Shown here in pieces: positions 1 through 64,000 of a stretch of DNA of 64,000 bases; the stretch's first letter is position 1, and each line of letters starts with the position of its first letter. The position numbers and the translations under genes were made by a program. The stretch is from Acidobacteriota bacterium (lineage in GTDB: Bacteria > Acidobacteriota > UBA890 > WLXD01): the NCBI GenBank assembly GCA_965205505.1, contig CBDBHB010000009.1, positions 1,920,001-1,984,000 of the forward strand, read 5' to 3'. The notes beneath the pieces are model-generated. The model saw only the letters and a list, made by a program, of their open reading frames with translations. It was not told the origin of the DNA and searched no databases.

Positions 1-55
1 ATCTGGCCCCAACTCGCCGTAACCAGGCCCGCCACACTTTCACCACGGCCTGCTA
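1..55. mobile_element. Right end of a MITE (TIR type C), truncated by window edge
   Basis: AGGCCCGCCACACTTTCACCACGGCCTGCTA is the reverse complement (3 mismatches) of the left end at 24685; upstream ATCTGGCCCC..CGCCGTAACCAG matches the body of the 52724 MITE. Confidence 0.75.
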
Positions 56-484
56 TCAGGCCGAAAGCACCTCAGGGAGCGATGCTACGACCTCGCGAAT
101 CTCGTCTCGAACTCGCCGATAGTGCTGCAGCGCTTCGTGCCGAGATGACGCGGCGGCTGCCAACTTCGGCGGATCATCGAAGCGGAGGTGCTGCACGATT
201 GTCGATCGCGGATACCGTGGGCAGTGCTCTTCGGCATGCCCACAGACGATGACGACGGCGTCGAAGTGAACTGCGGCAAGCTCATCGACGTGCTTGGAGC
301 GATTGGAAGAAATATCTATTCCCACCTCGCGCATGACCAGCACCGCGGCCGGGTCCAGATCCAGCGGCTTGATCCCGGCTGAGTACGGTACGAGGTCGGC
401 GGATCTGAGGTGCCGCGCCCAACCCTCTGCCATCTGGCTGCGACACGAGTTGCCAGTACACAGGAACAGCACGGTGAGGCTCAT
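56..484 (-). CDS. arsC: Arsenate reductase, thioredoxin-dependent LMW-PTP family
   Basis: VLFLCTGNSCRSQMAEG P-loop, C-x-x-A-E-E-x-C-P, FDDP motif; true ATG at 484 overlapping the upstream stop. Confidence 0.9.
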   Translation of the reverse strand: MSLTVLFLCTGNSCRSQMAEGWARHLRSADLVPYSAGIKPLDLDPAAVLVMREVGIDISSNRSKHVDELAAVHFDAVVIVCGHAEEHCPRYPRSTIVQHLRFDDPPKLAAAASSRHEALQHYRRVRDEIREVVASLPEVLSA

Positions 485-819
485 TCGGCGAGAGCGTCGG
501 CCCGCGCAGCCATGATGAAGTCGTTCACGTGCAGCCCGCGGATCTTGTGAGTCCACCACGTGACGCCGACCCTTCCCCATTCGGTGACCAGCCTGGGGTG
601 ATGGTTCGCTTCCTCGGCGATCGAACCTATCTGGTTGGTAAATGCCAATGCTTCCGCGAAGTTGCCGAATCGGAACGTGCGGGTAATTCGCTTGATACCA
701 TCCGCTTCGATGAGCTCCCACGCCGGTATCTGTCGGTGCAGCTCGCCCGCTTCCGCGTCGGTCACCGTCGGGGCGCCGACCCGACACGCCTCGCATTTCC
801 GTGTTGCCAACTCACACAT
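481..819 (-). CDS. phhB: Pterin-4-alpha-carbinolamine dehydratase
   Basis: CEACR N-terminus, AEEANHHP, WWTHKIRGLHVNDFIMAA. Confidence 0.92.
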   Translation of the reverse strand: MCELATRKCEACRVGAPTVTDAEAGELHRQIPAWELIEADGIKRITRTFRFGNFAEALAFTNQIGSIAEEANHHPRLVTEWGRVGVTWWTHKIRGLHVNDFIMAARADALAE

Positions 820-865
820 GGTTTCCTCCCGCCCCCAACCCGCGTTTGACTGAGTCGGAGAGCCT

Positions 866-1054
866 ATGGAAATCCCGAAGGATGACTACGAGCGTATTGC
901 TCGACTGATCGATAGCGCAGCCAGTCCGGTCGGCATCGACGCCAAGAAGACCCATGTGCTTATCCTGCACAAGCTCGAGCAGATCGAACGCCGGCTTGCC
1001 GTCGTCGAATCACGGCTGGGGCAGGGTGCGCAAGCCGAAGACGAGGTAGTCTAG
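866..1054 (+). CDS. Small hypothetical protein
   Basis: 62 aa, GGAGAG RBS, typical codon usage, SPVGIDAKKTH core followed by a coiled coil. Confidence 0.7.
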   Translation: MEIPKDDYERIARLIDSAASPVGIDAKKTHVLILHKLEQIERRLAVVESRLGQGAQAEDEVV

Positions 1055-2004
1055 TTCTCCCGATTGTTGCGGGCCCACCGTTCGAGCAGGTCGACGCGGC
1101 GTCGCACGTCTCGCGTCAGGTCGCCGAGCGAGGTGATATCGGCCAGCGTCATCGGCAGGGAGAAGGCGATGTCGTTGGTCTTCGTATCCACCAGCTCGAG
1201 CAGACCCTTGAGCTCGTTCCTACCGGCATTGGGGCGCAGGCCGTCCTGACGCGCGAGGTTGATATTCACGTCGCCGACGCGGTTCTGTAGGCCGGCGCCA
1301 GCCGCGCCACCGTAGTCGGCGACGTTCACCACAACCATGTAGTCGGCGAGCTGAAGCGCGCGCACGAGACCGAAGTTGGGCGAGTCGCGCAACGCCCGCG
1401 CGATCTGTCGCTGCACGATGGCCAGCTCTTTCTGAACGCCCATGAGCGCCGATTCCATTGAACCGTTACTTTCCGTGACGGTCGTATCCATTGGTCCTAC
1501 CAGGACGCGCGGCGCATTGATCCTCTCTTCGAGATCGTCCGGTGGGTCGGCGACCTCCCTGAGCTGGGCGATCTCCTTGGTCATGTCGCGCCCGGCCTGA
1601 TGCGCGAGGATCGTCTGCTCCCAGCAGGTCTCGTAGTCGCCGATGCCGAAGGAGGCGATCCCCGCCATGAAGTAAACGTCGGGCACCCCGGGTTGCCGCT
1701 CGTCGGCGGCCATGAACGACGCCAGCGCGTCCTTCTCATCACCCTTTTGCCCCTGTGCCATGCCCATTAAATAGTGCGCCGTCCACAGCGCGTCGTCCGC
1801 CTCGAGCACCTCTTCGAGCACGCCGAGGGCGTACTCTGGCTCGCCCTGGTCGATGTATTCCTGGGCCCGCTTGAGCTGTTGCTGTTGCTCCTGAGTGGGC
1901 TGCTGAGGCAGCGGGCCGGCCGCAGAGTCCGGGATCGAATAGACGGTAGAAACCACCAGCATGGTGGCACCGAGCACGACGATCAGTCTCGAAGTTCGTC
2001 TCAT
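1051..2004 (-). CDS. Secreted TPR-repeat protein
   Basis: Signal peptide, TPR-like helices (AHYLMGMAQG, VYFMAGIASF). Confidence 0.75.
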   Translation of the reverse strand: MRRTSRLIVVLGATMLVVSTVYSIPDSAAGPLPQQPTQEQQQQLKRAQEYIDQGEPEYALGVLEEVLEADDALWTAHYLMGMAQGQKGDEKDALASFMAADERQPGVPDVYFMAGIASFGIGDYETCWEQTILAHQAGRDMTKEIAQLREVADPPDDLEERINAPRVLVGPMDTTVTESNGSMESALMGVQKELAIVQRQIARALRDSPNFGLVRALQLADYMVVVNVADYGGAAGAGLQNRVGDVNINLARQDGLRPNAGRNELKGLLELVDTKTNDIAFSLPMTLADITSLGDLTRDVRRRVDLLERWARNNREN

Positions 2005-2237
2005 GGCTGTTCCGGATCTCCCAGGTGGAAAACGGTACGCCCAACTTTACGATGCGCCTGCCGCGATGGCCACGGGATCTCTCCAGGCAGGTCAATATCT
2101 CTTGTTGAGAGGAGGTGAGCCAGCTAGCCGGCCCTTCACGGTCGAAAGCGCGGCACGTCAGCAGTGCCGTTCGGGATACGCTTAGTTCGGTGCGAAGATT
2201 ATCGACGAAACAGTCGACATCAGGTGCGGGAGCGACC

Positions 2238-3134
2238 ATGAACTCGAAAGTCATCGTGACGTGTGCCGTTACCGGATCCGGCGACACGGTCGACAAGCAT
2301 CCGGCGATCCCGGTTACTGCGCAACAGATCGGCGATGCGGCGCTGCAGACGGCTGATGCCGGGGCCGCTGTCGTTCATTGCCATGTGCGCGATGTGGAAA
2401 CCGGCAGGGGCGTGCGTGACGTGGGCCTGTATCGGCAGGTCGTGGAACATATTCGAGCTCAGAATACCGACGTGATCATCAACCTCACTGCCGGCATGGG
2501 CGGCGACTTGATGATCGGCGATGGGGAGCGCCCGCGGGATTTCGACGAGGAGCTCACCGACTTGGTCGGGCCGGTTGAACGGCTGCTGCACGTGGCGGAG
2601 CTGCGCCCGGAGATCTGCACGCTCGATTGCGGCTCGCTCAACTTCGGTGACACACACTCGGTGGTCATTCAGACGCCTATTCAGCTACGCGAGCAGGCCA
2701 AGCTGATCCGCTCGTACGGCGTGAAGCCGGAGTTGGAGATCTTTGACTCCGGCAACCTGTGGTTCGCGAAGCAGCTATGTGCCGAAGGACTAATCGAGGA
2801 TCCGCCGATGTTCCAGCTGTGTCTGGGCATCCCATGGGGAGCCCCGGTCAACACCCAGACCATGGCCTATATGGTGAGCGAGCTGCCCGTCGGCTGCGCC
2901 TGGGCGGGCTTCGGAATCGGTCGCTGGGAGATGCCGATGGTGGCCCAGGCGGTTCTGCTCGGCGGCCACGTACGCGTCGGACTGGAGGACAACCTTTATC
3001 TGGAGAGAGGGGTGTATGCCTCGAACGGCTCGCTCACCGAGCGTGCGATCCAGATCGTCGAGCTAATCGGTGCAAAGGTCGCTTCGCCCCACGAGGCGCG
3101 AAGTATCCTGGGTCTCGAGCAGCGCGGCGGGTGA
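2238..3134 (+). CDS. Beta-keto acid cleavage enzyme (BKACE/DUF849), probably dehydrocarnitine cleavage
   Basis: TCAVTG, HCHVRD metal motif, [19 protein letters not shown]; adjacent to carnitine dehydrogenase. Confidence 0.9.
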
Positions 3135-3156
3135 GCTTGCCGCTCGGAGGGTCGAA

Positions 3157-4128
3157 GTGAGCCAGGTCCAGACCGTCGGCATCGCAGGTGCCGGGTTGAT
3201 CGGAGCGGGATGGGCTGCTCGCGCTCTGGCGCGTGGCCTGGACGTGGTGGCATACGACCCGGCACCGGCAACAGAGGAACGCTTTCGCGCCAGCATCGAG
3301 AATGCCTGGCCGTCGATGCTGAAGCTCATGGACTGCGAGCACGTCGAGCGCGGCACCCTCAGCTTCACGCAGGACGTCGAAGACATGGCGGGGCGCGCCG
3401 ACTGGATACAGGAAGCCGCCCCGGAGCGGGAAGACCTCAAGATCGCGCTGTTCGCGAAGATCGACGCCGTCGCGCGCCCTGATGTCGTTATCGCCTCCTC
3501 GTCTTCCGGTTTCTTGCCGACGCGCCTGCAGTCTCGATGCGCTCACGCCGAACGGCTGCTCATTGGCCACCCGTTCAACCCCGTCTATCTCCTACCGCTC
3601 GTCGAGATCGTTCCCGGCGAGCAAACGTCGGACGAGGCAATGCGGTGCGCCGCCACTTTCTACGAGTCCATCGGCATGCACGTGTTACGGCTACAGCGCG
3701 AAATTGAGGGCTACCTCTGCGACCGACTGCAGGAGGCCCTCTGGCGTGAGGCGCTGCACTTGATCGACAAGGATGTCGCCAGCACGAGCGAGATCGATGA
3801 CTCGCTGGTCTTTTCCGCCGGGCTACGATACGCGTTCATGGGCCCGTTCCTGACCTACCATCTCGCCGGCGGCGAGGGCGGAATGCGCCATTTCCTCGAT
3901 CACTTCAATCCGACCGAGGAGCTTCCGTGGACCGAGCTGAGGTTCCCGGAATGGTCCGACGAGATGAGTCGCCGACTTATCGAGGGCTGCGAGGAACAGG
4001 CCGCCGGTCGGTCGGTGGCTGAATGGGAGGCCAAGCGGGACGAAGTGCTGGTGGACCTGATGAAGGTGCTCGAGAAGCATGGCATCGGCGCGGGGACGCT
4101 GCTGTCGCGCGAGCGTGCAAAGGAGTAA
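3157..4128 (+). CDS. lcdH: L-carnitine dehydrogenase (3-hydroxyacyl-CoA dehydrogenase family)
   Basis: GAGLIGAGWA Rossmann motif, QEAAPE, GHPFNPVYLLPLVE, DRLQEALWREA, LAGGEGGMRHF. Confidence 0.85.
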   Translation: MSQVQTVGIAGAGLIGAGWAARALARGLDVVAYDPAPATEERFRASIENAWPSMLKLMDCEHVERGTLSFTQDVEDMAGRADWIQEAAPEREDLKIALFAKIDAVARPDVVIASSSSGFLPTRLQSRCAHAERLLIGHPFNPVYLLPLVEIVPGEQTSDEAMRCAATFYESIGMHVLRLQREIEGYLCDRLQEALWREALHLIDKDVASTSEIDDSLVFSAGLRYAFMGPFLTYHLAGGEGGMRHFLDHFNPTEELPWTELRFPEWSDEMSRRLIEGCEEQAAGRSVAEWEAKRDEVLVDLMKVLEKHGIGAGTLLSRERAKE

Positions 4129-4139
4129 GACAAACTGAC

Positions 4140-5219
4140 ATGGTCGTGCCTCGGTTTTACATCGTCGGCAGCGCGCTGAAGCGCCCCGCGAGCCGCAGGA
4201 CGATCTTCGCCGATGGCGACTCGGACAGCACTTTCCGTGATGGCCTGGACATCGAGCTCAGCCACTGGGTGCCCAACAAGACACCAGTAGCGTACAAGGC
4301 CGACACCTCGACGGGCTGTTGTATGAAGTTCGTCGAGCAGCAGGAGGCCGACGACTGGGATCTGGCGATCAACAATCACCTAGACGTTGATGGCGTACTC
4401 TCGATCTTCACGCTCGTCAACGCGGCGCTCGCCCGCACCGAGCGGCAGACGATCGTTCAGGCGGCCGAGATGGGCGATTTCTGGGGGTGGGGCGAGAAGC
4501 CGGCGCAGGTTCTCTTTCAGGGGCTCACGCTATTGATGGACACCCTGCAAGCTCAGCAGGTCGATGTTCAGGAGATCTACGAGCGGTGCTTCGATCGGGC
4601 CTGCGAGTTGATCGGCGACCGCAACGACGACGATGCGGCGATACGCCAGGGGCTGGCAGCTCTCGGGCGCTCACTCGACCTCGTGGAGTCGGGGGACATC
4701 GAGCGGCGCGGTCTACACCGGCGGTTTACCCATTTCCACATACCGCGCTCGATCGCTCAGGAAAGCTGGCAGTTGGCGCTCAGCGTTCCAGCTTTTAACG
4801 CTCCCCTAGGCGAAACCATTCCGTTGCTGCCACAGGTCCGCAATCGGCATGATCGTGACCGGGTACAGCTGGTGTCGGTCGAGTCGGTGGACGGTTGGCA
4901 CTACGATCTCTACTACCCCGGATACATGTGGGCCGACACGCCGGAAGCCTGGCGCGCGCCGGGCCTGGAGTTCAGCGGCAGCAAGAATGGCTACTACTAT
5001 GGCCATCCACCGCTGGACCAAGCCGTGTTCGAGCTCGAGCAGGCGGAAGGCGGCGCTGGCCGCTGGCGCATCGCCGACGAGGTGACTCCGTTTTCCACCC
5101 TCGCGGGACGAGGTTTCCCGGTGGTGCTGAGCTTTCTCGACAACGATGACCGCCCGGCTCGCAGCGACCTTCCACCGCGCCGCGTTGCGTCGATCCTGGC
5201 GGCTGCGTTCGACCTCTGA
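4140..5219 (+). CDS. DUF6687-like protein (DHH-like metal motifs)
   Basis: ADG, LSHW-P, ADTST, NNHLDVDGVLS motifs. Confidence 0.65.
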   Translation: MVVPRFYIVGSALKRPASRRTIFADGDSDSTFRDGLDIELSHWVPNKTPVAYKADTSTGCCMKFVEQQEADDWDLAINNHLDVDGVLSIFTLVNAALARTERQTIVQAAEMGDFWGWGEKPAQVLFQGLTLLMDTLQAQQVDVQEIYERCFDRACELIGDRNDDDAAIRQGLAALGRSLDLVESGDIERRGLHRRFTHFHIPRSIAQESWQLALSVPAFNAPLGETIPLLPQVRNRHDRDRVQLVSVESVDGWHYDLYYPGYMWADTPEAWRAPGLEFSGSKNGYYYGHPPLDQAVFELEQAEGGAGRWRIADEVTPFSTLAGRGFPVVLSFLDNDDRPARSDLPPRRVASILAAAFDL

Positions 5220-5236
5220 GGACACGGAGAGACGAC

Positions 5237-6952
5237 ATGAGGACTGCCCCATGCGTCATGCTGGTCGCGTTGCTGAGCCTGGGCGCGGCGGTTCCTGCCG
5301 TGCGGGCATCCGAAGCCGCTGATCTCGTTTTCCGCAACGGCGCCGTATACCGCGTCGATGCGGCGCGGAGCTGGGCTTCGGCGGTTGCGGTGGAGGGAAA
5401 CAGGATCGTCTACGTCGGACACGATGCCGGGGCGGCGCCTTTCTTGGGGCCGGATACACAGGTTATCGATCTCGACGGGCGGATGTTGCTGCCGGGGTTT
5501 CAGGACTCACATCTGCATCCCGGCACCGGAATGCGTCTGCAACAGATCGACCTACAGGGGGTTCTCGAGCTCAGCGAAGTGATCGCCAAGATCGAGCGCC
5601 ATGCGGCGACGCATCCGGAGTATGCCTGGATCCAGGGCGGAGGCTGGGAGGAGGGGGCCTTCGGCCCCGACGGGCTACCGAGCCGCCAGCTGCTCGACAG
5701 CGCAGTGCGCGACCGGCCAGCCGCCCTCCGGAGCGCCGGTGGCCAGGCCATCTGGGTCAACTCACGCGCCCTCCAGGCGGTTGGGATCACCGCGGCGACC
5801 CACCCGCAGAACGGGCGCATTGCGCGCAACGAGCGCGGTGAGCCCTCCGGGGTACTCTTCGGCAGTGCCCTCGCCACGGTGCTGCGGCAGATTCCCCAGC
5901 CCAGTGAGCGCGTCCGGCTCGACGGCTACCGCGCGGCGTTACGCCTGATGAGGCGCAACGGCATCACCTCGATCACGAACGCGTCTTCCTCCGAGCAAAG
6001 TGAAGCGGACTTCTCCAAGCTTGCCGAGGCCGGTGAGCTCACGGTGCGCGCCACACATTGCCAGCGGTTCCGCCTGGAGATGGACGACGAGGAGCAGGTC
6101 GCCGAGTTCCTCGCACGCCGGGCTCGGCTGCCGTCGGGCTCACCGCGCGCCACCTGCGTCAAGATCTTCCTCGACGGCACGCTCACCAGAGAGACGGCCG
6201 CGTTATTGCGCTCGTATGAGGGACGGCCCGGCGATCTGGGCGAGGTGTTTGTCGAGCCCGCGCGCCTCGCACGGTTCTTGACCCGACTCGATCGTGAGGG
6301 CTTCCAGGTGTTGATTCACGCGATCGGCGATCGGGGAGTGCGGCGAGCACTGGACGGGTTCGCCGCGGCGCGAACCGCCAACGGTCCCGACGGTCCGCGA
6401 CACACGATTACGCACATGGCGCTGATCGACCCGGCCGACGTGCCGCGCTTCTACCAACTCGGCGTGACCGCCAACATGACGCCGCACTGGGGAAGGGCCG
6501 ACGAGTGGAACACGGCTTCCGGGGTTCCATCGCTGGGCATTCAACGCGCGCAACAGATCTATGCCTACAAAGGGCTGTTGGGAAGCGGTGCCCACCTGGT
6601 GTGGGGAACCGATTGGGGGGTGTCGCCCATCGTGCCGATGGAAGGGATCGAGGCGGCTGTGACACGCCGGCACATGGGTGGCCGCGATGCTGCTGGCAAT
6701 CCGGACGAGGCGTGGGGTCCCGACGAGCGATTGACGCTGGGGCAGGCAATTGCCGCGTACACCATCACCGGTGCCTATCTCTGGTCGCAGGAGGACACGC
6801 GTGGATCGATTGCCGTCGGCAAGCTCGCCGACCTGGTGGTGCTCGAGCGAAACCTCTTCGAGGTGCCGGAAACGGAGATCCACCAGGTCCGGGTCGACAT
6901 GACGGTCCTCGACGGGCAGGTGATCTTCGAGCGTGACGAGGCGTCACCGTAG
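5237..6952 (+). CDS. Secreted amidohydrolase family 3 (YtcJ-like)
   Basis: Signal peptide, PGFQDSHLH, KIFLDG, HAIGD, GTDW, GSIAVGKLADLVVL. Confidence 0.9.
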   Translation: MRTAPCVMLVALLSLGAAVPAVRASEAADLVFRNGAVYRVDAARSWASAVAVEGNRIVYVGHDAGAAPFLGPDTQVIDLDGRMLLPGFQDSHLHPGTGMRLQQIDLQGVLELSEVIAKIERHAATHPEYAWIQGGGWEEGAFGPDGLPSRQLLDSAVRDRPAALRSAGGQAIWVNSRALQAVGITAATHPQNGRIARNERGEPSGVLFGSALATVLRQIPQPSERVRLDGYRAALRLMRRNGITSITNASSSEQSEADFSKLAEAGELTVRATHCQRFRLEMDDEEQVAEFLARRARLPSGSPRATCVKIFLDGTLTRETAALLRSYEGRPGDLGEVFVEPARLARFLTRLDREGFQVLIHAIGDRGVRRALDGFAAARTANGPDGPRHTITHMALIDPADVPRFYQLGVTANMTPHWGRADEWNTASGVPSLGIQRAQQIYAYKGLLGSGAHLVWGTDWGVSPIVPMEGIEAAVTRRHMGGRDAAGNPDEAWGPDERLTLGQAIAAYTITGAYLWSQEDTRGSIAVGKLADLVVLERNLFEVPETEIHQVRVDMTVLDGQVIFERDEASP

Positions 6953-6980
6953 CAGGCCACACCTCCACCACGGCCTGCCA
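6950..6980. repeat. Collapsed MITE remnant (TIR type C) at a TAG stop
   Basis: TAGCAGGC + CACACCTCCACCACGGCCTGC: first bases of the left TIR joined to the right TIR seen at 25-55. Confidence 0.6.
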
Positions 6981-7019
6981 GAGGCCGTGTGCCACGGCTG
7001 GTGTCGCGCTTGCTGCAGC

Positions 7020-7320
7020 GCCAGACTGCCGGCGTGCCCGCGCGCCGCGCCCAGGTCCACGCCCACGATCACGGTGCGCGCTAGAATCGCGCCCCTGAAA
7101 TGGGCGCCGTCAACGTCGCTCGACGAGGCCGAGCTCCTGACAGGTCGCCGCGTGATAGATCGGCTCCCGCAAGGTCGGCGCTTGTCAGGTCGGCTCTGTT
7201 GAGCGCCGCGCGCACCCCCCCGGCGTGATCGGATTCCAGCCAGAGTCGGTGCTCGCGGACGATGCGATCCAGCTCGTCGCGGCCCACCGGTCGTCGGTCG
7301 TCATTGATTGTTGAACTCAT
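7020..7320 (-). pseudogene. Pentapeptide-repeat protein remnant, frameshifted and truncated
   Basis: HRLWL..G.RA.L.ADL repeats; after a shift near 7125 the alternative frame reads DGAHFRGAILARTVIVGVDLGAARG. Confidence 0.65.
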
Positions 7321-7455
7321 ACACTGCGCCGCCTATCGCTCGACGCTTCATGCATCCAGTGTTGCGGCTCTGAGCCTGTCGCGGGCGCTGTCCGCGGTTG
7401 ACCCTTGTGGGGATGGCAAGGGCGCCAGCCATCGACCGCCGCCACTCCCACTCTG

Positions 7456-7630
7456 CTAGTGTCCTGTAACAGAGGTTCGTCCCAGCCCTCCGGGGGCCGC
7501 GGGACTGGCCACCTCCGGCGTCGGCTCTCCTCTGCGATGCGCTCAGCATCGCCGTCGTCGAGCCTCCTTGGATTCGACTCAGTCGCGCACGCCACAATAT
7601 GCAACGAACCTCTGGTACAGGACACTCTAG
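7456..7630. mobile_element. MITE, TIR type A, internally deleted copy
   Basis: TIR AGTGTCCTGTAACAGAGGTTCGT...ACGAACCTCTGGTACAGGACACT, CTAG on both sides; near-identical to the second half of 10306-10584. Confidence 0.85.
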
Positions 7631-7702
7631 ATTGGGCAGGTTTGGCCTCGCGCGAGCAATTCGCAGTCTCGCGGGGCTCCACGATCGACGATCGACGAGT
7701 CT

Positions 7703-10309
7703 GTGCGTGTAGCCCGGGAAGCGCTGGTGAAACTCGGTCCGACCCTTTATCGAGTGTTGACCCTCGTCACCGTCTCGCTGGCGCTCGCCAGCTCGGCCAT
7801 GGCTGCCGGGCAGGACCGCCGGGAACAAGAACGGCGTCGACGACAGATTCCGGTGCGCCTAGTTCGCCCCGGCGAGTCTGGAAGCGCGGTGCGTCTGGGC
7901 CCGCGGCGCAGCATTCCGGTACGCATGGTTCAACCCGGCGAGACGGGGCGAGTGCGGTTGCCGCCCGCAGCGCCCGTGCCGCTAGCGAATGCTCCGATTG
8001 CAAGCCCCGGACCCATTGCCGCAGGCGTGCTCCAGCCTGCTGTCGCTAACGGACCCCTTCCGGTGAGCGCAGATCGTGCGTCGCTAGCGGAGAGCGGAGC
8101 AGCGCCGCCCTCGTTGGTCGAAGACCTCGCGGATTTGATGGCGTCAGGCGGGGATACCGGTGCTGTCGCAGGAGTGCCCTTCGATCCGCCTATCGATGGC
8201 AAACGCGCCGCGGCGACATGGACGGACACGCCCCCCGTTCTCGATGGCCGGATCGACGACGCAGCGTGGCTGTTGGCCGACGTCGTCAGCGATTTCGTCC
8301 AGAAGGAGCCCGTCGCCGGATCGACGCCGACAAAGCGTACCGAAGCGCGCGTCTTGTACGACGAGGACACGCTCTACATTGGCTGGATCAACCACGACGA
8401 TGAGCCCGACAAGATCGTCGCCACGGAGATGCGGCGCGACAGATACCCTGCGGCGGACGATTGGGCGGTGGTCTACTTGGACACGTTTCACGACCATCGC
8501 AACGCCTTCGGCTTCGTAGTCAACGCGCTCGGCACCAAGTTCGACTTCACGCTGCGTGACGAGAGCCAGTTCAACATGAACTGGGACGAGAACTGGGAAG
8601 CCGCGGCGAGCATCACCGAACGCGGCTGGGAAGCCGAGCTCGCCATCCCGTTCTCGGCCCTCCGGTATGCCACCGGAAGCAACATCTGGGGCATCGAGTT
8701 CGAGCGCGAGGTCATACGCACCAAGGAGCGCATGACCTGGAACAACACGAGCCGCGACTACGACTGGCGCGCCGTCTCGCAATACGGCAATCTCGTCGGG
8801 CTGCAGAACCTGGCGCTCACCGATCGGTTCCGCCTCAAGCCCTTCGTGACCGGCGGCTACGACTCCTTCCAGCAGCGTGACGATCCGCTGTCTGATGGCA
8901 GGGGCGAAATCGGCATCGAGGTCTTCAAGGTACAGCTGACCCCCAGCCTCACCGCCAACCTGACGGTGAACACCGACTTCGCCGAGGTCGAGGCCGACAC
9001 CCAGCAGGTGAACCTGACCCGTTTCTCGCTGTTCTTTCCCGAGCAGCGCGAGTTCTTTCTCGAGGCCGCCAACAGCTTCACCTTCGGCACTCTGCCACGG
9101 CGCAGCTCGGGCGACAGCGAGGGAGGTGGCTTCCAGCGACAGCCGCCGCTGGCACTGCTGTTCTTCTCACGTCGTATCGGTCTGGGGCCAGAGGGGCAGC
9201 CGGCCCCCATTCGCTTCGGGGGCAAGCTGACGGGAAAGCTCGGCAGCGGCAACGTCGGCTTCGTGAACGTGCAGACAGGCGACTCGCAGTTCGGTGTCGG
9301 TCAGAACTTCGCGGCCTTTCGCTGGAAACAGGATGTCTTTGAGCGATCGAGCGTCGGCGCGCTGGTCACCAACGTTCAGGGGCCCGATGGCCAATACAAT
9401 CGCGTTTTCGGGGTCGACGCCGATTTCATATTTTTCGACCACCTGTTTCTGTCGGGGTTCGTGGCCGGTGGCCAGGACAACGACCTCGACGGCACTTCCT
9501 GGGTTGGTCAGCTCAGCGCCGGGTGGGATACCGAATCGTGGGGGCTAGGCGGCGATGTCACATACGTGGCCGACGACTTCGACAGCGACCTCGGCTTCGT
9601 TCTCCGGCGCGACATCGTGCGCTACAGCTACCAGGGACGCTGGTCGACGCGCCCGAGCTGGCCGCTGTTGCGGCGCGTGTCGCTGAGCCCCTCGTTGGAA
9701 CGCATCACCGACACCAGCGGGCGACTGGTTTCGCGGCTTGGCAGCCTGAGCACGCGGCTGGATCTGGAGTCTGGTGACATCATCCGTTTTCGCGTCAACC
9801 GCAACTACGAGCTGTTGGATGTCGCGTTCCCCATCGACGACGACGTCTCCATCCCGATCGGCGACTACTCCTGGACCGACGGCGAGGTCACTCTGCGCTC
9901 CGCGGCCCGCCGGGCGCTGAGCGGCAACCTGACCCTCAGCCTGGGCGAGTTCTACGACGGCACACGCTTCGGGGTTGGCGGCGGGCCGCGGTTCCGATTC
10001 AGCGATCGCTTCGCGCTGAACCCCGAGTACAGCTTCAACCGTATCCAACTGCCCGGTGGGAGCTTCGACACCCACCTCGTGCGGCTACGCGCCAACCTGT
10101 CGTTCTCGGAGCGAGTGCTGCTTGACTCGCTGCTGCAGCACAGCAGCGTAACCGATCAGCTCTCGGCGTTCGTGCGGTTGCGCTACATCTACCGTACCGG
10201 CGACGACTTCTACCTGGTGTACCGCCAGTCGACCGCGTTCAGCGGCTTGTTCGACCGCTTGGACGACGGCTCGCTCACCGCCAAGATGACGTTCACGTTG
10301 CAGCGTTAG
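7703..10309 (+). CDS. CBM9-like domain + DUF5916 outer-membrane protein, with N-terminal Pro-rich extension
   Basis: PVLDG.IDD..W, DTFHDHRNAF, IPFSALRY, NTDFAEVEAD..QVNLTRFSLFFPE.REFFLE, LFFSRRIGL; start codon uncertain. Confidence 0.85.
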   Translation: MRVAREALVKLGPTLYRVLTLVTVSLALASSAMAAGQDRREQERRRRQIPVRLVRPGESGSAVRLGPRRSIPVRMVQPGETGRVRLPPAAPVPLANAPIASPGPIAAGVLQPAVANGPLPVSADRASLAESGAAPPSLVEDLADLMASGGDTGAVAGVPFDPPIDGKRAAATWTDTPPVLDGRIDDAAWLLADVVSDFVQKEPVAGSTPTKRTEARVLYDEDTLYIGWINHDDEPDKIVATEMRRDRYPAADDWAVVYLDTFHDHRNAFGFVVNALGTKFDFTLRDESQFNMNWDENWEAAASITERGWEAELAIPFSALRYATGSNIWGIEFEREVIRTKERMTWNNTSRDYDWRAVSQYGNLVGLQNLALTDRFRLKPFVTGGYDSFQQRDDPLSDGRGEIGIEVFKVQLTPSLTANLTVNTDFAEVEADTQQVNLTRFSLFFPEQREFFLEAANSFTFGTLPRRSSGDSEGGGFQRQPPLALLFFSRRIGLGPEGQPAPIRFGGKLTGKLGSGNVGFVNVQTGDSQFGVGQNFAAFRWKQDVFERSSVGALVTNVQGPDGQYNRVFGVDADFIFFDHLFLSGFVAGGQDNDLDGTSWVGQLSAGWDTESWGLGGDVTYVADDFDSDLGFVLRRDIVRYSYQGRWSTRPSWPLLRRVSLSPSLERITDTSGRLVSRLGSLSTRLDLESGDIIRFRVNRNYELLDVAFPIDDDVSIPIGDYSWTDGEVTLRSAARRALSGNLTLSLGEFYDGTRFGVGGGPRFRFSDRFALNPEYSFNRIQLPGGSFDTHLVRLRANLSFSERVLLDSLLQHSSVTDQLSAFVRLRYIYRTGDDFYLVYRQSTAFSGLFDRLDDGSLTAKMTFTLQR

Positions 10310-10584
10310 TGTCCTGTAGCAGAGGTTCGTTGCATATTGCTGGATCGAGATGGGGGCAAGCTCAAGGCGCGATGAGGATGGCGATGCGGCGGCCATCGTC
10401 GACGAATCGCAACGCTGAGATTGCCCCCATATCGACCCAGCCCTCCGGGTGGCCGCGGGACTGGCCACCTCCGGCGTCGGCCCTCCTCTGCGATACGCTC
10501 AGCATCGCCGTCGTCGAGCCTCCTTGGATTCGACTCAGTCGCGCGCGCCACAATATGCAACGAACCTCTGCTACAGGACACTAG
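10306..10584. mobile_element. MITE, TIR type A, full-length (~279 bp)
   Basis: Perfect 33 bp TIR TAGTGTCCTGTAGCAGAGGTTCGTTGCATATTG; begins at the TAG stop of the upstream gene and ends in CTAG. Confidence 0.9.
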
Positions 10585-10608
10585 GAGCCCTGGTGGTGGT
10601 GTGGCGTG

Positions 10609-11511
10609 CTAGCCGTGTTCCGGCCCGGCGCGTGCCGCCAGCAGCATCGAGATGGCGGCGTACGTCACCACTACCACCACCAGCCAACGGATGGCGGTGA
10701 GTGGCAGCGAGCCGACGATGAAGGCGGCGACCAGGACCGCGGGGATGCCGCCGAACAGCAGGCCTAACGACGGGCGCAGCGCGTAGCTGTTCTTGCGTAC
10801 GAAGCGCATACCCGCCACCGGCATGAGGAAGGCGCATGAGCCCATCATGATGGGGAAGGCAGCCCGCGGATCCATTCCCATGAGGCTGACCATGATCATG
10901 CACGGGGCGTACATGCCGATTCCCAGTGTCATGAGGGCGCCGAGGATCAGGTTGCCGAGGATTGCCGCCACCAGCAACGGGCCGTTCAGAGCCAAGGCCT
11001 CGCCACCGGCGGGAAACAACCCGAACTGCGTCATGACCATCAGGCCCGCTGCCACCAGAAGGGCGACTCCCATGCCCAACTGAATGCTGCGCCGTGGTAG
11101 CTCAGCGACCACGCCGGCGCCGAGCCAGGCACCGACAACGGCGGCGGTGATTAGTAGCGCTAGCGTCCACACGTCGACCTCGATAATCGCCATGAAGATG
11201 GACGCCTGCACGACGATGGCGAGGCCGCCGCCGACGTTGAGCGTGCCGGGAATGATCCGATCGGGGACCATCTTGAAGAACTTGTAGGCGGCGGTCGTCG
11301 GCGCGAACGAGCCGATGCCGAGGGTGTCGAAGAAGTTGACAATCGCGCCGATGGTGATCTCCTTGAGGTCGGGCCATTCCCATCGAGCTGCCGGGTGGGA
11401 GGCCGGCAAGTCGCGGCGAGCGTTCCGTGCTGCGGCGACCCAGACGGCGAGGAAGGCTGTTGCGACGAGGCCGAGAGCGATGAAGATCGCCAGCTTGGCG
11501 GGCGAGATCAT
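10609..11511 (-). CDS. Sulfite exporter TauE/SafE family membrane protein
   Basis: FFDTLGIGSFAPTT, IPGTLNVG, GIGMYAPCM, AFPIMMGSCAFLMP; polytopic membrane protein. Confidence 0.85.
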   Translation of the reverse strand: MISPAKLAIFIALGLVATAFLAVWVAAARNARRDLPASHPAARWEWPDLKEITIGAIVNFFDTLGIGSFAPTTAAYKFFKMVPDRIIPGTLNVGGGLAIVVQASIFMAIIEVDVWTLALLITAAVVGAWLGAGVVAELPRRSIQLGMGVALLVAAGLMVMTQFGLFPAGGEALALNGPLLVAAILGNLILGALMTLGIGMYAPCMIMVSLMGMDPRAAFPIMMGSCAFLMPVAGMRFVRKNSYALRPSLGLLFGGIPAVLVAAFIVGSLPLTAIRWLVVVVVTYAAISMLLAARAGPEHG

Positions 11512-11557
11512 CGCCTCACCGCTGGTAGTTGGTCCGGAATCGCCAACCCGCCGCTCG

Positions 11558-12721
11558 TCAGGCCAGGCTGGCGAGTCGCTGACAGGCTTCCGTCAGCACC
11601 TCGTCGTCCTTGGCGAAACAGAAGCGCAAGTATTTTTTGGCGTCAGTTCCCTGGAAGAACGCCTCGCCGGGAACGGCCGCGATCCCGGTGGTATTCAGCA
11701 GGTGCATGGCGCGCGCCTTGCCGTCCTCGCCCGGCAGGTGAGAGGCGTCGGCGAGTACGTAGTAGGCGCCGGCGGGAACACACGGAGTGAGCCCTGCGCT
11801 GTCGAGCGCGTCGCAGAACAGATCCCGCTTGGCCTCATACTCATCCGCTAGGTCGGCGAAGAAGGTGTCGTCCAGCGTGTTGACGCCGGCGGCGACGCCG
11901 TACTGCAGCGGCGCCGGCGCGCATACGTAGACGAGATCGTTCATGTACCCGATGATCTTGGACCATCGCGCCTCGCTGGCCGTATAGCCGATGCGCCAGC
12001 CGGTGATGCTGAAGGTCTTCGAGTAACCCGAGATGGTGATCGTCCGATCGCCGATCTGCGGCAGCGATCCGGGGCTGATGTGCTCGGCACCGCCGTAGAG
12101 GAAGTATTCGTAGATCTCGTCGGTGACCACCAGGAGGTCGTTGCGCACCGCAAGCTCGGCGATCCACTCGAGCTCCTCGCGTGTGAACACCTTTCCGGAC
12201 GGGTTGCCGGGCGTGTTGACCAAGATCATCTTCGTGCGCGGCGAGACAGCCGCTTCCAAGGCAGCCGGATCGAAGCTCCAATCCGGAGGCTGGAGCTTGA
12301 CCGTAACTGGAACCGCCTCAACCGAGCCCAGCGTGTTGACGTGGTAGCCGTAGTAGGGCTCGAAGAGAATGACCTCGTCGCCCGGATCGAGGAACGACAG
12401 GCACACGGCATAGAAGGCCCCGGTCGAGCCGGCCGAGACCACCACGTCGGTTTCGGGGTCGACCTCGATGCCGTTGTAGGCCTCTAGCTTTCGCGCCACT
12501 GCTTGTCGCAACACCTCGAGACCGTCGTAGCGGGTGTAGGTATTGATTCCCTGCTCGAGCGCTTCGCGGACGCCCTGGACTACCGGCTCGGGGGTCGGCG
12601 TGTCGCAGGTACCCTGCGCCAGGTTGATGCCGTCGACGCGCTCGCACTCGATAAACATGGCGCGGATCTCGGCCTGGGTAATAGAGTCCGCGCGTCGGCT
12701 CGGCGAAATTCCCGAAGTCAC
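11558..12721 (-). CDS. PLP-dependent aminotransferase class I/II
   Basis: INLAQG, NTPGNPSG, DEIYE, SKTFSITGWRIGY, RFCFAK. Confidence 0.92.
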   Translation of the reverse strand: MTSGISPSRRADSITQAEIRAMFIECERVDGINLAQGTCDTPTPEPVVQGVREALEQGINTYTRYDGLEVLRQAVARKLEAYNGIEVDPETDVVVSAGSTGAFYAVCLSFLDPGDEVILFEPYYGYHVNTLGSVEAVPVTVKLQPPDWSFDPAALEAAVSPRTKMILVNTPGNPSGKVFTREELEWIAELAVRNDLLVVTDEIYEYFLYGGAEHISPGSLPQIGDRTITISGYSKTFSITGWRIGYTASEARWSKIIGYMNDLVYVCAPAPLQYGVAAGVNTLDDTFFADLADEYEAKRDLFCDALDSAGLTPCVPAGAYYVLADASHLPGEDGKARAMHLLNTTGIAAVPGEAFFQGTDAKKYLRFCFAKDDEVLTEACQRLASLA

Positions 12722-12728
12722 AGCGATC

Positions 12729-13019
12729 TCACTGCCCAAAGGGCGGATCCGGTATGAGCTCAGGTCCACGGCGCTCGATCGTAAGGTTGGCCCCGGCGGG
12801 CACGTTCTTGACCGTCTTCATCGCGTTGCCGAACTGCGTCGGGCCGCAGAATGGATCGGCTAAGTTGCCGGGATTCGGGCAGTTGATCGGACCGACCCGG
12901 AGCTCATCGCCATTGGCGCGCGCCGCCGCCGACTCGTCGGCGAAGAAGTTCTGCGCCAGCACCTCACCGTCCCCGAGCACCAGCAGGTCGCCGCCGGCCC
13001 AGATCGAATAGGTGGTCAT
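12729..13019 (-). CDS. Hypothetical protein or gene fragment
   Basis: 96 aa ORF with typical codon usage, no recognisable family. Confidence 0.35.
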   Translation of the reverse strand: MTTYSIWAGGDLLVLGDGEVLAQNFFADESAAARANGDELRVGPINCPNPGNLADPFCGPTQFGNAMKTVKNVPAGANLTIERRGPELIPDPPFGQ

Positions 13020-13407
13020 TTCGTCGAACCCCGATTGCCGTTCGCGGCATGTGTGAAGGTGAGCATGGGAAGTGCCGAGCCGAAGCCCGGGAAGAACTCT
13101 GCGTGGTGGGCCCTTACCCTGATGATCTCATCCGTGGAGGGCGGTTCGAAGTTGGAGACATGGAACATTCGACGCATCGCCCTTGATGGTGGGGCGGCGC
13201 GTCGAGCTTTCTATCACGCCGGCCGCGTCGGCCACCAGAGCCTGTGCGGCGTGCCCGCTGCAACGGAGTTTAACGGGGGTCCCGCCGTCCGGCCTCCAGC
13301 ACATGCAATCCTCGCGGCATGTGCGAAGGGACGAACTGACGGGCCGACATTTGGCACGGTTGAGGCGCCCCAAGCAGGAGACTACGACCAGCGCGGCAAT
13401 TGCGCCG

Positions 13408-13424
13408 TGGGCACGGGCATTGCG
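13408..13424 (+). promoter_or_regulatory. Possible sigma-54 (-24/-12) promoter
   Basis: GGCACGGGCATTGC (GG-N10-GC) about 30 bp upstream of the RBS and ATG at 13455; one mismatch to TGGCAC. Confidence 0.3.
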
Positions 13425-13454
13425 CCGTTTCCACGAGAGACGGGGGAGCTTCGA

Positions 13455-13706
13455 ATGACCGACCTCGAGCGTCGGCTAGCCGGGCTCATCGTGGCTCTGT
13501 GGTTGCACGACACCACGCTCGGACGATCGTCGTTTCTGGTGTTCGCGGTATCGGGCCTGAAGGTGTTGCTTTATGATCTTGCCGGCGCCGCACCGCTGGT
13601 GCGTATCGGTAGCCTGGTGGCGCTGGGCGTGAGCCTGTTCGTTGGCGGCTGGCTCTATCAAGAGCTCAGCACTTCCGCCCCGCGCCAGCAGCAAGACGAG
13701 AGCTGA
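13455..13706 (+). pseudogene. Internally deleted DUF2339-like membrane protein
   Basis: GGGGAG RBS, MTDLERRL start fused directly to the C-terminal motif LKVLLYDL...RIGSLVALGVSLF...LYQ. Confidence 0.6.
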
Positions 13707-13717
13707 TCTTCGCTCAA

Positions 13718-15955
13718 ATGCCCGACGGCGGTGCCATATTCAACAGACACCCGGCTCGCACACGCGGCTGGTGGTTGCTCGCCAGCGCCGGTCTACTCGG
13801 CGCGCTGCTGGCCGCGCCAACCGTCGGGGCACAGACCGGGCCCGAGGAAACCAAGCTCACGACGGCGACCTTCACGAGCACCCCGCCGGTGATCGACGGC
13901 CGAGTTGACGACGTCGCTTGGGAAGCGGCCGAGGTGATCACCGACTTCGCGCAGAAGGATCCCGTCGCGGGGGCGCCACCGTCGCAGCGCACCGAGGTGC
14001 GGATCCTCTACGACCAGGACAACCTCTATTTTGGCTGGACGCTGTTCGACGACAACCCGGAAGCGATCGTGGCGACGTCGCTCGAGCGCGATGCGTTCAA
14101 GGTCGACGACGACCACATCACGATGGTGCTCGATACGTTCCACGACCACCGCAACGCCTTCATGTTCGCCGCCAACCCGTTGGGCACGAAGTTCGACTGG
14201 GTGATCACCGACGAAAGCCAGGTGAATGGAAACTGGGACGAGGCCTGGGAGATAGCCACCGCGTTCACCGATGAGGGCTGGGAGGCCGAGGTGGTGATTC
14301 CGTTCGCCATCCTCAGGTATCCGCCGGGCACACACGTCTGGGGCCTGGAGCTCGACCGCGGCATCGGCCGCCACCGCGAGGAGATCAACTGGAACAACCT
14401 TGGCCGCGATTACGATTGGCGCGCCATCTCACAGTCGGGGCACTTGGCGGGATTGGAGAACCTGAAGCTCACCGAGCGGTTTCGTCTCAAGCCGTTCGCC
14501 ACCGCAGGATACGACTCGCTGAAGCAGCGCGACGATCCGGTGTCTGAGAGGACCGGCGAGTTCGGCCTCGAGGTCTTCAAGATCCAGCTGACCCCCAACC
14601 TCACCGCCAACCTTACCGCCAACACTGATTTCGCCCAGGTCGAGGTCGACGACCAGCGCGTCAACCTCACCCGGTTTTCGTTGTTCTTTCCCGAGAAGCG
14701 CGAGTTCTTCCTCGAGGCCAATGACAGCTTCACCTTCGGCACCCTGTCGCGCCGTGGCCAGGGTGGAGGCGGCGGCTTCGGCCGGCAGCCGCCGCTGGCG
14801 CTGTTGTTCTTCTCACGGCGGATCGGCCTGGGGCCGGACGGCGAGCCTGTCCCCATCCGCTTCGGCGGCAAGCTGACCGGCAAGGTCGGCAGCGGGACCC
14901 TCGGCATGCTCAACGTGCAGACCGACGATTCGCAGTTTGGCGCCGGCCAGAACTACACTGCGGTGCGTTGGAAGCAGGACGTGCTGGGTCGCTCCAGCAT
15001 CGGGGCGCTGTTCACCAACGTGCAAGGCGCCGATGGCGAGTTCAACCGCGTGTTCGGCGCCGATGTCGACTTCACGTTCTTTGACCACCTGTTCGTATCC
15101 GGCTTTGTTGCCGGGATGAGCGACAGCGACGTCGAGGGCGCGCCGTGGGCCGGCCAGTTCAGCGTTGGTTGGGATACCGACAAGTGGGGTGCTTCGGGCG
15201 ACGTAACCTACATCGAAGAGGACTTCGACAGCGACCTCGGCTTCATTCTGCGGCGCGACATCATTCGCCAGAACTATCAAGCGCGATGGTCTTCCCGGCC
15301 TGGGTGGGCAGTCCTGAGGCGGACTTCGTTGACGGGATCGCTCGAGCACATCACCGATGTCTCCGGGCGCCTCGTCTCTCGCCGCGCTGCCGCCGACGCG
15401 AGCTTGGAGCTCGACTCGGGTGACCGGCTCACGTTCAGCGTGCACCGAAATTTCGAGCGCCTGGACTTCGATTTCCAGATCGACGAAAGCGTGACCATCC
15501 CGATAGGTAGTTACTCCTGGACCGACGGCCGGATCACCTTGCGTACGACCAATCGCCGCTGGCTCAGCGGCAACGTGAGTGTTGACCTCGGAGACTTCTA
15601 CGATGGCACACGGGTCGGGATCGGCGGCGGTCCCTCGATCCGGTTCAGCGAGCGCTTCGGCCTGCAGCCCGAGTACCGCTACAACCGAGTGCGGCTACCC
15701 GGTGGCGAGTTCGAGACCCAGCTGGCCCGAGTGCGCGCCAATCTGCACTTCTCGGATCGAGTGCTGATCGACTCGATCGCACAGTACAGCAGCGTGAGCG
15801 ATCAGCTGTCGCTGTTCGCGCGGCTGCGCTTTATCTACCGCCCCGGCGATGATTTCTATCTTGTCTATCGGCAGACGACCGCTTCCGGGGGTATGTTCGA
15901 TGGTCTCGACGATCGGTCGCTGACCGCCAAGATGACCTACGCATTCGATTGGTAG
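13718..15955 (+). CDS. CBM9-like domain + DUF5916 outer-membrane protein (paralogue of 7703-10309)
   Basis: Signal peptide, PVIDG, DTFHDHRNAF, NTDFAQVEVD, RFSLFFPEKREFFLE, C-terminal aromatic (YAFDW). Confidence 0.88.
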   Translation: MPDGGAIFNRHPARTRGWWLLASAGLLGALLAAPTVGAQTGPEETKLTTATFTSTPPVIDGRVDDVAWEAAEVITDFAQKDPVAGAPPSQRTEVRILYDQDNLYFGWTLFDDNPEAIVATSLERDAFKVDDDHITMVLDTFHDHRNAFMFAANPLGTKFDWVITDESQVNGNWDEAWEIATAFTDEGWEAEVVIPFAILRYPPGTHVWGLELDRGIGRHREEINWNNLGRDYDWRAISQSGHLAGLENLKLTERFRLKPFATAGYDSLKQRDDPVSERTGEFGLEVFKIQLTPNLTANLTANTDFAQVEVDDQRVNLTRFSLFFPEKREFFLEANDSFTFGTLSRRGQGGGGGFGRQPPLALLFFSRRIGLGPDGEPVPIRFGGKLTGKVGSGTLGMLNVQTDDSQFGAGQNYTAVRWKQDVLGRSSIGALFTNVQGADGEFNRVFGADVDFTFFDHLFVSGFVAGMSDSDVEGAPWAGQFSVGWDTDKWGASGDVTYIEEDFDSDLGFILRRDIIRQNYQARWSSRPGWAVLRRTSLTGSLEHITDVSGRLVSRRAAADASLELDSGDRLTFSVHRNFERLDFDFQIDESVTIPIGSYSWTDGRITLRTTNRRWLSGNVSVDLGDFYDGTRVGIGGGPSIRFSERFGLQPEYRYNRVRLPGGEFETQLARVRANLHFSDRVLIDSIAQYSSVSDQLSLFARLRFIYRPGDDFYLVYRQTTASGGMFDGLDDRSLTAKMTYAFDW

Positions 15956-16009
15956 CGGTGTCCCTAGAACACGCGCCGCCGAGCTCGTTGCTGTCACTCG
16001 CGTAGCCTG

Positions 16010-17182
16010 TTAGTCGTCTTCGTACTCGTGCTCGCCTTCGATCAGGGCGCCTTCGGCGAAGCGTGCGGGCCGAAAGGCGCTGATGTCGACCGTCGAGGCT
16101 GCACCGTCGAGCAGCAGCTCCGACATCACCACGCCGATCGCCGGTGAGATCTTGAAGCCCATCCCGGAGAAGCCTGCGGCGACGTACAACCCGGAAACCT
16201 CTGGCACCTCGCCGAGAATCGGGCGAGTGTCGGGGCTCACGTCGTAGATTCCTGTAACCGCGCGCTGGATACCCGCGTCTACGAGCGCCGGGATCCGACC
16301 GGTGGCGCTCATCACCAGCTCGGCGAGATCTTCCTCGGGGGGGTTCTCCTGGAAGTCACTCGGGTCGACGTTGCGGTCCCCGTAGAAGTCGCCCACCAAG
16401 GTGAGATCGCCGGCGTCAGATCGGAAGTACGTCCTCGTGATGGAGTCGATGCAGGCGCAGCCCTCCGACTTCATGCCGGGCGGGTTCCGCAGGACGGCCA
16501 CCTGGTGGTATTCGGGTTCGATCGGCAGGTCCAGGCGCAGCGTGCTCAGCAACGGCCTAGTCCACGGACCGATCGCCGACACAATTACCGGGGCTTCGAT
16601 GGTCCCGTCGTCGGTCTCCACGGCGCGGATGCGGCCACCCTCAACACGGAGCGCCGTGGCGGTTGTGTGCGGTCGGTACTCGACGTCCATTTCCCGCGCG
16701 CGTGACAGGAAGTCGCCGGCGACGACGGCGCCGTCACCGTATCCGGAATCGGGCTCGTAGGCGGCCAGCGCAACATCCTCGACGTTCCAGTCGGGCTCGA
16801 TCTGGGAAAGCTCATCGGGTCCGATGAGCTCGACGTTAGCGCCGAGTCCGCGCTGCATATCGACCTGCGCCCGCAACCGCTCGACCTCCGCCTCGGGCAC
16901 CAGGCGTACGAAGCCGACGTTGCGGAAGTGTGTCGGGCGCTCGACGATGTCCTCCCAGTTCTTGAAGATCTCCAAGCTGCGCAGCGCCAGCTCGACCTCA
17001 GGCGGGAAGCTGTAGTGCATGCGGATGAGGGCCGATGATCGCCCGCTACCTCCGGCTGCCACCACATCTCGGTCGAGCAACACGACCCGCCCGGGAGCGC
17101 GGCGGGCGAGCTGGAAAGCGATCGACGTGCCGATCACCCCAGCGCCCAGGATGACGATGTCAGCATTAGTGTTGTTGCTCAT
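16010..17182 (-). CDS. FAD-dependent oxidoreductase, DAO/sarcosine oxidase beta-like
   Basis: GAGVIG, GSGRSSALIR, YDVSPD..PILG, GFSGMGFKISP. Confidence 0.88.
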   Translation of the reverse strand: MSNNTNADIVILGAGVIGTSIAFQLARRAPGRVVLLDRDVVAAGGSGRSSALIRMHYSFPPEVELALRSLEIFKNWEDIVERPTHFRNVGFVRLVPEAEVERLRAQVDMQRGLGANVELIGPDELSQIEPDWNVEDVALAAYEPDSGYGDGAVVAGDFLSRAREMDVEYRPHTTATALRVEGGRIRAVETDDGTIEAPVIVSAIGPWTRPLLSTLRLDLPIEPEYHQVAVLRNPPGMKSEGCACIDSITRTYFRSDAGDLTLVGDFYGDRNVDPSDFQENPPEEDLAELVMSATGRIPALVDAGIQRAVTGIYDVSPDTRPILGEVPEVSGLYVAAGFSGMGFKISPAIGVVMSELLLDGAASTVDISAFRPARFAEGALIEGEHEYEDD

Positions 17183-18790
17183 GCGTCCCTCCGGCGTAGA
17201 TCGCCAAGCACCTGCTTGGCGGCGTTGTGGCCTGGTGCCGCGGTAACACCTCCCCCGGGATGTGCGCCAGCGCCGCAGAGGTAGAGACCCTGCACAGGTG
17301 TCCGGTAGTGTGCCCATCCCGGCACAGGCCGCATGAAGAACAACTGTTCGAGACTCAAGTCACCGTGGAAGATGTTGCCCTCGGTGAGCCCGTAGGTACG
17401 CTCCAGGTCGAGAGGTGTGAGTACCTGTCGTGCTACCACCGCGCCAGGAACGTTGGGCGCGTACTGGCCAATCGTAGTAACCACGCGATCACCGAGCAGG
17501 TCGCGATTGTCGTCCCAGGTGCCCTCTTGCAGGTGGTAAGGCACATACTGCACGAAACAGCCGACAATATGCCTCCCGGGCGGCGCTAGCGTGTCGTCGA
17601 CGACGGAGGCCCACACACAATCGACCCACAGCTGTTCCGGGATCTCGCCCATCTTGGCGATGTCATAACAGCGCTCAGCGAACTCCAGCGATGGTACCAG
17701 CGTAAACAGCGATCATTGCTCGGGGCTAGCGTCCTCGGGCATGCCGTTCACGCGCGGCTCCTCTGACAGCACCAGGTTCACCTTGGCGCAGGGGCCGTCC
17801 ATCTTGATGCCAGCGATCGCCGACCGGAACTCGTCGTCAAGCACCTCGGCATCGACAAGTCCAAGGAACGTGCGCTTGGGGTCGGCGTTCGATACTACGG
17901 TTGCAGCAGTGATCTCGCTGCCGTCCTCCAGAACGACTCCGCGAGCGCGCCCGTCGCGTACGTCGATCCGGCTCACCGGGCTGGAGGTGCCGGATCTCCA
18001 CCCCGAATTGCCGGCAGGCAGTTGCCATGGCCTCGGTAATGGCGCCCATGCCACCGATGACGTGACCGGAGAAGCCCTGCTGGTCGTGCTCGCCGCCTGA
18101 GAGCAAATGGAACAGCAGTCCGATGGCGGTGCCGGGTTGGTAGGGGCCGCCGTGCTTGTCGTAAACGTTGTTGGCCAGAAACAACGCCTTGACCTCGTCG
18201 GATTCGTGGTTGCGATCCAGGAACTCGCCCAGGCTGCCGGTCAGAAACGACACCAGCCGGCCCATCTCGTCGCCGGTCATGCCGAGGAAACGTCGCCCCA
18301 CCCGGATGAGCTCTAGCAGGCCAGCGAAGCCGCGTGTGTGGACATCGGGGGGTGGCTCCATGAAGAACGGCTGCAGGTAGCGCGCTAGCCGCTTGAGCTC
18401 ATCGTCGACGCGCACGAAAGTGCGGGCGTCGCGCTGCGAGAAGCGGGCGAGCTCCGCGACAGTGCGATCACGGTCGTGCCACCATGGCAGCACGGTGCCG
18501 TTGGGAAACGCCACCTGCAGCGACGGATCGCACGGCACCATACGGAGTCCGTTCGCGCCCAGGTTCAGGTCACGGATTACCTCCGGACGCAACATGCTGG
18601 CGATATACGACGTGGTGGAGGCACGACATCCGGGAGCGATCTCCTCGGTAACGCAGGCGCCGCCGACGATCTCGCGCCGCTCGAGCACCAGCGTGCGCAG
18701 GCCCGCTTTGGCGAGATAGGCCGCTGCCACCAGGCCGTTGTGCCCGGCACCGACAACGATGACATCGAAGTCCGTGTTGCTGTGGCTCAT
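17179..18790 (-). pseudogene. Phytoene dehydrogenase-like FAD oxidoreductase, disrupted
   Basis: GAGHNGLVAAAYLA...GGMGAI...TPLDLER..GNIFHG..LYLCGAGAHPGGGV; +1 frameshift near 17990 and in-frame TGA at 17713-17715. Confidence 0.85.
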
Positions 18791-18895
18791 GGCTCGCGAA
18801 GCTGGTTGCCGAGAACGACGGTTGCGGGGAGCTGTGCTTGCGGGAAACCTGCGTCGGGTCGCCGCGAACAGGCGGTTGGCAGCGCCGAGAACCTT

Positions 18896-20164
18896 CTAGC
18901 CGATTCCCTGCCAGAGGTCCTCGACCCGGAACACCACCTCGCCGTTGGCGCGCACCTTCCACGCGGTGATCGGATTCAGATGGTACGAAGCGTCAGGACG
19001 ACCCCGCACTTTAACCAATTCCGATCCGGTGGGTTGTACGTAGCCGGTCTCGTCGACGGCGCGGCTGAGGATCTGGGTCTCGGCGCCGTTCCAGCGCCAC
19101 AAGTGACGGAAGCGCGTGTGCGCCTTAGAAAGCACAGGTGACTGGAGCTCTGCCGGTGTCCACGAGCGGCCGGAGTCGGTGCTGATGTCGACGCGCCGAA
19201 TCTTGTCGCGGCCGCTCCATGCGAGGCCGCGGATCTCCACCCAGCCTGGTTGCAGACGATTCGGGTAGGCGGGAAAGGTGATGATCGAGCGCGCGTCCAT
19301 GACGAAGCTGAACATGTGAGCGGTGCCGTCTGTGTATACCTCGGTATATCGGGCGGTTTCCTCACGGGTCATGAACGGGGCATCCGCCACCTCGATACGA
19401 CGCAGCCATTTGACGCTGGCGTTGCCCTCCCATCCTGGCAGCAGCAAGCGCATCGGGTAGCCCTGCTCGGGGCGCATCGCCTCGCCGTTCTGCGCGTAAG
19501 CGATCATGGCGTCGTCCCAGCCCTTGCTCATGGGCACGCTACGGGTCATCACCGCGGCGTCGCTTCCCTCGGCGAGGAACCACGTCGCCTTCGGCTTGAC
19601 GCCGACCTCGCGGAAGAGGGTCGATAGCAATACCCCGGTCCATTCACTCTGGCTGGTCATGCCACAGATGTCACCGGGGGTATTCTCTTCGCGTCCGTAC
19701 CAGTAGAGGTTGCCGGCGCACTCGAGAAAGCAGATCCGGGACACCGCCGGGAAGCGCTTGAGCTCATGGAGCGAGAGCTTCAGCGGTCGGTCGACCATCC
19801 CGTGAATGAGCAGGTGGTGGCGATCGGGGTCGATCTGCGGAACCCCTCCGTGGTGTCGCTCGAAGTGGAGCCCCGAGGGCGTGATCATCCCGTACAGGTC
19901 TTGCAAGGGCGTGCGTGCGCCGCGCTCGCTGGTGAGGATGCGCTCGGGTCGTTCGAACGGGGAGCGGCCGCCGATTGCGCTCGAGGCGGCGCCCGGCACC
20001 TTGGTGGGATCCTCCGGGGTTGCCTGTACGTTCTGGGCCGTCGTCTGCACCACCCTGCCGTCTGCGGTGCGCGTCAGCACGACACCGGCGGTGGCAGTGG
20101 CCACGGTGATCAGCTTACGGCGGCTGATGAGGTCGGCGCGGTTGATCGTCTCGTTATCGTTCAT
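18896..20164 (-). CDS. soxC: SoxC-type molybdopterin sulfite/sulfane dehydrogenase
   Basis: Tat-like SRRKL, TPLQDL.G.ITP.GLHFERHH.G.P, FLECAGN, QNGE..RPEQGYP.RL, G.AWSG, SRA.DETGYVQP. Confidence 0.9.
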   Translation of the reverse strand: MNDNETINRADLISRRKLITVATATAGVVLTRTADGRVVQTTAQNVQATPEDPTKVPGAASSAIGGRSPFERPERILTSERGARTPLQDLYGMITPSGLHFERHHGGVPQIDPDRHHLLIHGMVDRPLKLSLHELKRFPAVSRICFLECAGNLYWYGREENTPGDICGMTSQSEWTGVLLSTLFREVGVKPKATWFLAEGSDAAVMTRSVPMSKGWDDAMIAYAQNGEAMRPEQGYPMRLLLPGWEGNASVKWLRRIEVADAPFMTREETARYTEVYTDGTAHMFSFVMDARSIITFPAYPNRLQPGWVEIRGLAWSGRDKIRRVDISTDSGRSWTPAELQSPVLSKAHTRFRHLWRWNGAETQILSRAVDETGYVQPTGSELVKVRGRPDASYHLNPITAWKVRANGEVVFRVEDLWQGIG

Positions 20165-20801
20165 GGACCCGGAAACGATCGACGGCCGGCATGACCACGC
20201 GTGGCAATGACTCGCGGTTCATCTGGATGTCCTCGGGAACGATCTCGTTGAGATGCAGCAGGTAGGCGGTGAGGCCGTAGACCTCATCATCGGTCAGGGC
20301 GCCGGGAGTGTCGGGTGGCATGGTGCGGCGTATGTAGTCGAACAACGTGGTCGCATACGGCCAGTAACTGCCGATCGTCTTCGGTTGGGTCGGATCCTCC
20401 GCGAACGGGAAGGCGTCGCCGGGCTGACGCCCCACGAGGATGTTGTAGGGGCCCTCGATGCCGGTGGCCCCATGGCAGACGCTGCAGCCAGCGGCGTAGA
20501 CGGCGGCACCTGACGCGACGGTGCCGCTACCGGGCGGCAACCCGGTGCCGTCCGTCCGTACGTCGATGTCCCAGGCAGCGATCTCCGCGGCACTGGGAGA
20601 GTGTCCGAAACCGAAGCGCTCCGGCCATTCCTTCTGGGGGCCGTTTTGTGCTCCGGCTCCGTCCGTTCGCGCCCCGGCTGCCGGCACGCTGTTTGCCGGC
20701 GGCTCTGCCGCTTGCGCGTTGGCCGCTGCGGAACCCGCCTGAGTCAGCAGCAGGGCCGCGGCCAGCAGGGCCGCACTCCTCACTGATCCGCGCACCGACA
20801 C
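20154..20801 (-). CDS. soxD: SoxD-like monoheme cytochrome c
   Basis: AWDIDVR.DG.GLPPGSG, CSVCH, KTIGSYWPYATTLFDYIRR.MP; start codon uncertain. Confidence 0.8.
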   Translation of the reverse strand: MSVRGSVRSAALLAAALLLTQAGSAAANAQAAEPPANSVPAAGARTDGAGAQNGPQKEWPERFGFGHSPSAAEIAAWDIDVRTDGTGLPPGSGTVASGAAVYAAGCSVCHGATGIEGPYNILVGRQPGDAFPFAEDPTQPKTIGSYWPYATTLFDYIRRTMPPDTPGALTDDEVYGLTAYLLHLNEIVPEDIQMNRESLPRVVMPAVDRFRVHER

Positions 20802-20982
20802 ACGCTGGTCGAACGGCGCTGCAGGCTGGCACAGCTGGATTGGTGCACCTTGCGTGCCTGGCTCGGCTCGACGGAAAGAGATCGCTCGGTGCATCGTCAC
20901 GCGATGATACCGTTCGTGCGCGGGCGATGTCAGGAAAACCGGCCGCCGAGTTCGGCGACCGGCGAAAGGACGGGAGGGCACG

Positions 20983-21966
20983 ATGGCGAGACGCGCGCTG
21001 ACCGCGCTGGCGGTTCCCTTGTTGGTTTGCGTGGCGTGCGCTCCGTCGCCGCCGGATCTGCCCGCCGCCGGCGCCGCCGAGACTGGCGGTGCGGTAGGTA
21101 GTTCGCTGGCCGGATTGGCAGACGGGGTGGTCTCTCGCGTGCATGAGATGGCCGCCGGTGTGTTCCTCTATGAGCAGCTAGCCGGTCCGAACGAGGAGGT
21201 AGTAACTACCGTCAGCATGTTCGTGGCGACCTCCGACGGTGTACTGGTGGCCGACGGACAGGGAAGCCCCGAAGACACCCAACGGCTGATCGACGAGATC
21301 GCCAAGGTCACCGCCGAGCCGATCACACACGTGGTGATCTGCTCGGACCACGGTGACCACACGCGCGGTAATGTGGCGTTTCCGGCAGACACCGTCTTCT
21401 ACGCGCATCCGACGTCTGCGGCGACGCTGGAGGCGAGCGCCAACCGGCCGGATCAGCCCGCCGACTCCCCGCCGGTCATCACGCCGACCGCGCTCGTTGA
21501 TGAGCGGCTGGTCTTGCAGATGGGCGGAAAGGAGATCCAGATCCTGTTTCTGGGCCGTGCCCACACCGGCGGCGACCTGGTGGTTTATCTGCCGGCCGAG
21601 AAGATCCTCTTCATGGGCGAGACCTACTTCAACGACATGTTCCCGGCGATGGCTACTGCCTACCCGACGGAGTGGATGGCCATGATCGAGAAGGTCGAGG
21701 CGATGGATGTCGACATGTACGTCCCCGGCCATGCGGTGGTCGGCTCCGCGGAGATTCTCGGCAGGCCGCGGCTGACCATCCACCGCGACGCTGTGGGGCA
21801 GGTGATCTCCGAGGTCACGCGCCTCCACGCTGCCGGCCTCAGCGCCGACGAGGCGGTGGAACAGGCGGACTTCGGCGATCTGGAGAGCTGGGTCGATCGG
21901 TCGCTGCAGGGTGCGCGCGCCGTGCGGCGGGTTTACATGGAGCTCGACGGCGAGCTGCCTGGCTGA
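20983..21966 (+). CDS. MBL-fold metallo-hydrolase (cyclase-like), lipoprotein
   Basis: Lipobox-like VAC, SDHGDH, AHTGGD, VPGH. Confidence 0.8.
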   Translation: MARRALTALAVPLLVCVACAPSPPDLPAAGAAETGGAVGSSLAGLADGVVSRVHEMAAGVFLYEQLAGPNEEVVTTVSMFVATSDGVLVADGQGSPEDTQRLIDEIAKVTAEPITHVVICSDHGDHTRGNVAFPADTVFYAHPTSAATLEASANRPDQPADSPPVITPTALVDERLVLQMGGKEIQILFLGRAHTGGDLVVYLPAEKILFMGETYFNDMFPAMATAYPTEWMAMIEKVEAMDVDMYVPGHAVVGSAEILGRPRLTIHRDAVGQVISEVTRLHAAGLSADEAVEQADFGDLESWVDRSLQGARAVRRVYMELDGELPG

Positions 21967-22202
21967 TGAGGGGGCACGCCGCGGTAGCGGCGCAGCCGGC
22001 CCCGTTCTTACAGCTGCTGCGGCCCCAGCCCCCTCCGCGCTTCGAGACGGGTGGCCCGGTTGTCGCAACCTGGCCGGACTTGGCCGCTCCTGGCCACTCT
22101 TGTCCGCGCCCGCGTCTTGTGGAGGTGGCTAGGAGTTGGGTACGCTGCCGCCGGCCGCGCTCAACGCACGTGCCGATTGACTTGTTAGATCCGGGAGTAC
22201 CC

Positions 22203-24677
22203 ATGACCGATCGCCGCGCGCCTTTCAGTTCTGCCCTCGGCTCGATGCTTCGGATAGTCACCTGTCGCTTGGGGATCGCCTGCGGGTTGCTGCTGGGTCT
22301 GACGATCCCTGCATCGGGCGTTCTCGCCCAGGAATCGGCCCTGCTCGAGGTCTCCGGCCTCTACCAGCCGGTCGAGATCCTCGTCGACCGGTGGGGTATC
22401 AGCCATATCTATGCTGAGACCGAGCACGACCTGTTCTTCACCCAGGGCTGGAACGCGGCACGCGACCGGCTATTTCAACTCGAGCTCTGGCGCCGTCAGG
22501 CAACCGGGACCGTGGCCGAGATCCTCGGGCCGCGTGAGATCGAGCGCGATAGGGGAACTCGGCTGTTCAAGTTCCGTCGCAATCTGGAACAAGAGCTGAG
22601 CCACTATCACCCCAACGGGGTGGCGATCATCGGTGCCTACGTTGACGGCATCAACGCCTATGTCGAGCGAACTCGGCGTGATCCGAGCCTGTTGCCGATC
22701 GAGTTCGAGTTGCTCGGCATCAGCCCCGGGAGGTGGACGTCGGAGATCGTCATCTCGCGGCACCAGGGACTTCTAGGAAACATTGGTGCGGAGCTGCGTA
22801 CCGGTCGGTTGGTCGCCGAGCTGGGCGCGGCGAAGGTGAAGGACCTCGGTACGTACGGGCCCGGTGATCCGCTGCTGGCGCTCGACCCAGAGATTGATAG
22901 GGCGGCGCTCTCTGCCGACATCCTCGGCGTATACAACGCCTTCCGAGGCCGCGTGCGCTTCCGACCTGAGGACATCGTTGCCGAGCATCGCGGCGACGCC
23001 GAGTCCTTCGCCCGGCTCGAGCGTGCGGCCGAGGCCTCCAGCACGGCGCTCGCCTACGACCCGGAACTGGACGTCGGCTCCAACAACTGGGTGGTCAGCG
23101 GCGCCCGCTCCGAGAGCGGCTATCCGATCATGGCAAACGACCCCCATCGGGTGCAGGCGGCGCCGTCGTTGCGGTACTGGGTACACCTCGTGGGGCCCGG
23201 CTGGAACGTCATCGGTGGGGGCGAGCCCAGCCTCCCGGGTGTCTCGATCGGGCACAACGGCCACGGTGCCTGGGGGCTGACGGTGTTCCAGACCGACGCC
23301 GAGGATCTCTACGTCTACGAGACCAACCCGGCGAACACCAACGAGTATCGCTACCGTGGGGAGTGGCAGCCGATGACGGTGCTCGTCGAACAGATCCCGG
23401 TGAGCGGACAGAATGCACATCGCGCCGAGCTCAAGTACACGCGCCACGGCCCGGTGGTCTTCGAGGATCACAATCGCAACCTCGCATACGCGGTGCGCGC
23501 CGGCTGGATGGAGATCGGTGGGTCGCCTTACTTGGGCTCGTTGCGCATGGACCAGGCGACGACCTGGGAGGAGTTCGTCGAGGCGAGCAACTACTCCAAC
23601 ATCCCAGGCGAGAACATGGTCTGGGCGGGACGCGACGGCACCATCGGCTGGCAGGCCGTGGGTATCGCTCCCATACGTCGCAACTGGAGCGGCCTGGTAC
23701 CGGTCCCCGGCGACGGCCGCTATGAATGGGATGGCTACCTGCCGATCAAGGCCAAGCCCCATGTCGTGAACCCACCCGAGGGCTATTTCGCCACCGCCAA
23801 CAACGACCTGGTGCCACGTGACTACGAGTACATGGACGCGATCGGCTTCAGCTGGTCGGACCCGTATCGCTGGTTGCGGTTGGTTGAGGTGCTCGGCAGC
23901 GGCACACGCTTCTCGATCGCCGACATGATGCGCCTGCAGACCGACGAGCTGTCGATTCCGGCGCGGCAACTGGTGCCGCTGCTCGAGGAGGTCGAGGCTG
24001 GCGACGATCGCACCGAGCGCGCCCGGCAGCTTCTGCTCGAGTGGGACTACGTGGTCGATAAGCGGTCGGCCGCCGCCGGGCTGTACGTGGCCTGGGAAGC
24101 GCAGTTGCGCCGCAGCGTCAACGCCGCTCTGGTGCCGCCGGCAGCTCGAATGGGCCTGTCGTTGAAGAAGACGATTGACACGATCATGATCCCGCCCGGT
24201 ACGCTCGGAAGCGACCCCCTACGTGCCCGCGACCAGATCCTACTGGATGCTCTCGAGTCAGCGGTCGAAGTGTTGACTCAGAAGCTCGGGCCCGACCCTG
24301 CCGACTGGGTCTACGGCCAGTCCGACTACAAGCACGTCACCCTGCGCCACCCGTTGGGGACAGCGGTGAGCGAGTCGATGCGGGCCCGGCTCGAGGTCGG
24401 CCCGCACCCGCGCGGTGGCTACAGCTACACCGTCAACCAGACCAGCGGCGCCGACAACCAGACGTCCGGGGCGTCGTTCCGGATCATCATCGATACCGGC
24501 GACTGGGATCGCGGCGTGGGGATGAACACGCCCGGGCAGAGCGGCGATCCCGACTCACCCTTCTACCGCAACCTCTTCGAGGACTGGGCGAACGATCGGT
24601 TCCATCCAGTCTTTTATTCCCGGGATAAGATCGAGGCGGCGACGGCGATGCGAATCGAGCTCACGCCGGGAAGCTAG
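22203..24677 (+). CDS. Penicillin acylase family (S45) Ntn hydrolase
   Basis: DRWGISHIYA, DRLFQ, GSNNWVV catalytic Ser, ANDPH, TRHGP, PGQSG. Confidence 0.93.
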   Translation: MTDRRAPFSSALGSMLRIVTCRLGIACGLLLGLTIPASGVLAQESALLEVSGLYQPVEILVDRWGISHIYAETEHDLFFTQGWNAARDRLFQLELWRRQATGTVAEILGPREIERDRGTRLFKFRRNLEQELSHYHPNGVAIIGAYVDGINAYVERTRRDPSLLPIEFELLGISPGRWTSEIVISRHQGLLGNIGAELRTGRLVAELGAAKVKDLGTYGPGDPLLALDPEIDRAALSADILGVYNAFRGRVRFRPEDIVAEHRGDAESFARLERAAEASSTALAYDPELDVGSNNWVVSGARSESGYPIMANDPHRVQAAPSLRYWVHLVGPGWNVIGGGEPSLPGVSIGHNGHGAWGLTVFQTDAEDLYVYETNPANTNEYRYRGEWQPMTVLVEQIPVSGQNAHRAELKYTRHGPVVFEDHNRNLAYAVRAGWMEIGGSPYLGSLRMDQATTWEEFVEASNYSNIPGENMVWAGRDGTIGWQAVGIAPIRRNWSGLVPVPGDGRYEWDGYLPIKAKPHVVNPPEGYFATANNDLVPRDYEYMDAIGFSWSDPYRWLRLVEVLGSGTRFSIADMMRLQTDELSIPARQLVPLLEEVEAGDDRTERARQLLLEWDYVVDKRSAAAGLYVAWEAQLRRSVNAALVPPAARMGLSLKKTIDTIMIPPGTLGSDPLRARDQILLDALESAVEVLTQKLGPDPADWVYGQSDYKHVTLRHPLGTAVSESMRARLEVGPHPRGGYSYTVNQTSGADNQTSGASFRIIIDTGDWDRGVGMNTPGQSGDPDSPFYRNLFEDWANDRFHPVFYSRDKIEAATAMRIELTPGS

Positions 24678-24683
24678 AGGACA

Positions 24684-24772
24684 CTAGCAGTCCGTGGTGG
24701 AAGTGTGGCGGGTCTAGCGATACGGTCTTGCGAGGCGTAGGCACCAGGCCACCACTTTTCACCACGGACCGC
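24684..24772. mobile_element. Short MITE (TIR type C), preceded by a type-A end remnant AGGACACTAG
   Basis: CTAGCAGTCCGTGGTGGAAGTGTGGCGGG ... CCACCACTTTTCACCACGGAC inverted ends. Confidence 0.7.
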
Positions 24773-24829
24773 CACGCGGTTCGGGGTCGCTCTCGCAGCG
24801 ACCGGTTCAGAAACCAAGGAGCGGGAACC

Positions 24830-25285
24830 ATGAAGCGAGCGCTATTCGGCGTCACGGCAATCGGTTTGATGATCGTGGGCGCGCTGGCGGCGACGGCGGT
24901 CGCCGGCGAGGATGTTGTCAGGCCGGCAGAGCTGACCGCGGCGGAGATCGCGGGAGCCATCTTCGATCACCCGGAGATCGTGGTGACTACGCGCAACGAT
25001 CGCACCACGCACGATTTCATCACGCACCTGAGTAGCGACAAGAACTTCGTCAGCGGCATGTATCGCGCCACCGAGGGGCACTGGACCTACCACGACAAGC
25101 CGTACGGCGTCGACGAGTTCATGTACTTCATCGAGGGCAGCGTTACGCTGACCTCGGAGGACGGCACGGTGCAGGTGATCGAGGCCGGCGAAGCGGCGAC
25201 CATTCCGAAGGAATGGAAGGGCACCTGGGACACAATGGGCTATAGCAAGATCTACGTGATCTACTCGGCCGACGGAGTCGAGTAG
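24830..25285 (+). CDS. Secreted cupin (DUF861/EutQ-like)
   Basis: Signal peptide, DEFMYFIEGSVTL..DG, IPKEWKGTW, KIYVI. Confidence 0.85.
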   Translation: MKRALFGVTAIGLMIVGALAATAVAGEDVVRPAELTAAEIAGAIFDHPEIVVTTRNDRTTHDFITHLSSDKNFVSGMYRATEGHWTYHDKPYGVDEFMYFIEGSVTLTSEDGTVQVIEAGEAATIPKEWKGTWDTMGYSKIYVIYSADGVE

Positions 25286-26379
25286 GCGTCCAGATAGGCG
25301 TCGATCACCGGGTCGACGTAGTCGCCGCTGTCGAAGTCGCCGCGGTTCGAAAGCAGGATCACCGTTAGCCCGATCTCCGGATGTCGTGCGATGTGCGTCC
25401 GGAAGCCCACCCAGCTGCCACCGTGCGCGATGCGCTGGTAGCCACGGTAGTCGCCGATCGTGAAGCCGAAGCCGTAGCCGGTGTCCTCTCCGTTGTTGAG
25501 TCTCGCGGGCGTGAACGCTTCCTGCAGGGTTGCGCTGCTGACCAGCACCACTGTGTAGAGTGCCTGGTCCCACTTGTAGAGGTCCTCGAGGGTGGAGAAC
25601 ATGCTGCCCGAGCCGACGATGCCGTTGAGTGGGTGCTGGTCGTTCTCCACGTACCCATCACCGTCCGGGTTGTAACCGACGACGCGACGAGCGATGTGCG
25701 GACCAGTGTGATCGTGAATCAGGGAGTCGTCCATCTCCAGCCGAGCGAAGACGCGCTCGCGCATGAAATCAGCGAAGCCCATCCCGGACGCCGCTTCCAC
25801 CACTACCGCCAGCATGTCGTAGCCGGGATTGCTGTACTCGTAGCGCTCACCTGGCGGAAACAGTGGCTCACCCGTCTTCGCCAGCTGCGCTAGCGCGTCC
25901 GCGTTGGACGGCATGCCCCGCGAGGTGTCGATGTCGTTGTAATAGCCCGGCAGACCGCCCTGGTGGTGCAGGAGGTGTCGAATCGTGATGCCCTCGCCGT
26001 AGCGGGCCAGCTCGGGCAGGTGATGGGCGATGGGATCGTCGTAGTCCAAGTCGCCGCTCTCGGCCAGCAGCATGATCGCCATGGCGGTGAACTGCTTGGA
26101 GAAGGAACCGAGTCGGAACGTCGAGTCGGCGCCGATGGGGACCCCGTGTTCGATTTCCGCGTAGCCATAGCCAGCGCTGTGCACTACCTCGCCGTCGCGA
26201 ATCACCATGACCGCGACGCCAGGCTGAATGCCCTCGGTGTAGTGGGCGAACAGGGCATCGACCTGCGCCGACGGTTCCAACTGCGGGGTCTCGACCGCCG
26301 GGGCAGCACCACAGGCGAGCTCCAGGCACGACAGCAGAGCAGCCATCAGCGGGCGGCCGCGCGCCGGCCTGCTAGGCAT
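25261..26379 (-). CDS. Serine hydrolase, beta-lactamase family (S12)
   Basis: FRLGSFSKQF (SxxK), YSN, HGG. Confidence 0.92.
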   Translation of the reverse strand: MPSRPARGRPLMAALLSCLELACGAAPAVETPQLEPSAQVDALFAHYTEGIQPGVAVMVIRDGEVVHSAGYGYAEIEHGVPIGADSTFRLGSFSKQFTAMAIMLLAESGDLDYDDPIAHHLPELARYGEGITIRHLLHHQGGLPGYYNDIDTSRGMPSNADALAQLAKTGEPLFPPGERYEYSNPGYDMLAVVVEAASGMGFADFMRERVFARLEMDDSLIHDHTGPHIARRVVGYNPDGDGYVENDQHPLNGIVGSGSMFSTLEDLYKWDQALYTVVLVSSATLQEAFTPARLNNGEDTGYGFGFTIGDYRGYQRIAHGGSWVGFRTHIARHPEIGLTVILLSNRGDFDSGDYVDPVIDAYLDAYSTPSAE

Positions 26380-27772
26380 GCTGTCCTCCGTTGGCGCCCG
26401 CGGCGTCGAGGGCGTCGCGGATCATCCGCCGCTGCTGGGCGGGGTCAGACCAGCGCCGCTGGCTCTCGACGGGGAGCATGGGGATGGGGTCGAAATACAG
26501 GAAGTAGCCATCCTTGACCGACGGCGCCGTGTAGACGCTGATGCCAGTATCCGGATCGTAGTGTTCGTACGAGTGGATGTCGCGCTTGCCACCGCCGCCG
26601 GGCGCGTCGACGACCACGGTGGGGGTGTTGAATCCCGCCGTCACGCCACGCACGCGCTTCTCCACGGCGATGCCGGTGGCGACGGTGGTGCGTAGGTCCT
26701 CGACGCCCTTCACCAGATCGTGCATGTATACGTAGTATGGGTGCACGTTGATGTAGCTGAGCCGTTTGACCAGCCGCTGCATGGTGGCGACCTTGTCGTT
26801 CACCCCGCGCTGCATGACGCTCTGGTTGCGCGACGTCACGCCGCGCTCGAACAGCACGTTCATGGCGTCGTGCGTAATGCCGGTGATCTCGCGCCCAGTG
26901 TTGAAGTGCGTGTGCAGCACTACCTCCTTGCCGAGCTGCCTGCCGCGCTCGTGCACGTCGGTAAGCGCATCAACCCACTCGTGGTCGGTGAGTAGCTTCT
27001 GCGGCATGACCGCCGGGCCTTTGGTGGCGAACCGCATGCGGCGAATATGATCGATCTCCAACAGCGTCAAGCCGATGGTGCGGATCTGCTCGGCACGCAG
27101 GTTGTAGGCATCGCCACCGGAGATGACGATGTCCTCGAGCTCGGGGCGCGAGCGCACGTACTCGAACATGAGATCCCAGCGCTCGGTGTTGACCTTCAGC
27201 TGGACCTTCTCGACTTCCTCGGTGTCGATACCCACCGCGTAGCTTCGAGTGCAGAATCGGCAGTACACCGGACATGTATCGAGGGCGAGAAATAGCGCCT
27301 TGTCGGGATAGCGGTGCGTCAAGCCGGGCACCGGAGCGTCGGCCTGCTCGTGCAGCGAGTCGAGCTCTAGCTTGGGATGGTCGGGCAATAGCCGCGATCC
27401 GACCGGGATGAACTGGATACGTAGCGGGTCCTCGTAGGGGTCCTCCCAGTTGATCAGACTGAGAAGATAGGGGGAGACCCGTACGCTCATGGGCGAGTGC
27501 TCGAAGCCGTTGCGCACGTCCTCGATGAATGCGTCGCTCACCAGCCCGCTGAGCGCCGCCAGCAGTTTCTTCGGTGTCGTGATCGAGTTTCTCGCCTGCC
27601 ACAAGTGGTCGAGGAACTGCGGCTCCGAGACGTCGCCGTATGCCGGAACATCGCGCCAGAACTCGCCCCGAACCAGATCGCGATGCCCGAGCGCCGACGG
27701 ATCGACCGAGTCCTTGAGATACGGGGCGGCTGCGCCTTCTACTTCGGTGGTTTTCAGCGTGCTCGACGACAT
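26372..27772 (-). CDS. kamA: Lysine 2,3-aminomutase, KamA-family radical SAM
   Basis: HRYPDKALF, CPVYCRFCTR, SGGD, HFN, NQSV, PYYVYMHD, VVDAPGGGGK. Confidence 0.9.
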   Translation of the reverse strand: MSSSTLKTTEVEGAAAPYLKDSVDPSALGHRDLVRGEFWRDVPAYGDVSEPQFLDHLWQARNSITTPKKLLAALSGLVSDAFIEDVRNGFEHSPMSVRVSPYLLSLINWEDPYEDPLRIQFIPVGSRLLPDHPKLELDSLHEQADAPVPGLTHRYPDKALFLALDTCPVYCRFCTRSYAVGIDTEEVEKVQLKVNTERWDLMFEYVRSRPELEDIVISGGDAYNLRAEQIRTIGLTLLEIDHIRRMRFATKGPAVMPQKLLTDHEWVDALTDVHERGRQLGKEVVLHTHFNTGREITGITHDAMNVLFERGVTSRNQSVMQRGVNDKVATMQRLVKRLSYINVHPYYVYMHDLVKGVEDLRTTVATGIAVEKRVRGVTAGFNTPTVVVDAPGGGGKRDIHSYEHYDPDTGISVYTAPSVKDGYFLYFDPIPMLPVESQRRWSDPAQQRRMIRDALDAAGANGGQHA

Positions 27773-28045
27773 GATTCCGATCCTTTGCTTCACCTGGGGC
27801 TGATGAGACCAACTAGCGTGCCCCGGCAGGACGCAGGGGCACGGTCACGGCATCAGCGGTAGACGTCGGGCTGGTGAAGGATGTTCCGGTTGAACCACAT
27901 GTCAGGCCACGAGCGATTGGGTGGAGACGTGAGGCTAGCCGCCGAAGCAACGGCGTCGCGAAACGGACGGAGGCCGGACAAGTATCATCCCATCGCACCG
28001 TGAGCACGGGCAACCTCGGGGTGTTTCCCTACGCGGTCAGGCGTT

Positions 28046-28074
28046 TTGCAGCGACTTGACGACAGGCATACGAT
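28046..28074 (+). promoter_or_regulatory. Putative sigma-70 promoter of the ALDH operon
   Basis: TTGCAG-N17-TACGAT, about 75 bp upstream of the start. Confidence 0.45.
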
Positions 28075-28149
28075 GTCCGCCTGAGATCGGCCAGGCGATC
28101 CGGCTGATCAGGCGACGACGACTGAGTTATCCACCGAGAGGCGACCGTG

Positions 28150-29709
28150 ATGGCCGAAGAATTCCGCGTTACCTATGCGACGCTCGCAGCCGACCCGAAC
28201 ATGCACGCCGACTACGAGCGCGGCATCGAGGACGCCAAGGCGTGGCTCGGCCAGCGACATCCGTTCTATGTGAATGGGGAGGCTCGCGACGGTGATGGCT
28301 GGCACACGGAGGTGTCCCCGATCGACTCGGACATCGTGCTCGGCGAGTTCGCCAGAGCGACCCATCAGGACGTGAGCGATGCCATCGCTGCCGCCAAGGA
28401 CTACGCGCTGGCCTGGGACGCCCTGGGATACCAGAAGCGCGCCGAGATCCTCGACCGGGCCGCAGGGATCATCGAGGAGCGGCGCTACATGATGTCGGCG
28501 CTGATGGCCATGGAGGTGGGGAAGAATCGCCTCGAGGCCGTCGGCGACGTGCAGGAGTCGGCCGACCTCATCCGTTGGAACACACACGCGATGATCCAGG
28601 CCAAGGGCTTCAAGGTGCCGATGCAGCCGCTGGGCGAGGCCGGCGACTACTACGACATCATGCGCCCCTACGGCGTCTGGGGGGTCATCAGCCCCTTCAA
28701 CTTCCCGATGGCGCTGGCGGCAGGCCCGTCGTCGGCGGCGCTGGCAGCCGGGAACACGGTGGTCTTCAAGCCTGCTTCACAGGGCGCGGCAACCGGGCAC
28801 ATGCTCTACGAGGCCTATCGCGAGGCCGGCATGCCACCCGCGGCGTTCCAGTTGTTGTCGGGGTCTGGGGAGGTCGTCGGCGACGGCATCGCCACCAGCC
28901 CCGACGTAAAGGGCCTCACGTTTACCGGCTCCTACGAAGTCGGGATGAAGATCTACAGGGAATTCGCCAAGGACTACCCCAAGCCGGCTATCTGCGAGAT
29001 GGGCGGCAAGAACCCGACGATCGTCACCAGGCACGCCGATATCGAAAAGGCCACCGATGGCGTGTGGCGCAGTGCGTTCGGTCTCCAGGGGCAGAAGTGC
29101 TCGGCTAACTCGCGGGTGTACGTGGAGCGCGAGCTGTACGACGAGTTCGTCGCCAAGTTGAGGGAAAAGACCGAGGCCCTGGTGGTCGGCAACCCGCTTG
29201 AGCAGGGCGTGTTTGTTGGACCGGTGATCAACCAGGCGGCTGTCGACACTTTCGAGGAAGCCGCCGAGGAAGCCAGACGGACAGGTGAGGTGATCGCCGG
29301 CGGAGAGGTGATGACCGACGGCGAATTGGCACGCGGCACCTACGTGCAGCCGACAGTGGTACATGTGCCACGCGACTCCTGGCTGTGGAAGCGCGAGCTG
29401 TTCGTGCCGTTCGTGGCGGTGGATGCGGTGGACTCGCTCGACGAGGCGATCGAGCTCGCCAACGACACCGAGTACGGCCTTACGGCGGGTCTGTTCAGCG
29501 AGGATCAAGCCGAGATCGACCGCTTCTGTAGCGAGATCGAGGCCGGCGTCATCTACATCAACCGCGCCTCCGGAGCCACCACCGGTGCTTGGCCGGGAGC
29601 TCAGCCGTTCGGCGGCTGGAAGGGTTCCGGGACGATGGGTAAGGCCGCCGGCGGTCCCTACTACGTGCTTCAGTACATGCGCGAACAATCCAGGACGGTG
29701 ATCGGATGA
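28150..29709 (+). CDS. Aldehyde dehydrogenase, P5C dehydrogenase (RocA/PruA)-like
   Basis: EVGKN..EA.GD, ISPFNFP, FTGS, EMGGKN, SAFGLQGQKCSA, TTGA.PG.QPFGGWK.SG. Confidence 0.9.
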   Translation: MAEEFRVTYATLAADPNMHADYERGIEDAKAWLGQRHPFYVNGEARDGDGWHTEVSPIDSDIVLGEFARATHQDVSDAIAAAKDYALAWDALGYQKRAEILDRAAGIIEERRYMMSALMAMEVGKNRLEAVGDVQESADLIRWNTHAMIQAKGFKVPMQPLGEAGDYYDIMRPYGVWGVISPFNFPMALAAGPSSAALAAGNTVVFKPASQGAATGHMLYEAYREAGMPPAAFQLLSGSGEVVGDGIATSPDVKGLTFTGSYEVGMKIYREFAKDYPKPAICEMGGKNPTIVTRHADIEKATDGVWRSAFGLQGQKCSANSRVYVERELYDEFVAKLREKTEALVVGNPLEQGVFVGPVINQAAVDTFEEAAEEARRTGEVIAGGEVMTDGELARGTYVQPTVVHVPRDSWLWKRELFVPFVAVDAVDSLDEAIELANDTEYGLTAGLFSEDQAEIDRFCSEIEAGVIYINRASGATTGAWPGAQPFGGWKGSGTMGKAAGGPYYVLQYMREQSRTVIG

Positions 29710-31046
29710 GCAGCACCGAGGTTTCTATCGCAGATCTCGCCGGCGTAGCGGCTCCACTAATCGTCGTCGAGCCGCCTGGTCCCAAGGCTCAGGCGATTGT
29801 TGCGCGCGACCAGCGGGTGACCTCACCGTCGCTGCCGCGCGCATATCCGTTTGCCCCGCGGCGCGGGAGCGGCTCGGTACTCGAGGACGTCGACGGCAAC
29901 CTGTTCCTCGACTTGAATGCCGGCATCGCGGTCAATGCCACGGGACATTCGCACCCCGCCGTGGTCGAGGCGATTCAGCAGCAGGCGTCCGAGTTGCTGC
30001 ACTACTCGGCGTCGGACTTCTTCCTGCCAATCTACTCCGACGTTTGTCAGCGGCTCGACGAGATCTCGCCGTTCTCAGGGCCGTCGCGCGCTTTTCTCAC
30101 CAACTCGGGTACCGAGGCCGTGGAGGCGGCCCTGAAGCTGGCACGCTACGTCACCGGCAGGCACAACGTGATTGCGTTCTACGGTGCCTTCCACGGTCGC
30201 TCGTACGGCAGCGTCTCGTTGACAGCTTCCAAAGCCAAGTACCACCGGCGTTTCGGACCCCTGCTTCCGGGCGTGTACCACGCTCCGTATGGCGACGGCT
30301 ATGGATGGGGTTTGGGCCTGGCGGAAAGCACCGGGGGATTGGCGAGCATCGATTACATCGAGAAGGTGCTTTTCAAGCACGTTCTGGCAGCCGACGACGT
30401 GGCGGCGATCTTCGTCGAGCCGGTGCAGGGCGAAGGCGGCTACATCTTCCCACCGCAGGAATTCCTGCCCGAGCTGCGGCGGCTGTGCGACGAGCACGGC
30501 ATCCTGCTGGTGGCCGACGAGGTGCAGTCGGGTATGGGCCGTACCGGTAAGACGTGGGCCATCGAGCACTTCGGCGTCGAGCCCGACATCATCCTGTCGG
30601 GCAAGGGCATCGCCAGCGGCATGCCGCTGGGCGCGATGATCGCGCGCGAGGATCTGATGTCCTGGGAGTTCGGTGCGCACGGCTCCACCTACGGGGGATC
30701 GCCGACGCCGTGCGCAGCCGCGCTTGCGACCATCGATCTGATCGAGAACGGCCTCAAGCAGAACGCCGCCGACGTCGGGGCCTATCTGATGGACGGGCTG
30801 CGCGAGCTGCAGTCGAGGCACGACGTGATTCGCGATCTGCGCGGGCTGGGCCTGATGATCGGCGTCGAGTTGCCGAGCCACGACGTGATGGGTCGGATCG
30901 AAAAAGAGGCCTTCAAGCGCGGTTTGCTGATGCTGGGCTGCGGCGACAACGTGATCCGCATCACGCCACCGCTGGTCTTCACTCGACAGCAGGTCGACCG
31001 GGGTCTCGAGGTGTTCGAAGAGGTCCTCGACGCGGTCGACGGGTAG
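29706..31046 (+). CDS. Class III aminotransferase, GabT/omega-amino acid type
   Basis: DVDGN.FLD.NAGIAV, NSGTEAVE, FHGRS, EPVQGEGG, DEVQSGMGRTG, GKGIASG. Confidence 0.92.
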   Translation: MSSTEVSIADLAGVAAPLIVVEPPGPKAQAIVARDQRVTSPSLPRAYPFAPRRGSGSVLEDVDGNLFLDLNAGIAVNATGHSHPAVVEAIQQQASELLHYSASDFFLPIYSDVCQRLDEISPFSGPSRAFLTNSGTEAVEAALKLARYVTGRHNVIAFYGAFHGRSYGSVSLTASKAKYHRRFGPLLPGVYHAPYGDGYGWGLGLAESTGGLASIDYIEKVLFKHVLAADDVAAIFVEPVQGEGGYIFPPQEFLPELRRLCDEHGILLVADEVQSGMGRTGKTWAIEHFGVEPDIILSGKGIASGMPLGAMIAREDLMSWEFGAHGSTYGGSPTPCAAALATIDLIENGLKQNAADVGAYLMDGLRELQSRHDVIRDLRGLGLMIGVELPSHDVMGRIEKEAFKRGLLMLGCGDNVIRITPPLVFTRQQVDRGLEVFEEVLDAVDG

Positions 31047-31054
31047 GGGCGACA

Positions 31055-31972
31055 GTGGGCAAGGTCGTTTCCATGCAGGACGCCGTGCGCGATCTCGTGC
31101 GCGACAGCGACACGGTGGCGATCGAGGGGTTCACCCACCTCATCTGCTTTGCGGCCGGGCACGAGATCATCCGGCAGCGCAAGCGCGACCTGACGCTGGC
31201 GCGCATGACCCCCGATGTGACCTACGACCAGATGATCGCCGCCGGTGTGGCCAGCAAACTGATCTTCTCGTGGTTAGGCAACCCTGGCGTCGGGTCGCTG
31301 CACGCTATTCGCCGTCGTGTAGAGAGGGCTGACCCGGCGCCGCTCGAGATCGAGGAGTACAGCCATTTCGGCATGGTGTGCCGCTACGTGGCAGGGGCCT
31401 CGCGACTGCCGTTCATGCCGCTGCGCTCGTACGAGGAGTCCGACATCCCGTCGGTCAACGATCAGATCCGCTGGGTCGACAACCCCTTTGGCAGCGGTCG
31501 GATCGCCGCCGTGCCGCCGCTGAACGCAGACGTCGCGATCATCCACGCGCAGCGTGCTGACGCTGACGGCAACGCACAAATCTGGGGCCTGCTCGGCTGC
31601 CAGAAGGAGGCCGCGTTCGGTGCCGGGCGCGTCATCCTGGTGGTGGAGGAGCTGGTCAGCGAGCAGACGATCCGCCGCGACCCCAACCGCACGATGATCC
31701 CGGGGATCAAGGTCGATGCGGTTGTTGTCGAGCCGTTCGGGTGTCACCCCTCCTACGTTCAGGGGTACTACGACCGCGACAATGATTTCTACGTAAAGTG
31801 GGACGAGATCGCGCGCGATCCGGACACCCTCGCCACCTGGCTCCAGGAGTGGGTCTACGACCTGTCGTGCCATGCCGACTACGTGGAGAAGTTCGGCGGC
31901 GCCTACTGGGATCGCCTACGCCCAACTGGCCCGGCTCTTTCCGGCGAGGTCGACTATGGAGAGTACGCGTGA
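31055..31972 (+). CDS. catI: CoA-transferase subunit A, 3-oxoadipate CoA-transferase CatI/GctA type
   Basis: EGFTHLI..AAGHEIIRQ, RMTPD..YDQ, FSW.GNPGVGSLH, PSYVQGYYDRDN, as recalled for CatI/PcaI-type enzymes. Confidence 0.8.
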   Translation: MGKVVSMQDAVRDLVRDSDTVAIEGFTHLICFAAGHEIIRQRKRDLTLARMTPDVTYDQMIAAGVASKLIFSWLGNPGVGSLHAIRRRVERADPAPLEIEEYSHFGMVCRYVAGASRLPFMPLRSYEESDIPSVNDQIRWVDNPFGSGRIAAVPPLNADVAIIHAQRADADGNAQIWGLLGCQKEAAFGAGRVILVVEELVSEQTIRRDPNRTMIPGIKVDAVVVEPFGCHPSYVQGYYDRDNDFYVKWDEIARDPDTLATWLQEWVYDLSCHADYVEKFGGAYWDRLRPTGPALSGEVDYGEYA

Positions 31973-32751
31973 GCGCCGCGCTGCCTGACGTGGGCTTCTC
32001 ACGCAAGGAAATGATGATCGTGCAGTCGGCCCGCGCGCTCGAGGGTGAAAAGGTCTGCTTCGTGGGCGTGGGCATGCCGAACATCGCGGTGAATCTCGCC
32101 AAGCGCACTGTCTCGCCCAGTATCCAGATGGTCTACGAGGCGGGTGTATTCGGCGCAGCGCCGGCGCGGCTACCGCTGTCGATCGGTGACCCGACGCTGG
32201 TCACCGGGGCGACGGCGGCGACGAGCATGTTCGAGCTCTTCGCCTACTACCTGGCGGCTGGCCTTATCGATGTGGGCTTCCTGCAGGGAGCCCAGATCGA
32301 CCGCTACGGCAACCTCAACAGCACCGTCATTGGCGACTATGAGGAGCCCAAGGTGCGTTTGCCCGGCTCGGGAGGCGCCTGTGAGATCGCCATCAACGCC
32401 CGGCGCATCTTCATCATCATGCCGCAGAGTCGGCGTTCGTTCGTGCAGCAGCTGAGCTTCCAGACCTCGCCGGGACACAATCCCGATCCACAGGTCGAGC
32501 GCGCCCGTGGCTGGCTCGGGACCGGGCCGCAGGTGGTCATCACGGATCTCGGCGAGTACCACTTCGAGGGGGCCACCGGCGAGATGACGCTTACTTCGCT
32601 CCACCCCGGCGTGTCGCTGGACGAGATCCGCCGCAATACCGGCTGGGAAATGAAAGTGGCTGACGATCTGCGCGACACGCCTGCGCCCAGCGCCGAGGAG
32701 CTACGGCTGATCCGCGAGGAGCTCGATGCCGACGGGATCTACTCGCGATGA
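31969..32751 (+). CDS. catJ: CoA-transferase subunit B, CatJ/GctB type
   Basis: CFVGVG.P, YEAG, LPLSIGD, GAQIDRYGNLN, VRLPGSGGA.EIA. Confidence 0.8.
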   Translation: MSAALPDVGFSRKEMMIVQSARALEGEKVCFVGVGMPNIAVNLAKRTVSPSIQMVYEAGVFGAAPARLPLSIGDPTLVTGATAATSMFELFAYYLAAGLIDVGFLQGAQIDRYGNLNSTVIGDYEEPKVRLPGSGGACEIAINARRIFIIMPQSRRSFVQQLSFQTSPGHNPDPQVERARGWLGTGPQVVITDLGEYHFEGATGEMTLTSLHPGVSLDEIRRNTGWEMKVADDLRDTPAPSAEELRLIREELDADGIYSR

Positions 32752-34064
32752 GCCACATTTTCCGGCGGGCGGCCGCGGACATGCCGGCGGCGTGCGCCGC
32801 CGAGGGTGTATGGATCACTGACGAGCACGGCAACCGCTATCTCGACGACGCCGGCGGCGCCGTGGTGGTGAATGTCGGCCACGGCGTGCCCGAGATCCGG
32901 CGCGCCATGCTGGAGCAGGTCGAACGCGTGTCGTACGTACACGGCACCGAGTTCACCACTGCCGCTCTCGAGGAGCTGGGGGACAAGCTCGCCCCCCTGC
33001 TACCCATGGAGGCGCCGTCAATCTACCCGGTTTCGGGCGGGTCAGAGGCTGTCGAGACCGCGTTCAAGATGGCGAGGGCCTTCCACCTGGCAAACGGAGA
33101 GGATGGTCGGCACAAGATCATCAGCCGCTGGGGCTCTTACCACGGCAACACCCGGGCGGCCCTCGCCGTCAGCGGTCGCGCGCCGCTGCGCGCCCCGTAC
33201 CTACCCTGTCTCGATAGCGCGATCCACGTGCCGGCGGTATATGAGTATCGCTGCCCGATGCCGACGCATCCGCGCGCCTGCGGCGCGGCGCACGCAGCGG
33301 AGCTCGACCGGGCCATTACGGAAGAGGGCGCCGATACGGTAGCGGGCTTCATCGCCGAGCCGATCGGCGGTGCGACGCTCGGTGCCGTCGTGCCACCGGA
33401 CGACTACTGGCCGGCGATCGCCCAGGTCTGCCAGCGCCACGGCGTCCTGCTCATCGCCGACGAGGTGATGACCGGTTTCGGTAGAACGGGAGCTTGGTTC
33501 GGTGTCGACCACTGGGATGTGCAGCCCGATCTCATCGCCAGCGGCAAGGGCTGCTCGTCGGGCTACTGGCCCCTCGGGCTGACGATCGCCAGCGGGCGCG
33601 TGGCGGCCGCACTGGACGAGGGCGGGTTCGTGCACGGCTTCACCTACTCGCACCATGCCGTCGGCGCGGCCGTCGGGGTAGCGGTGATCGATCGTCTGGT
33701 GGCAGGCGGCCTTGTAGCGCAGTCGCGCGACAAAGGGGAACGTCTCAAGGCCCTGCTCGTGGAGCAATTGTCGAGCAGCCCGTACGTGGGCGAGGTGCGC
33801 GGCCGCGGCCTGCTCGTGGCAGTGGAGCTAGTCGCGGATCGCCACACGCGCGAGCCCTTCCCGCGATCGTCCCGGGTCACCGAGCGCGTGCTCGCGGCGT
33901 GCAAGGCAGAGGGCTTGCTGGTCTATCCGGGAACCGGCATGGTCAACGGCACCGACGGCGACGCGATCCTGTTCGGCCCGCCGTTCGTCATCTCCGACAG
34001 CGAGTTGGATCAGGTAGTCGAGATCACCGCGCAGGTGCTGGGAGCCCTCGAGACGTTGCCATAG
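32748..34064 (+). CDS. Class III aminotransferase, YodT-like
   Basis: YLD..GGAVV.NVGHG, SGGSEAVETA.K, ISRW.SYHG, AEPIGGA, DEVMTG.GRTG, GLLVYP..G...G..GDA. Confidence 0.88.
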   Translation: MSHIFRRAAADMPAACAAEGVWITDEHGNRYLDDAGGAVVVNVGHGVPEIRRAMLEQVERVSYVHGTEFTTAALEELGDKLAPLLPMEAPSIYPVSGGSEAVETAFKMARAFHLANGEDGRHKIISRWGSYHGNTRAALAVSGRAPLRAPYLPCLDSAIHVPAVYEYRCPMPTHPRACGAAHAAELDRAITEEGADTVAGFIAEPIGGATLGAVVPPDDYWPAIAQVCQRHGVLLIADEVMTGFGRTGAWFGVDHWDVQPDLIASGKGCSSGYWPLGLTIASGRVAAALDEGGFVHGFTYSHHAVGAAVGVAVIDRLVAGGLVAQSRDKGERLKALLVEQLSSSPYVGEVRGRGLLVAVELVADRHTREPFPRSSRVTERVLAACKAEGLLVYPGTGMVNGTDGDAILFGPPFVISDSELDQVVEITAQVLGALETLP

Positions 34065-34107
34065 TGGCGTCGACGATCGGCGGGCGCGCCTGACCACTCC
34101 TTCGGGT

Positions 34108-37100
34108 TCACTCCTCCTCTTCGTCCTCTCCCTCGGGCTTCGGCGGGCGCGGGCGATCGAGCCAGAGCCGTACTCCACCGCTCCAGTGGCCAGTGCCATT
34201 GCGGTCGACGCTGTGCTCGCCCTCGTACAGGTAGTCGAGGATTGCCTTGTCCCACTGCAGGCCGGCGGTGGCCACGATCTTCATCCAGTCACCGTAGGCG
34301 GTCTCGTCGGGGGCCTCGGTGCCGCCGGTCCAGATCGTCACCTTCGGGTTGAAACCACCTCCGAAGGCGCCGCCTTCGCCGGATCGGCCGCCCTTGAGCG
34401 GCATCTGCACGTTGACCCCATCGGTCATGTCCTGTCGATAGATGATGGGCTCGTAGTCGCTTCCGTAGCGGTTGTATCGATCGTAGGCGCGCTCGTTCAT
34501 CGCCCGCACATCCTCGGCGGCGTTGATGTAGCGGGTGACGTAGTCACGGATGCTGAAGGCGGCGTCCTTGTGGCGCGGGAACTTGGGATCGTCCAGGTAG
34601 CCGAAGCCGGGAATGAACCAGCCTCGATTGACGCTCCAGTTGCGCTCGGTGATGCGGCCCCGACGTACCAGCCCGGCGTACTCCGAGAACAGCTGCACCA
34701 CTTCGTGCGACGGGTACCCGTGCGGGTTGAGAAAGATATCCGGGAGCCAGGTTCTCCATAGTGTCGGTCGGACCTTGGACTCCGGGTAGATGGGCATGTC
34801 CTCGCGACCCCCGTTCGTCGCATCCTGACCGAGCGCGCCGAGGTAGCCGGCGTGGAGGATGAAATCGGGAGTGATCTCGTACAGGTCGTAGGCTAGCTGG
34901 GCCCCATCCGGGTTGGTGAACGGATGAATGATCACGTTCACATCGAGGAGCTTTTTCTTGAACTCCTCGTCGGTCAGCAGCAGCTCGGCGAGCTTCAGCA
35001 CGTGGCTGGTCGACGAGACCTCGTTGGCATGCTGGCGGGCCGAGTAGACCACCGTCGGCTTGTGCGTCGTGAGCTTGTAGCGCGACCAGTGGCTGGCCTC
35101 GATGGGGGGCATCAAGAGCATCGCCCATATGTCCTTGCCGAGGTAGCTGCGGCCTGCGTGGTACATCGTCGCTTCGGGGAACGTCGACATGCGCGCCAGA
35201 ATCGCGTGCCCCTCGGGCGGCGGGATGGGTGTGTCCCACTGCACCATCTCCTCGCCCGCATAGCTGTAGCCGGCCCCCGGAAGCAATGCCGCGATGGTCG
35301 GATAGGCAGCCGGCGTGCCGTTGGCGTCGAGCGTGGCGACCTCCTGCGTGTCGCGATCGATCTCCCACTCCCACCCGGCGGCGAGACGAATCGTTCGTAG
35401 GCCATGGAACGCGAGCTCGGTGTCGTAGAGGCTGTGAGCGCGCAGCTCCTCGAGGTTGTCGATCATCGACGTTGCCTGGACAGCGCTCATGACGCGGCGG
35501 TCGACCTGGAACTCGTCGGCCTGTTGCAACAGGTCGGCGCGTTGGTCGTCCTCGAAGTCCACCTTGACCCGCATGTCGAGGCTGTCGAGGCCCACCTGCC
35601 CGGCGCGCACGGTCGCGGCGAGGGCGCTAGGTCGTTCCACCGTAACCACAGGGATATCGCGACGTAGCTGTCCGTTGGTGCCGTCGGCGTCGGTATAGTC
35701 GATTATTACGGCAGGTCGGCTGGTGGCGAATCCAGTCAGGCGGATCTTCGCCCAACCGGCCTCGCCACTACTGTTGGGCCGCATGATCGGGATAACCCGT
35801 CCGATGTGGCTGAGCTCCTCACCCCGCGCCATGCGCCCCAGGATGCGGAAGAAGAAGAGGGTGGGGAAGTAGATCTCCTCGTGGAGAGAGTCGAGCGACG
35901 AGATATACTCCTTGTCGATCCCGAGCAGATAGTCGGGCTCGCTCAGGCTTACCTCGACGGTGAGCTCACCGAAGTACGGCGCGTCGGCGCTCCGCGGGTT
36001 GCCGTCGTGTACCTCCGTGACATGGTCGTAGAGTCCGCTCAGCGTTTTCGACTGATAGTGGTCCCAGAAACTCTCGATGTCGGTGACGATGCGCTCATCG
36101 ATCAAGGTACTGTCGCCGCTGTACGCGGCGATCCAGCCGGTGGAGACGCGAACTAGCTCGTAGTCGTCGAAACGCTCGTAGTACGGCTGCAGGACATATC
36201 TCGGCTCGAACGTCCTTCGTAATAACTCGGCACCGCTCGTTGAGGTCACGACGACCTCGTAGGTGGGAGCGTCGATGGGTGCCATCTGGAAGTCGATGAG
36301 CTCCGGGTCCAACGACAGGTCGGCCGACATGACCTCGTCGACCGGCCAGATCTCCTTGAGCCAACGGACCTTGCTGTACATTGCCTGCTGCGGCCAGTCC
36401 TCCGGCGGACCGGTCTCGGCGAAGTTCACGCGGATGCCGCCGATTGCCTGATCGGCGCCGCCCGACTGCAGCCGCTGGAGCTCCGGTACGATCACCTCAC
36501 GTAGCCACGAGAAGCCCTGTTTGACGGCCGACAGCACGGTCACTTCCGTGGCGTTCGCGTCGGCTCCTGCTTCGATCAGCAGATCGCGGGCTTGCTGGGC
36601 AATCCGTTGGCGCACCTCGTGCGGCTCGCTGAGCCGCGCTTCCATACGCACCGGCTGACCGCGGCGCACGCCCGGGACAACCTGCGAACGGAATCGGGTC
36701 CAGAAAGCTTCGACCTCTGAGGGAATTTCGATCTGCTCCTCGCTGAGCACGGTGGCCTTCTGGACGTCGCGATCGTCCAGGTGCACCGAGAGGTTGGCGA
36801 TGTTCAGAGGTGCGAGCCGCTGGCGTACGATCGCTTCCAGCCCCGGCTCGATCTTCTCGAGCGAGACCGTGACATCGGCGGAGTCGATCTGCTCGCCCTG
36901 CAGCTCCTCGACCATGCGGTCGATCTTGTAGAGTGCGGTGGCTGCCTGGCCTCCCGGGCTGCGTTGCGACAGGAATCGCCACACCGCCAGCTCAACTGCG
37001 TCGACCGTCGACCGATCCTGGCCGCGCTCCGACAGGTTGGGGAAGCGCTCCGAAAGCTGCTCCAGCGCCCGCGCCACACCCGCGGCGTCACCGCCGGTAA

Positions 37101-38401
37101 CGACGACCGCACGCTTGTCGCCGAAAGCGCTGGGCACCACCTCGATGAGTCCCTCACCGGCTGCGAGCGCCTCGATGCGTCCCGGCGCCAGCTTGTCACC
37201 GTCCACGAGGTCGGCGATCAGCGGATGATCGAGACCGATGATCACCAGCGTCGGCTCGCTCCCGGCCTTATCGATCTGATCCGGGGTGCGACCGAGAGGC
37301 AAGGTGACTCCTGCCGACTCCAGACCGAGGCGCGCGGCCAGGTCGATCGTTCCATCCACACCCGGACCGGAGGCGCTCAGCACCGCATCGATGCGGTCGG
37401 GAATCACGTTGTTGTCGCTGTCTCCGAGCAAGCCCTCGGCGTCGAACAGCGTCGACAGGTCGAGGTCATCCTTGCCCCCCGACCCCGGACGCGCTGGGGT
37501 GGGACGCGACGGAGCCTCCGGCTCAACGCGTGGGATCTCCACAGCGACCGCGGCTCTGTCTAGCGCCGTCAACGCAACGTGCAGGCGCTCAGCACCGGCG
37601 TACGACAGCAGCTCGGACGGGTCGTTGTCGTCGCCCTCATCGTCATCTTCCACGGCGCTGGCGAGGCGTCGCGACGGCACCTCCGTCAGGGCGGTTCGCG
37701 CCCCTTCGACGTCGGACGCGGACAGACGCACGACCACGTCTACCGAGGAGAAGACGCCGTCGTTGCCGTCCTCGGCGTGGATTGTCGACACGTTGACCGC
37801 CTGCACCACGATCCCTTCGTCACCCAGGTATGCCGCGATATCCGCCGTCAGGTCGGCGAGCGTGGTGCCCTTGGCCGTGCCCACGTGCGGCAGGCGACCG
37901 GCAAAGGCTGCTGCAGCGGCGCGGGTGCCGGCGTCGTCGGCTCCGGCGATCACCAGCCAGTCCCGCCCTTGGGAGCGGATCCGCGTGACCAGCCCGGCGC
38001 CCGGATCCAGCTCGTCGAGGGTCGGGACGCTGAGCCCGAGGCGTTGGGTGCCGCCGCGCCCGACGACGATGCCGACGCTGCCCTCCGGCGCGTCTCGGGG
38101 TACCGGAATGTCCATGGCCATGGTCTCGAATCCGAGCCGAGCTGCGATATCGACGGCCGCCGCCAGGTCGGAATCCGAGCGTTCCAGGCCTAGAACGATG
38201 CCGGTGTCGACGAAGTCGACGACCTCATCGCCGTTTCGATCCTGGAAGATCAACCCGGTATCGAACAGGCTCTCGAGGCCCGCCGCGGCTGCCGCCTGCT
38301 TGGCCGCCAGCCGGTGTCGGGACGCCAACGGCGCCAAGGATCGCGACGAATGCGACGACGAGAGGTCTCCAGAGGCCATTCATGATGCGGGGTCGGATCA
38401 T
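34108..38401 (-). CDS. Giant secreted M14 zinc carboxypeptidase-family protein; signal peptide separated by a frameshift
   Basis: C-terminal ARQHANE, NPDG, LNPHG zinc motifs; two N-terminal repeats; GGAGA RBS with ATG 38401 encodes a signal peptide out of frame with the 1423 aa ORF. Confidence 0.8.
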
Positions 38402-38410
38402 CGTTGTCTC

Positions 38411-38446
38411 CTAGCAGGGTGCTGAAAAACTCTGGTGGGTCTGGTT
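38411..38446. repeat. Solo MITE end (TIR type B)
   Basis: CTAGCAGGGTGCTGAAAAACTCTGGTGGGTCTGGTT, matching the ends at 52724 and 55730. Confidence 0.8.
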
Positions 38447-38517
38447 GTGGCTAGGTTCGTCGTCGTGAATCGCTGCTTCTCGCGAGTTGCTGCCGTCAGC
38501 TTGCTGGCGCCGGAACC

Positions 38518-40107
38518 TCAAGTTGCCCCGAAGCCACCCCCGCCAGGGGTGCGCACGCTGATGATGTCTCCAGCCTGGAGCAAGGTGGTCACCTTGCTCG
38601 GAAGCTCGCGCTCGTCGTCGCCACTGATGAGGACGTTGCGCCCCGGGCGCCCCGAGCCGCCTCCCTGCAGGCCGTAGGGCCCTTCGACGCGACGATCGCT
38701 GAGAATGGTCAGCTGTGCCGGAACGAGCAACTGAATGTCGCGGCGAATCCCATCGCCGCCGCGCCAGGTGCCGGATCCGCCAGAGCCGCGGCGGATCTCG
38801 TAGCGCGTGACGCGGTAGGGGTAGGCGTGCTCGAGAGCTTCTATGGGCGTGTTCAGGCTGTTGGTCATATGTGTGTGAGTGGCGTCGAGGCCATCGGCGT
38901 GCGGCCGCGCGCCCATCCCCCCGGCGACGGTCTCGTAGTAGGCGAATTGCGCCCCGGACAGATCGATCCCGCCGAGCGTGGTGTTGTTCATGGTGCCGCT
39001 GCTGGCAGCCGGTATGATCTCCGGGATCGCCTGGGCCAGCGCGCCGAGGACCGTGTCGACGATGCGCTGCGAGGTCTCGACGTTGCCCGCGGCCATGGCG
39101 GATGGCTCCTGGGCGTTGACCAGGCAGCCGTCCGGAGCCACGACCTCCAGCGGTAACAGCGTCCCGTGGTTCGATGGAATCGGGAACGGAACGATGACGC
39201 GAAAGCAATAGAAGACAGCCGCCAGCGCGATGGCGTAGTTGGCGTTGATGCTGCCTTGCGCCTGCGGCGCTGTGCCGGCGAAGTCGACGCGCGCGTTGTC
39301 GCCGTGGATGGTGATGGTCACCACGATGGCGAGCGGGCCGTTGCCTTGGCCGTCGTCGTCCATGCAATCCTCGAACCGATAGGTCCCGTCTGGTATCTGA
39401 CGGATCGCCTCGCGCGTCATGCGCTCGGCATAGGTCATCAGGTGACCCATGTAGGCCTGCACGACGTCGAGACCGTACTTGCCCACCATTGAAAGTAGGC
39501 GGCGCAGCCCGGTGCGATTCGAGGCGATTTGTGCGGTGAGGTCCCCCTCGCGCTCACGTGGGGTGCGCACGTTGGAGAGGATCATCGACATCACGTCGCC
39601 CACCAGCTCGCCACCACGTACCAGATGGACCGGCGGGATACGGATCCCCTCCTGGTAGATGGAGGTCGCCAGCGGCATGGACCCGGGAGTCATGCCGCCG
39701 ACGTCGGAGTGGTGCGCGCGGTTGGCGACATAAAACGTCGGCTCGGTGGCGCCTTCGACGAATACCGCCTCGACGAGCGTGATATCGGGCAAATGGGTGC
39801 CACCGCGGAAAGGATCGTTGACTACCACTACATCGCCCGGGCCCATGCTCGTGTCCTGGATCGCCGCCGCAACCGAGAGCGGCATCGAGCCCAGGTGAAC
39901 AGGCATGTGATCGCCCTGGGCAACTACGCGCCCGGCACCGTCGAAGATGGCGCACGAATAGTCGCGGCGCTCCTTGATATTGGGGGAGAAGGACGTTCGG
40001 CACAGGGCCACGCCCATCTCTTCCGCTGCCGAGTGGAAGAGGTTGCGGAATACCTCCAGCTGAATGGGGTCGTATTCCGCTTGTGCTTCCGTGGGCTGCG
40101 AGCTCAT
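38518..40107 (-). CDS. Hydantoinase B/5-oxoprolinase subunit
   Basis: SPNIKERRDYSCA, HMPVHLGSM, NDPF.GGTHLPD, RAHHSDVGG, GTMNN, TPGGGGFG. Confidence 0.93.
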   Translation of the reverse strand: MSSQPTEAQAEYDPIQLEVFRNLFHSAAEEMGVALCRTSFSPNIKERRDYSCAIFDGAGRVVAQGDHMPVHLGSMPLSVAAAIQDTSMGPGDVVVVNDPFRGGTHLPDITLVEAVFVEGATEPTFYVANRAHHSDVGGMTPGSMPLATSIYQEGIRIPPVHLVRGGELVGDVMSMILSNVRTPREREGDLTAQIASNRTGLRRLLSMVGKYGLDVVQAYMGHLMTYAERMTREAIRQIPDGTYRFEDCMDDDGQGNGPLAIVVTITIHGDNARVDFAGTAPQAQGSINANYAIALAAVFYCFRVIVPFPIPSNHGTLLPLEVVAPDGCLVNAQEPSAMAAGNVETSQRIVDTVLGALAQAIPEIIPAASSGTMNNTTLGGIDLSGAQFAYYETVAGGMGARPHADGLDATHTHMTNSLNTPIEALEHAYPYRVTRYEIRRGSGGSGTWRGGDGIRRDIQLLVPAQLTILSDRRVEGPYGLQGGGSGRPGRNVLISGDDERELPSKVTTLLQAGDIISVRTPGGGGFGAT

Positions 40108-42083
40108 GGGGCGATCTCCATGAGCAAGTTGCGGTGACCGTCGACGCGACAGCGAACACCCGGCGGCACCACCGTCGTCGTGCTGTATTCGACGACCAGC
40201 GCCGGGCCGACGAATGTGCTCCCGGGGTGTAGCTGGTCCCGGTCGATGAGCTTTGCGGCGTGCGTCTGCTGGTCGAAGACCATCTCGTGGTCTCCGAGAA
40301 CAGCCGCGGCGCTGTCGGACTCGGTCAGGGGCTCGCTCTCCATCGTCGGCTTCTGCGTAGGTGCCACGACACGCAGGCGGACGTTGACCACCTCGGTCGG
40401 TCGCTCGCGATCACTGTATCCGTAACGTTGCTCGTGATGCTTATGGAACGCGGCCTCGAAGTCAGCCTGCATCGGCACCTCGAGCTCGAACCCCTGGCCG
40501 ACGTAGCGTAGCTCGACGCTACGCTCGTAGCGCAGGTCGGCCGCATCCAGGCCATCGAGCGCGAAGTCTTCGAGCGCCCTCGCCTCGAGCTTTCTGAACT
40601 CTGTCTCCAGAACCTCGCGTTGCAGTCCTGTTGCAGCGACCAGCAGCGTCTGCGAGTAGTCGCGCACGATGTCAGCGAGCAGCATGCCGAGTGCCGAGAG
40701 GATTCCCGCGGCGAACGGGACGATCACCCGAGGAATGCCGAGGCCGCGCGCCAGCGCCGCAGCATGCATCGAGCCGGCCCCGCCGAACGACACCAGGCTG
40801 AAGTCGCGCGGATCGAACCCGCGCTCCACGGAGATCACACGAATCGCCCCGGCCATGGTCGTATTGGCGACCCGGGTGACGCCCTCGGCAAGCTCGATGG
40901 GCTCCATGCCTAGCTCGGCGGCGAGGCTTTCCATGGCCGCCGCGACGGGTTCCTGGGCTAGCTGCTGTCCGCCGCCCAGGAAGTGGTCCGGGGCCAGGCG
41001 GCCGAGGAACAGGTTGGCGTCGGTGACCGTTATCTCGGTGCCGCCGTGTCCGTAACAGATCGGCCCAGGTTGGGCGCCGGCGCTGCGAGGACCGACCTTC
41101 AGGGCGCCACCCGGGTCGCGGTAGGCGATCGAGCCGCCGCCGGCGCCAACGGTGTGGATGTCGATTACCGGAAGGCGGATCGGCAGGCCGCCGACGCTCG
41201 ATTCGGCGGTGCGGCCGGGCTCACCCTGGCACAGGCTGACGTCGGTGCTTGTGCCCCCCATGTCGAACGTAATGCTGTTGGGGAAGCCGGCCAACCGCCC
41301 GATCTCGGCGCCGCCGACCACGCCTCCCGCGGGTCCCGACAGCACCGTCTGAATCGCCGCTCGCTGCGCTGACTGCAGCGAGATCGAGCCACCGTTCGAC
41401 TGCATGATCCGGATCGGCGATTCCGGCAGCTGATCGGCCAGCTGTCCGAGGTACCGCTGCATGATCGGGCCGACGTAGGCGTTGGCGACGGTGGTGCTCG
41501 TGCGCTCGTACTCGCGGAACTCCGGCACGACCTGGTGCGACGCGGTGATGAACCCCGCGAACCCGTCGGCGAGTGCGCTCAGCACCGCCCGCTCGTGTTC
41601 CGGATTGGCGTAGGCATGGAGCAGGCAGATCGCCACGGAATCGTAGTTGCCCCCAGCGATGCGATCCGTGACCGCGGCTACGCTGTCGGGATCGACGGCC
41701 TCGACTACGCCGCCCTGTGGGTCGAGGCGCTCGAGCACGCCGAACCGGTCGGCCGCGGCTACTAGCGGCGCCGGCTTGGTCACCCCCAGCTCATAGATCG
41801 CCGGGCGCGTCTGCCTGCCGATCTCGAGCACATCCTCGAATCCGGCGGTGGTGACCAAGGCGGCGCGGGCGCCACGTCGCTCGAGCAAGGCGTTCGTCGC
41901 CACCGTCGACCCATGAACGATCTCGACGCCATCAACGCCCATGTCTCGAAGCCCGGTGAGGATCGCAGCGGCCGGATTGTCGGGCGTGGAAGGCTCCTTG
42001 TGGACGCGGACCTGGCCATCCTTCATGAGGACAAAGTCCGTGAAGGTGCCGCCGGTATCGATGCCGATCACGAGCGTGTTCAC
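40104..42083 (-). CDS. Hydantoinase A/5-oxoprolinase ATP-binding subunit
   Basis: GIDTGGTFTD, HGSTVATNALLE, SGPAGG, DMGGTSTD, GAGGGSIA, SAGA.PGP.CYG. Confidence 0.93.
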   Translation of the reverse strand: MNTLVIGIDTGGTFTDFVLMKDGQVRVHKEPSTPDNPAAAILTGLRDMGVDGVEIVHGSTVATNALLERRGARAALVTTAGFEDVLEIGRQTRPAIYELGVTKPAPLVAAADRFGVLERLDPQGGVVEAVDPDSVAAVTDRIAGGNYDSVAICLLHAYANPEHERAVLSALADGFAGFITASHQVVPEFREYERTSTTVANAYVGPIMQRYLGQLADQLPESPIRIMQSNGGSISLQSAQRAAIQTVLSGPAGGVVGGAEIGRLAGFPNSITFDMGGTSTDVSLCQGEPGRTAESSVGGLPIRLPVIDIHTVGAGGGSIAYRDPGGALKVGPRSAGAQPGPICYGHGGTEITVTDANLFLGRLAPDHFLGGGQQLAQEPVAAAMESLAAELGMEPIELAEGVTRVANTTMAGAIRVISVERGFDPRDFSLVSFGGAGSMHAAALARGLGIPRVIVPFAAGILSALGMLLADIVRDYSQTLLVAATGLQREVLETEFRKLEARALEDFALDGLDAADLRYERSVELRYVGQGFELEVPMQADFEAAFHKHHEQRYGYSDRERPTEVVNVRLRVVAPTQKPTMESEPLTESDSAAAVLGDHEMVFDQQTHAAKLIDRDQLHPGSTFVGPALVVEYSTTTVVPPGVRCRVDGHRNLLMEIAP

Positions 42084-42086
42084 GAC

Positions 42087-43580
42087 CTAGTCGCCGCCGG
42101 CACCGTAGACAAGCTCTTCGATTGCGCCGTGTATCCGGTTGACGGTCGCGGCGGACGGGGCCTGGCTCACCCGCGACACCAGTAGCGCCGTGACGCCGTT
42201 CGCCAGCAGCGCCCACACGCCACCGTGCAGCGTCAGCGGGTGGGGCCATACGACGAGGGTGAGGAACAGCACCACTAGGCCGACCCCGATGCCTGCGAGC
42301 ACACCGGTCGCGGTGAGTCGAACGCGCGCCGGGAAGGTGACGCCGAGCACTGCCGGCAAGAGCTGCAACGCCCCGGCGCCCGAAAGGGTCACCAGGACCA
42401 CCAAGTACTCGAACGTGTAGACGCTGAGGATGTAGCCGATTACCAGGAACCCGACAATGAACACCCGGCTCACGGTGACGTAGTGGCCCACATCGGCGTC
42501 GGCGCGCACGTACCGCTGATAGATATCGCGCGTAAGAACCGCCGAGTTGGCATGAAGTATCGAGTCGAGCGTCGACATTGCCGCGGCCGTGGCCCCGGCC
42601 AGGATCAACCCGGTCAGCCAGGACGGCGCGTAGGAAAACAACAACTCCGGGAAGATCCGGTCTGGGATGGCAATGTCTGGCATCGCCAACGCACCGCCCA
42701 GACCGACGAACGCGGTGGGGATGAACAGGGTGAGCAGGAAGATCGGGATCGTGGCGCCTAGCCATTTCAACGTCCGCGCGTCGACCGCGGTGTAGTAACG
42801 GATCAGGATGTGCGGCTGAAGGACGACCCCGAACGACAACGCGACCATCATCCCGAACCACATCGGATAGGTGAAGAAGTCGCGTGGACCCGGGATCGTC
42901 ATCAGGTCGGGTCGCTGTTCTTTGACCGCATCGAGCAGCTGCAGCGGCCCGCCGAACAACTCGTAGGAGAGGTAAATCGCTCCGGCCCAGACCGCGACGT
43001 ACATCCACACGCCTTGCAAGACATCGGTCCAGTAGACGGCGCGTAGGCCGCCGGCCATGAGGTAGGTCGCGGCCACGACCAGCAACACTGCCGTGGCGAC
43101 CTCGAACGAGACCCGGTCGCCGGAGGCAGCGCTGATGATGTAGCCGAGCCCTTGGGCTTGAACCTGGATGTACAGAATCGTGAAGACGACCGATACCGCC
43201 GCCACCACCACCCGCACGGGCTCGCTCTCGTAGTAGTCCGCCAACATGTCGGCGGGAGTCATGTAGTTGAATTTCTTTCCCAGAGCCCAGATCCGGGGAC
43301 CCAGCACGTAGGTGATCGCGCCCGTCAGCAGGGTCCATGTACCCGCAACCCAGAACCCGATTCCATGCGTATAGAAGAAGCCGCTGCTGCCCAGAAATGC
43401 GAAGGCGCTGTGGTAGGTGGCGACCATCGTGAGGTAGAGCACGAAGAAACCGGCGCGACGGCCGTAGAGCAGGAAGTCCTCGAGATTCACCTCGAGCCGT
43501 CGGTTGGCGACCACGCCCAACAGCAACGTGATCACTAGGTAGACGCCGATCATCGATAGCGCCACCACCCACGGTTCCAC
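42087..43580 (-). CDS. Sodium:solute symporter family protein
   Basis: About 13 TM helices, SAFAFLG..G, GGLRAV.WTDVLQG, AAAMSTLDS. Confidence 0.92.
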   Translation of the reverse strand: MEPWVVALSMIGVYLVITLLLGVVANRRLEVNLEDFLLYGRRAGFFVLYLTMVATYHSAFAFLGSSGFFYTHGIGFWVAGTWTLLTGAITYVLGPRIWALGKKFNYMTPADMLADYYESEPVRVVVAAVSVVFTILYIQVQAQGLGYIISAASGDRVSFEVATAVLLVVAATYLMAGGLRAVYWTDVLQGVWMYVAVWAGAIYLSYELFGGPLQLLDAVKEQRPDLMTIPGPRDFFTYPMWFGMMVALSFGVVLQPHILIRYYTAVDARTLKWLGATIPIFLLTLFIPTAFVGLGGALAMPDIAIPDRIFPELLFSYAPSWLTGLILAGATAAAMSTLDSILHANSAVLTRDIYQRYVRADADVGHYVTVSRVFIVGFLVIGYILSVYTFEYLVVLVTLSGAGALQLLPAVLGVTFPARVRLTATGVLAGIGVGLVVLFLTLVVWPHPLTLHGGVWALLANGVTALLVSRVSQAPSAATVNRIHGAIEELVYGAGGD

Positions 43581-43597
43581 CGCTCAGTCCCCTCGGC

Positions 43598-43858
43598 TCA
43601 CAGTCGTTGACGGGCCGCGTAGATCAGCACTGCCAACTTGACGGCATAGATAACCGACAGATAAGCGAACAAGAACGGGAACCCCAGTACTGTCGGTTCG
43701 ATTCGATTTGCCAGCGGTAGCAGCGGCCACTCGGCGAATACGAACGCGGCGATGTAGAGCAACACGGCACCGCGACCCTTGGCGGTGCGCGGTAAATAGT
43801 GCGAGCGGAACTCGCGGTAGCGGCTTTGATCGCCGGTCGTAAGGCTCACTCGAGGCAC
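43598..43858 (-). CDS. Small 2-TM SSS accessory protein (DUF3311-like)
   Basis: ANRIEPTVLGFPF motif between two TM helices, directly upstream of the SSS gene. Confidence 0.75.
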   Translation of the reverse strand: MPRVSLTTGDQSRYREFRSHYLPRTAKGRGAVLLYIAAFVFAEWPLLPLANRIEPTVLGFPFLFAYLSVIYAVKLAVLIYAARQRL

Positions 43859-44097
43859 CCTTCGCCCATAAATAACCCGTGGTCGATCGTGAACAACGAC
43901 CGGGCGCTATGAGACGCGCACACGGGAGTCGGCCCGACGCGGGGAAACTGCAGTTCGGCAGTCTATTACCAATCGCGCTGGCGAACACGGTGCAACGGTT
44001 CAGACCGCGGTAACTGAGACAACTTGATACAAACAATTACGTTAGATTGACTTGGTAGAACGAACCAAGCACGCTGCGCTACCCGGAAGCGGTCGAT

Positions 44098-45543
44098 TTA
44101 CCTGGCGCCAAGCTCCAGAAAACGTCGCAGCTCGGCGACCCACGGATTGTCAGGCTCGATGCGCGCGGCGCGTTCGACGAGCGACGAAGCTTCGGGGCTA
44201 CGTCCCGTGTCAATGTAGGCTTGGGCCAGGGTCAGCAGGCAGACTGCGCGGTAGGGGTAGAGGTTCGCGGCGCGCTCGAGAAGCGCCAGACCCTCTGCAA
44301 TCGAAGAGCTCAGCCGAGCCCGTCCCAGCACCATGAGGGCTTGGGCGTTGCTCTCGTCTGACACGAGCAGCGCCGTAGCGAGATCGATTGCCGCGTCTGT
44401 TTGACCCGACTCCAGACGCGCGGCCGCCAGGTAGGACCGCGCCGTAGCCCACCCGGGGCGTTCGATCAGAGCGCGTTCGAAGTGCGTGGTCGCCGCCGCG
44501 ATGTCCCCGTTGCCCCAGCTGTCGACACCGGCCCCGACCTCTACCATCGCCCGCGCCTCGGCTTCTTCGGCGGCCTGGGCTCGTGCCTGAATCGCCTGGA
44601 ATTGCTCCAGGGTCGCTCTTGCCTCCGGTCGCCCGAGCGCCTGCTGTGCCTGACCGATCACGTAGAGCGCATCGGGTACGTCAGCGAGCTCGCGTAGCAG
44701 GGCGAGCGCACTTTCGGGCTGGCCGGCGCGCAGATACAAGCGCCCGAGATCGACGGCCAGTGAGGTGTCCGCCGGCGCCAGTCGCGTCGCTTCCACGAGC
44801 ATCTCGGCGGCGGTCTCGGTCTCACCGAGGGCAGCGAGCGACAACCCCAGCTCGCGCAGCAGCTCGGTGTCCTCGGGAGTTTGATCAAGACCCTTCTGGA
44901 TGAGCGCACGGGCAGCGGCGGCATCCCCGCCGATCCTCGCGACCCGCCCTAGCAACAGGTATAGATGAGGGCGCGTATAGCCTAGGGCGCGGGCGCGTTC
45001 CAGATCTTCGATGGCTGGGGCGACCAGACGCTGCTCGCGCCGGAACACCAGCAACGCGCGGTGGTAATGGAGGCTGGCGACATTGGGCCGGTACTCTAGT
45101 GCAGCTGTGAGCACGTAGACTGCGCCGTCGAGGTCGTCGCGGGTCGCCAGCAGCGCCGCCAGGTTCTCGACCGCAGGCACCAGACGGAAATCGAGCGCGA
45201 TAGCCTGTCGGTACGCGTCAATGGCACCGACGGGATCCTCTGTTCGTTCCAGGACCACACCGAGCTCGAAAAGCACGTCCGCACGTTGTGGGGCCAGCTG
45301 CCGTGCGCGGTTCAACACGCGGCGCGCAGAATCCCAATCACCGCGCGCCGCCGCCACGGTCGCTTGCTCCAGCAGCACGTCGACCGTTTGCTGTGGTGCC
45401 ATTGGATCGAGGTGCCACAGCGCAGCAGGGCAGCGTCCGGCTTCGGCGCGCCAGCTGGCTGGCGAGGGAGCGGCGAGCGATGGTATCAAGGCGACGCCTA
45501 GCGCCGCCCACATACCGATTGCACCGAGGCGGAAGCGGCTCAC
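44098..45543 (-). CDS. Secreted multi-TPR protein
   Basis: Signal peptide, many TPR repeats (ADVLFELG...A..AY..A...D). Confidence 0.85.
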   Translation of the reverse strand: MSRFRLGAIGMWAALGVALIPSLAAPSPASWRAEAGRCPAALWHLDPMAPQQTVDVLLEQATVAAARGDWDSARRVLNRARQLAPQRADVLFELGVVLERTEDPVGAIDAYRQAIALDFRLVPAVENLAALLATRDDLDGAVYVLTAALEYRPNVASLHYHRALLVFRREQRLVAPAIEDLERARALGYTRPHLYLLLGRVARIGGDAAAARALIQKGLDQTPEDTELLRELGLSLAALGETETAAEMLVEATRLAPADTSLAVDLGRLYLRAGQPESALALLRELADVPDALYVIGQAQQALGRPEARATLEQFQAIQARAQAAEEAEARAMVEVGAGVDSWGNGDIAAATTHFERALIERPGWATARSYLAAARLESGQTDAAIDLATALLVSDESNAQALMVLGRARLSSSIAEGLALLERAANLYPYRAVCLLTLAQAYIDTGRSPEASSLVERAARIEPDNPWVAELRRFLELGAR

Positions 45544-45559
45544 CGCTGGCCTCCCGGGC

Positions 45560-46321
45560 TCACGAGCCGAGTAGTTGCTCCAGCAACGCCGCCATCTCGG
45601 CTGCATCGGCAGCCTCCGGCTCGATCTCCAGATAGCGCTCCAGATGAACGGCTGCAGCCGCGCTATCCGCGTTTCGTACCAGCGCGAAGGCCAGCGCCTT
45701 GTGTGCCAACGCGGCTTCGGGATCGAGCTCGGTGGCGCGTGTCAGGTACTCGATCGCCTCGTCCACGCGATCGGCGCGGACGAAGATTGCGCCGACGTTG
45801 TAGTACACAGTGGCATCGTCGGGCTGCATCGATACCGCCTTCTCGAAGTACCCGGCCGCGCTGTCCAGATCGCCGACTTGCGACAGCGCAACCCCTAGAT
45901 CGAGATAGGCCACCGGAACGCCCGGCTCGAGCTCGATGACGCGTTTGTAGCCAGCGATGGCTTCGACCCAGTGCTCGAGCTCATAGTGCGATCTGGCGAG
46001 CAGCAGATGGGCCGGCCCGAAGTCTGGCTGGTGGCCCACGAGCGTGGTGAGGATCTCGATGGTTTGAGGCAGATCACCGGCCTCGAAGGCGGCGTAGGCG
46101 GCGATGTACTCCGGCGAGGATCCGATGCTGACGGTTGCGATGCGCGCTGGCTCCAGCACTGCGTCGTGGGTGGTTTGACCGCTCCCCAGGCGTCGAAAAT
46201 CGCGCGCCGGAACGTAACCCTCCTTCTCGAACGTGATCTCGAAGCTACCGATCGGCAGCGCGCGGCGGAAGTAGCGGCCGTCGTCGTTGCTCTCGATCTG
46301 GACGGTTGCGCCGGTGTTTAC
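45560..46321 (-). pseudogene. 5'-truncated carboxypeptidase-regulatory-like domain + TPR protein
   Basis: Frame extends upstream of 46159 as VNTGATVQIESNDDGRYF..LPIGSFEITFEKEGY, with no start codon or signal peptide. Confidence 0.7.
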
Positions 46322-46784
46322 AGGTGAACTCGGCCTTCGTGCTCTCGATCAGCGGCGTCTCAGCGGTGACCGTAATGGTCTCCTCTACCGCGCTCAGCTG
46401 CAGCGCGACGTCGAGGATGAGCTCCTCGTCAAGCCGCACCATGATGTCGGGGCGCTCGAGGCTGGCAAAGCCCTGTAACACGAACGTGATGATGTAGGTG
46501 CCGCGCGGGATTCCGGCGACGCGATAGCGCCCCGCCCTGTCGGTGATGTTGCTCTGCGTGATGCCGGTGTCCTGGTTGCGTGCCGTCACCAGGACGCCGG
46601 GAAGACCGGCGCCATCGGCGTCGCCTACCGTCCCTTGAACGGTACTGGTGTTTCCCTGTGCCATCGCCGACGTCGGGACGGCGACCAGCAACATGACGAT
46701 GCAGAGCCCAACTGCGCACTTTGTCACGGCAGACGTCTTGTGTTTTGGGGAACATGCAAACAGCTGATAAACCAAGGTCAACAT
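46322..46784 (-). pseudogene. N-terminal remnant of an Oar-like TonB-dependent receptor
   Basis: Signal peptide, GTV.DA.G..LPGV.VTA.N, G.Y.I.F.L.GF, VEETITVTAETPLIE, then abrupt loss of similarity; no plug or barrel. Confidence 0.8.
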
Positions 46785-46804
46785 ACAGGACGGTTACCGA
46801 GCAC

Positions 46805-46842
46805 AAGGTAAAGTAAGGTCAATGAAATGTAATAGCTTGTAA
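46805..46842 (-). promoter_or_regulatory. Tandem 10-bp-period direct repeats, candidate OmpR-family operator
   Basis: Minus strand TTACAAGC-ta-TTACATTT-ca-TTGACCTT-ac-TTTACCTT in an AT-rich gap between the regulator and the receptor. Confidence 0.55.
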
Positions 46843-46874
46843 CAGTTTGTCGCCTGCTAAGACGCCGCATTCGA

Positions 46875-47567
46875 TCAGTCCACGAACTTGTAGCCGTAGC
46901 CGTGGATCGTCAGCATGTAGCTCGGCGCGTGAGGGCGGTTCTCGAGCTTCTTTCTGAGGCGCGCCACGAGGTTATCGACCGCACGGGTCGTCGGGTCGGT
47001 ACCGTAGTGCCAGACGTCGCGCAGCAGGTCGTCGCGTGATACCGCCTCGCCACGACGCTCGATCAGGTAACGCATCACCTCCAGCTCGAGATGCGTGATG
47101 GGGATCTGGCGCTGCCCCTTGTGTGCCGTCATGTGCAGGAAGTCCAGGGTCACGTCTCCGAAGCGGTAGCTCTCGGTACGCGGAGCGGATACCGAAGCGC
47201 GACGCACAAGCGCCCGTACTCGGGCGACCAGCTCGTTCACGGTGAACGGCTTGGTGACGTAGTCGTCGGCGCCTAGCCCCAGGGCGAGTACTTTGTCGGA
47301 CTCCTGGCCGCGAGCTGACAGCACCAGGATGGGTACCTGGATGTTCTTGTCGCGCAGCGCCCTGCAAACCTCGAAGCCGCTGAGCTTCGGGAGCATGATG
47401 TCGAGGATCATGGCGTCCGGCTTCAACTCCATCGCCTTGCGCAGGCCGTCTTGGCCGTCCTCGGCGGTAACTACGCTGAACCCTTCGAGGTGAAGGCTGT
47501 CGACCAAGCCGAGCAGCATCGGCTTCTCGTCCTCGACGACCAGGATCGTAGGACTCGCGGCGGTCAT
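46875..47567 (-). CDS. OmpR-family response regulator
   Basis: LVVEDE, LDIMLP, GADDYVTKPF, winged-helix TR.VDN..ARLRKK, GYGYKF. Confidence 0.95.
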   Translation of the reverse strand: MTAASPTILVVEDEKPMLLGLVDSLHLEGFSVVTAEDGQDGLRKAMELKPDAMILDIMLPKLSGFEVCRALRDKNIQVPILVLSARGQESDKVLALGLGADDYVTKPFTVNELVARVRALVRRASVSAPRTESYRFGDVTLDFLHMTAHKGQRQIPITHLELEVMRYLIERRGEAVSRDDLLRDVWHYGTDPTTRAVDNLVARLRKKLENRPHAPSYMLTIHGYGYKFVD

Positions 47568-49360
47568 CGGACTGCATCCGGTGGATCGTTGTCTTGGGTG
47601 TGCGCCAGCGGTAGCTCGATACGGAACACGGATCCCCGTGCAGAGCTGCTCTCGACCGAGATCGTGCCGCCGTGAGATCGCACGACGTGCTGAGCGATGG
47701 GCAAGCCGAGTCCGGTACCGGTCGGATCTGTCTCGGGGTCACGGCGCACGCGATAGAAGCGCTGAAAGATCCGGGAGCGTTCGCTGGCCGGAATACCGGC
47801 GCCGTGATCGTGCACCTTGATTACGGCATTGCCGTCCTCCGCCATCAGCTCGACGCGCAGAAACCGGTGATCCTCGGAATACTTGATGGCGTTGCCGACG
47901 ATGTTGCCGAACGCGTGCGAGAGAGCCTCCAGATTACCGACGAACGGCACCGGGCTCGCCGGCAGGCGCACCTCGGTTCGAAACCCGGTTTCCTTGAGCT
48001 GGGTGGCGAACTCGCCGATCGCTTCCCGTACCGGGTCGCGCAGGTCGATCGTCTCCACGATGTAGCTGCGGCCGCCAGAATCGATGCGCTCGAATTCCAG
48101 CATCCCTTCGATGAGCTTGCCGAGCTTGCGCGCTTCCGCGCCGATCACCGTTCCGTAGCCCCGCACTTTCTCCGGCGGCAGGACGCCCTTGTCGATGATG
48201 TCGGCAAGAACCTGGATCGACGCCAGCGGCGTCTTCAGGTCGTGCGAGACGCTGGACACGAACTCCTTCTTGAGCTCGGCGACGCCGAGCTCGCGGGCGA
48301 CGGCGCGCCCCGACAGGACGACGCCGACCGCGGCGACCACGGTCACCAGAAACAGCACCTGACGTTGCTGATTCGTACTGCTTCTTGCCAGCTCCGCCGG
48401 ATCGGTTCCCGGATAGCCAGTGCGAACGACCCAGACAGGCACGGGCTGGTGGTCGTCGGGGTTGGCTAGCAGGTGGTCGTCGCCGAGCAGCAGCATTGGA
48501 AACGCTGCCTGATGGACGTAGCTGCTGACCAACGACGGGCCGGTTCGATAGGTCTCGGTGCCGCTCGCGTCGAAGATCGAGACCTCCAGTGGTTGGTCGG
48601 TTGAGAAAAGGGCTTCCGATCCGCGAATCTGGGCCGCCAGGCTGGGCAAGTACTGTGAGGCAAGCTGGTCGACGGGGACGGTAAATCCGACGAAGCGATC
48701 GACTCGCGTGCGCGTCGTATCCGAATACACCAGGCGTACGGCGACAAGGTGATCCTGGTCTCTGACTGAAACGAAGCCGCAACCCTCCGGGATCCCCGTC
48801 GCCTCTATGTGCTCGACGCGTGCGGCCACTACCATGGCGAGCTCCGGGTCGGTGCGGAACTCCAGGTGGCTCGGTGCAGCGGGTGGTTCGATGGCACCAG
48901 GCCCACCGAACGTCGTCGCGACGAGCCGAGGATTCTCCGGCCCATCGAACGGCTCCGCCCGATCGAACAGAACGGTGTAGCGAGTTACTTGACCGAGCGC
49001 TTCCGCTCGCGCCGACTCCATACCCACGAAGAACGTGCCCAGCGCCGCGGGATCACGGTGGGCATCCACGAGAGAGCGGATGGTCTCCAGGTCTCCTCGG
49101 CGCAAGGCGATGCGTGGAATCGCGTTCAGAACCTCGCTGTACATGGTCGTGAGATCGCGTCGAATTGCCCTTGCCAGCTCGTCGGCGACGCGCACGCCCG
49201 TCTGCGTCAGCACCTGTCTCGACGCCTGCTCCAAGCGACCCAGTGATTGAAGCTCGGAGACCAGCAACATCGCCAGCGGGACACCGATGATCACTCCCGG
49301 CATCAGGCTCGCGAACAGGATTTTGCGGCGATGTCGACTCCGCACTCGGCCAACGGCCAT
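47564..49360 (-). CDS. Sensor histidine kinase
   Basis: Two TM segments, SHDLKTPL H-box, NAIKYS, DHGAGI, GTGLGL. Confidence 0.93.
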   Translation of the reverse strand: MAVGRVRSRHRRKILFASLMPGVIIGVPLAMLLVSELQSLGRLEQASRQVLTQTGVRVADELARAIRRDLTTMYSEVLNAIPRIALRRGDLETIRSLVDAHRDPAALGTFFVGMESARAEALGQVTRYTVLFDRAEPFDGPENPRLVATTFGGPGAIEPPAAPSHLEFRTDPELAMVVAARVEHIEATGIPEGCGFVSVRDQDHLVAVRLVYSDTTRTRVDRFVGFTVPVDQLASQYLPSLAAQIRGSEALFSTDQPLEVSIFDASGTETYRTGPSLVSSYVHQAAFPMLLLGDDHLLANPDDHQPVPVWVVRTGYPGTDPAELARSSTNQQRQVLFLVTVVAAVGVVLSGRAVARELGVAELKKEFVSSVSHDLKTPLASIQVLADIIDKGVLPPEKVRGYGTVIGAEARKLGKLIEGMLEFERIDSGGRSYIVETIDLRDPVREAIGEFATQLKETGFRTEVRLPASPVPFVGNLEALSHAFGNIVGNAIKYSEDHRFLRVELMAEDGNAVIKVHDHGAGIPASERSRIFQRFYRVRRDPETDPTGTGLGLPIAQHVVRSHGGTISVESSSARGSVFRIELPLAHTQDNDPPDAVR

Positions 49361-49602
49361 CGAACGTTACCTCTGCTCGAAACGACTCCAGATGCGGACT
49401 GTAGTCATGCGGCCCTGCAGCAAGCAAGGGATAGCCTCTGACATGTGCATCGGAGCGTTCAGGTAGCAGCTGAGTCGGCGTTTGGTGGCGGCCCGATTCG
49501 TCCTCTACACTGCCGACCTCACGCTGTCTCGGACGGCGTATCGGGACCCACGCGGTCGGCGTTCCGATCGGCGACGACAGGTACCGAAGAATGGAGCGGT
49601 CG

Positions 49603-51126
49603 ATGGCGAGACGGAGAGGCCGGGGCCGAAAGCGGCGTTCCCAGGCCGGTGTGCGTCAGCTTCCGTGGTGCGAGGTGGTCAACCCGTATGCGCCGATGCA
49701 GGTGCTCAGCGACGATCAGGTGGAGGCCATCCATCATGCATCGCTGAGGTTGCTCCAGGAAATCGGCGTCCGCGTGCTTCAAGGGGAAGCTCGTAGTCTG
49801 CTTTGCGAGGCTGGAGCAGACGTCGACGAGGCGGCCCAGATGGTGCGTTTCGATCCAGTGCTCATCGAAGAGAAAGTGGCGCTGGCCCCGTCGGAGTTCG
49901 CCCTCCACGCCCGCAACCCCGACCGGCACGTCAAGATCGGCGGCCGCAACATCGTGTTTACCTCCGTCGGCGGCCCGGCGTTCTGCAACGACCTGGATCG
50001 CGGCCGCCGCACGGGTACTTACGAGGAGCAATGCGACTATCTGCGCCTCATCCAGAGCCTCAACATCGTCCACCAGGAGGGCGGCGGCCCGTTCGAGGCG
50101 ATGGACTTGCACCCCGACACGCGTCACCTCGATCTGTACCTGGCGCAGGCCCGGCTGCTCGACAAGACCTGGCAGCCGCAGGCGCTCGGTCGGGATCGCG
50201 CCGAGGACGCCATCGAGATGGCGTGCATCGGTCTCGGCGTCGACCGTGCCGAGCTGGCGCGACGGCCGGCACTGCAGTCCATCATCAACACCAACACGCC
50301 GCTGCAGTTCGACATTCCGATGGCCGAGGGCACCATCGCGATGGCGCGGGCTGGGCAGTCGGTCTGCGTCACACCGTTCTCGCTGGCCGGAGCCATGGGG
50401 CCGGCAACGCTGGCTGGTACGTTAACGCTTCAGAACGCCGAGGCGCTGATGGGCATCGCCTTCACGCAGATCGTCAATCCGGGCACGCCGTCGGTGTATG
50501 GAGCCTTCACGTCGAACGTCGACATGCGCTCGGGCTCTCCGGCCTTCGGCACACCCGAGTACACCAAGGCAGCGCACGCCAGCGGTCAGCTGGCGCGCCG
50601 CAACAACCTGCCGTTCCGCTCCAGCAACACCACCGCGTCGCCTACCGTCGACGAGCAGGCAGTTTACGAGAGCTCGATGTCGCTCTGGGGCGCCATTTTG
50701 GCGCATACGAATCTGGTGGAGCACGCCGCCGGCTGGATCGAGGGCGGGCTGACCGCCTCGTTCGAGAAGCTGATCATCGACGCCGAGATGTTGCAGATGT
50801 TGGCGGAGTACCTGCGCCCGATCGAGGTCAGCGAGGACACGCTGGCGTTCGAAGCGATACAGGAAGTCGGTCCAGGGGGACACTTCTTCGGCTCCCCGCA
50901 CACCATGGAACGCTACGAGACCGCCTTCTACTCACCGATGCTCTCCGACTGGCGAAACTACGAGACCTGGGAAGAGGCTGGGTCCGTGACTACGCGCGCC
51001 CGCGCCAACGGCATCTGGAAGCGCCTGTTGCAGGACTACGAACAGCCGCCGCTGGATGCGGCGATCGACGAGGAGCTCTGCGCCTACGTCAGCAAACGCA
51101 AGGAAGAACTAGGCGGGTGCTCGTAG
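49603..51126 (+). CDS. mttB: Trimethylamine methyltransferase family protein, non-pyrrolysine
   Basis: IH.ASL.LL.EIG, NTNTPLQFD, TPF.LAGAM.P.T.AG, VDMRSGSPAFGTPE, HAAGWIEGGL.ASFEK, GPGGHFFG; no internal UAG. Confidence 0.92.
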   Translation: MARRRGRGRKRRSQAGVRQLPWCEVVNPYAPMQVLSDDQVEAIHHASLRLLQEIGVRVLQGEARSLLCEAGADVDEAAQMVRFDPVLIEEKVALAPSEFALHARNPDRHVKIGGRNIVFTSVGGPAFCNDLDRGRRTGTYEEQCDYLRLIQSLNIVHQEGGGPFEAMDLHPDTRHLDLYLAQARLLDKTWQPQALGRDRAEDAIEMACIGLGVDRAELARRPALQSIINTNTPLQFDIPMAEGTIAMARAGQSVCVTPFSLAGAMGPATLAGTLTLQNAEALMGIAFTQIVNPGTPSVYGAFTSNVDMRSGSPAFGTPEYTKAAHASGQLARRNNLPFRSSNTTASPTVDEQAVYESSMSLWGAILAHTNLVEHAAGWIEGGLTASFEKLIIDAEMLQMLAEYLRPIEVSEDTLAFEAIQEVGPGGHFFGSPHTMERYETAFYSPMLSDWRNYETWEEAGSVTTRARANGIWKRLLQDYEQPPLDAAIDEELCAYVSKRKEELGGCS

Positions 51127-52396
51127 CAGCATATCGAGCAGCCCGGCGGCGCGCCTCGGACCGTTCTGTGTCCGCATCTGTGCGCTCGTGGTCATCAGCC
51201 TGGTGCGTATGGACTGGTCGTTCAGCAGTGTCGCCAAGGCTGCCGCGAGCTCGTGATCGGTCCATTCCGATCGATGCATCTTGAGGCCGTGGCCGGTTTC
51301 CTGGACGCGAGTTGCGTTGTCGTGACCGTCCCACACGAAGGGGAGAACGAGCGCTGGCTTACCGAAGTACAGGCACTCCGTGAAGCTGTTGTTGCCGCCG
51401 TGGTGGATGACTGCGTCGGCCTGCGCGATCACCGATGGCTGCGGGAACCACGATGCGAGGTGCACGTTCGGCGGTGGCAGCGCGTGGCATTCCATGTAGT
51501 CGCCGACGTTGACCAGCGCTCTGTACGGTAGCTCGCCGAGCACGCCGATGATGCGTGCCAGCAGCGCGGTGTCGCCGGCGCCGAGGCTGCCGAAGCTCAC
51601 GTATATCAGCGCTCCGTCGTCGTGGGCCTCGAACACCGGTACCTGGTAGCGATCTTCCTGTCGGACGCAGCCTTCGAGGTATTGGAATCGCGCTGGATCG
51701 AGGCGATCGCGTCGGGCGAACCGAACAGCTTCGGGGTACAGCAGCAGGTTCAAGAACGGCGACGTCTCGAAGAACTCGCCGAGCGGATAAGGTTCTTCGC
51801 CACACTCCCGTAGGAAGTCGTTGAAGCGCTCATGGATCGGCGAGATGACCTTGTTGAACCGCTCCGTGAAGCGTGCCGCGCAGGCTCGGTCGGTTGCGCC
51901 GCAGCCAGAAAGGTGCGGCGGTATGTCCGGATCCGGAATCTCGTTCTCGCTACACGAGATGATTCGCACCCAGGGCGCGGCGAAGCGCTTGATCGCTGGG
52001 AAGAGGATGACATTGTCGACACAAACGAGGTCGGGCTGCAGCTCGTCGAGGACCTGCGGCAGCTCCTTTTTCGGCCCAAATTGCCGTGTCGATGATGGCC
52101 GTCCAGCAGTCTTTCACATAGTTGTCGATCTGGTCGTATGGTGACTTGCCGAAGTTCGGAATGTGGCCGTTGATGAAATCGGACCAGTAGCGTGCCATCT
52201 CCTCCGGCGCCATGGGCTCGGACATGTTGATCGTCCGCTCCTCGAAGCCGTACCCCTCGAAGACGCCGGCGAACCCCGGATCACACAGGAAGACGACACG
52301 GTGTCCAAGCTCTCGGCATCGCTGAGCGATGCCTACCGAGTTCAAGGCCGGCCCGTAGGCGGCCTCGGGGAAAAAGGCGATTGTGTTATCGCTCAA
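51109..52396 (-). pseudogene. Family-1 (MGT-like) glycosyltransferase, frameshifted
   Basis: FFPEAAYGPALN N-terminus, YVSFGSLG, W.PQ, IHHGGNNS, WDG; one extra A in the run at 52067-52071 splits it into two ORFs. Confidence 0.8.
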
Positions 52397-52413
52397 CTGT
52401 GCGCCCTGCGCGG

Positions 52414-52545
52414 GAGCCGCCTACTTCATCGCGCATGCCTCTAGCTCGTTCTGGCCGGCGATCAACAAGGGCGACCAGGCCGTGGTGCTTTGTTTCGGGT
52501 TCCTCTGGCCTTCAACGGGGGCGGGGATTGGAGCATCGACGGTCA
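52414..52545 (+). pseudogene. DoxX-family C-terminal remnant
   Basis: AAYFIAHASSSFWPAINKGDQAVVLCF, with G.WSID in a shifted frame. Confidence 0.6.
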
Positions 52546-52723
52546 GTTGCGGAGGCGCGACAACGAAGGAGAACACGGCTGAGGGGTCGGGCGCGGGCGG
52601 ACCCGACAAAAACAGAAGGGTGCACAGCGTGCAGTCGAAAGCTGCCAGGACACGTCTGGTCATGAGCTTCTCCGCAGGCTGCAAGCATCGCGGCTCCCAC
52701 GGAGTGTGCCATAGGTTGCGCAT

Positions 52724-53003
52724 CTTGCAGGGTGCTGAAAAACTCTGGTGGGTCTGGTGGGTGGGTCTTGGTGGCGAGGTCAAGGAAGAGCGACGATGGC
52801 GATGCCCGGGCGCATCCTCGAGGAGCTCTGACGCTGAGATCGCCGGCAACCCCCAGGCGCCCGAAGGGTTACGGCGTCGTGGGGCCATCTGCAGCGTTGG
52901 CCCTCCTGGACGTTACAACAAGCATCGCCGGCGTCGCGTCGCCTTGCATCTGGCCCCACGACGCCGTAACCAGATCCGCCAGAGTTCTTGAGCACCCTGC
53001 TAG
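52724..53003. mobile_element. MITE, TIR type B, full-length (~280 bp)
   Basis: GCAGGGTGCTGAAAAACTCTGGTGGGTCTGG ... CCAGATCCGCCAGAGTTCTTGAGCACCCTGCTAG; two internal hairpin cores. Confidence 0.88.
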
Positions 53004-53027
53004 ATTTGAACAAGTGGAGACACGCTG

Positions 53028-54476
53028 ATGGGCGAGCCCCTGGGCTTCTATATCGACGGGCAGTGGACGACGCCGCGGGGTGACGTAAGTACGGCCCCGG
53101 TGATCAACCCGGCCACCGAAGAGACGATCGCCGAAATCTACCTGGGTAATGCGGCGGACATCGATCGCGCCGTCAGCGCCGCCCGCGCCGCCTTCGACGG
53201 GTATTCGACGAGCTCTGTGGCAGAGCGCATCGAGCTCGCCGAGCAGATCGTCGCGGTGTTCAAGCGTCGCTACGACGAGATGGTCGACGCCATCATCAGC
53301 GAGATGGGTGCGCCTCATGACCTGAGCTACCGGTCGCAAGCGGCGTGCGGCCCAGGGCACTTCGAAGCCACCATTGCCGCGTTGAGGGGCCTCTCGCTGG
53401 AAGAAAAATCCGGGCGCAGCGGCAACGTCGTGCTGGAGCCGATAGGTGTATGTGGATTGATCATTCCCTGGAACTGGCCGATCAACCAGCTGGCCTGCAA
53501 GGTGGCGCCGGCGCTGCTGGCCGGTTGCACGATGGTGCTCAAGCCCAGCGAGCTGTCACCGCTGTCGGCGCATCTGTTCGCCGAGTTCGTCGACGAAGTC
53601 GGCGTGCCGGCCGGCGTGTTCAACATGGTGCACGGGGAGGGTCCGGTAGTGGGGGCCCGGCTTGCCGAACATCCCGATGTCGACCTCGTGTCGCTCACCG
53701 GCTCGACGCGCGCCGGGTCCGCCGTCGCCAAGGCCGCAGCCGACAGCGTCAAGCGGGTGCTACAGGAGCTCGGCGGTAAGTCGCCCAACGTGATCTTCGA
53801 GGACGCCGACCTCGAGGGGGCGGTGCGCAAGGGTGTTCTGCACTGCTTCGAGAACACCGGGCAATCATGCAACGCCCCGACGCGCATGTTGGTTCACGAG
53901 AGCGTCTATGACCAGGCGGTCGAGACCGCAGTGCGGGTAGGCGAGGGCGTGGAAGTGGGTGACCCCACCGAGAGCGGGTCCCACATTGGACCTCTGGTGT
54001 CCAAGACACAGTTCGACAAGGTGCAGCGCTTGATCAACATCGGCGTCGACGAGGGCGCGGAGCTAGCCCTGGGTGGCCCGGGCAAGCCGGAAGGCCACGA
54101 TACTGGGTACTTCGTCAGGCCGACGATCTTCGCGGGCGTTAACAACCGGATGACCATTGCCCGAGAAGAGATCTTCGGCCCGGTGCTGTGCATGATCCGG
54201 TTCGCCGACGAGGAGGAGGCGATCCGCATCGCCAACGATACGCCGTACGGTCTTGGCGCCTACGTTCACACGCAGGACTGGGACCGTGCGCGGCGGGTCG
54301 CCCGGCGGCTCAAGGCCGGAAGCGTGTACCTCAACGGCAACGCCCAGGACTACGACTCTCCGTTCGGTGGCTACAAGCAGTCGGGTAACGGCCGCGAATG
54401 GGGTGGCCACGGGCTCGAGGAGTTTCTCGAGACGAAGGTCATCAACGGCTTCTACGCCGAGAAGGCCAGGTACTAG
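53028..54476 (+). CDS. Aldehyde dehydrogenase
   Basis: PWNWP, KPSE, TGS, ELGGKS, GQSCNAP, EEIFGP, PFGGYKQSG. Confidence 0.95.
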   Translation: MGEPLGFYIDGQWTTPRGDVSTAPVINPATEETIAEIYLGNAADIDRAVSAARAAFDGYSTSSVAERIELAEQIVAVFKRRYDEMVDAIISEMGAPHDLSYRSQAACGPGHFEATIAALRGLSLEEKSGRSGNVVLEPIGVCGLIIPWNWPINQLACKVAPALLAGCTMVLKPSELSPLSAHLFAEFVDEVGVPAGVFNMVHGEGPVVGARLAEHPDVDLVSLTGSTRAGSAVAKAAADSVKRVLQELGGKSPNVIFEDADLEGAVRKGVLHCFENTGQSCNAPTRMLVHESVYDQAVETAVRVGEGVEVGDPTESGSHIGPLVSKTQFDKVQRLINIGVDEGAELALGGPGKPEGHDTGYFVRPTIFAGVNNRMTIAREEIFGPVLCMIRFADEEEAIRIANDTPYGLGAYVHTQDWDRARRVARRLKAGSVYLNGNAQDYDSPFGGYKQSGNGREWGGHGLEEFLETKVINGFYAEKARY

Positions 54477-54545
54477 TCAAACGACCGCGGTAAGCCCGTC
54501 TGGTCGTGAGCCGGCTCTGAGGATGGTGCACGAGACGACCTGGCC

Positions 54546-55733
54546 ATGAAGATCGTTGACGCCAAGACCTTTGTGGTCGGCAACCCGGAGCCAGGCTTCG
54601 GTGGTCGCTACTTCGTTTTTGTCAAACTGACCACCGATGGGGGTGTCGAGGGGATCGGCGAGGCCTACGGCGTACCCTTCCATCCACACGTTGCGGCAAG
54701 CATGATCGAGGACGTCTGCGCCCGCGGTGTCATTGACCACGATCCCTTCAAGATCGAGCTGCTGTGGCGCCGCGTCTACTCTGACGGATACAGCCAACAT
54801 CCCGATTTGGCCACCATGGGCGTGCTCAGCGGCGTCGAGATGGCCTGCTGGGACATCATCGGCAAGGAGCTCGATAGGCCGGTTTACGAGTTCCTTGGAG
54901 GGCAGGTCCACGAGCGGTTGCGCTCGTACACATATCTGTATGCCGAGGAAGGCGACGGCGTCGACGTGTACCTCGATCCCGAGCTGGCGGCCGAGCGCGC
55001 CGTCGCGTATGTCGATCGGGGCTTCACCGCCATCAAGTTCGATCCGGCAGGTCCTTACTCCGCCTTCGACCCTCGTCAGCTATCGATCGAGGCGCTCGAT
55101 CGATCGGAGCGTTACGTGAGGCGCATCCGAGAGGCGGTCGGGACTCGGGCAGACCTGCTGTTCGGTACGCACGGTCAAATGACTGCCGCGAGCGCTATCC
55201 GTCTCGCCAAGCGCCTGGAGAAGTACGATCCGCTGTGGCTGGAAGAGCCGACGCCGCCGGAGAACGCCGTGGAGATGGGTGCTGTGGCTCGTGCTACCTG
55301 CATTCCTATCGCCGCCGGCGAGCGTCTCACGACGAAACACGATTTCGCCCGCCTGCTGCACGAGCGGGCCGCGGCGATTCTGCAGATCAACCTCGGGCGC
55401 TGCGGTGGGATCCTCGAGGCCAAGAAGATTGCCGGCATGGCAGAAGCTCACTACGCACAGATCGCGCCACACCTGTATGGTGGTCCGGTGGTGGGTGCGG
55501 CGAACATCCAGATCAGCACCTGCAGCCCCAATTTCCTCCTTCTCGAGGGCATACGTACCTGGGGCGGCTTCCACGCAGAGATACTCAAGTCGCCGATACA
55601 GTGGGAGGACGGTTTCGTCATCCCACCAACCGCGCCAGGGCTCGGCGTCGAGCTCGACGAGGTCGTGGCGGAGCAGCACCCGTACGAAGGCGACGAGCTC
55701 CACCTCGCCCCAGCCGACGACCCGGTCGTCTAG
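54546..55733 (+). CDS. Mandelate racemase/enolase superfamily protein
   Basis: G..GIGE, MACWDI.GK, KFD, WLEEP, GE, APH. Confidence 0.92.
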   Translation: MKIVDAKTFVVGNPEPGFGGRYFVFVKLTTDGGVEGIGEAYGVPFHPHVAASMIEDVCARGVIDHDPFKIELLWRRVYSDGYSQHPDLATMGVLSGVEMACWDIIGKELDRPVYEFLGGQVHERLRSYTYLYAEEGDGVDVYLDPELAAERAVAYVDRGFTAIKFDPAGPYSAFDPRQLSIEALDRSERYVRRIREAVGTRADLLFGTHGQMTAASAIRLAKRLEKYDPLWLEEPTPPENAVEMGAVARATCIPIAAGERLTTKHDFARLLHERAAAILQINLGRCGGILEAKKIAGMAEAHYAQIAPHLYGGPVVGAANIQISTCSPNFLLLEGIRTWGGFHAEILKSPIQWEDGFVIPPTAPGLGVELDEVVAEQHPYEGDELHLAPADDPVV

Positions 55734-55925
55734 CAGGGTGCTGAAGAACTCTGGTGGGTCTGGTTATGGCGACGCCGTAACCCGTAGGGCGCGCGGGGGT
55801 TGCCGACGATCTCAGCGTCAGAGCTCCTCGACGATGCGCCTTGGCATCGCCATCGTCCCTCTTCCTTGATCTCGCCAGCAAGACCCACGCGCCAGACCCA
55901 CCAGAGTTCTTCAGCACCCTGCTAG
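55730..55925. mobile_element. MITE, TIR type B, inverted relative to 52724, one core deleted
   Basis: Perfect 34 bp TIR CTAGCAGGGTGCTGAAGAACTCTGGTGGGTCTGG; starts at the upstream TAG stop. Confidence 0.9.
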
Positions 55926-55935
55926 GGCTAGAGCC

Positions 55936-57204
55936 ATGGAATCGAACCCCCCAGGTCAGCCCCCCGGACGCGTCCACGTGGACCGGAGGCTCAAGTACCT
56001 GCAGGTGCTGCTGCTGTCGCTGGCCGCATCGTTTATTTATAGCGCCCCGTACCTGCGTCAGTTGTTCAGGTCACCGCTAATGGAGGTGTTTCAGCTCACC
56101 GAGGCACAGCTGGGCAACCTGAGCTCGACCTACGCAGTGGCGTCCGTGATCTGCTACCTGCCGGGCGGCTGGCTGGCCGACAAGGTGGCGCCGCGGCGGC
56201 TGGTGGTCATCTCGCTGCTGACCGGCGCGGCGACGTTCTTTTGGATCGCCACCATCCCCAGCTACCGGTCGCTGCTGGCGATCTATGCGGCGTGGGGTGT
56301 CATCGGCGTGCTGATCCTGTGGTCGGCGATGCTCAAGCAGGTCCGATTGCTCGGCAGCGCCGACGAGCAGGGACGCTTGTTCGGGTTGCTGGAGGGTTCC
56401 CGAGGACTGCTCGAGGCAATCATCATGACCATCGCCTCGTTGCTGTTCAGCTGGTTTGCGACCCAGACGCTGGGCATGTCCGCGGTGTTCGGTTTCTACG
56501 GTGTCTTGTCGGCCCTGATCGGTCTGTGGATACTCTTCGGCACAGGGTCCGCAGACACACCCGCGGACGAGCCCGCCGGCATCAAGCTGTCGGAGGTGTT
56601 GCTGATCGTCCGTGAGCCAACTGTGTGGCTGATGTGCATCATGTTGACGGCGGTCTTTCATCTGTTCTGGGCAGCCATCGAGTTTCCGAGCTTCGGCGAA
56701 CGTGCCGGGTTCGGGATGACGGTGGCCGCGACCCTCGCGCTCGGAACGATAAGAGTGTGGATGCGTCCGATCGGTGGCGTATTCGGCGGTGTCGTCGGTG
56801 ATCGGGTCACCAACCCGCGTGCGTTGCTGTGGCTGTTTGCCTGCGGTGCGGCGATCTGCGCGTTCCTGGCGACAATGAACACGGGCCCCGGCGCTGCCTG
56901 GATCTTGTGGGCGCTGGTCGTGCCATTCGGTTGCCTCGTCTACGCGGTCCGGGGTTTGATCTGGGCGGTGTTGCAGGACTGTCCCATTCCCACCTACCTC
57001 ACCGGCACCGCCATCGGCTTCATCTCCATCATGGGCTACTCCTCGGACATCTACATCCCGCAGGTGAGTAGCTATCTGATCAGAACGTACGCCGACCAAG
57101 CCGGCTATCAGCTGTTCTTCGCCTACATCGCCGCAGCGTCGCTGATCGGCCTTGGCGCCACCCGGTGGTTGATGCGCCTGCGCGTTCGCCCGGCGCCGGA
57201 GTAG
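55936..57204 (+). CDS. MFS transporter
   Basis: About 12 TM helices, PGGWLADK, EQGR.FG..EG.RG. Confidence 0.9.
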   Translation: MESNPPGQPPGRVHVDRRLKYLQVLLLSLAASFIYSAPYLRQLFRSPLMEVFQLTEAQLGNLSSTYAVASVICYLPGGWLADKVAPRRLVVISLLTGAATFFWIATIPSYRSLLAIYAAWGVIGVLILWSAMLKQVRLLGSADEQGRLFGLLEGSRGLLEAIIMTIASLLFSWFATQTLGMSAVFGFYGVLSALIGLWILFGTGSADTPADEPAGIKLSEVLLIVREPTVWLMCIMLTAVFHLFWAAIEFPSFGERAGFGMTVAATLALGTIRVWMRPIGGVFGGVVGDRVTNPRALLWLFACGAAICAFLATMNTGPGAAWILWALVVPFGCLVYAVRGLIWAVLQDCPIPTYLTGTAIGFISIMGYSSDIYIPQVSSYLIRTYADQAGYQLFFAYIAAASLIGLGATRWLMRLRVRPAPE

Positions 57205-57222
57205 CCGGCGCCAAACGTGCGG

Positions 57223-58185
57223 TCAGTCGGTGTTTCCGTAGCTGCCGACCTCGACCCCGGGCTGCTCCGGCTCGGCATCGACGATCTCCGAGGGAAACCC
57301 CGCAGCGCGCAACTCGACGCCGCACGCTTCCTCGAGCCGTTTGACGATCATCGACGACCAGGCCCGGGGGCCGAACCGATGGTGGCCGTCCTTGAAGATG
57401 TCGAGGATCAGCGGCGACAGCTCGAGAGGCACATCCCGCCGCTGGGCGAGATCGTCGAACAGCCCCATGTCCTTGAGCACCAGATCCATCGTGAAGCCGA
57501 TGTTGTAGCTGCCGTTGAGAATCACCTGGCTCTCGGTCTCGTGCACGAAGGAGTTGCCGGATGAGATGCGGATGGCCTCGAACGTCGTGCTCAGGTCTAT
57601 CTCGGACTGCTTGGCAACCTTGAGGGCTTCACCGAGCGCAACGAGGTGCACCGAGCACAAGTAGTTGGTCACCACCTTGAGGATCGACGCCGATCCCAGA
57701 GGTCCGGTGTGGAGGATGCGCCGACCCATAGCGGAGAGCGCTGGCATCGCGGTCTCGAATGCGGCTCTGTCGCCACCGACAAGAATCGAGATATTCCCGG
57801 TAGTGGCCCGGTGGCAGCCGCCCGACACGGGGGCGTCGAGGGCGCTGGCCCCGAGCTGGCGCACTCGCGCGCCAAGGCGCTGCACCTCGGTCGCATCGGT
57901 GGTGCTCATCTCCATCCAGATCTGCCCAGGCTGCATGCCCGACAGGACGCCGTCGGTCGACTCCATCACGTCGGCGACCGCCTGCGGCGTCGGCAGGCAG
58001 GTGATGACGAGGTCTACGGCAGCCGCTAGCTGGCGCGGAGAATCTGCGGGCCCGGCGCCGTTTTCGACGACTTGCTGCGTCGCGTCTTGATTCAGGTCGT
58101 GAACCACGAGATCGAATCCGTTGCGCTGCAGGCTCGCAGCGAGCTTGCCCCCCACATTGCCCAGTCCGATGAAACCGACTCTCAT
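57223..58185 (-). CDS. 3-hydroxyisobutyrate dehydrogenase-family NAD(P) oxidoreductase
   Basis: GFIGLGNVG, DAPVSGG, catalytic K in KVVTN, KDMGL. Confidence 0.9.
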   Translation of the reverse strand: MRVGFIGLGNVGGKLAASLQRNGFDLVVHDLNQDATQQVVENGAGPADSPRQLAAAVDLVITCLPTPQAVADVMESTDGVLSGMQPGQIWMEMSTTDATEVQRLGARVRQLGASALDAPVSGGCHRATTGNISILVGGDRAAFETAMPALSAMGRRILHTGPLGSASILKVVTNYLCSVHLVALGEALKVAKQSEIDLSTTFEAIRISSGNSFVHETESQVILNGSYNIGFTMDLVLKDMGLFDDLAQRRDVPLELSPLILDIFKDGHHRFGPRAWSSMIVKRLEEACGVELRAAGFPSEIVDAEPEQPGVEVGSYGNTD

Positions 58186-58267
58186 ATCGCGCTCCGTACC
58201 GCTACAGTGTGATCGCCTCGATCGCCGTATTGTTGCAAATAGACTCCGTCGCAGCAGGGAGGCAGAC

Positions 58268-59035
58268 GTGAAGAACTGGAAGTTGATCGGCGTCGCTGCA
58301 GCCCTCATGGCCAGCGGCGTGGCGCTCCCGGCAGATGGTGAATCGCAGGAGTGGACGCAGCTCTTCAACGGCAAGGACCTGACTGGGTGGACTCCCAAGA
58401 TCACTGGCTACGAGCTCGGCGACAACTTCGGCGACACGTTTCGTGTGGAGGACGGCGTCCTGAAGGTGGTTTACGACGCCTACGACACCTTCGCCGGCCG
58501 CTTCGGGCATCTGTTCTTTGCCGAGTCGTTTTCGAATTACGTGCTTCGCGTTGAATACCGGTTCGTCGGGGAGCAGGTTCCGGGAGGGCCAGACTGGGCG
58601 ATCCGCAACAGCGGTATCATGATCCACGGGCAGCCTCCGGAAAGCATGCAGCGCGACACGGACTTCCCGGTGTCGATCGAGGTGCAGCTGCTGGGGGGCG
58701 ACGGCGCCACGGAGCGCCCCACGGCAAACCTGTGCACGCCTGGCACCCACGTTGTCATGGACGGCGAGCTGGTGACGCAGCACTGCACGAACTCGACCTC
58801 CAAGACGTACCACGGCGATCAATGGGTCACGGTCGAGGTCGAGGTGCGGGGCAACGCCTTGGTCAGACATCTGATCGATGGCGAGGCGCTGATCGAATAC
58901 TCGGAGCCCCAGTTAGATGAGAGCGACCCGGTGGCGCGGCAGCGTGCCGCGGGCAGCGGCATCATGCTGAGCGGTGGATCGATCTCGCTACAGTCGGAGA
59001 GCCACCCGGTCGAGTTTCGCAGGGTCGAGTTGTGA
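58268..59035 (+). CDS. DUF1080 (3-keto-disaccharide hydrolase-like) secreted protein
   Basis: LFNGKDLTGW, NSGI, EVQL, G.I.LQSE..PVEFR. Confidence 0.9.
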   Translation: MKNWKLIGVAAALMASGVALPADGESQEWTQLFNGKDLTGWTPKITGYELGDNFGDTFRVEDGVLKVVYDAYDTFAGRFGHLFFAESFSNYVLRVEYRFVGEQVPGGPDWAIRNSGIMIHGQPPESMQRDTDFPVSIEVQLLGGDGATERPTANLCTPGTHVVMDGELVTQHCTNSTSKTYHGDQWVTVEVEVRGNALVRHLIDGEALIEYSEPQLDESDPVARQRAAGSGIMLSGGSISLQSESHPVEFRRVEL

Positions 59036-59089
59036 AGGCTGAGATAAGACAAGCACATCCGGGGCGACGAGCACGGGCCGGGGCGCGTG

Positions 59090-60166
59090 TCAGCGAGAGG
59101 TATTTGGCAGGAGCCCGCGCGCGATGGCGAGCTCGGCGGCCAGGATCGCGCCTCCGGCGGCGCCCCGTACGGTGTTGTGCGACAGGGCCACGAACTTGAA
59201 GTCGAGAACCGGGCAATCTCGTAGGCGCCCCACGGACACTGACATGCCCTTTCCCAGGTCGCGGTGCAGTCGCGGTTGTGGATCGGCGACCCCGGTCAGA
59301 TAGTGCACCGGGCGAGTCGGTGCTGAAGGGAGCCCGAGCTGCTGGGGCTCGGCGCTGAAGCGATCCCAGGCTTTCAACAGGTCGTCTCGCGTCGCCGCGC
59401 TACCTAGCCGGACGGAGACGCACGAGGTGTGTCCGTCGATCACCGCGACGCGATTGCAGGCGGCACTAACGACGATCGGCGCCGGATTGATCGCACCTGC
59501 TTCCAGCACCCCGAGGATCTTGCAGCATTCAGTCTCGATCTTGTCTTCCTCTCCGTCGATGTACGGCAGTACGTTGTCGAGCATCTGTAGACTCGATACC
59601 CCGGGAAGCCCTGCGCCCGAGACCGCCTGTAGCGTGACCACTGAGAACGCCTCGACGCCGAAGACGTCGAACAGCGGCTTCAGGGCCAGCACAACGCCGA
59701 TGGTGGAGCAGTTGGGGTTGGTGATGATGGCACCGGAATGTTGCTGCAGAGGGGCCAGGTCGAGGTGCGCCGCATTGACCTCGGGCACGAGCAGCGGCAC
59801 GTCTGCGTCCATGCGGTGGTTCTTGGCGTTGGACACGACCAGCGACCCGGCCTCGGCAAAGCCGCTCTCGATGTCGCCGGCGACACTCGAGTCCAGCGAC
59901 GAGAACGCCAGCGGGCAATCTTCGCGAGACGCACACCGTTGCACGATCATTCCGGCGACGCGATCGGGCAGGGGAGTGGATTGAACCCAGTTAGTGGCCT
60001 CGTAGTAGCTTTTGCCGGCGGATCGGTCCGAGGCCATGAGCGCACGGATGTCGAACCACGGGTGCTCTGCCAGCAGGCTTACGAAACGCTGGCCGACGCT
60101 CCCGGTGGCGCCCAGCACGCAGACCGGGATCTTTTCACTGAGTCCGAGGTCTCGCAGGGTCCTCAC
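59090..60166 (-). CDS. asd: Aspartate-semialdehyde dehydrogenase
   Basis: GATGSVGQ, SNA..HRM, NPNCST, QAVSGAG, CNRV.V.DGH, HNTVRGAAG. Confidence 0.95.
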   Translation of the reverse strand: MRTLRDLGLSEKIPVCVLGATGSVGQRFVSLLAEHPWFDIRALMASDRSAGKSYYEATNWVQSTPLPDRVAGMIVQRCASREDCPLAFSSLDSSVAGDIESGFAEAGSLVVSNAKNHRMDADVPLLVPEVNAAHLDLAPLQQHSGAIITNPNCSTIGVVLALKPLFDVFGVEAFSVVTLQAVSGAGLPGVSSLQMLDNVLPYIDGEEDKIETECCKILGVLEAGAINPAPIVVSAACNRVAVIDGHTSCVSVRLGSAATRDDLLKAWDRFSAEPQQLGLPSAPTRPVHYLTGVADPQPRLHRDLGKGMSVSVGRLRDCPVLDFKFVALSHNTVRGAAGGAILAAELAIARGLLPNTSR

Positions 60167-62616
60167 GTGGGTACTCCCTCTCGTGCTGGTCGCGGCACGG
60201 CCACCGTCGCGCCCGAGTCTCTCACTGCTCTGAGGATATCCACTAGCACGCCGGCGGCGGTCACCGCGGGACCCGCCCCGGGGCCCTGCACCACCAGCGG
60301 CGTGTCACTGTAGCGCTCGGTCCAGAAAGCGAAGAGGTTGTCGCGATCTCGGACACCGGCACACGGATGCTCGGAAGAGATCTCCCGCAGACCGACGCTT
60401 GCTCCCTGATCATCCAGCCTGGCCAAATAGCACAGGCTGTGGCCGCCTCGCGCGCTTTCTGCTTGGCGCTGCGCGAAGCCTTCGTCGAGGGTCTCCAGCC
60501 CGGCCCAGAACTCGTCGAGCGACCCCGCGGTGAGCGATGCATCGGTGACCAGTGGCTCGACTCGAATGTCGCCGGGCTCCAGCGCGCGCCCTGCCACCCG
60601 TGCCAGGATCAGCATCTTGCGGGCCACGTCCATGCCGCTCAGATCATCACGCGGATCGGGTTCCGTGTAGCCCGCCTCGTGCGCCTGGCGCACCGCGGCG
60701 CTGAACGCCACACCGTGTCTCAATCTGTCCATCAAGTAACTCAGGGTCCCTGAGAAGGTGCCCTCGATCTTCAGCAGACGGTCACCGCTCGCCAACAAAT
60801 CGGTCAGTGTGCGGATCACCGGTAGGCCGGCGCCAACCGTAGCCTCGTGGTACAAGCCAGCGTTGCCCGCGGGTGCCCCGCGGATGGCCTCCCAGGCATG
60901 GAACGTGCTCGCCAGCGGCTTCTTGTTTGCGGTGGCCACGGCGACGCCGGCACGCAGCAGCGGCGCATAGACTTCCCCGATCTCCTCCGACGCGGTGCAG
61001 TCCACGAACACCCGACAGCCGTCGAGGCCGCGAGTCCACTCCACCAGCTCGGTCAGGTCCGCGGCGCGCTCGCCCGCTTCCCCGTCGACCAGGCCCGTGC
61101 TGCTCATGCTCATGAGGCGGCTGTTGGCGACTCCGACGACCACCAGGCCGGGCTGCATCTTGGCGGCTGCCCGCAGCTGTCGTAGTAGCTCCGACCCCAC
61201 TCTACCGGTGCCTACGACCACGATGCGTGCCTGTACGGGGTCTTCGAACAAGCACGCGTGGGTCGCCCGGAGTGCACGGCCTTCGTCCGCCCTGTCGACG
61301 ACCAACGAGATGTTGAGCTCCGAGGAGCCCTGGGCGATCGCGTGAATGTTCACCCCGCCGGCGCCCAGTACACTGCACAGCTTTCCGGCAATTCCAGGGG
61401 TGTGGCGCATGCCCTCACCGACCGCCGCCAGCACGGTGAGGTCGTGCTCTACGACGAGCTCGTCGATGAGCCCGGTACTCCGCTCGAAACGGAACTCCCT
61501 GTCGATCCGTACGCGTGCCTCGTCGATCGCGTCAGGCGGAACGGCCAGGCAGATGGAGTGCTCGCTGGATGACTGGCTGATCAGGATGACGTTTATCTCC
61601 TGACCAGCCAGCGCGCCGAACAGGCGCGCGGCAATTCCGGGCGTACCGACCATGCCGTCGCCCTCCAAACGCATCAGACTGACCCGGCTAATCGACGCGA
61701 TCCCGGACACCGCCCGCGACCGATTCGGGCGCTCGTTGTCGATGCGTGTGCCGGCGAAGCCAGGATTCATGGTGTTGCGAATTAGCAGGGGGATAGACGC
61801 GTTGCGTGCCGGGCGCACGGTCGGCGGATAGACCACTTTGGCGCCGAAGTGCGACAGCTCCATGAGCTCTTCGTAGCTGAGGTGGCCGATCGGGCGGGCC
61901 GCGGGAACGAGCCGCGGGTCGGCGCTCAGAACGCCGTCGACGTCGGTCCAGATTTCGATCACTTCTGCGCCGACGGCCGCCCCGGCCAGCGCCGCCGTCA
62001 GATCTGACCCGCCGCGTCCGAGCGTGGACGTCTTGCCGTCGGTGGTCGAGGCGATGAAGCCGGTGAGCACAGGTACTCCTTCTACCTCCATGAGATGGGC
62101 GCGAAGACGCTCGTAGGTGGCTTCCGTTTCCACCGCTGCGGCGCCGAAGCGTCGATCGGTGACGATTAGCTGCCGAGCATCACAGGGTTCGGCTGCCAAC
62201 CCTTCGCGTCGCAGCGCTTCGGCAACGACTTCGACCGACAGGCGCTCGCCGACAGAGAGGATCGAGTCGAGCGTCCGTGGGCTGCATTCGCCCACCAGGG
62301 TGACGCCTCGCAGACGGTCGCGTAGCCCACCCAGCACGGACTCGAGCCGCCCGGCCAGCACGTCACGGTCCGTTGGATCCCCAAGGGCCTCGAGCGCTTC
62401 CATGTGGCGCGACTCGATTTCGTCGCAGGTCGCCTCGAAGTCAGCGCCCGCGGCGGCTTGCTCCGACGCGCCGAGCAGCGCGTCGGTGACGCCACCCATG
62501 GCGGATACCACCATGCAGACGTTGTTGCTGATGGTCGCCTGCGCAACGATGCGCGCCGCCGCCGCTATCCGGTCGGCGTTCTGGAGCGACGTCCCGCCGA
62601 ACTTCAGGATCTTCAT
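60163..62616 (-). CDS. thrA: Bifunctional aspartokinase/homoserine dehydrogenase
   Basis: KFGGTS, TLGRGGSD, WTDVDG, two ACT domains, G.GRVG, ANKK, EATVGAGLP, GYTEPDPRDDLSG.D. Confidence 0.95.
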   Translation of the reverse strand: MKILKFGGTSLQNADRIAAAARIVAQATISNNVCMVVSAMGGVTDALLGASEQAAAGADFEATCDEIESRHMEALEALGDPTDRDVLAGRLESVLGGLRDRLRGVTLVGECSPRTLDSILSVGERLSVEVVAEALRREGLAAEPCDARQLIVTDRRFGAAAVETEATYERLRAHLMEVEGVPVLTGFIASTTDGKTSTLGRGGSDLTAALAGAAVGAEVIEIWTDVDGVLSADPRLVPAARPIGHLSYEELMELSHFGAKVVYPPTVRPARNASIPLLIRNTMNPGFAGTRIDNERPNRSRAVSGIASISRVSLMRLEGDGMVGTPGIAARLFGALAGQEINVILISQSSSEHSICLAVPPDAIDEARVRIDREFRFERSTGLIDELVVEHDLTVLAAVGEGMRHTPGIAGKLCSVLGAGGVNIHAIAQGSSELNISLVVDRADEGRALRATHACLFEDPVQARIVVVGTGRVGSELLRQLRAAAKMQPGLVVVGVANSRLMSMSSTGLVDGEAGERAADLTELVEWTRGLDGCRVFVDCTASEEIGEVYAPLLRAGVAVATANKKPLASTFHAWEAIRGAPAGNAGLYHEATVGAGLPVIRTLTDLLASGDRLLKIEGTFSGTLSYLMDRLRHGVAFSAAVRQAHEAGYTEPDPRDDLSGMDVARKMLILARVAGRALEPGDIRVEPLVTDASLTAGSLDEFWAGLETLDEGFAQRQAESARGGHSLCYLARLDDQGASVGLREISSEHPCAGVRDRDNLFAFWTERYSDTPLVVQGPGAGPAVTAAGVLVDILRAVRDSGATVAVPRPAREGVPT

Positions 62617-62646
62617 GTGAACAACCGGAGCTCGTGATTGCCGTGG

Positions 62647-63204
62647 TCAGTAGCCGCGTCGGTACTCGCCGTCGAACACCGTCGCCCAAATCGCGTCGCG
62701 GTCGGCGCGTTGCTCCCAGTGCTGGCGGACGTGGTCGCTCTCGAGCGGTGTCCAAGTGATGCGGCTAGTGCCCGCATCGTCGACCATCCTCATCCGCCCG
62801 TCCTCGAAGCTGCCGTTGATGTACAGCGGCGCTCCGGCGACATCGATCCAGGTCTGGTGCCACTTCCCGCTGGCGTCGTCGTAGAAGTTGTAGCTGGAGC
62901 CGCGATGGCCCGTGCCGCCGCGCCAGCTCTCGTGCAGTGCGCAGCCGCCCAGTACTTTGTCGATGCGATTGCTCCCGACTCGCTGGCCCTGCGGGTTGAA
63001 GACCTCCCAATCCCCGATCCAGAAATCGAACTGCCGATGCTCGGGCGTCGAACACGGAGGCTGTTGTTGCTGCTGCTGCTGCTGCTGTGGGGCACTGACG
63101 GATAATCCGTCGTCGTGCCCGGGCTCGATGTGCCCGGGCGTGCGTGCGGGTGCGGCCGCCACTAGCACGGCGGCGGTGATCAGGACGGTATGTCGAATTC
63201 GCAT
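62647..63204 (-). CDS. Secreted hypothetical protein with poly-Gln linker
   Basis: Signal peptide, Q9, C..PE.RQFDFWIG.W, GC.L.E.W, W.QTW.D. Confidence 0.8.
   Translation of the reverse strand: MRIRHTVLITAAVLVAAAPARTPGHIEPGHDDGLSVSAPQQQQQQQQQPPCSTPEHRQFDFWIGDWEVFNPQGQRVGSNRIDKVLGGCALHESWRGGTGHRGSSYNFYDDASGKWHQTWIDVAGAPLYINGSFEDGRMRMVDDAGTSRITWTPLESDHVRQHWEQRADRDAIWATVFDGEYRRGY
63061..63087 (-). repeat. CAG/CAA trinucleotide repeat (Q9)
   Basis: (CAG)6(CAA)2CAG on the minus strand. Confidence 0.9.
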
Positions 63205-63235
63205 GATGATGCTCTCGGGGATGCGTTGCGCGCGC

Positions 63236-63688
63236 CTACGACGCCATGCCTTTGTCGGACAGCTCTCGTTCAGCGTCGGCCGATTTCGGCAGGTTCTCCA
63301 GGCCCATGCCTCGCAGAACCCCGGGTGTCTTGCTGAACTGGATGTTGGCGTACTCCACGATCTGAATGTGGTTTCCCCAGGGGTCTCGGAACTCCGGTCC
63401 CGGAGATGGAAGGATCTCAACGTCGAGGCTTGCCAGGTGCGCGCGAGCGAGCTCCATGTTGTCGACGACGAGGCCGAAGTGCCTTTCCTCGTCGGGCTGT
63501 CGTGAGGCGCTCTCTGCGAGGGCGAGGAACTGGTCGCCCATATCCAGAAACGCCATGTGCTCGAACCGGTTGCGGAACTCGAGCTCGAAGATCCGACCAT
63601 AGAAGTCGAGCGCTTCATCCAAGTTGTCGACCTCCAGCACGACATGGTTGATGCCGACCATCCGTACCTTGTGAGTTGTGTCGCTCAT
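63236..63688 (-). CDS. VOC/glyoxalase family protein
   Basis: GINHVVLEV, A..FY, HFGLVVD, FRDPWGN. Confidence 0.9.
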   Translation of the reverse strand: MSDTTHKVRMVGINHVVLEVDNLDEALDFYGRIFELEFRNRFEHMAFLDMGDQFLALAESASRQPDEERHFGLVVDNMELARAHLASLDVEILPSPGPEFRDPWGNHIQIVEYANIQFSKTPGVLRGMGLENLPKSADAERELSDKGMAS

Positions 63689-63970
63689 ATGCGTTCCCTC
63701 GGCCGAGCCAAAGCAAGCAAATGGGATTGTGTCCTAAACGCGGTAGCGGAGTCAGCGCTTCCACACACGCGCCACGGTTGGATTGCTGCCCCCTTTTCTG
63801 AGCCTTGGAGCGGTGAAGACTATCATCGCGATCCCTTGTTCCGATCGCAAAGAACATGTGCTAGCTTGCGCCACAGCTACGGGGCTCGGCCGGGCTTGGG
63901 GCTCCCCTACGGCCAAGGCGGGCCGAGTGGCGCGCTGCTGCTTCTGCCCCGGCGAAATGAGGAGATTGCG

Positions 63971-64000
63971 ATGAAGTTCACCGACCGTGAGCTCGGGATG
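63971..64000 (+). CDS. 5' end of a gene cut by the window edge
   Basis: AGGAGA RBS + MKFTDRELGM. Confidence 0.5.
   Translation, partial: MKFTDRELGM

Follow-up and report, generated by a model that had tools for sequence, protein, structure and literature searches.

The question raised by this locus is why a radical-SAM gene of the KamA family lies back to back with an operon for an aldehyde dehydrogenase (ALDH), two aminotransferases (AT1 and AT2) and a two-subunit CoA-transferase (CoAA and CoAB). Our preferred reading, held tentatively and at somewhat short of an even chance, is that the operon ALDH-AT1-CoAA-CoAB-AT2 would be a self-contained module converting a beta,omega-diamino acid, most likely beta-lysine, to 3-oxoadipyl-CoA, with KamA feeding in L-lysine. 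If true, this would be an undescribed way of lysine breakdown, independent of both B12 and acetylation. The preliminary description of the locus had already supposed the route to be undescribed, and we found no paper describing it, nor any linking beta-lysine with 3-aminoadipate or oxoadipate.

Gene layout of the locus

All six genes of the preliminary description were found in place in the window, the 64,000-nucleotide stretch of DNA analysed here (Table 1), and Pfam E-values of the locus genes range from 7e-133 (Aldedh) to 3e-18 (CoA_trans). The operon, at 28147-34064, runs in the order ALDH, AT1, CoA-transferase A and B, AT2, and its five genes are translationally coupled via overlapping or abutting starts and stops. 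Coordinates, overlaps and family matches thus agree with a kamA gene divergent from a tight ALDH-transaminase-CoA-transferase-transaminase operon, as first described.

Table 1. Features of the kamA-operon locus (positions in the window)
Feature	Position	Strand	Remarks
PF00144 serine hydrolase	25261-26379	-	Pfam 1.4e-71; signal-peptide-like N-terminus
kamA-like	26372-27772	-	466 aa; AAGGA upstream of ATG 27772; database copies also 466 aa
Divergent intergenic region	27773-28146		374 bp between kamA and ALDH
Upstream ORF, 15 codons	27853-27900	-	about 80 nt before kamA; minor feature
ALDH	28147-29709	+	520 aa; PF00171 7e-133
AT1, class III aminotransferase	29706-31046	+	446 aa; ATGA overlap with ALDH
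CoA-transferase A, GctA-like	31055-31972	+	305 aa; GTG start 8 nt past AT1 stop; database copies begin 6 codons later (ATG 31073, 299 aa)
CoA-transferase B, GctB-like	31969-32751	+	260 aa; GTGA overlap with subunit A
AT2, class III aminotransferase, omega/beta-transaminase type	32748-34064	+	438 aa; ATGA overlap with subunit B

The locus had also been described as free of KamDE, acetyltransferase and deacetylase, and no KamD, acetyltransferase or deacetylase was found in it. In the window's genome, KamD (PF09043) had no match, in a search whose control likewise matched nowhere, and AblB acetyltransferase was absent (21.5 bits vs 205).

Rather than forming a lone gene unit, kamA has a stop that overlaps the start of the hydrolase gene by 8 nt (junction ATGCCTAG, GGAGGA upstream), and the two are predicted to be co-transcribed. 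The hydrolase, of the PF00144 beta-lactamase/D-aminopeptidase family, is apparently exported; its best NCBIfam match is D-aminopeptidase, at 115 bits for a cut-off of 443. It adjoins kamA in three loci of the same genus (L113-L115), and elsewhere a PF00144 match was near kamA in only 2 of 79 other kamA loci, at 31-32% identity. The coupling of kamA to an apparently exported hydrolase fits no cytosolic pathway and counts against the preferred reading.

Candidate enzymes from lysine to 3-aminoadipate

KamA passes the TIGR00238 subfamily model (224 bits, cut-off 199) and stands far below the cut-off of the lysine 2,3-aminomutase equivalog (254 vs 525 bits). In the alignment with 2A5H, C167, C171 and C174 form the CxxxCxxC motif, and R176, D352, D389 and K396 correspond to the lysine-binding residues R134, D293, D330 and K337; these aligned residues are invariant across 19 clade members. 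KamA is probably a lysine 2,3-aminomutase of an uncharacterised subfamily. In another genome (G376), the gene of a 62% identical KamA orthologue ends 6 nt before that of a Pls/PosA-family synthetase (562 bits vs 423). This resembles epsilon-poly-beta-lysine biosynthesis (Yamanaka 2022, as cited in PMC10522769), where a kamA gene and a Pls homologue make the polymer; the match between the pairs supports beta-lysine as the product of the window's KamA clade. The pairing was seen in only 1 of the 84 sequences searched (83 kamA-clade loci and the window), and the window's genome differs in having no Pls/PosA synthetase.

In the preferred reading, KamA would convert L-lysine to beta-lysine (3,6-diaminohexanoate), as the entry point in one genus, and AT1 would remove its terminal amine to give 3-amino-6-oxohexanoate. 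The P5C-dehydrogenase-like ALDH would oxidise this one-carbon homologue of glutamate semialdehyde/P5C to 3-aminoadipate. AT2 would turn the beta-amine into a ketone and the GctAB-like transferase would form the CoA thioester, in either order, and a thiolase encoded elsewhere would split 3-oxoadipyl-CoA into succinyl-CoA and acetyl-CoA. We infer the order of the steps, the link to KamA, 3-aminoadipate as intermediate and beta-lysine as substrate, the last because it best fits two aminotransferases and a P5C-dehydrogenase-like ALDH beside the transferase.

The top models of the ALDH are NF002852 (413 bits, cut-off 648) and TIGR01237 (403 bits, cut-off 660), both below cut-off, and P5C dehydrogenase models lead other models by more than 70 bits; the scores for succinate-semialdehyde and aminobutyraldehyde dehydrogenase are 296 and 265 bits. 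Its nearest PDB entries are 3RJL (8e-90) and 3QAN (4e-85). These top scores and structures bear out the P5C-dehydrogenase-like label given before; the enzyme is nearest in sequence to RocA-type P5C dehydrogenase, and we propose it as a 3-amino-6-oxohexanoate dehydrogenase.

AT1 passes NF004426 (577.5 bits, cut-off 552) and reaches 373 bits on GABA transaminase models. Its closest solved structure, 7VNO (8e-116), is a P. horikoshii aminotransferase which we take to be PH1423, an ornithine/lysine terminal-amine aminotransferase, and we propose AT1 as the beta-lysine epsilon-aminotransferase. AT2 scored 454 bits on NF005685 (cut-off 485) and 416 bits on NF005375 (cut-off 535), so that KamA, ALDH and AT2 are each under the cut-off of their nearest equivalog, a point against the preferred reading. 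The nearest PDB entries of AT2 are 6IO1, 3I4J and 6GWI (3e-82 to 3e-80); the third (3e-80) is named putrescine aminotransferase, and the polyamine:pyruvate transaminase 9J4Z is also close. AT2 is proposed to act on 3-aminoadipate or 3-aminoadipyl-CoA.

Such neighbours would also suit an operon with a dicarboxylate as its product and ordinary diamines or omega-amino acids (cadaverine, putrescine, 5-aminovalerate, 6-aminohexanoate) as its substrates. AT2 would then be a diamine:pyruvate aminotransferase, as its closeness to 6GWI and 9J4Z suggests, the ALDH would oxidise both aldehydes, and AT1 would be of GabT/DavT type, in line with its score on GABA transaminase models. PH1423 accepts Orn, Lys, 5-aminovalerate, 6-aminohexanoate and GABA (PMC9986279), the last three in favour of the diamine route. 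The transferase, nearest in sequence to glutaconate CoA-transferase, would activate glutarate or adipate, and the adjacency of kamA would be coincidental, as the operon is without kamA nearly everywhere. Nevertheless, we consider this unlikely, since a single ALDH would need to act on two different aldehydes while scoring higher as a P5C dehydrogenase than as a succinate-semialdehyde or aminobutyraldehyde dehydrogenase. Moreover, a glutarate route needs neither the pca-type transferase context nor the PcaF-type thiolases set out below, and the operon loci examined showed no glutaryl-CoA dehydrogenase or beta-oxidation genes.

AT1 and the ALDH are nearest to the RocD and RocA types of ornithine catabolism, and ornithine and beta-lysine share the same 1,4 spacing of two amines. 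In the window, however, the pair shares its operon with a second aminotransferase and a CoA-transferase of 3-oxoadipate type, and the ALDH is below the P5C dehydrogenase cut-offs. The likeness could mean that two unrelated sub-modules adjoin, a RocD/RocA-like pair (ornithine to glutamate, or lysine to 2-aminoadipate) and CoAA-CoAB-AT2 for a separate beta-amino acid; in 7 Acidobacteriota loci (L117, L121, L122, L124, L126, L129, L131), CoAA-CoAB and an AT2-like gene do occur with neither ALDH nor AT1. We regard this as very improbable, given the translational coupling of all five genes in the window, the position of ALDH-AT1 directly upstream of CoAA in 20 of the 27 metagenome loci that extend far enough upstream, and an ALDH so far under the equivalog cut-off.

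The preferred route may also be set beside two known ones. That of B. subtilis (yodT-yodS-yodR-yodQ-yodP-kamA) and of Pseudomonas B4 goes via N6-acetyl-beta-lysine. The yod locus likewise has KamA beside a class III aminotransferase and a two-subunit CoA-transferase, and its route is aerobic and B12-independent. The window's locus differs in having no acetyltransferase or deacetylase, in its extra ALDH and second aminotransferase, and in a GctAB-like, 3-oxoadipate-type transferase where the yod one is ScoAB-type; its product would be 3-oxoadipyl-CoA instead of 4-acetamidobutyryl-CoA and acetoacetate. Clostridial and fusobacterial lysine fermentation (KamA, KamDE, Kdd, Kce, Kal or the Kat variant) shares the lysine 2,3-aminomutase start, whereas the three BKACE genes of the window's genome lie outside the locus, and Kat is HemL-like, unlike AT2. 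Kat is a class III aminotransferase able to act on a beta-aminoacyl-CoA (PMC3149608), which makes CoA transfer before transamination plausible in the window's route.

The CoA-transferase and the end product

Described earlier as CatI/CatJ-type, the CoA-transferase lost that label in sequence and kept it in the genomic context of its relatives. It fails the pcaI/pcaJ-scoA/scoB models (TIGR02428 and TIGR02429; 20 vs 128.5 and 37 vs 243.6 bits). Its best solved match is GctAB of Acidaminococcus fermentans (1POI; subunit A 1.5e-46, subunit B 1.8e-41), with similar sizes and with E57 of subunit B aligned to the catalytic Glu of the VESG motif. The CatIJ enzyme of Pseudomonas B13 reportedly has similarly large subunits. 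Unlike for GctAB, no hydroxyglutarate-pathway genes are near the window's operon, and the genomic context of its relatives indicates 3-oxoadipate rather than glutaconate or 2-hydroxyglutarate.

Relatives of subunit A, 52-53% identical, stand in canonical protocatechuate clusters of other Acidobacteriota. One cluster (L139) reads CoAA-CoAB-PcaF-PcaH-PcaG-PcaB-PcaD-PcaC-PobA; PcaH, PcaG and PcaB adjoin the transferase in L137, and PcaH does so in L140. Ten adjoining thiolases were scanned: five exceed 597 bits, the cut-off of the pcaF equivalog (L137, L139, L140, L142, L212), three match pcaF-family models best, at 521-560 bits, and two are generic. ALDH, both aminotransferases, the CoA-transferase and a PcaF-type thiolase occur together in L142 (G161) and L116 (G280). 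The window's CoAA nests within the operon-type clade of the tree and is the only copy in its genome (96% complete).

The locus had been thought to have no aromatic ring-cleavage genes that would explain the transferase, and this held genome-wide: PcaH (27 vs 296 bits) and PcaD (158 vs 256 bits) have no equivalog in the window's genome. Nor did the search there for a PcaF-like thiolase yield an equivalog, the best thiolase reaching 382 of 597 bits, so that no aromatic pathway accounts for the transferase; the missing PcaF equivalog also counts against the preferred reading. Its relatives in pca clusters beside PcaF equivalogs recall the end of the beta-ketoadipate pathway (PcaIJ/CatIJ and PcaF), from which the window's locus differs by the absence of ring-cleavage and lactone genes and by its GctAB-like transferase. 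These relatives, together with the PcaF-type thiolase in some amine operons, make 3-oxoadipyl-CoA a well supported candidate for the end product. For the transferase we propose 3-oxoadipate, which we infer like every enzyme substrate in the scheme.

Distribution of kamA and the operon

Co-occurrence and synteny across genomes confined the kamA-operon pairing to one soil Acidobacteriota genus, whose KamA proteins are 88-94% identical. All three same-genus genomes in which the locus is intact preserve the arrangement; in a fourth (G130), the two genes are on separate short contigs. kamA had no match in 80 metagenome loci, 27 of which reach at least 5 kb upstream of CoAA, nor in the 37 loci of Acidobacteriota outside the genus. 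As far as adjacency goes, the operon mostly occurs without kamA, an outcome that the preliminary description had set against its own scheme. In the same way, the operon is near a kamA-clade gene in only 1 of 80 loci (51 with at least 6.5 kb on the relevant side). No close CoAA was found in five Myxococcota genomes with the kamA clade (one has a 30% match), and G376, G372 and G352 have the clade with no CoAA match at E 1e-30. The operon and the kamA clade are each widespread apart from the other, the operon as an autonomous module. Of the full beta-lysine to beta-ketoadipate scheme first outlined, the 3-oxoadipyl-CoA end is supported, and the nearest relatives of AT1 and the ALDH and the lysine-binding residues of KamA agree with it; kamA as an integral part is not supported. 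It counts against the preferred reading that the source of beta-lysine is unexplained for many operons without a nearby kamA.

In the tree, the clade that holds the CoAA of the genus is made up of metagenome contigs; among named relatives, Actinomycetota are nearest to this CoAA (75-80% identity), and Myxococcota are nearest to kamA (67-74%). The operon looks to have been acquired from an Actinomycetota-like source, and the identities suggest that kamA was likewise acquired, from a different donor. The sister genus (G153) retains M14-HydB and lacks all ten genes that lie to the left of these.

Two donors, if real, and this sister genus would agree with a kamA placed beside the operon only since both landed in one genus-specific segment. 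The operon would then catabolise imported beta-lysine or 3-aminoadipate, and KamA and the hydrolase would serve another end, for example the supply of beta-lysine to a product that is secreted or part of the cell envelope. The coupling to a predicted exported hydrolase, the biosynthetic rather than catabolic service of the G376 orthologue to its synthetase, and the absence of the operon from all five Myxococcota genomes with the kamA clade all suit such a division. We judge it decidedly unlikely, as the product of KamA is exactly what the operon's enzyme set fits, the three intact loci preserve the divergent layout and its shared control region of 374 bp, and the genome has neither a Pls/PosA synthetase nor AblB as alternative users of beta-lysine.

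The intergenic region shows a mean identity of 74% in the alignment of four genus members. No consensus sigma-70 site was found by simple scan, no Rfam match, and no riboswitch or regulator common to kamA and the operon, the last a point against the preferred reading; conserved blocks include a promoter-like TTGCAG-N17-TACGAT near 28040-28075, picked by eye. The 15-codon upstream ORF, absent upstream of kamA in 79 other clade loci, is present in all four genus genomes with conservative changes.

Organization of the kamA locus

The 64-kb window (G000:C9:1920001-1984000) belongs to an assembly, G000, of 5.98 Mb that is 96% complete, and the G+C content of the genome is 65%. The preliminary description had placed here six genes, i.e. 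kamA and, divergent from it, those of an ALDH, two aminotransferases (AT1 and AT2) and the A and B subunits of a CoA-transferase (CoAA and CoAB). All six were confirmed by gene boundaries and family matches, and the coupling of a PF00144 hydrolase gene to kamA, which had been overlooked, is added in the table. No known RNA, riboswitches included, was matched in the window or in the kamA-ALDH intergenic region. Within 24.5-34.5 kb, no consensus sigma-70 promoter was found and terminator-like sites were not above shuffles.

Features of the window, including kamA and the divergent operon
Feature	Coordinates	Strand	Remarks
BKACE gene	2115-3134	+	PF05853, 308 bits; 24 kb from the operon locus
BKACE gene and following 3-hydroxyacyl-CoA dehydrogenase-like gene	2115-4128	+
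Large protein, CBM9-like and DUF5916 domains	7703-10309	+	paralog of the next
Large protein, CBM9-like and DUF5916 domains	13718-15955	+	paralog of the preceding
Amide/lactam-hydrolase-type run	20983-26379		beside kamA
PF00144 serine hydrolase	25261-26379	-	GGAGGA site upstream; signal-peptide-like N-terminus
KamA-family gene, 466 aa	26372-27772	-	stop overlaps PF00144 hydrolase start by 8 nt
15-codon ORF	27853-27900	-	about 80 nt upstream of kamA
kamA/ALDH divergent gap			374 bp
ALDH	28147-29709	+	first of five plus-strand genes
AT1	29706-31046	+	ATGA overlap
CoA-transferase A	31055-31972	+	8-nt gap
CoA-transferase B	31969-32751	+	GTGA overlap
AT2	32748-34064	+	ATGA overlap
M14-domain protein, hydantoinase/oxoprolinase B and A, symporter	34108-43580	-
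MTTB-family gene	49591-51126	+	full length, no internal stop

The peptide of the 15-codon ORF is conserved in four genomes of the genus, while the spacer around it is only 74% identical, and it could be a leader peptide. As a leader across the whole kamA clade it was discarded, being restricted to the genus and missing upstream of kamA in 79 other loci. Identity of the window's AT2 to its counterparts in two same-genus loci (L114 and L115, of genomes G069 and G275) is only 68-69%, compared with 84-90% for the remaining operon genes, which would reflect either a faster evolution of AT2 or its replacement.

Family affinities and predicted functions of the enzymes

The KamA protein passes the model of the KamA family of radical-SAM aminomutases (TIGR00238, 224.4 bits for a cut-off of 199.2) and fails the lysine 2,3-aminomutase equivalog (TIGR03820, AblA/KamA, 253.9 bits for a cut-off of 525.4). 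The latter is still its top-scoring model, the glutamate aminomutase, arginine aminomutase and EpmB models giving 197, 188 and 154 bits. Upon alignment with the lysine 2,3-aminomutase structure 2A5H, C167, C171 and C174 correspond to C125, C129 and C132 of the CxxxCxxC motif, K396 to K337, and R176, D352 and D389 to R134, D293 and D330; the 2A5H numbers were checked by counting residues in the alignment. In 2A5H, R134 binds the lysine carboxylate, D293 and D330 the epsilon-ammonium group, and K337 is the PLP lysine. The cluster cysteines, K396, R176, D352 and D389 are invariant across 19 clade members. A second, more divergent KamA-family subtype of about 460-480 aa was observed in three loci (L233-L235, of genomes G057, G041 and G294, families f31 and f33). 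It shares 33-37% identity with the KamA of the window, stays below the TIGR00238 cut-off (170-184 bits) and is encoded at a distance from the CoA-transferase operon copies of these genomes.

In the Acidobacteriota genome G376, a KamA orthologue 62% identical to that of the window is followed, 6 nt on, by a 1342-aa Pls/PosA-family homopolymer synthetase (locus L237, C160, 7640-13113; TIGR02353, 562 bits for a cut-off of 423). PMC10522769, citing Yamanaka 2022, describes an epsilon-poly-beta-lysine cluster in which a lysine 2,3-aminomutase adjoins a Pls homologue. Because the G376 pair matches this published cluster, it supports beta-lysine as the probable product of the KamA clade of the window, and it makes plain that, in one lineage at least, the clade has a biosynthetic role. 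L237 is itself a candidate cluster of the poly-beta-lysine type. That the clade generally works with such a synthetase was rejected, the pairing being unique to L237 in the 84 sequences searched (the window and 83 loci of the kamA clade), and no Pls/PosA synthetase was found in the window's own genome. Among 79 Myxococcota loci of the clade, no conserved neighbour of kamA was present in more than 7, with a crude gene calling whose antisense ORFs contaminated the clusters.

The ALDH is closest to RocA-type P5C dehydrogenases, which are its top models (the next family reaching 332 bits), but fails both of their cut-offs (TIGR01237, 403.3 for 659.65 bits; NF002852, 412.9 for 648 bits); it matches PDB 3RJL at 8e-90. 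AT1 passes NF004426 (PRK05769; 577.5 bits for a cut-off of 552) and has its closest solved relative in Pyrococcus horikoshii (7VNO, 8e-116), an enzyme that we take to be PH1423. According to a table in PMC9986279, PH1423 is an ornithine delta-aminotransferase whose other substrates are L- and D-lysine, 5-aminovalerate, 6-aminohexanoate and GABA. AT2 is an omega/beta-transaminase-type class III enzyme that stays under every equivalog cut-off; its second-best model, NF005375, is above cut-off in one control genome. The use of a beta-aminoacyl-CoA as substrate by a class III aminotransferase has a precedent (PMC3149608). The Kat-type acyl-CoA aminotransferase was rejected as a relative of AT2, being HemL-like, and is retained as a mechanistic precedent only.

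The CoA-transferase failed the PcaIJ/ScoAB models TIGR02429 and TIGR02428 (subunit A, 20.3 bits for a cut-off of 128.5; subunit B, 36.6 for 243.55). Its closest solved match is glutaconate CoA-transferase (1POI_A, 1.5e-46; 1POI_B, 1.8e-41), the subunit sizes of about 300 and 260 aa are GctA/GctB-like, and E57 of CoAB falls on the Glu of VESG in the alignment with this motif, so that the catalytic Glu is conserved. A search of 401 Acidobacteriota genomes with subunit A returned copies 49-66% identical in 31 genomes outside the window's genus, and we fetched 30 loci carrying such a copy together with 7 more distant ones. One of them, L139, has the gene order CoAA-CoAB-PcaF-PcaH-PcaG-PcaB-PcaD-PcaC-PobA; PcaH, PcaG and PcaB neighbour the transferase in L137, and PcaH in L140. 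A thiolase match shares the locus with a homologous transferase in 15 of the 120 loci searched. Ten thiolases were scanned: five exceed the pcaF equivalog cut-off of 597 bits (L137, 697; L139, 685; L140, 658; L142, 640; L212, 601.5), the pcaF-family model is the top match of three others at 521-560 bits (L116, L230 and L208), and two are generic (L125 and L129). Two of these loci, L142 (genome G161) and L116 (G280), are versions of the operon with the full set of genes plus the PcaF-type thiolase.

Because relatives sit in pca clusters beside PcaF-equivalog thiolases, the GctAB-like clade is predicted, from this genomic context, to provide these bacteria with their 3-oxoadipate CoA-transferase. 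The CatI/CatJ-type label of the preliminary description is thus supported by context as to function and does not hold as to family, the sequence being GctAB-like. A tree of 117 subunit-A sequences, built quickly and carrying SH-aLRT values as its sole support, unites the operon-type sequences with the pca-type clade (10 rows, support 100) in a group of 110 rows (support 97). In it, the genus of the window (support 100) is nested in a clade of 72 metagenome rows (support 99), apart from other Acidobacteriota.

The window's own transferase has neither a thiolase nor a pca gene nearby, and no such equivalog was found in the genome: PcaD reached 158 bits for 256 and PcaH 27 for 296. The search for a PcaF-like thiolase elsewhere in the genome, suggested in the preliminary description, recovered none above the pcaF cut-off, the best of five thiolases scoring 382 bits. 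From these missing equivalogs, and from the single transferase copy of the genome, it follows therefore that the enzyme is not in the service of an aromatic pathway in this organism. The genome carries three genes of beta-keto acid cleavage enzymes (BKACE), including that of the window.

Distribution of the operon and of kamA

The closest relatives of CoAA beyond the genus are 75-84% identical and, where named by the source, come from Actinomycetota MAGs. A scan of metagenome contigs gave at least 592 confirmed CoAA relatives among the 598 pattern matches listed. In the best 80 of these at least 592 loci, genes at 45% identity or more were found for CoAB in 74, AT1 in 46, ALDH in 30 and AT2 in 27. 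Twenty-seven loci extend 5 kb or more upstream of CoAA, and among these ALDH-AT1 occurs in the order of the window in 20 and all five genes in 11. In the 30 Acidobacteriota loci, ALDH, AT1, a second aminotransferase and the transferase are together in six (L116, L123, L130, L132, L142 and L144), both aminotransferases occur with no ALDH match in one (L125), and an AT2-like gene alone accompanies the transferase in seven. The amine operon is an autonomous and widespread module.

The expectation that kamA would be a regular neighbour of the operon was not borne out. Outside the genus, no kamA was matched near the operon in the best 80 metagenome loci (27 of them informative) or in the 37 Acidobacteriota loci, where 24 of the 30 with a 49-66% identical copy have at least 5 kb upstream. 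Conversely, among the best 80 kamA-clade loci, comprising 79 mostly Myxococcota records (67-74% identity) and L003, a record of the window's genus, the operon is found in L003 only (51 of the 80 have at least 6.5 kb on the relevant side). None of five large Myxococcota genomes with the kamA clade has a close CoAA (one 30% match), and G376, G372 and G352, Acidobacteriota genomes with kamA orthologues 58-64% identical, gave no CoAA match at E 1e-30.

Within the family, kamA and CoAA are both present in 5/5 genomes of the genus (counting G000), against 0/6 in four other genera; in one of the five, G130, they are on short separate contigs. The sister-genus genome G153 has kept the M14 peptidase and hydantoinase B genes, and the ten genes to their left are missing, a difference that fits a single insertion as well as several. 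Among the loci and genomes searched, the kamA-operon linkage is confined to one genus. A KamA-family match of any kind is present in 131 of the 401 genomes (a tally including the unpublished G049 and G152), and elsewhere in the genome in 6 of 7 genomes with the fuller operon outside the genus, these six spanning just three families and differing KamA subtypes, so that the count does not bear on the linkage.

Proposed route and neighbouring genes

The well-supported, inferred end product of the operon is 3-oxoadipyl-CoA, and ahead of it the operon would provide one aldehyde oxidation and two conversions of an amine to a carbonyl. Reasoning backward, 3-oxoadipate would derive from 3-aminoadipate, and this in turn from 3-amino-6-oxohexanoate, whose cyclisation would yield the one-carbon homologue of P5C. 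The precursor of 3-amino-6-oxohexanoate would be 3,6-diaminohexanoate, i.e. beta-lysine. For AT2, either the free acid or its CoA ester might be the substrate, with transamination and CoA transfer possible in either order. The alternative substrate 4,6-diaminohexanoate is, to our knowledge, not a natural compound. The chief alternative to this scheme takes diamines or omega-amino acids to glutaryl-CoA or adipyl-CoA. The omega-amino acids among the PH1423 substrates speak for it and the pca clusters around relatives of the transferase for 3-oxoadipyl-CoA, and we consider this alternative rather improbable.

The scheme from beta-lysine to 3-oxoadipyl-CoA put forward in the preliminary description agrees with the affinities of the enzymes, every substrate in it being deduced. 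That the operon converts beta-lysine or 3-aminoadipate to 3-oxoadipyl-CoA is the reading towards which we lean slightly. That, in this genus, KamA in addition supplies it with substrate made from L-lysine is plausible, at somewhat below an even chance. The fullest version is offered tentatively, with rather more doubt than belief: the five-gene module would be a widespread, undescribed pathway from beta-lysine through 3-aminoadipate to 3-oxoadipyl-CoA, joined in one genus to a separately arrived KamA to give a complete aerobic L-lysine route that requires neither B12 nor acetylation, a pathway assembly in progress. PF09043 (KamDE) was unmatched in the window's genome, in a search that matched in 0/14 control genomes as well. 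For the AblB/YodP-type acetyltransferase, the best TIGR03827 match of the genome is 21.5 bits for a cut-off of 205.1, with none at the locus.

Many routes of lysine catabolism are known, and we know of none that passes from 3-aminoadipate to 3-oxoadipate. In the full-text literature searched (outside subscription journals and supplements), no paper brings together beta-lysine and 3-aminoadipate, or beta-lysine and any word containing "oxoadip". The few papers naming 3-aminoadipic acid are, by their titles and the first lines of their abstracts, metabolomics or meteorite studies. Known enzyme families thus appear to be combined in an undescribed route. The beta-ketoadipate end-steps are a sink for aromatic compounds; if the proposal is true, they also serve an amino acid, a non-aromatic entry to the funnel. 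Beta-lysine arises from streptothricin-type antibiotics, poly-beta-lysine and osmolytes, and its disposal by bacteria would be explained. The module, found hundreds of times in metagenomes, would gain a function, and the genus-specific kamA junction would be a clear case of pathway building by juxtaposition of horizontally acquired parts. Three enzymes of use for biocatalysis of beta-amino acids and adipate-related compounds would also result: a beta-lysine epsilon-aminotransferase, a 3-amino-6-oxohexanoate dehydrogenase and a 3-aminoadipate aminotransferase.

Other genes were observed around these loci. In the run beside kamA, the PF00144 hydrolase gene is accompanied by those of a metallo-beta-lactamase-fold protein, a penicillin amidase (PF01804, 665 bits) and a cupin whose N-terminus is signal-like; all of them are conserved in the genus, and none was found in the 14 kb upstream of the M14 gene in G153. 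In L116 (G280:C7), a class A beta-lactamase-like gene (PF13354) and those of an SSF transporter and a peptidase of family S58 (DmpA/BapA-type) occupy 1258-5047, divergent from the operon. The S58 family includes beta-aminopeptidases. This trio was rejected as a recurrent neighbour of the operon, as it occurs in L116 only (120 loci and the window). On the other side of the window's operon lie the genes of a 1423-aa protein with an M14 carboxypeptidase domain, the hydantoinase/oxoprolinase B and A subunits and a sodium:solute symporter, and beyond them the trimethylamine methyltransferase-like gene of the MTTB family, presumably a non-pyrrolysine member.
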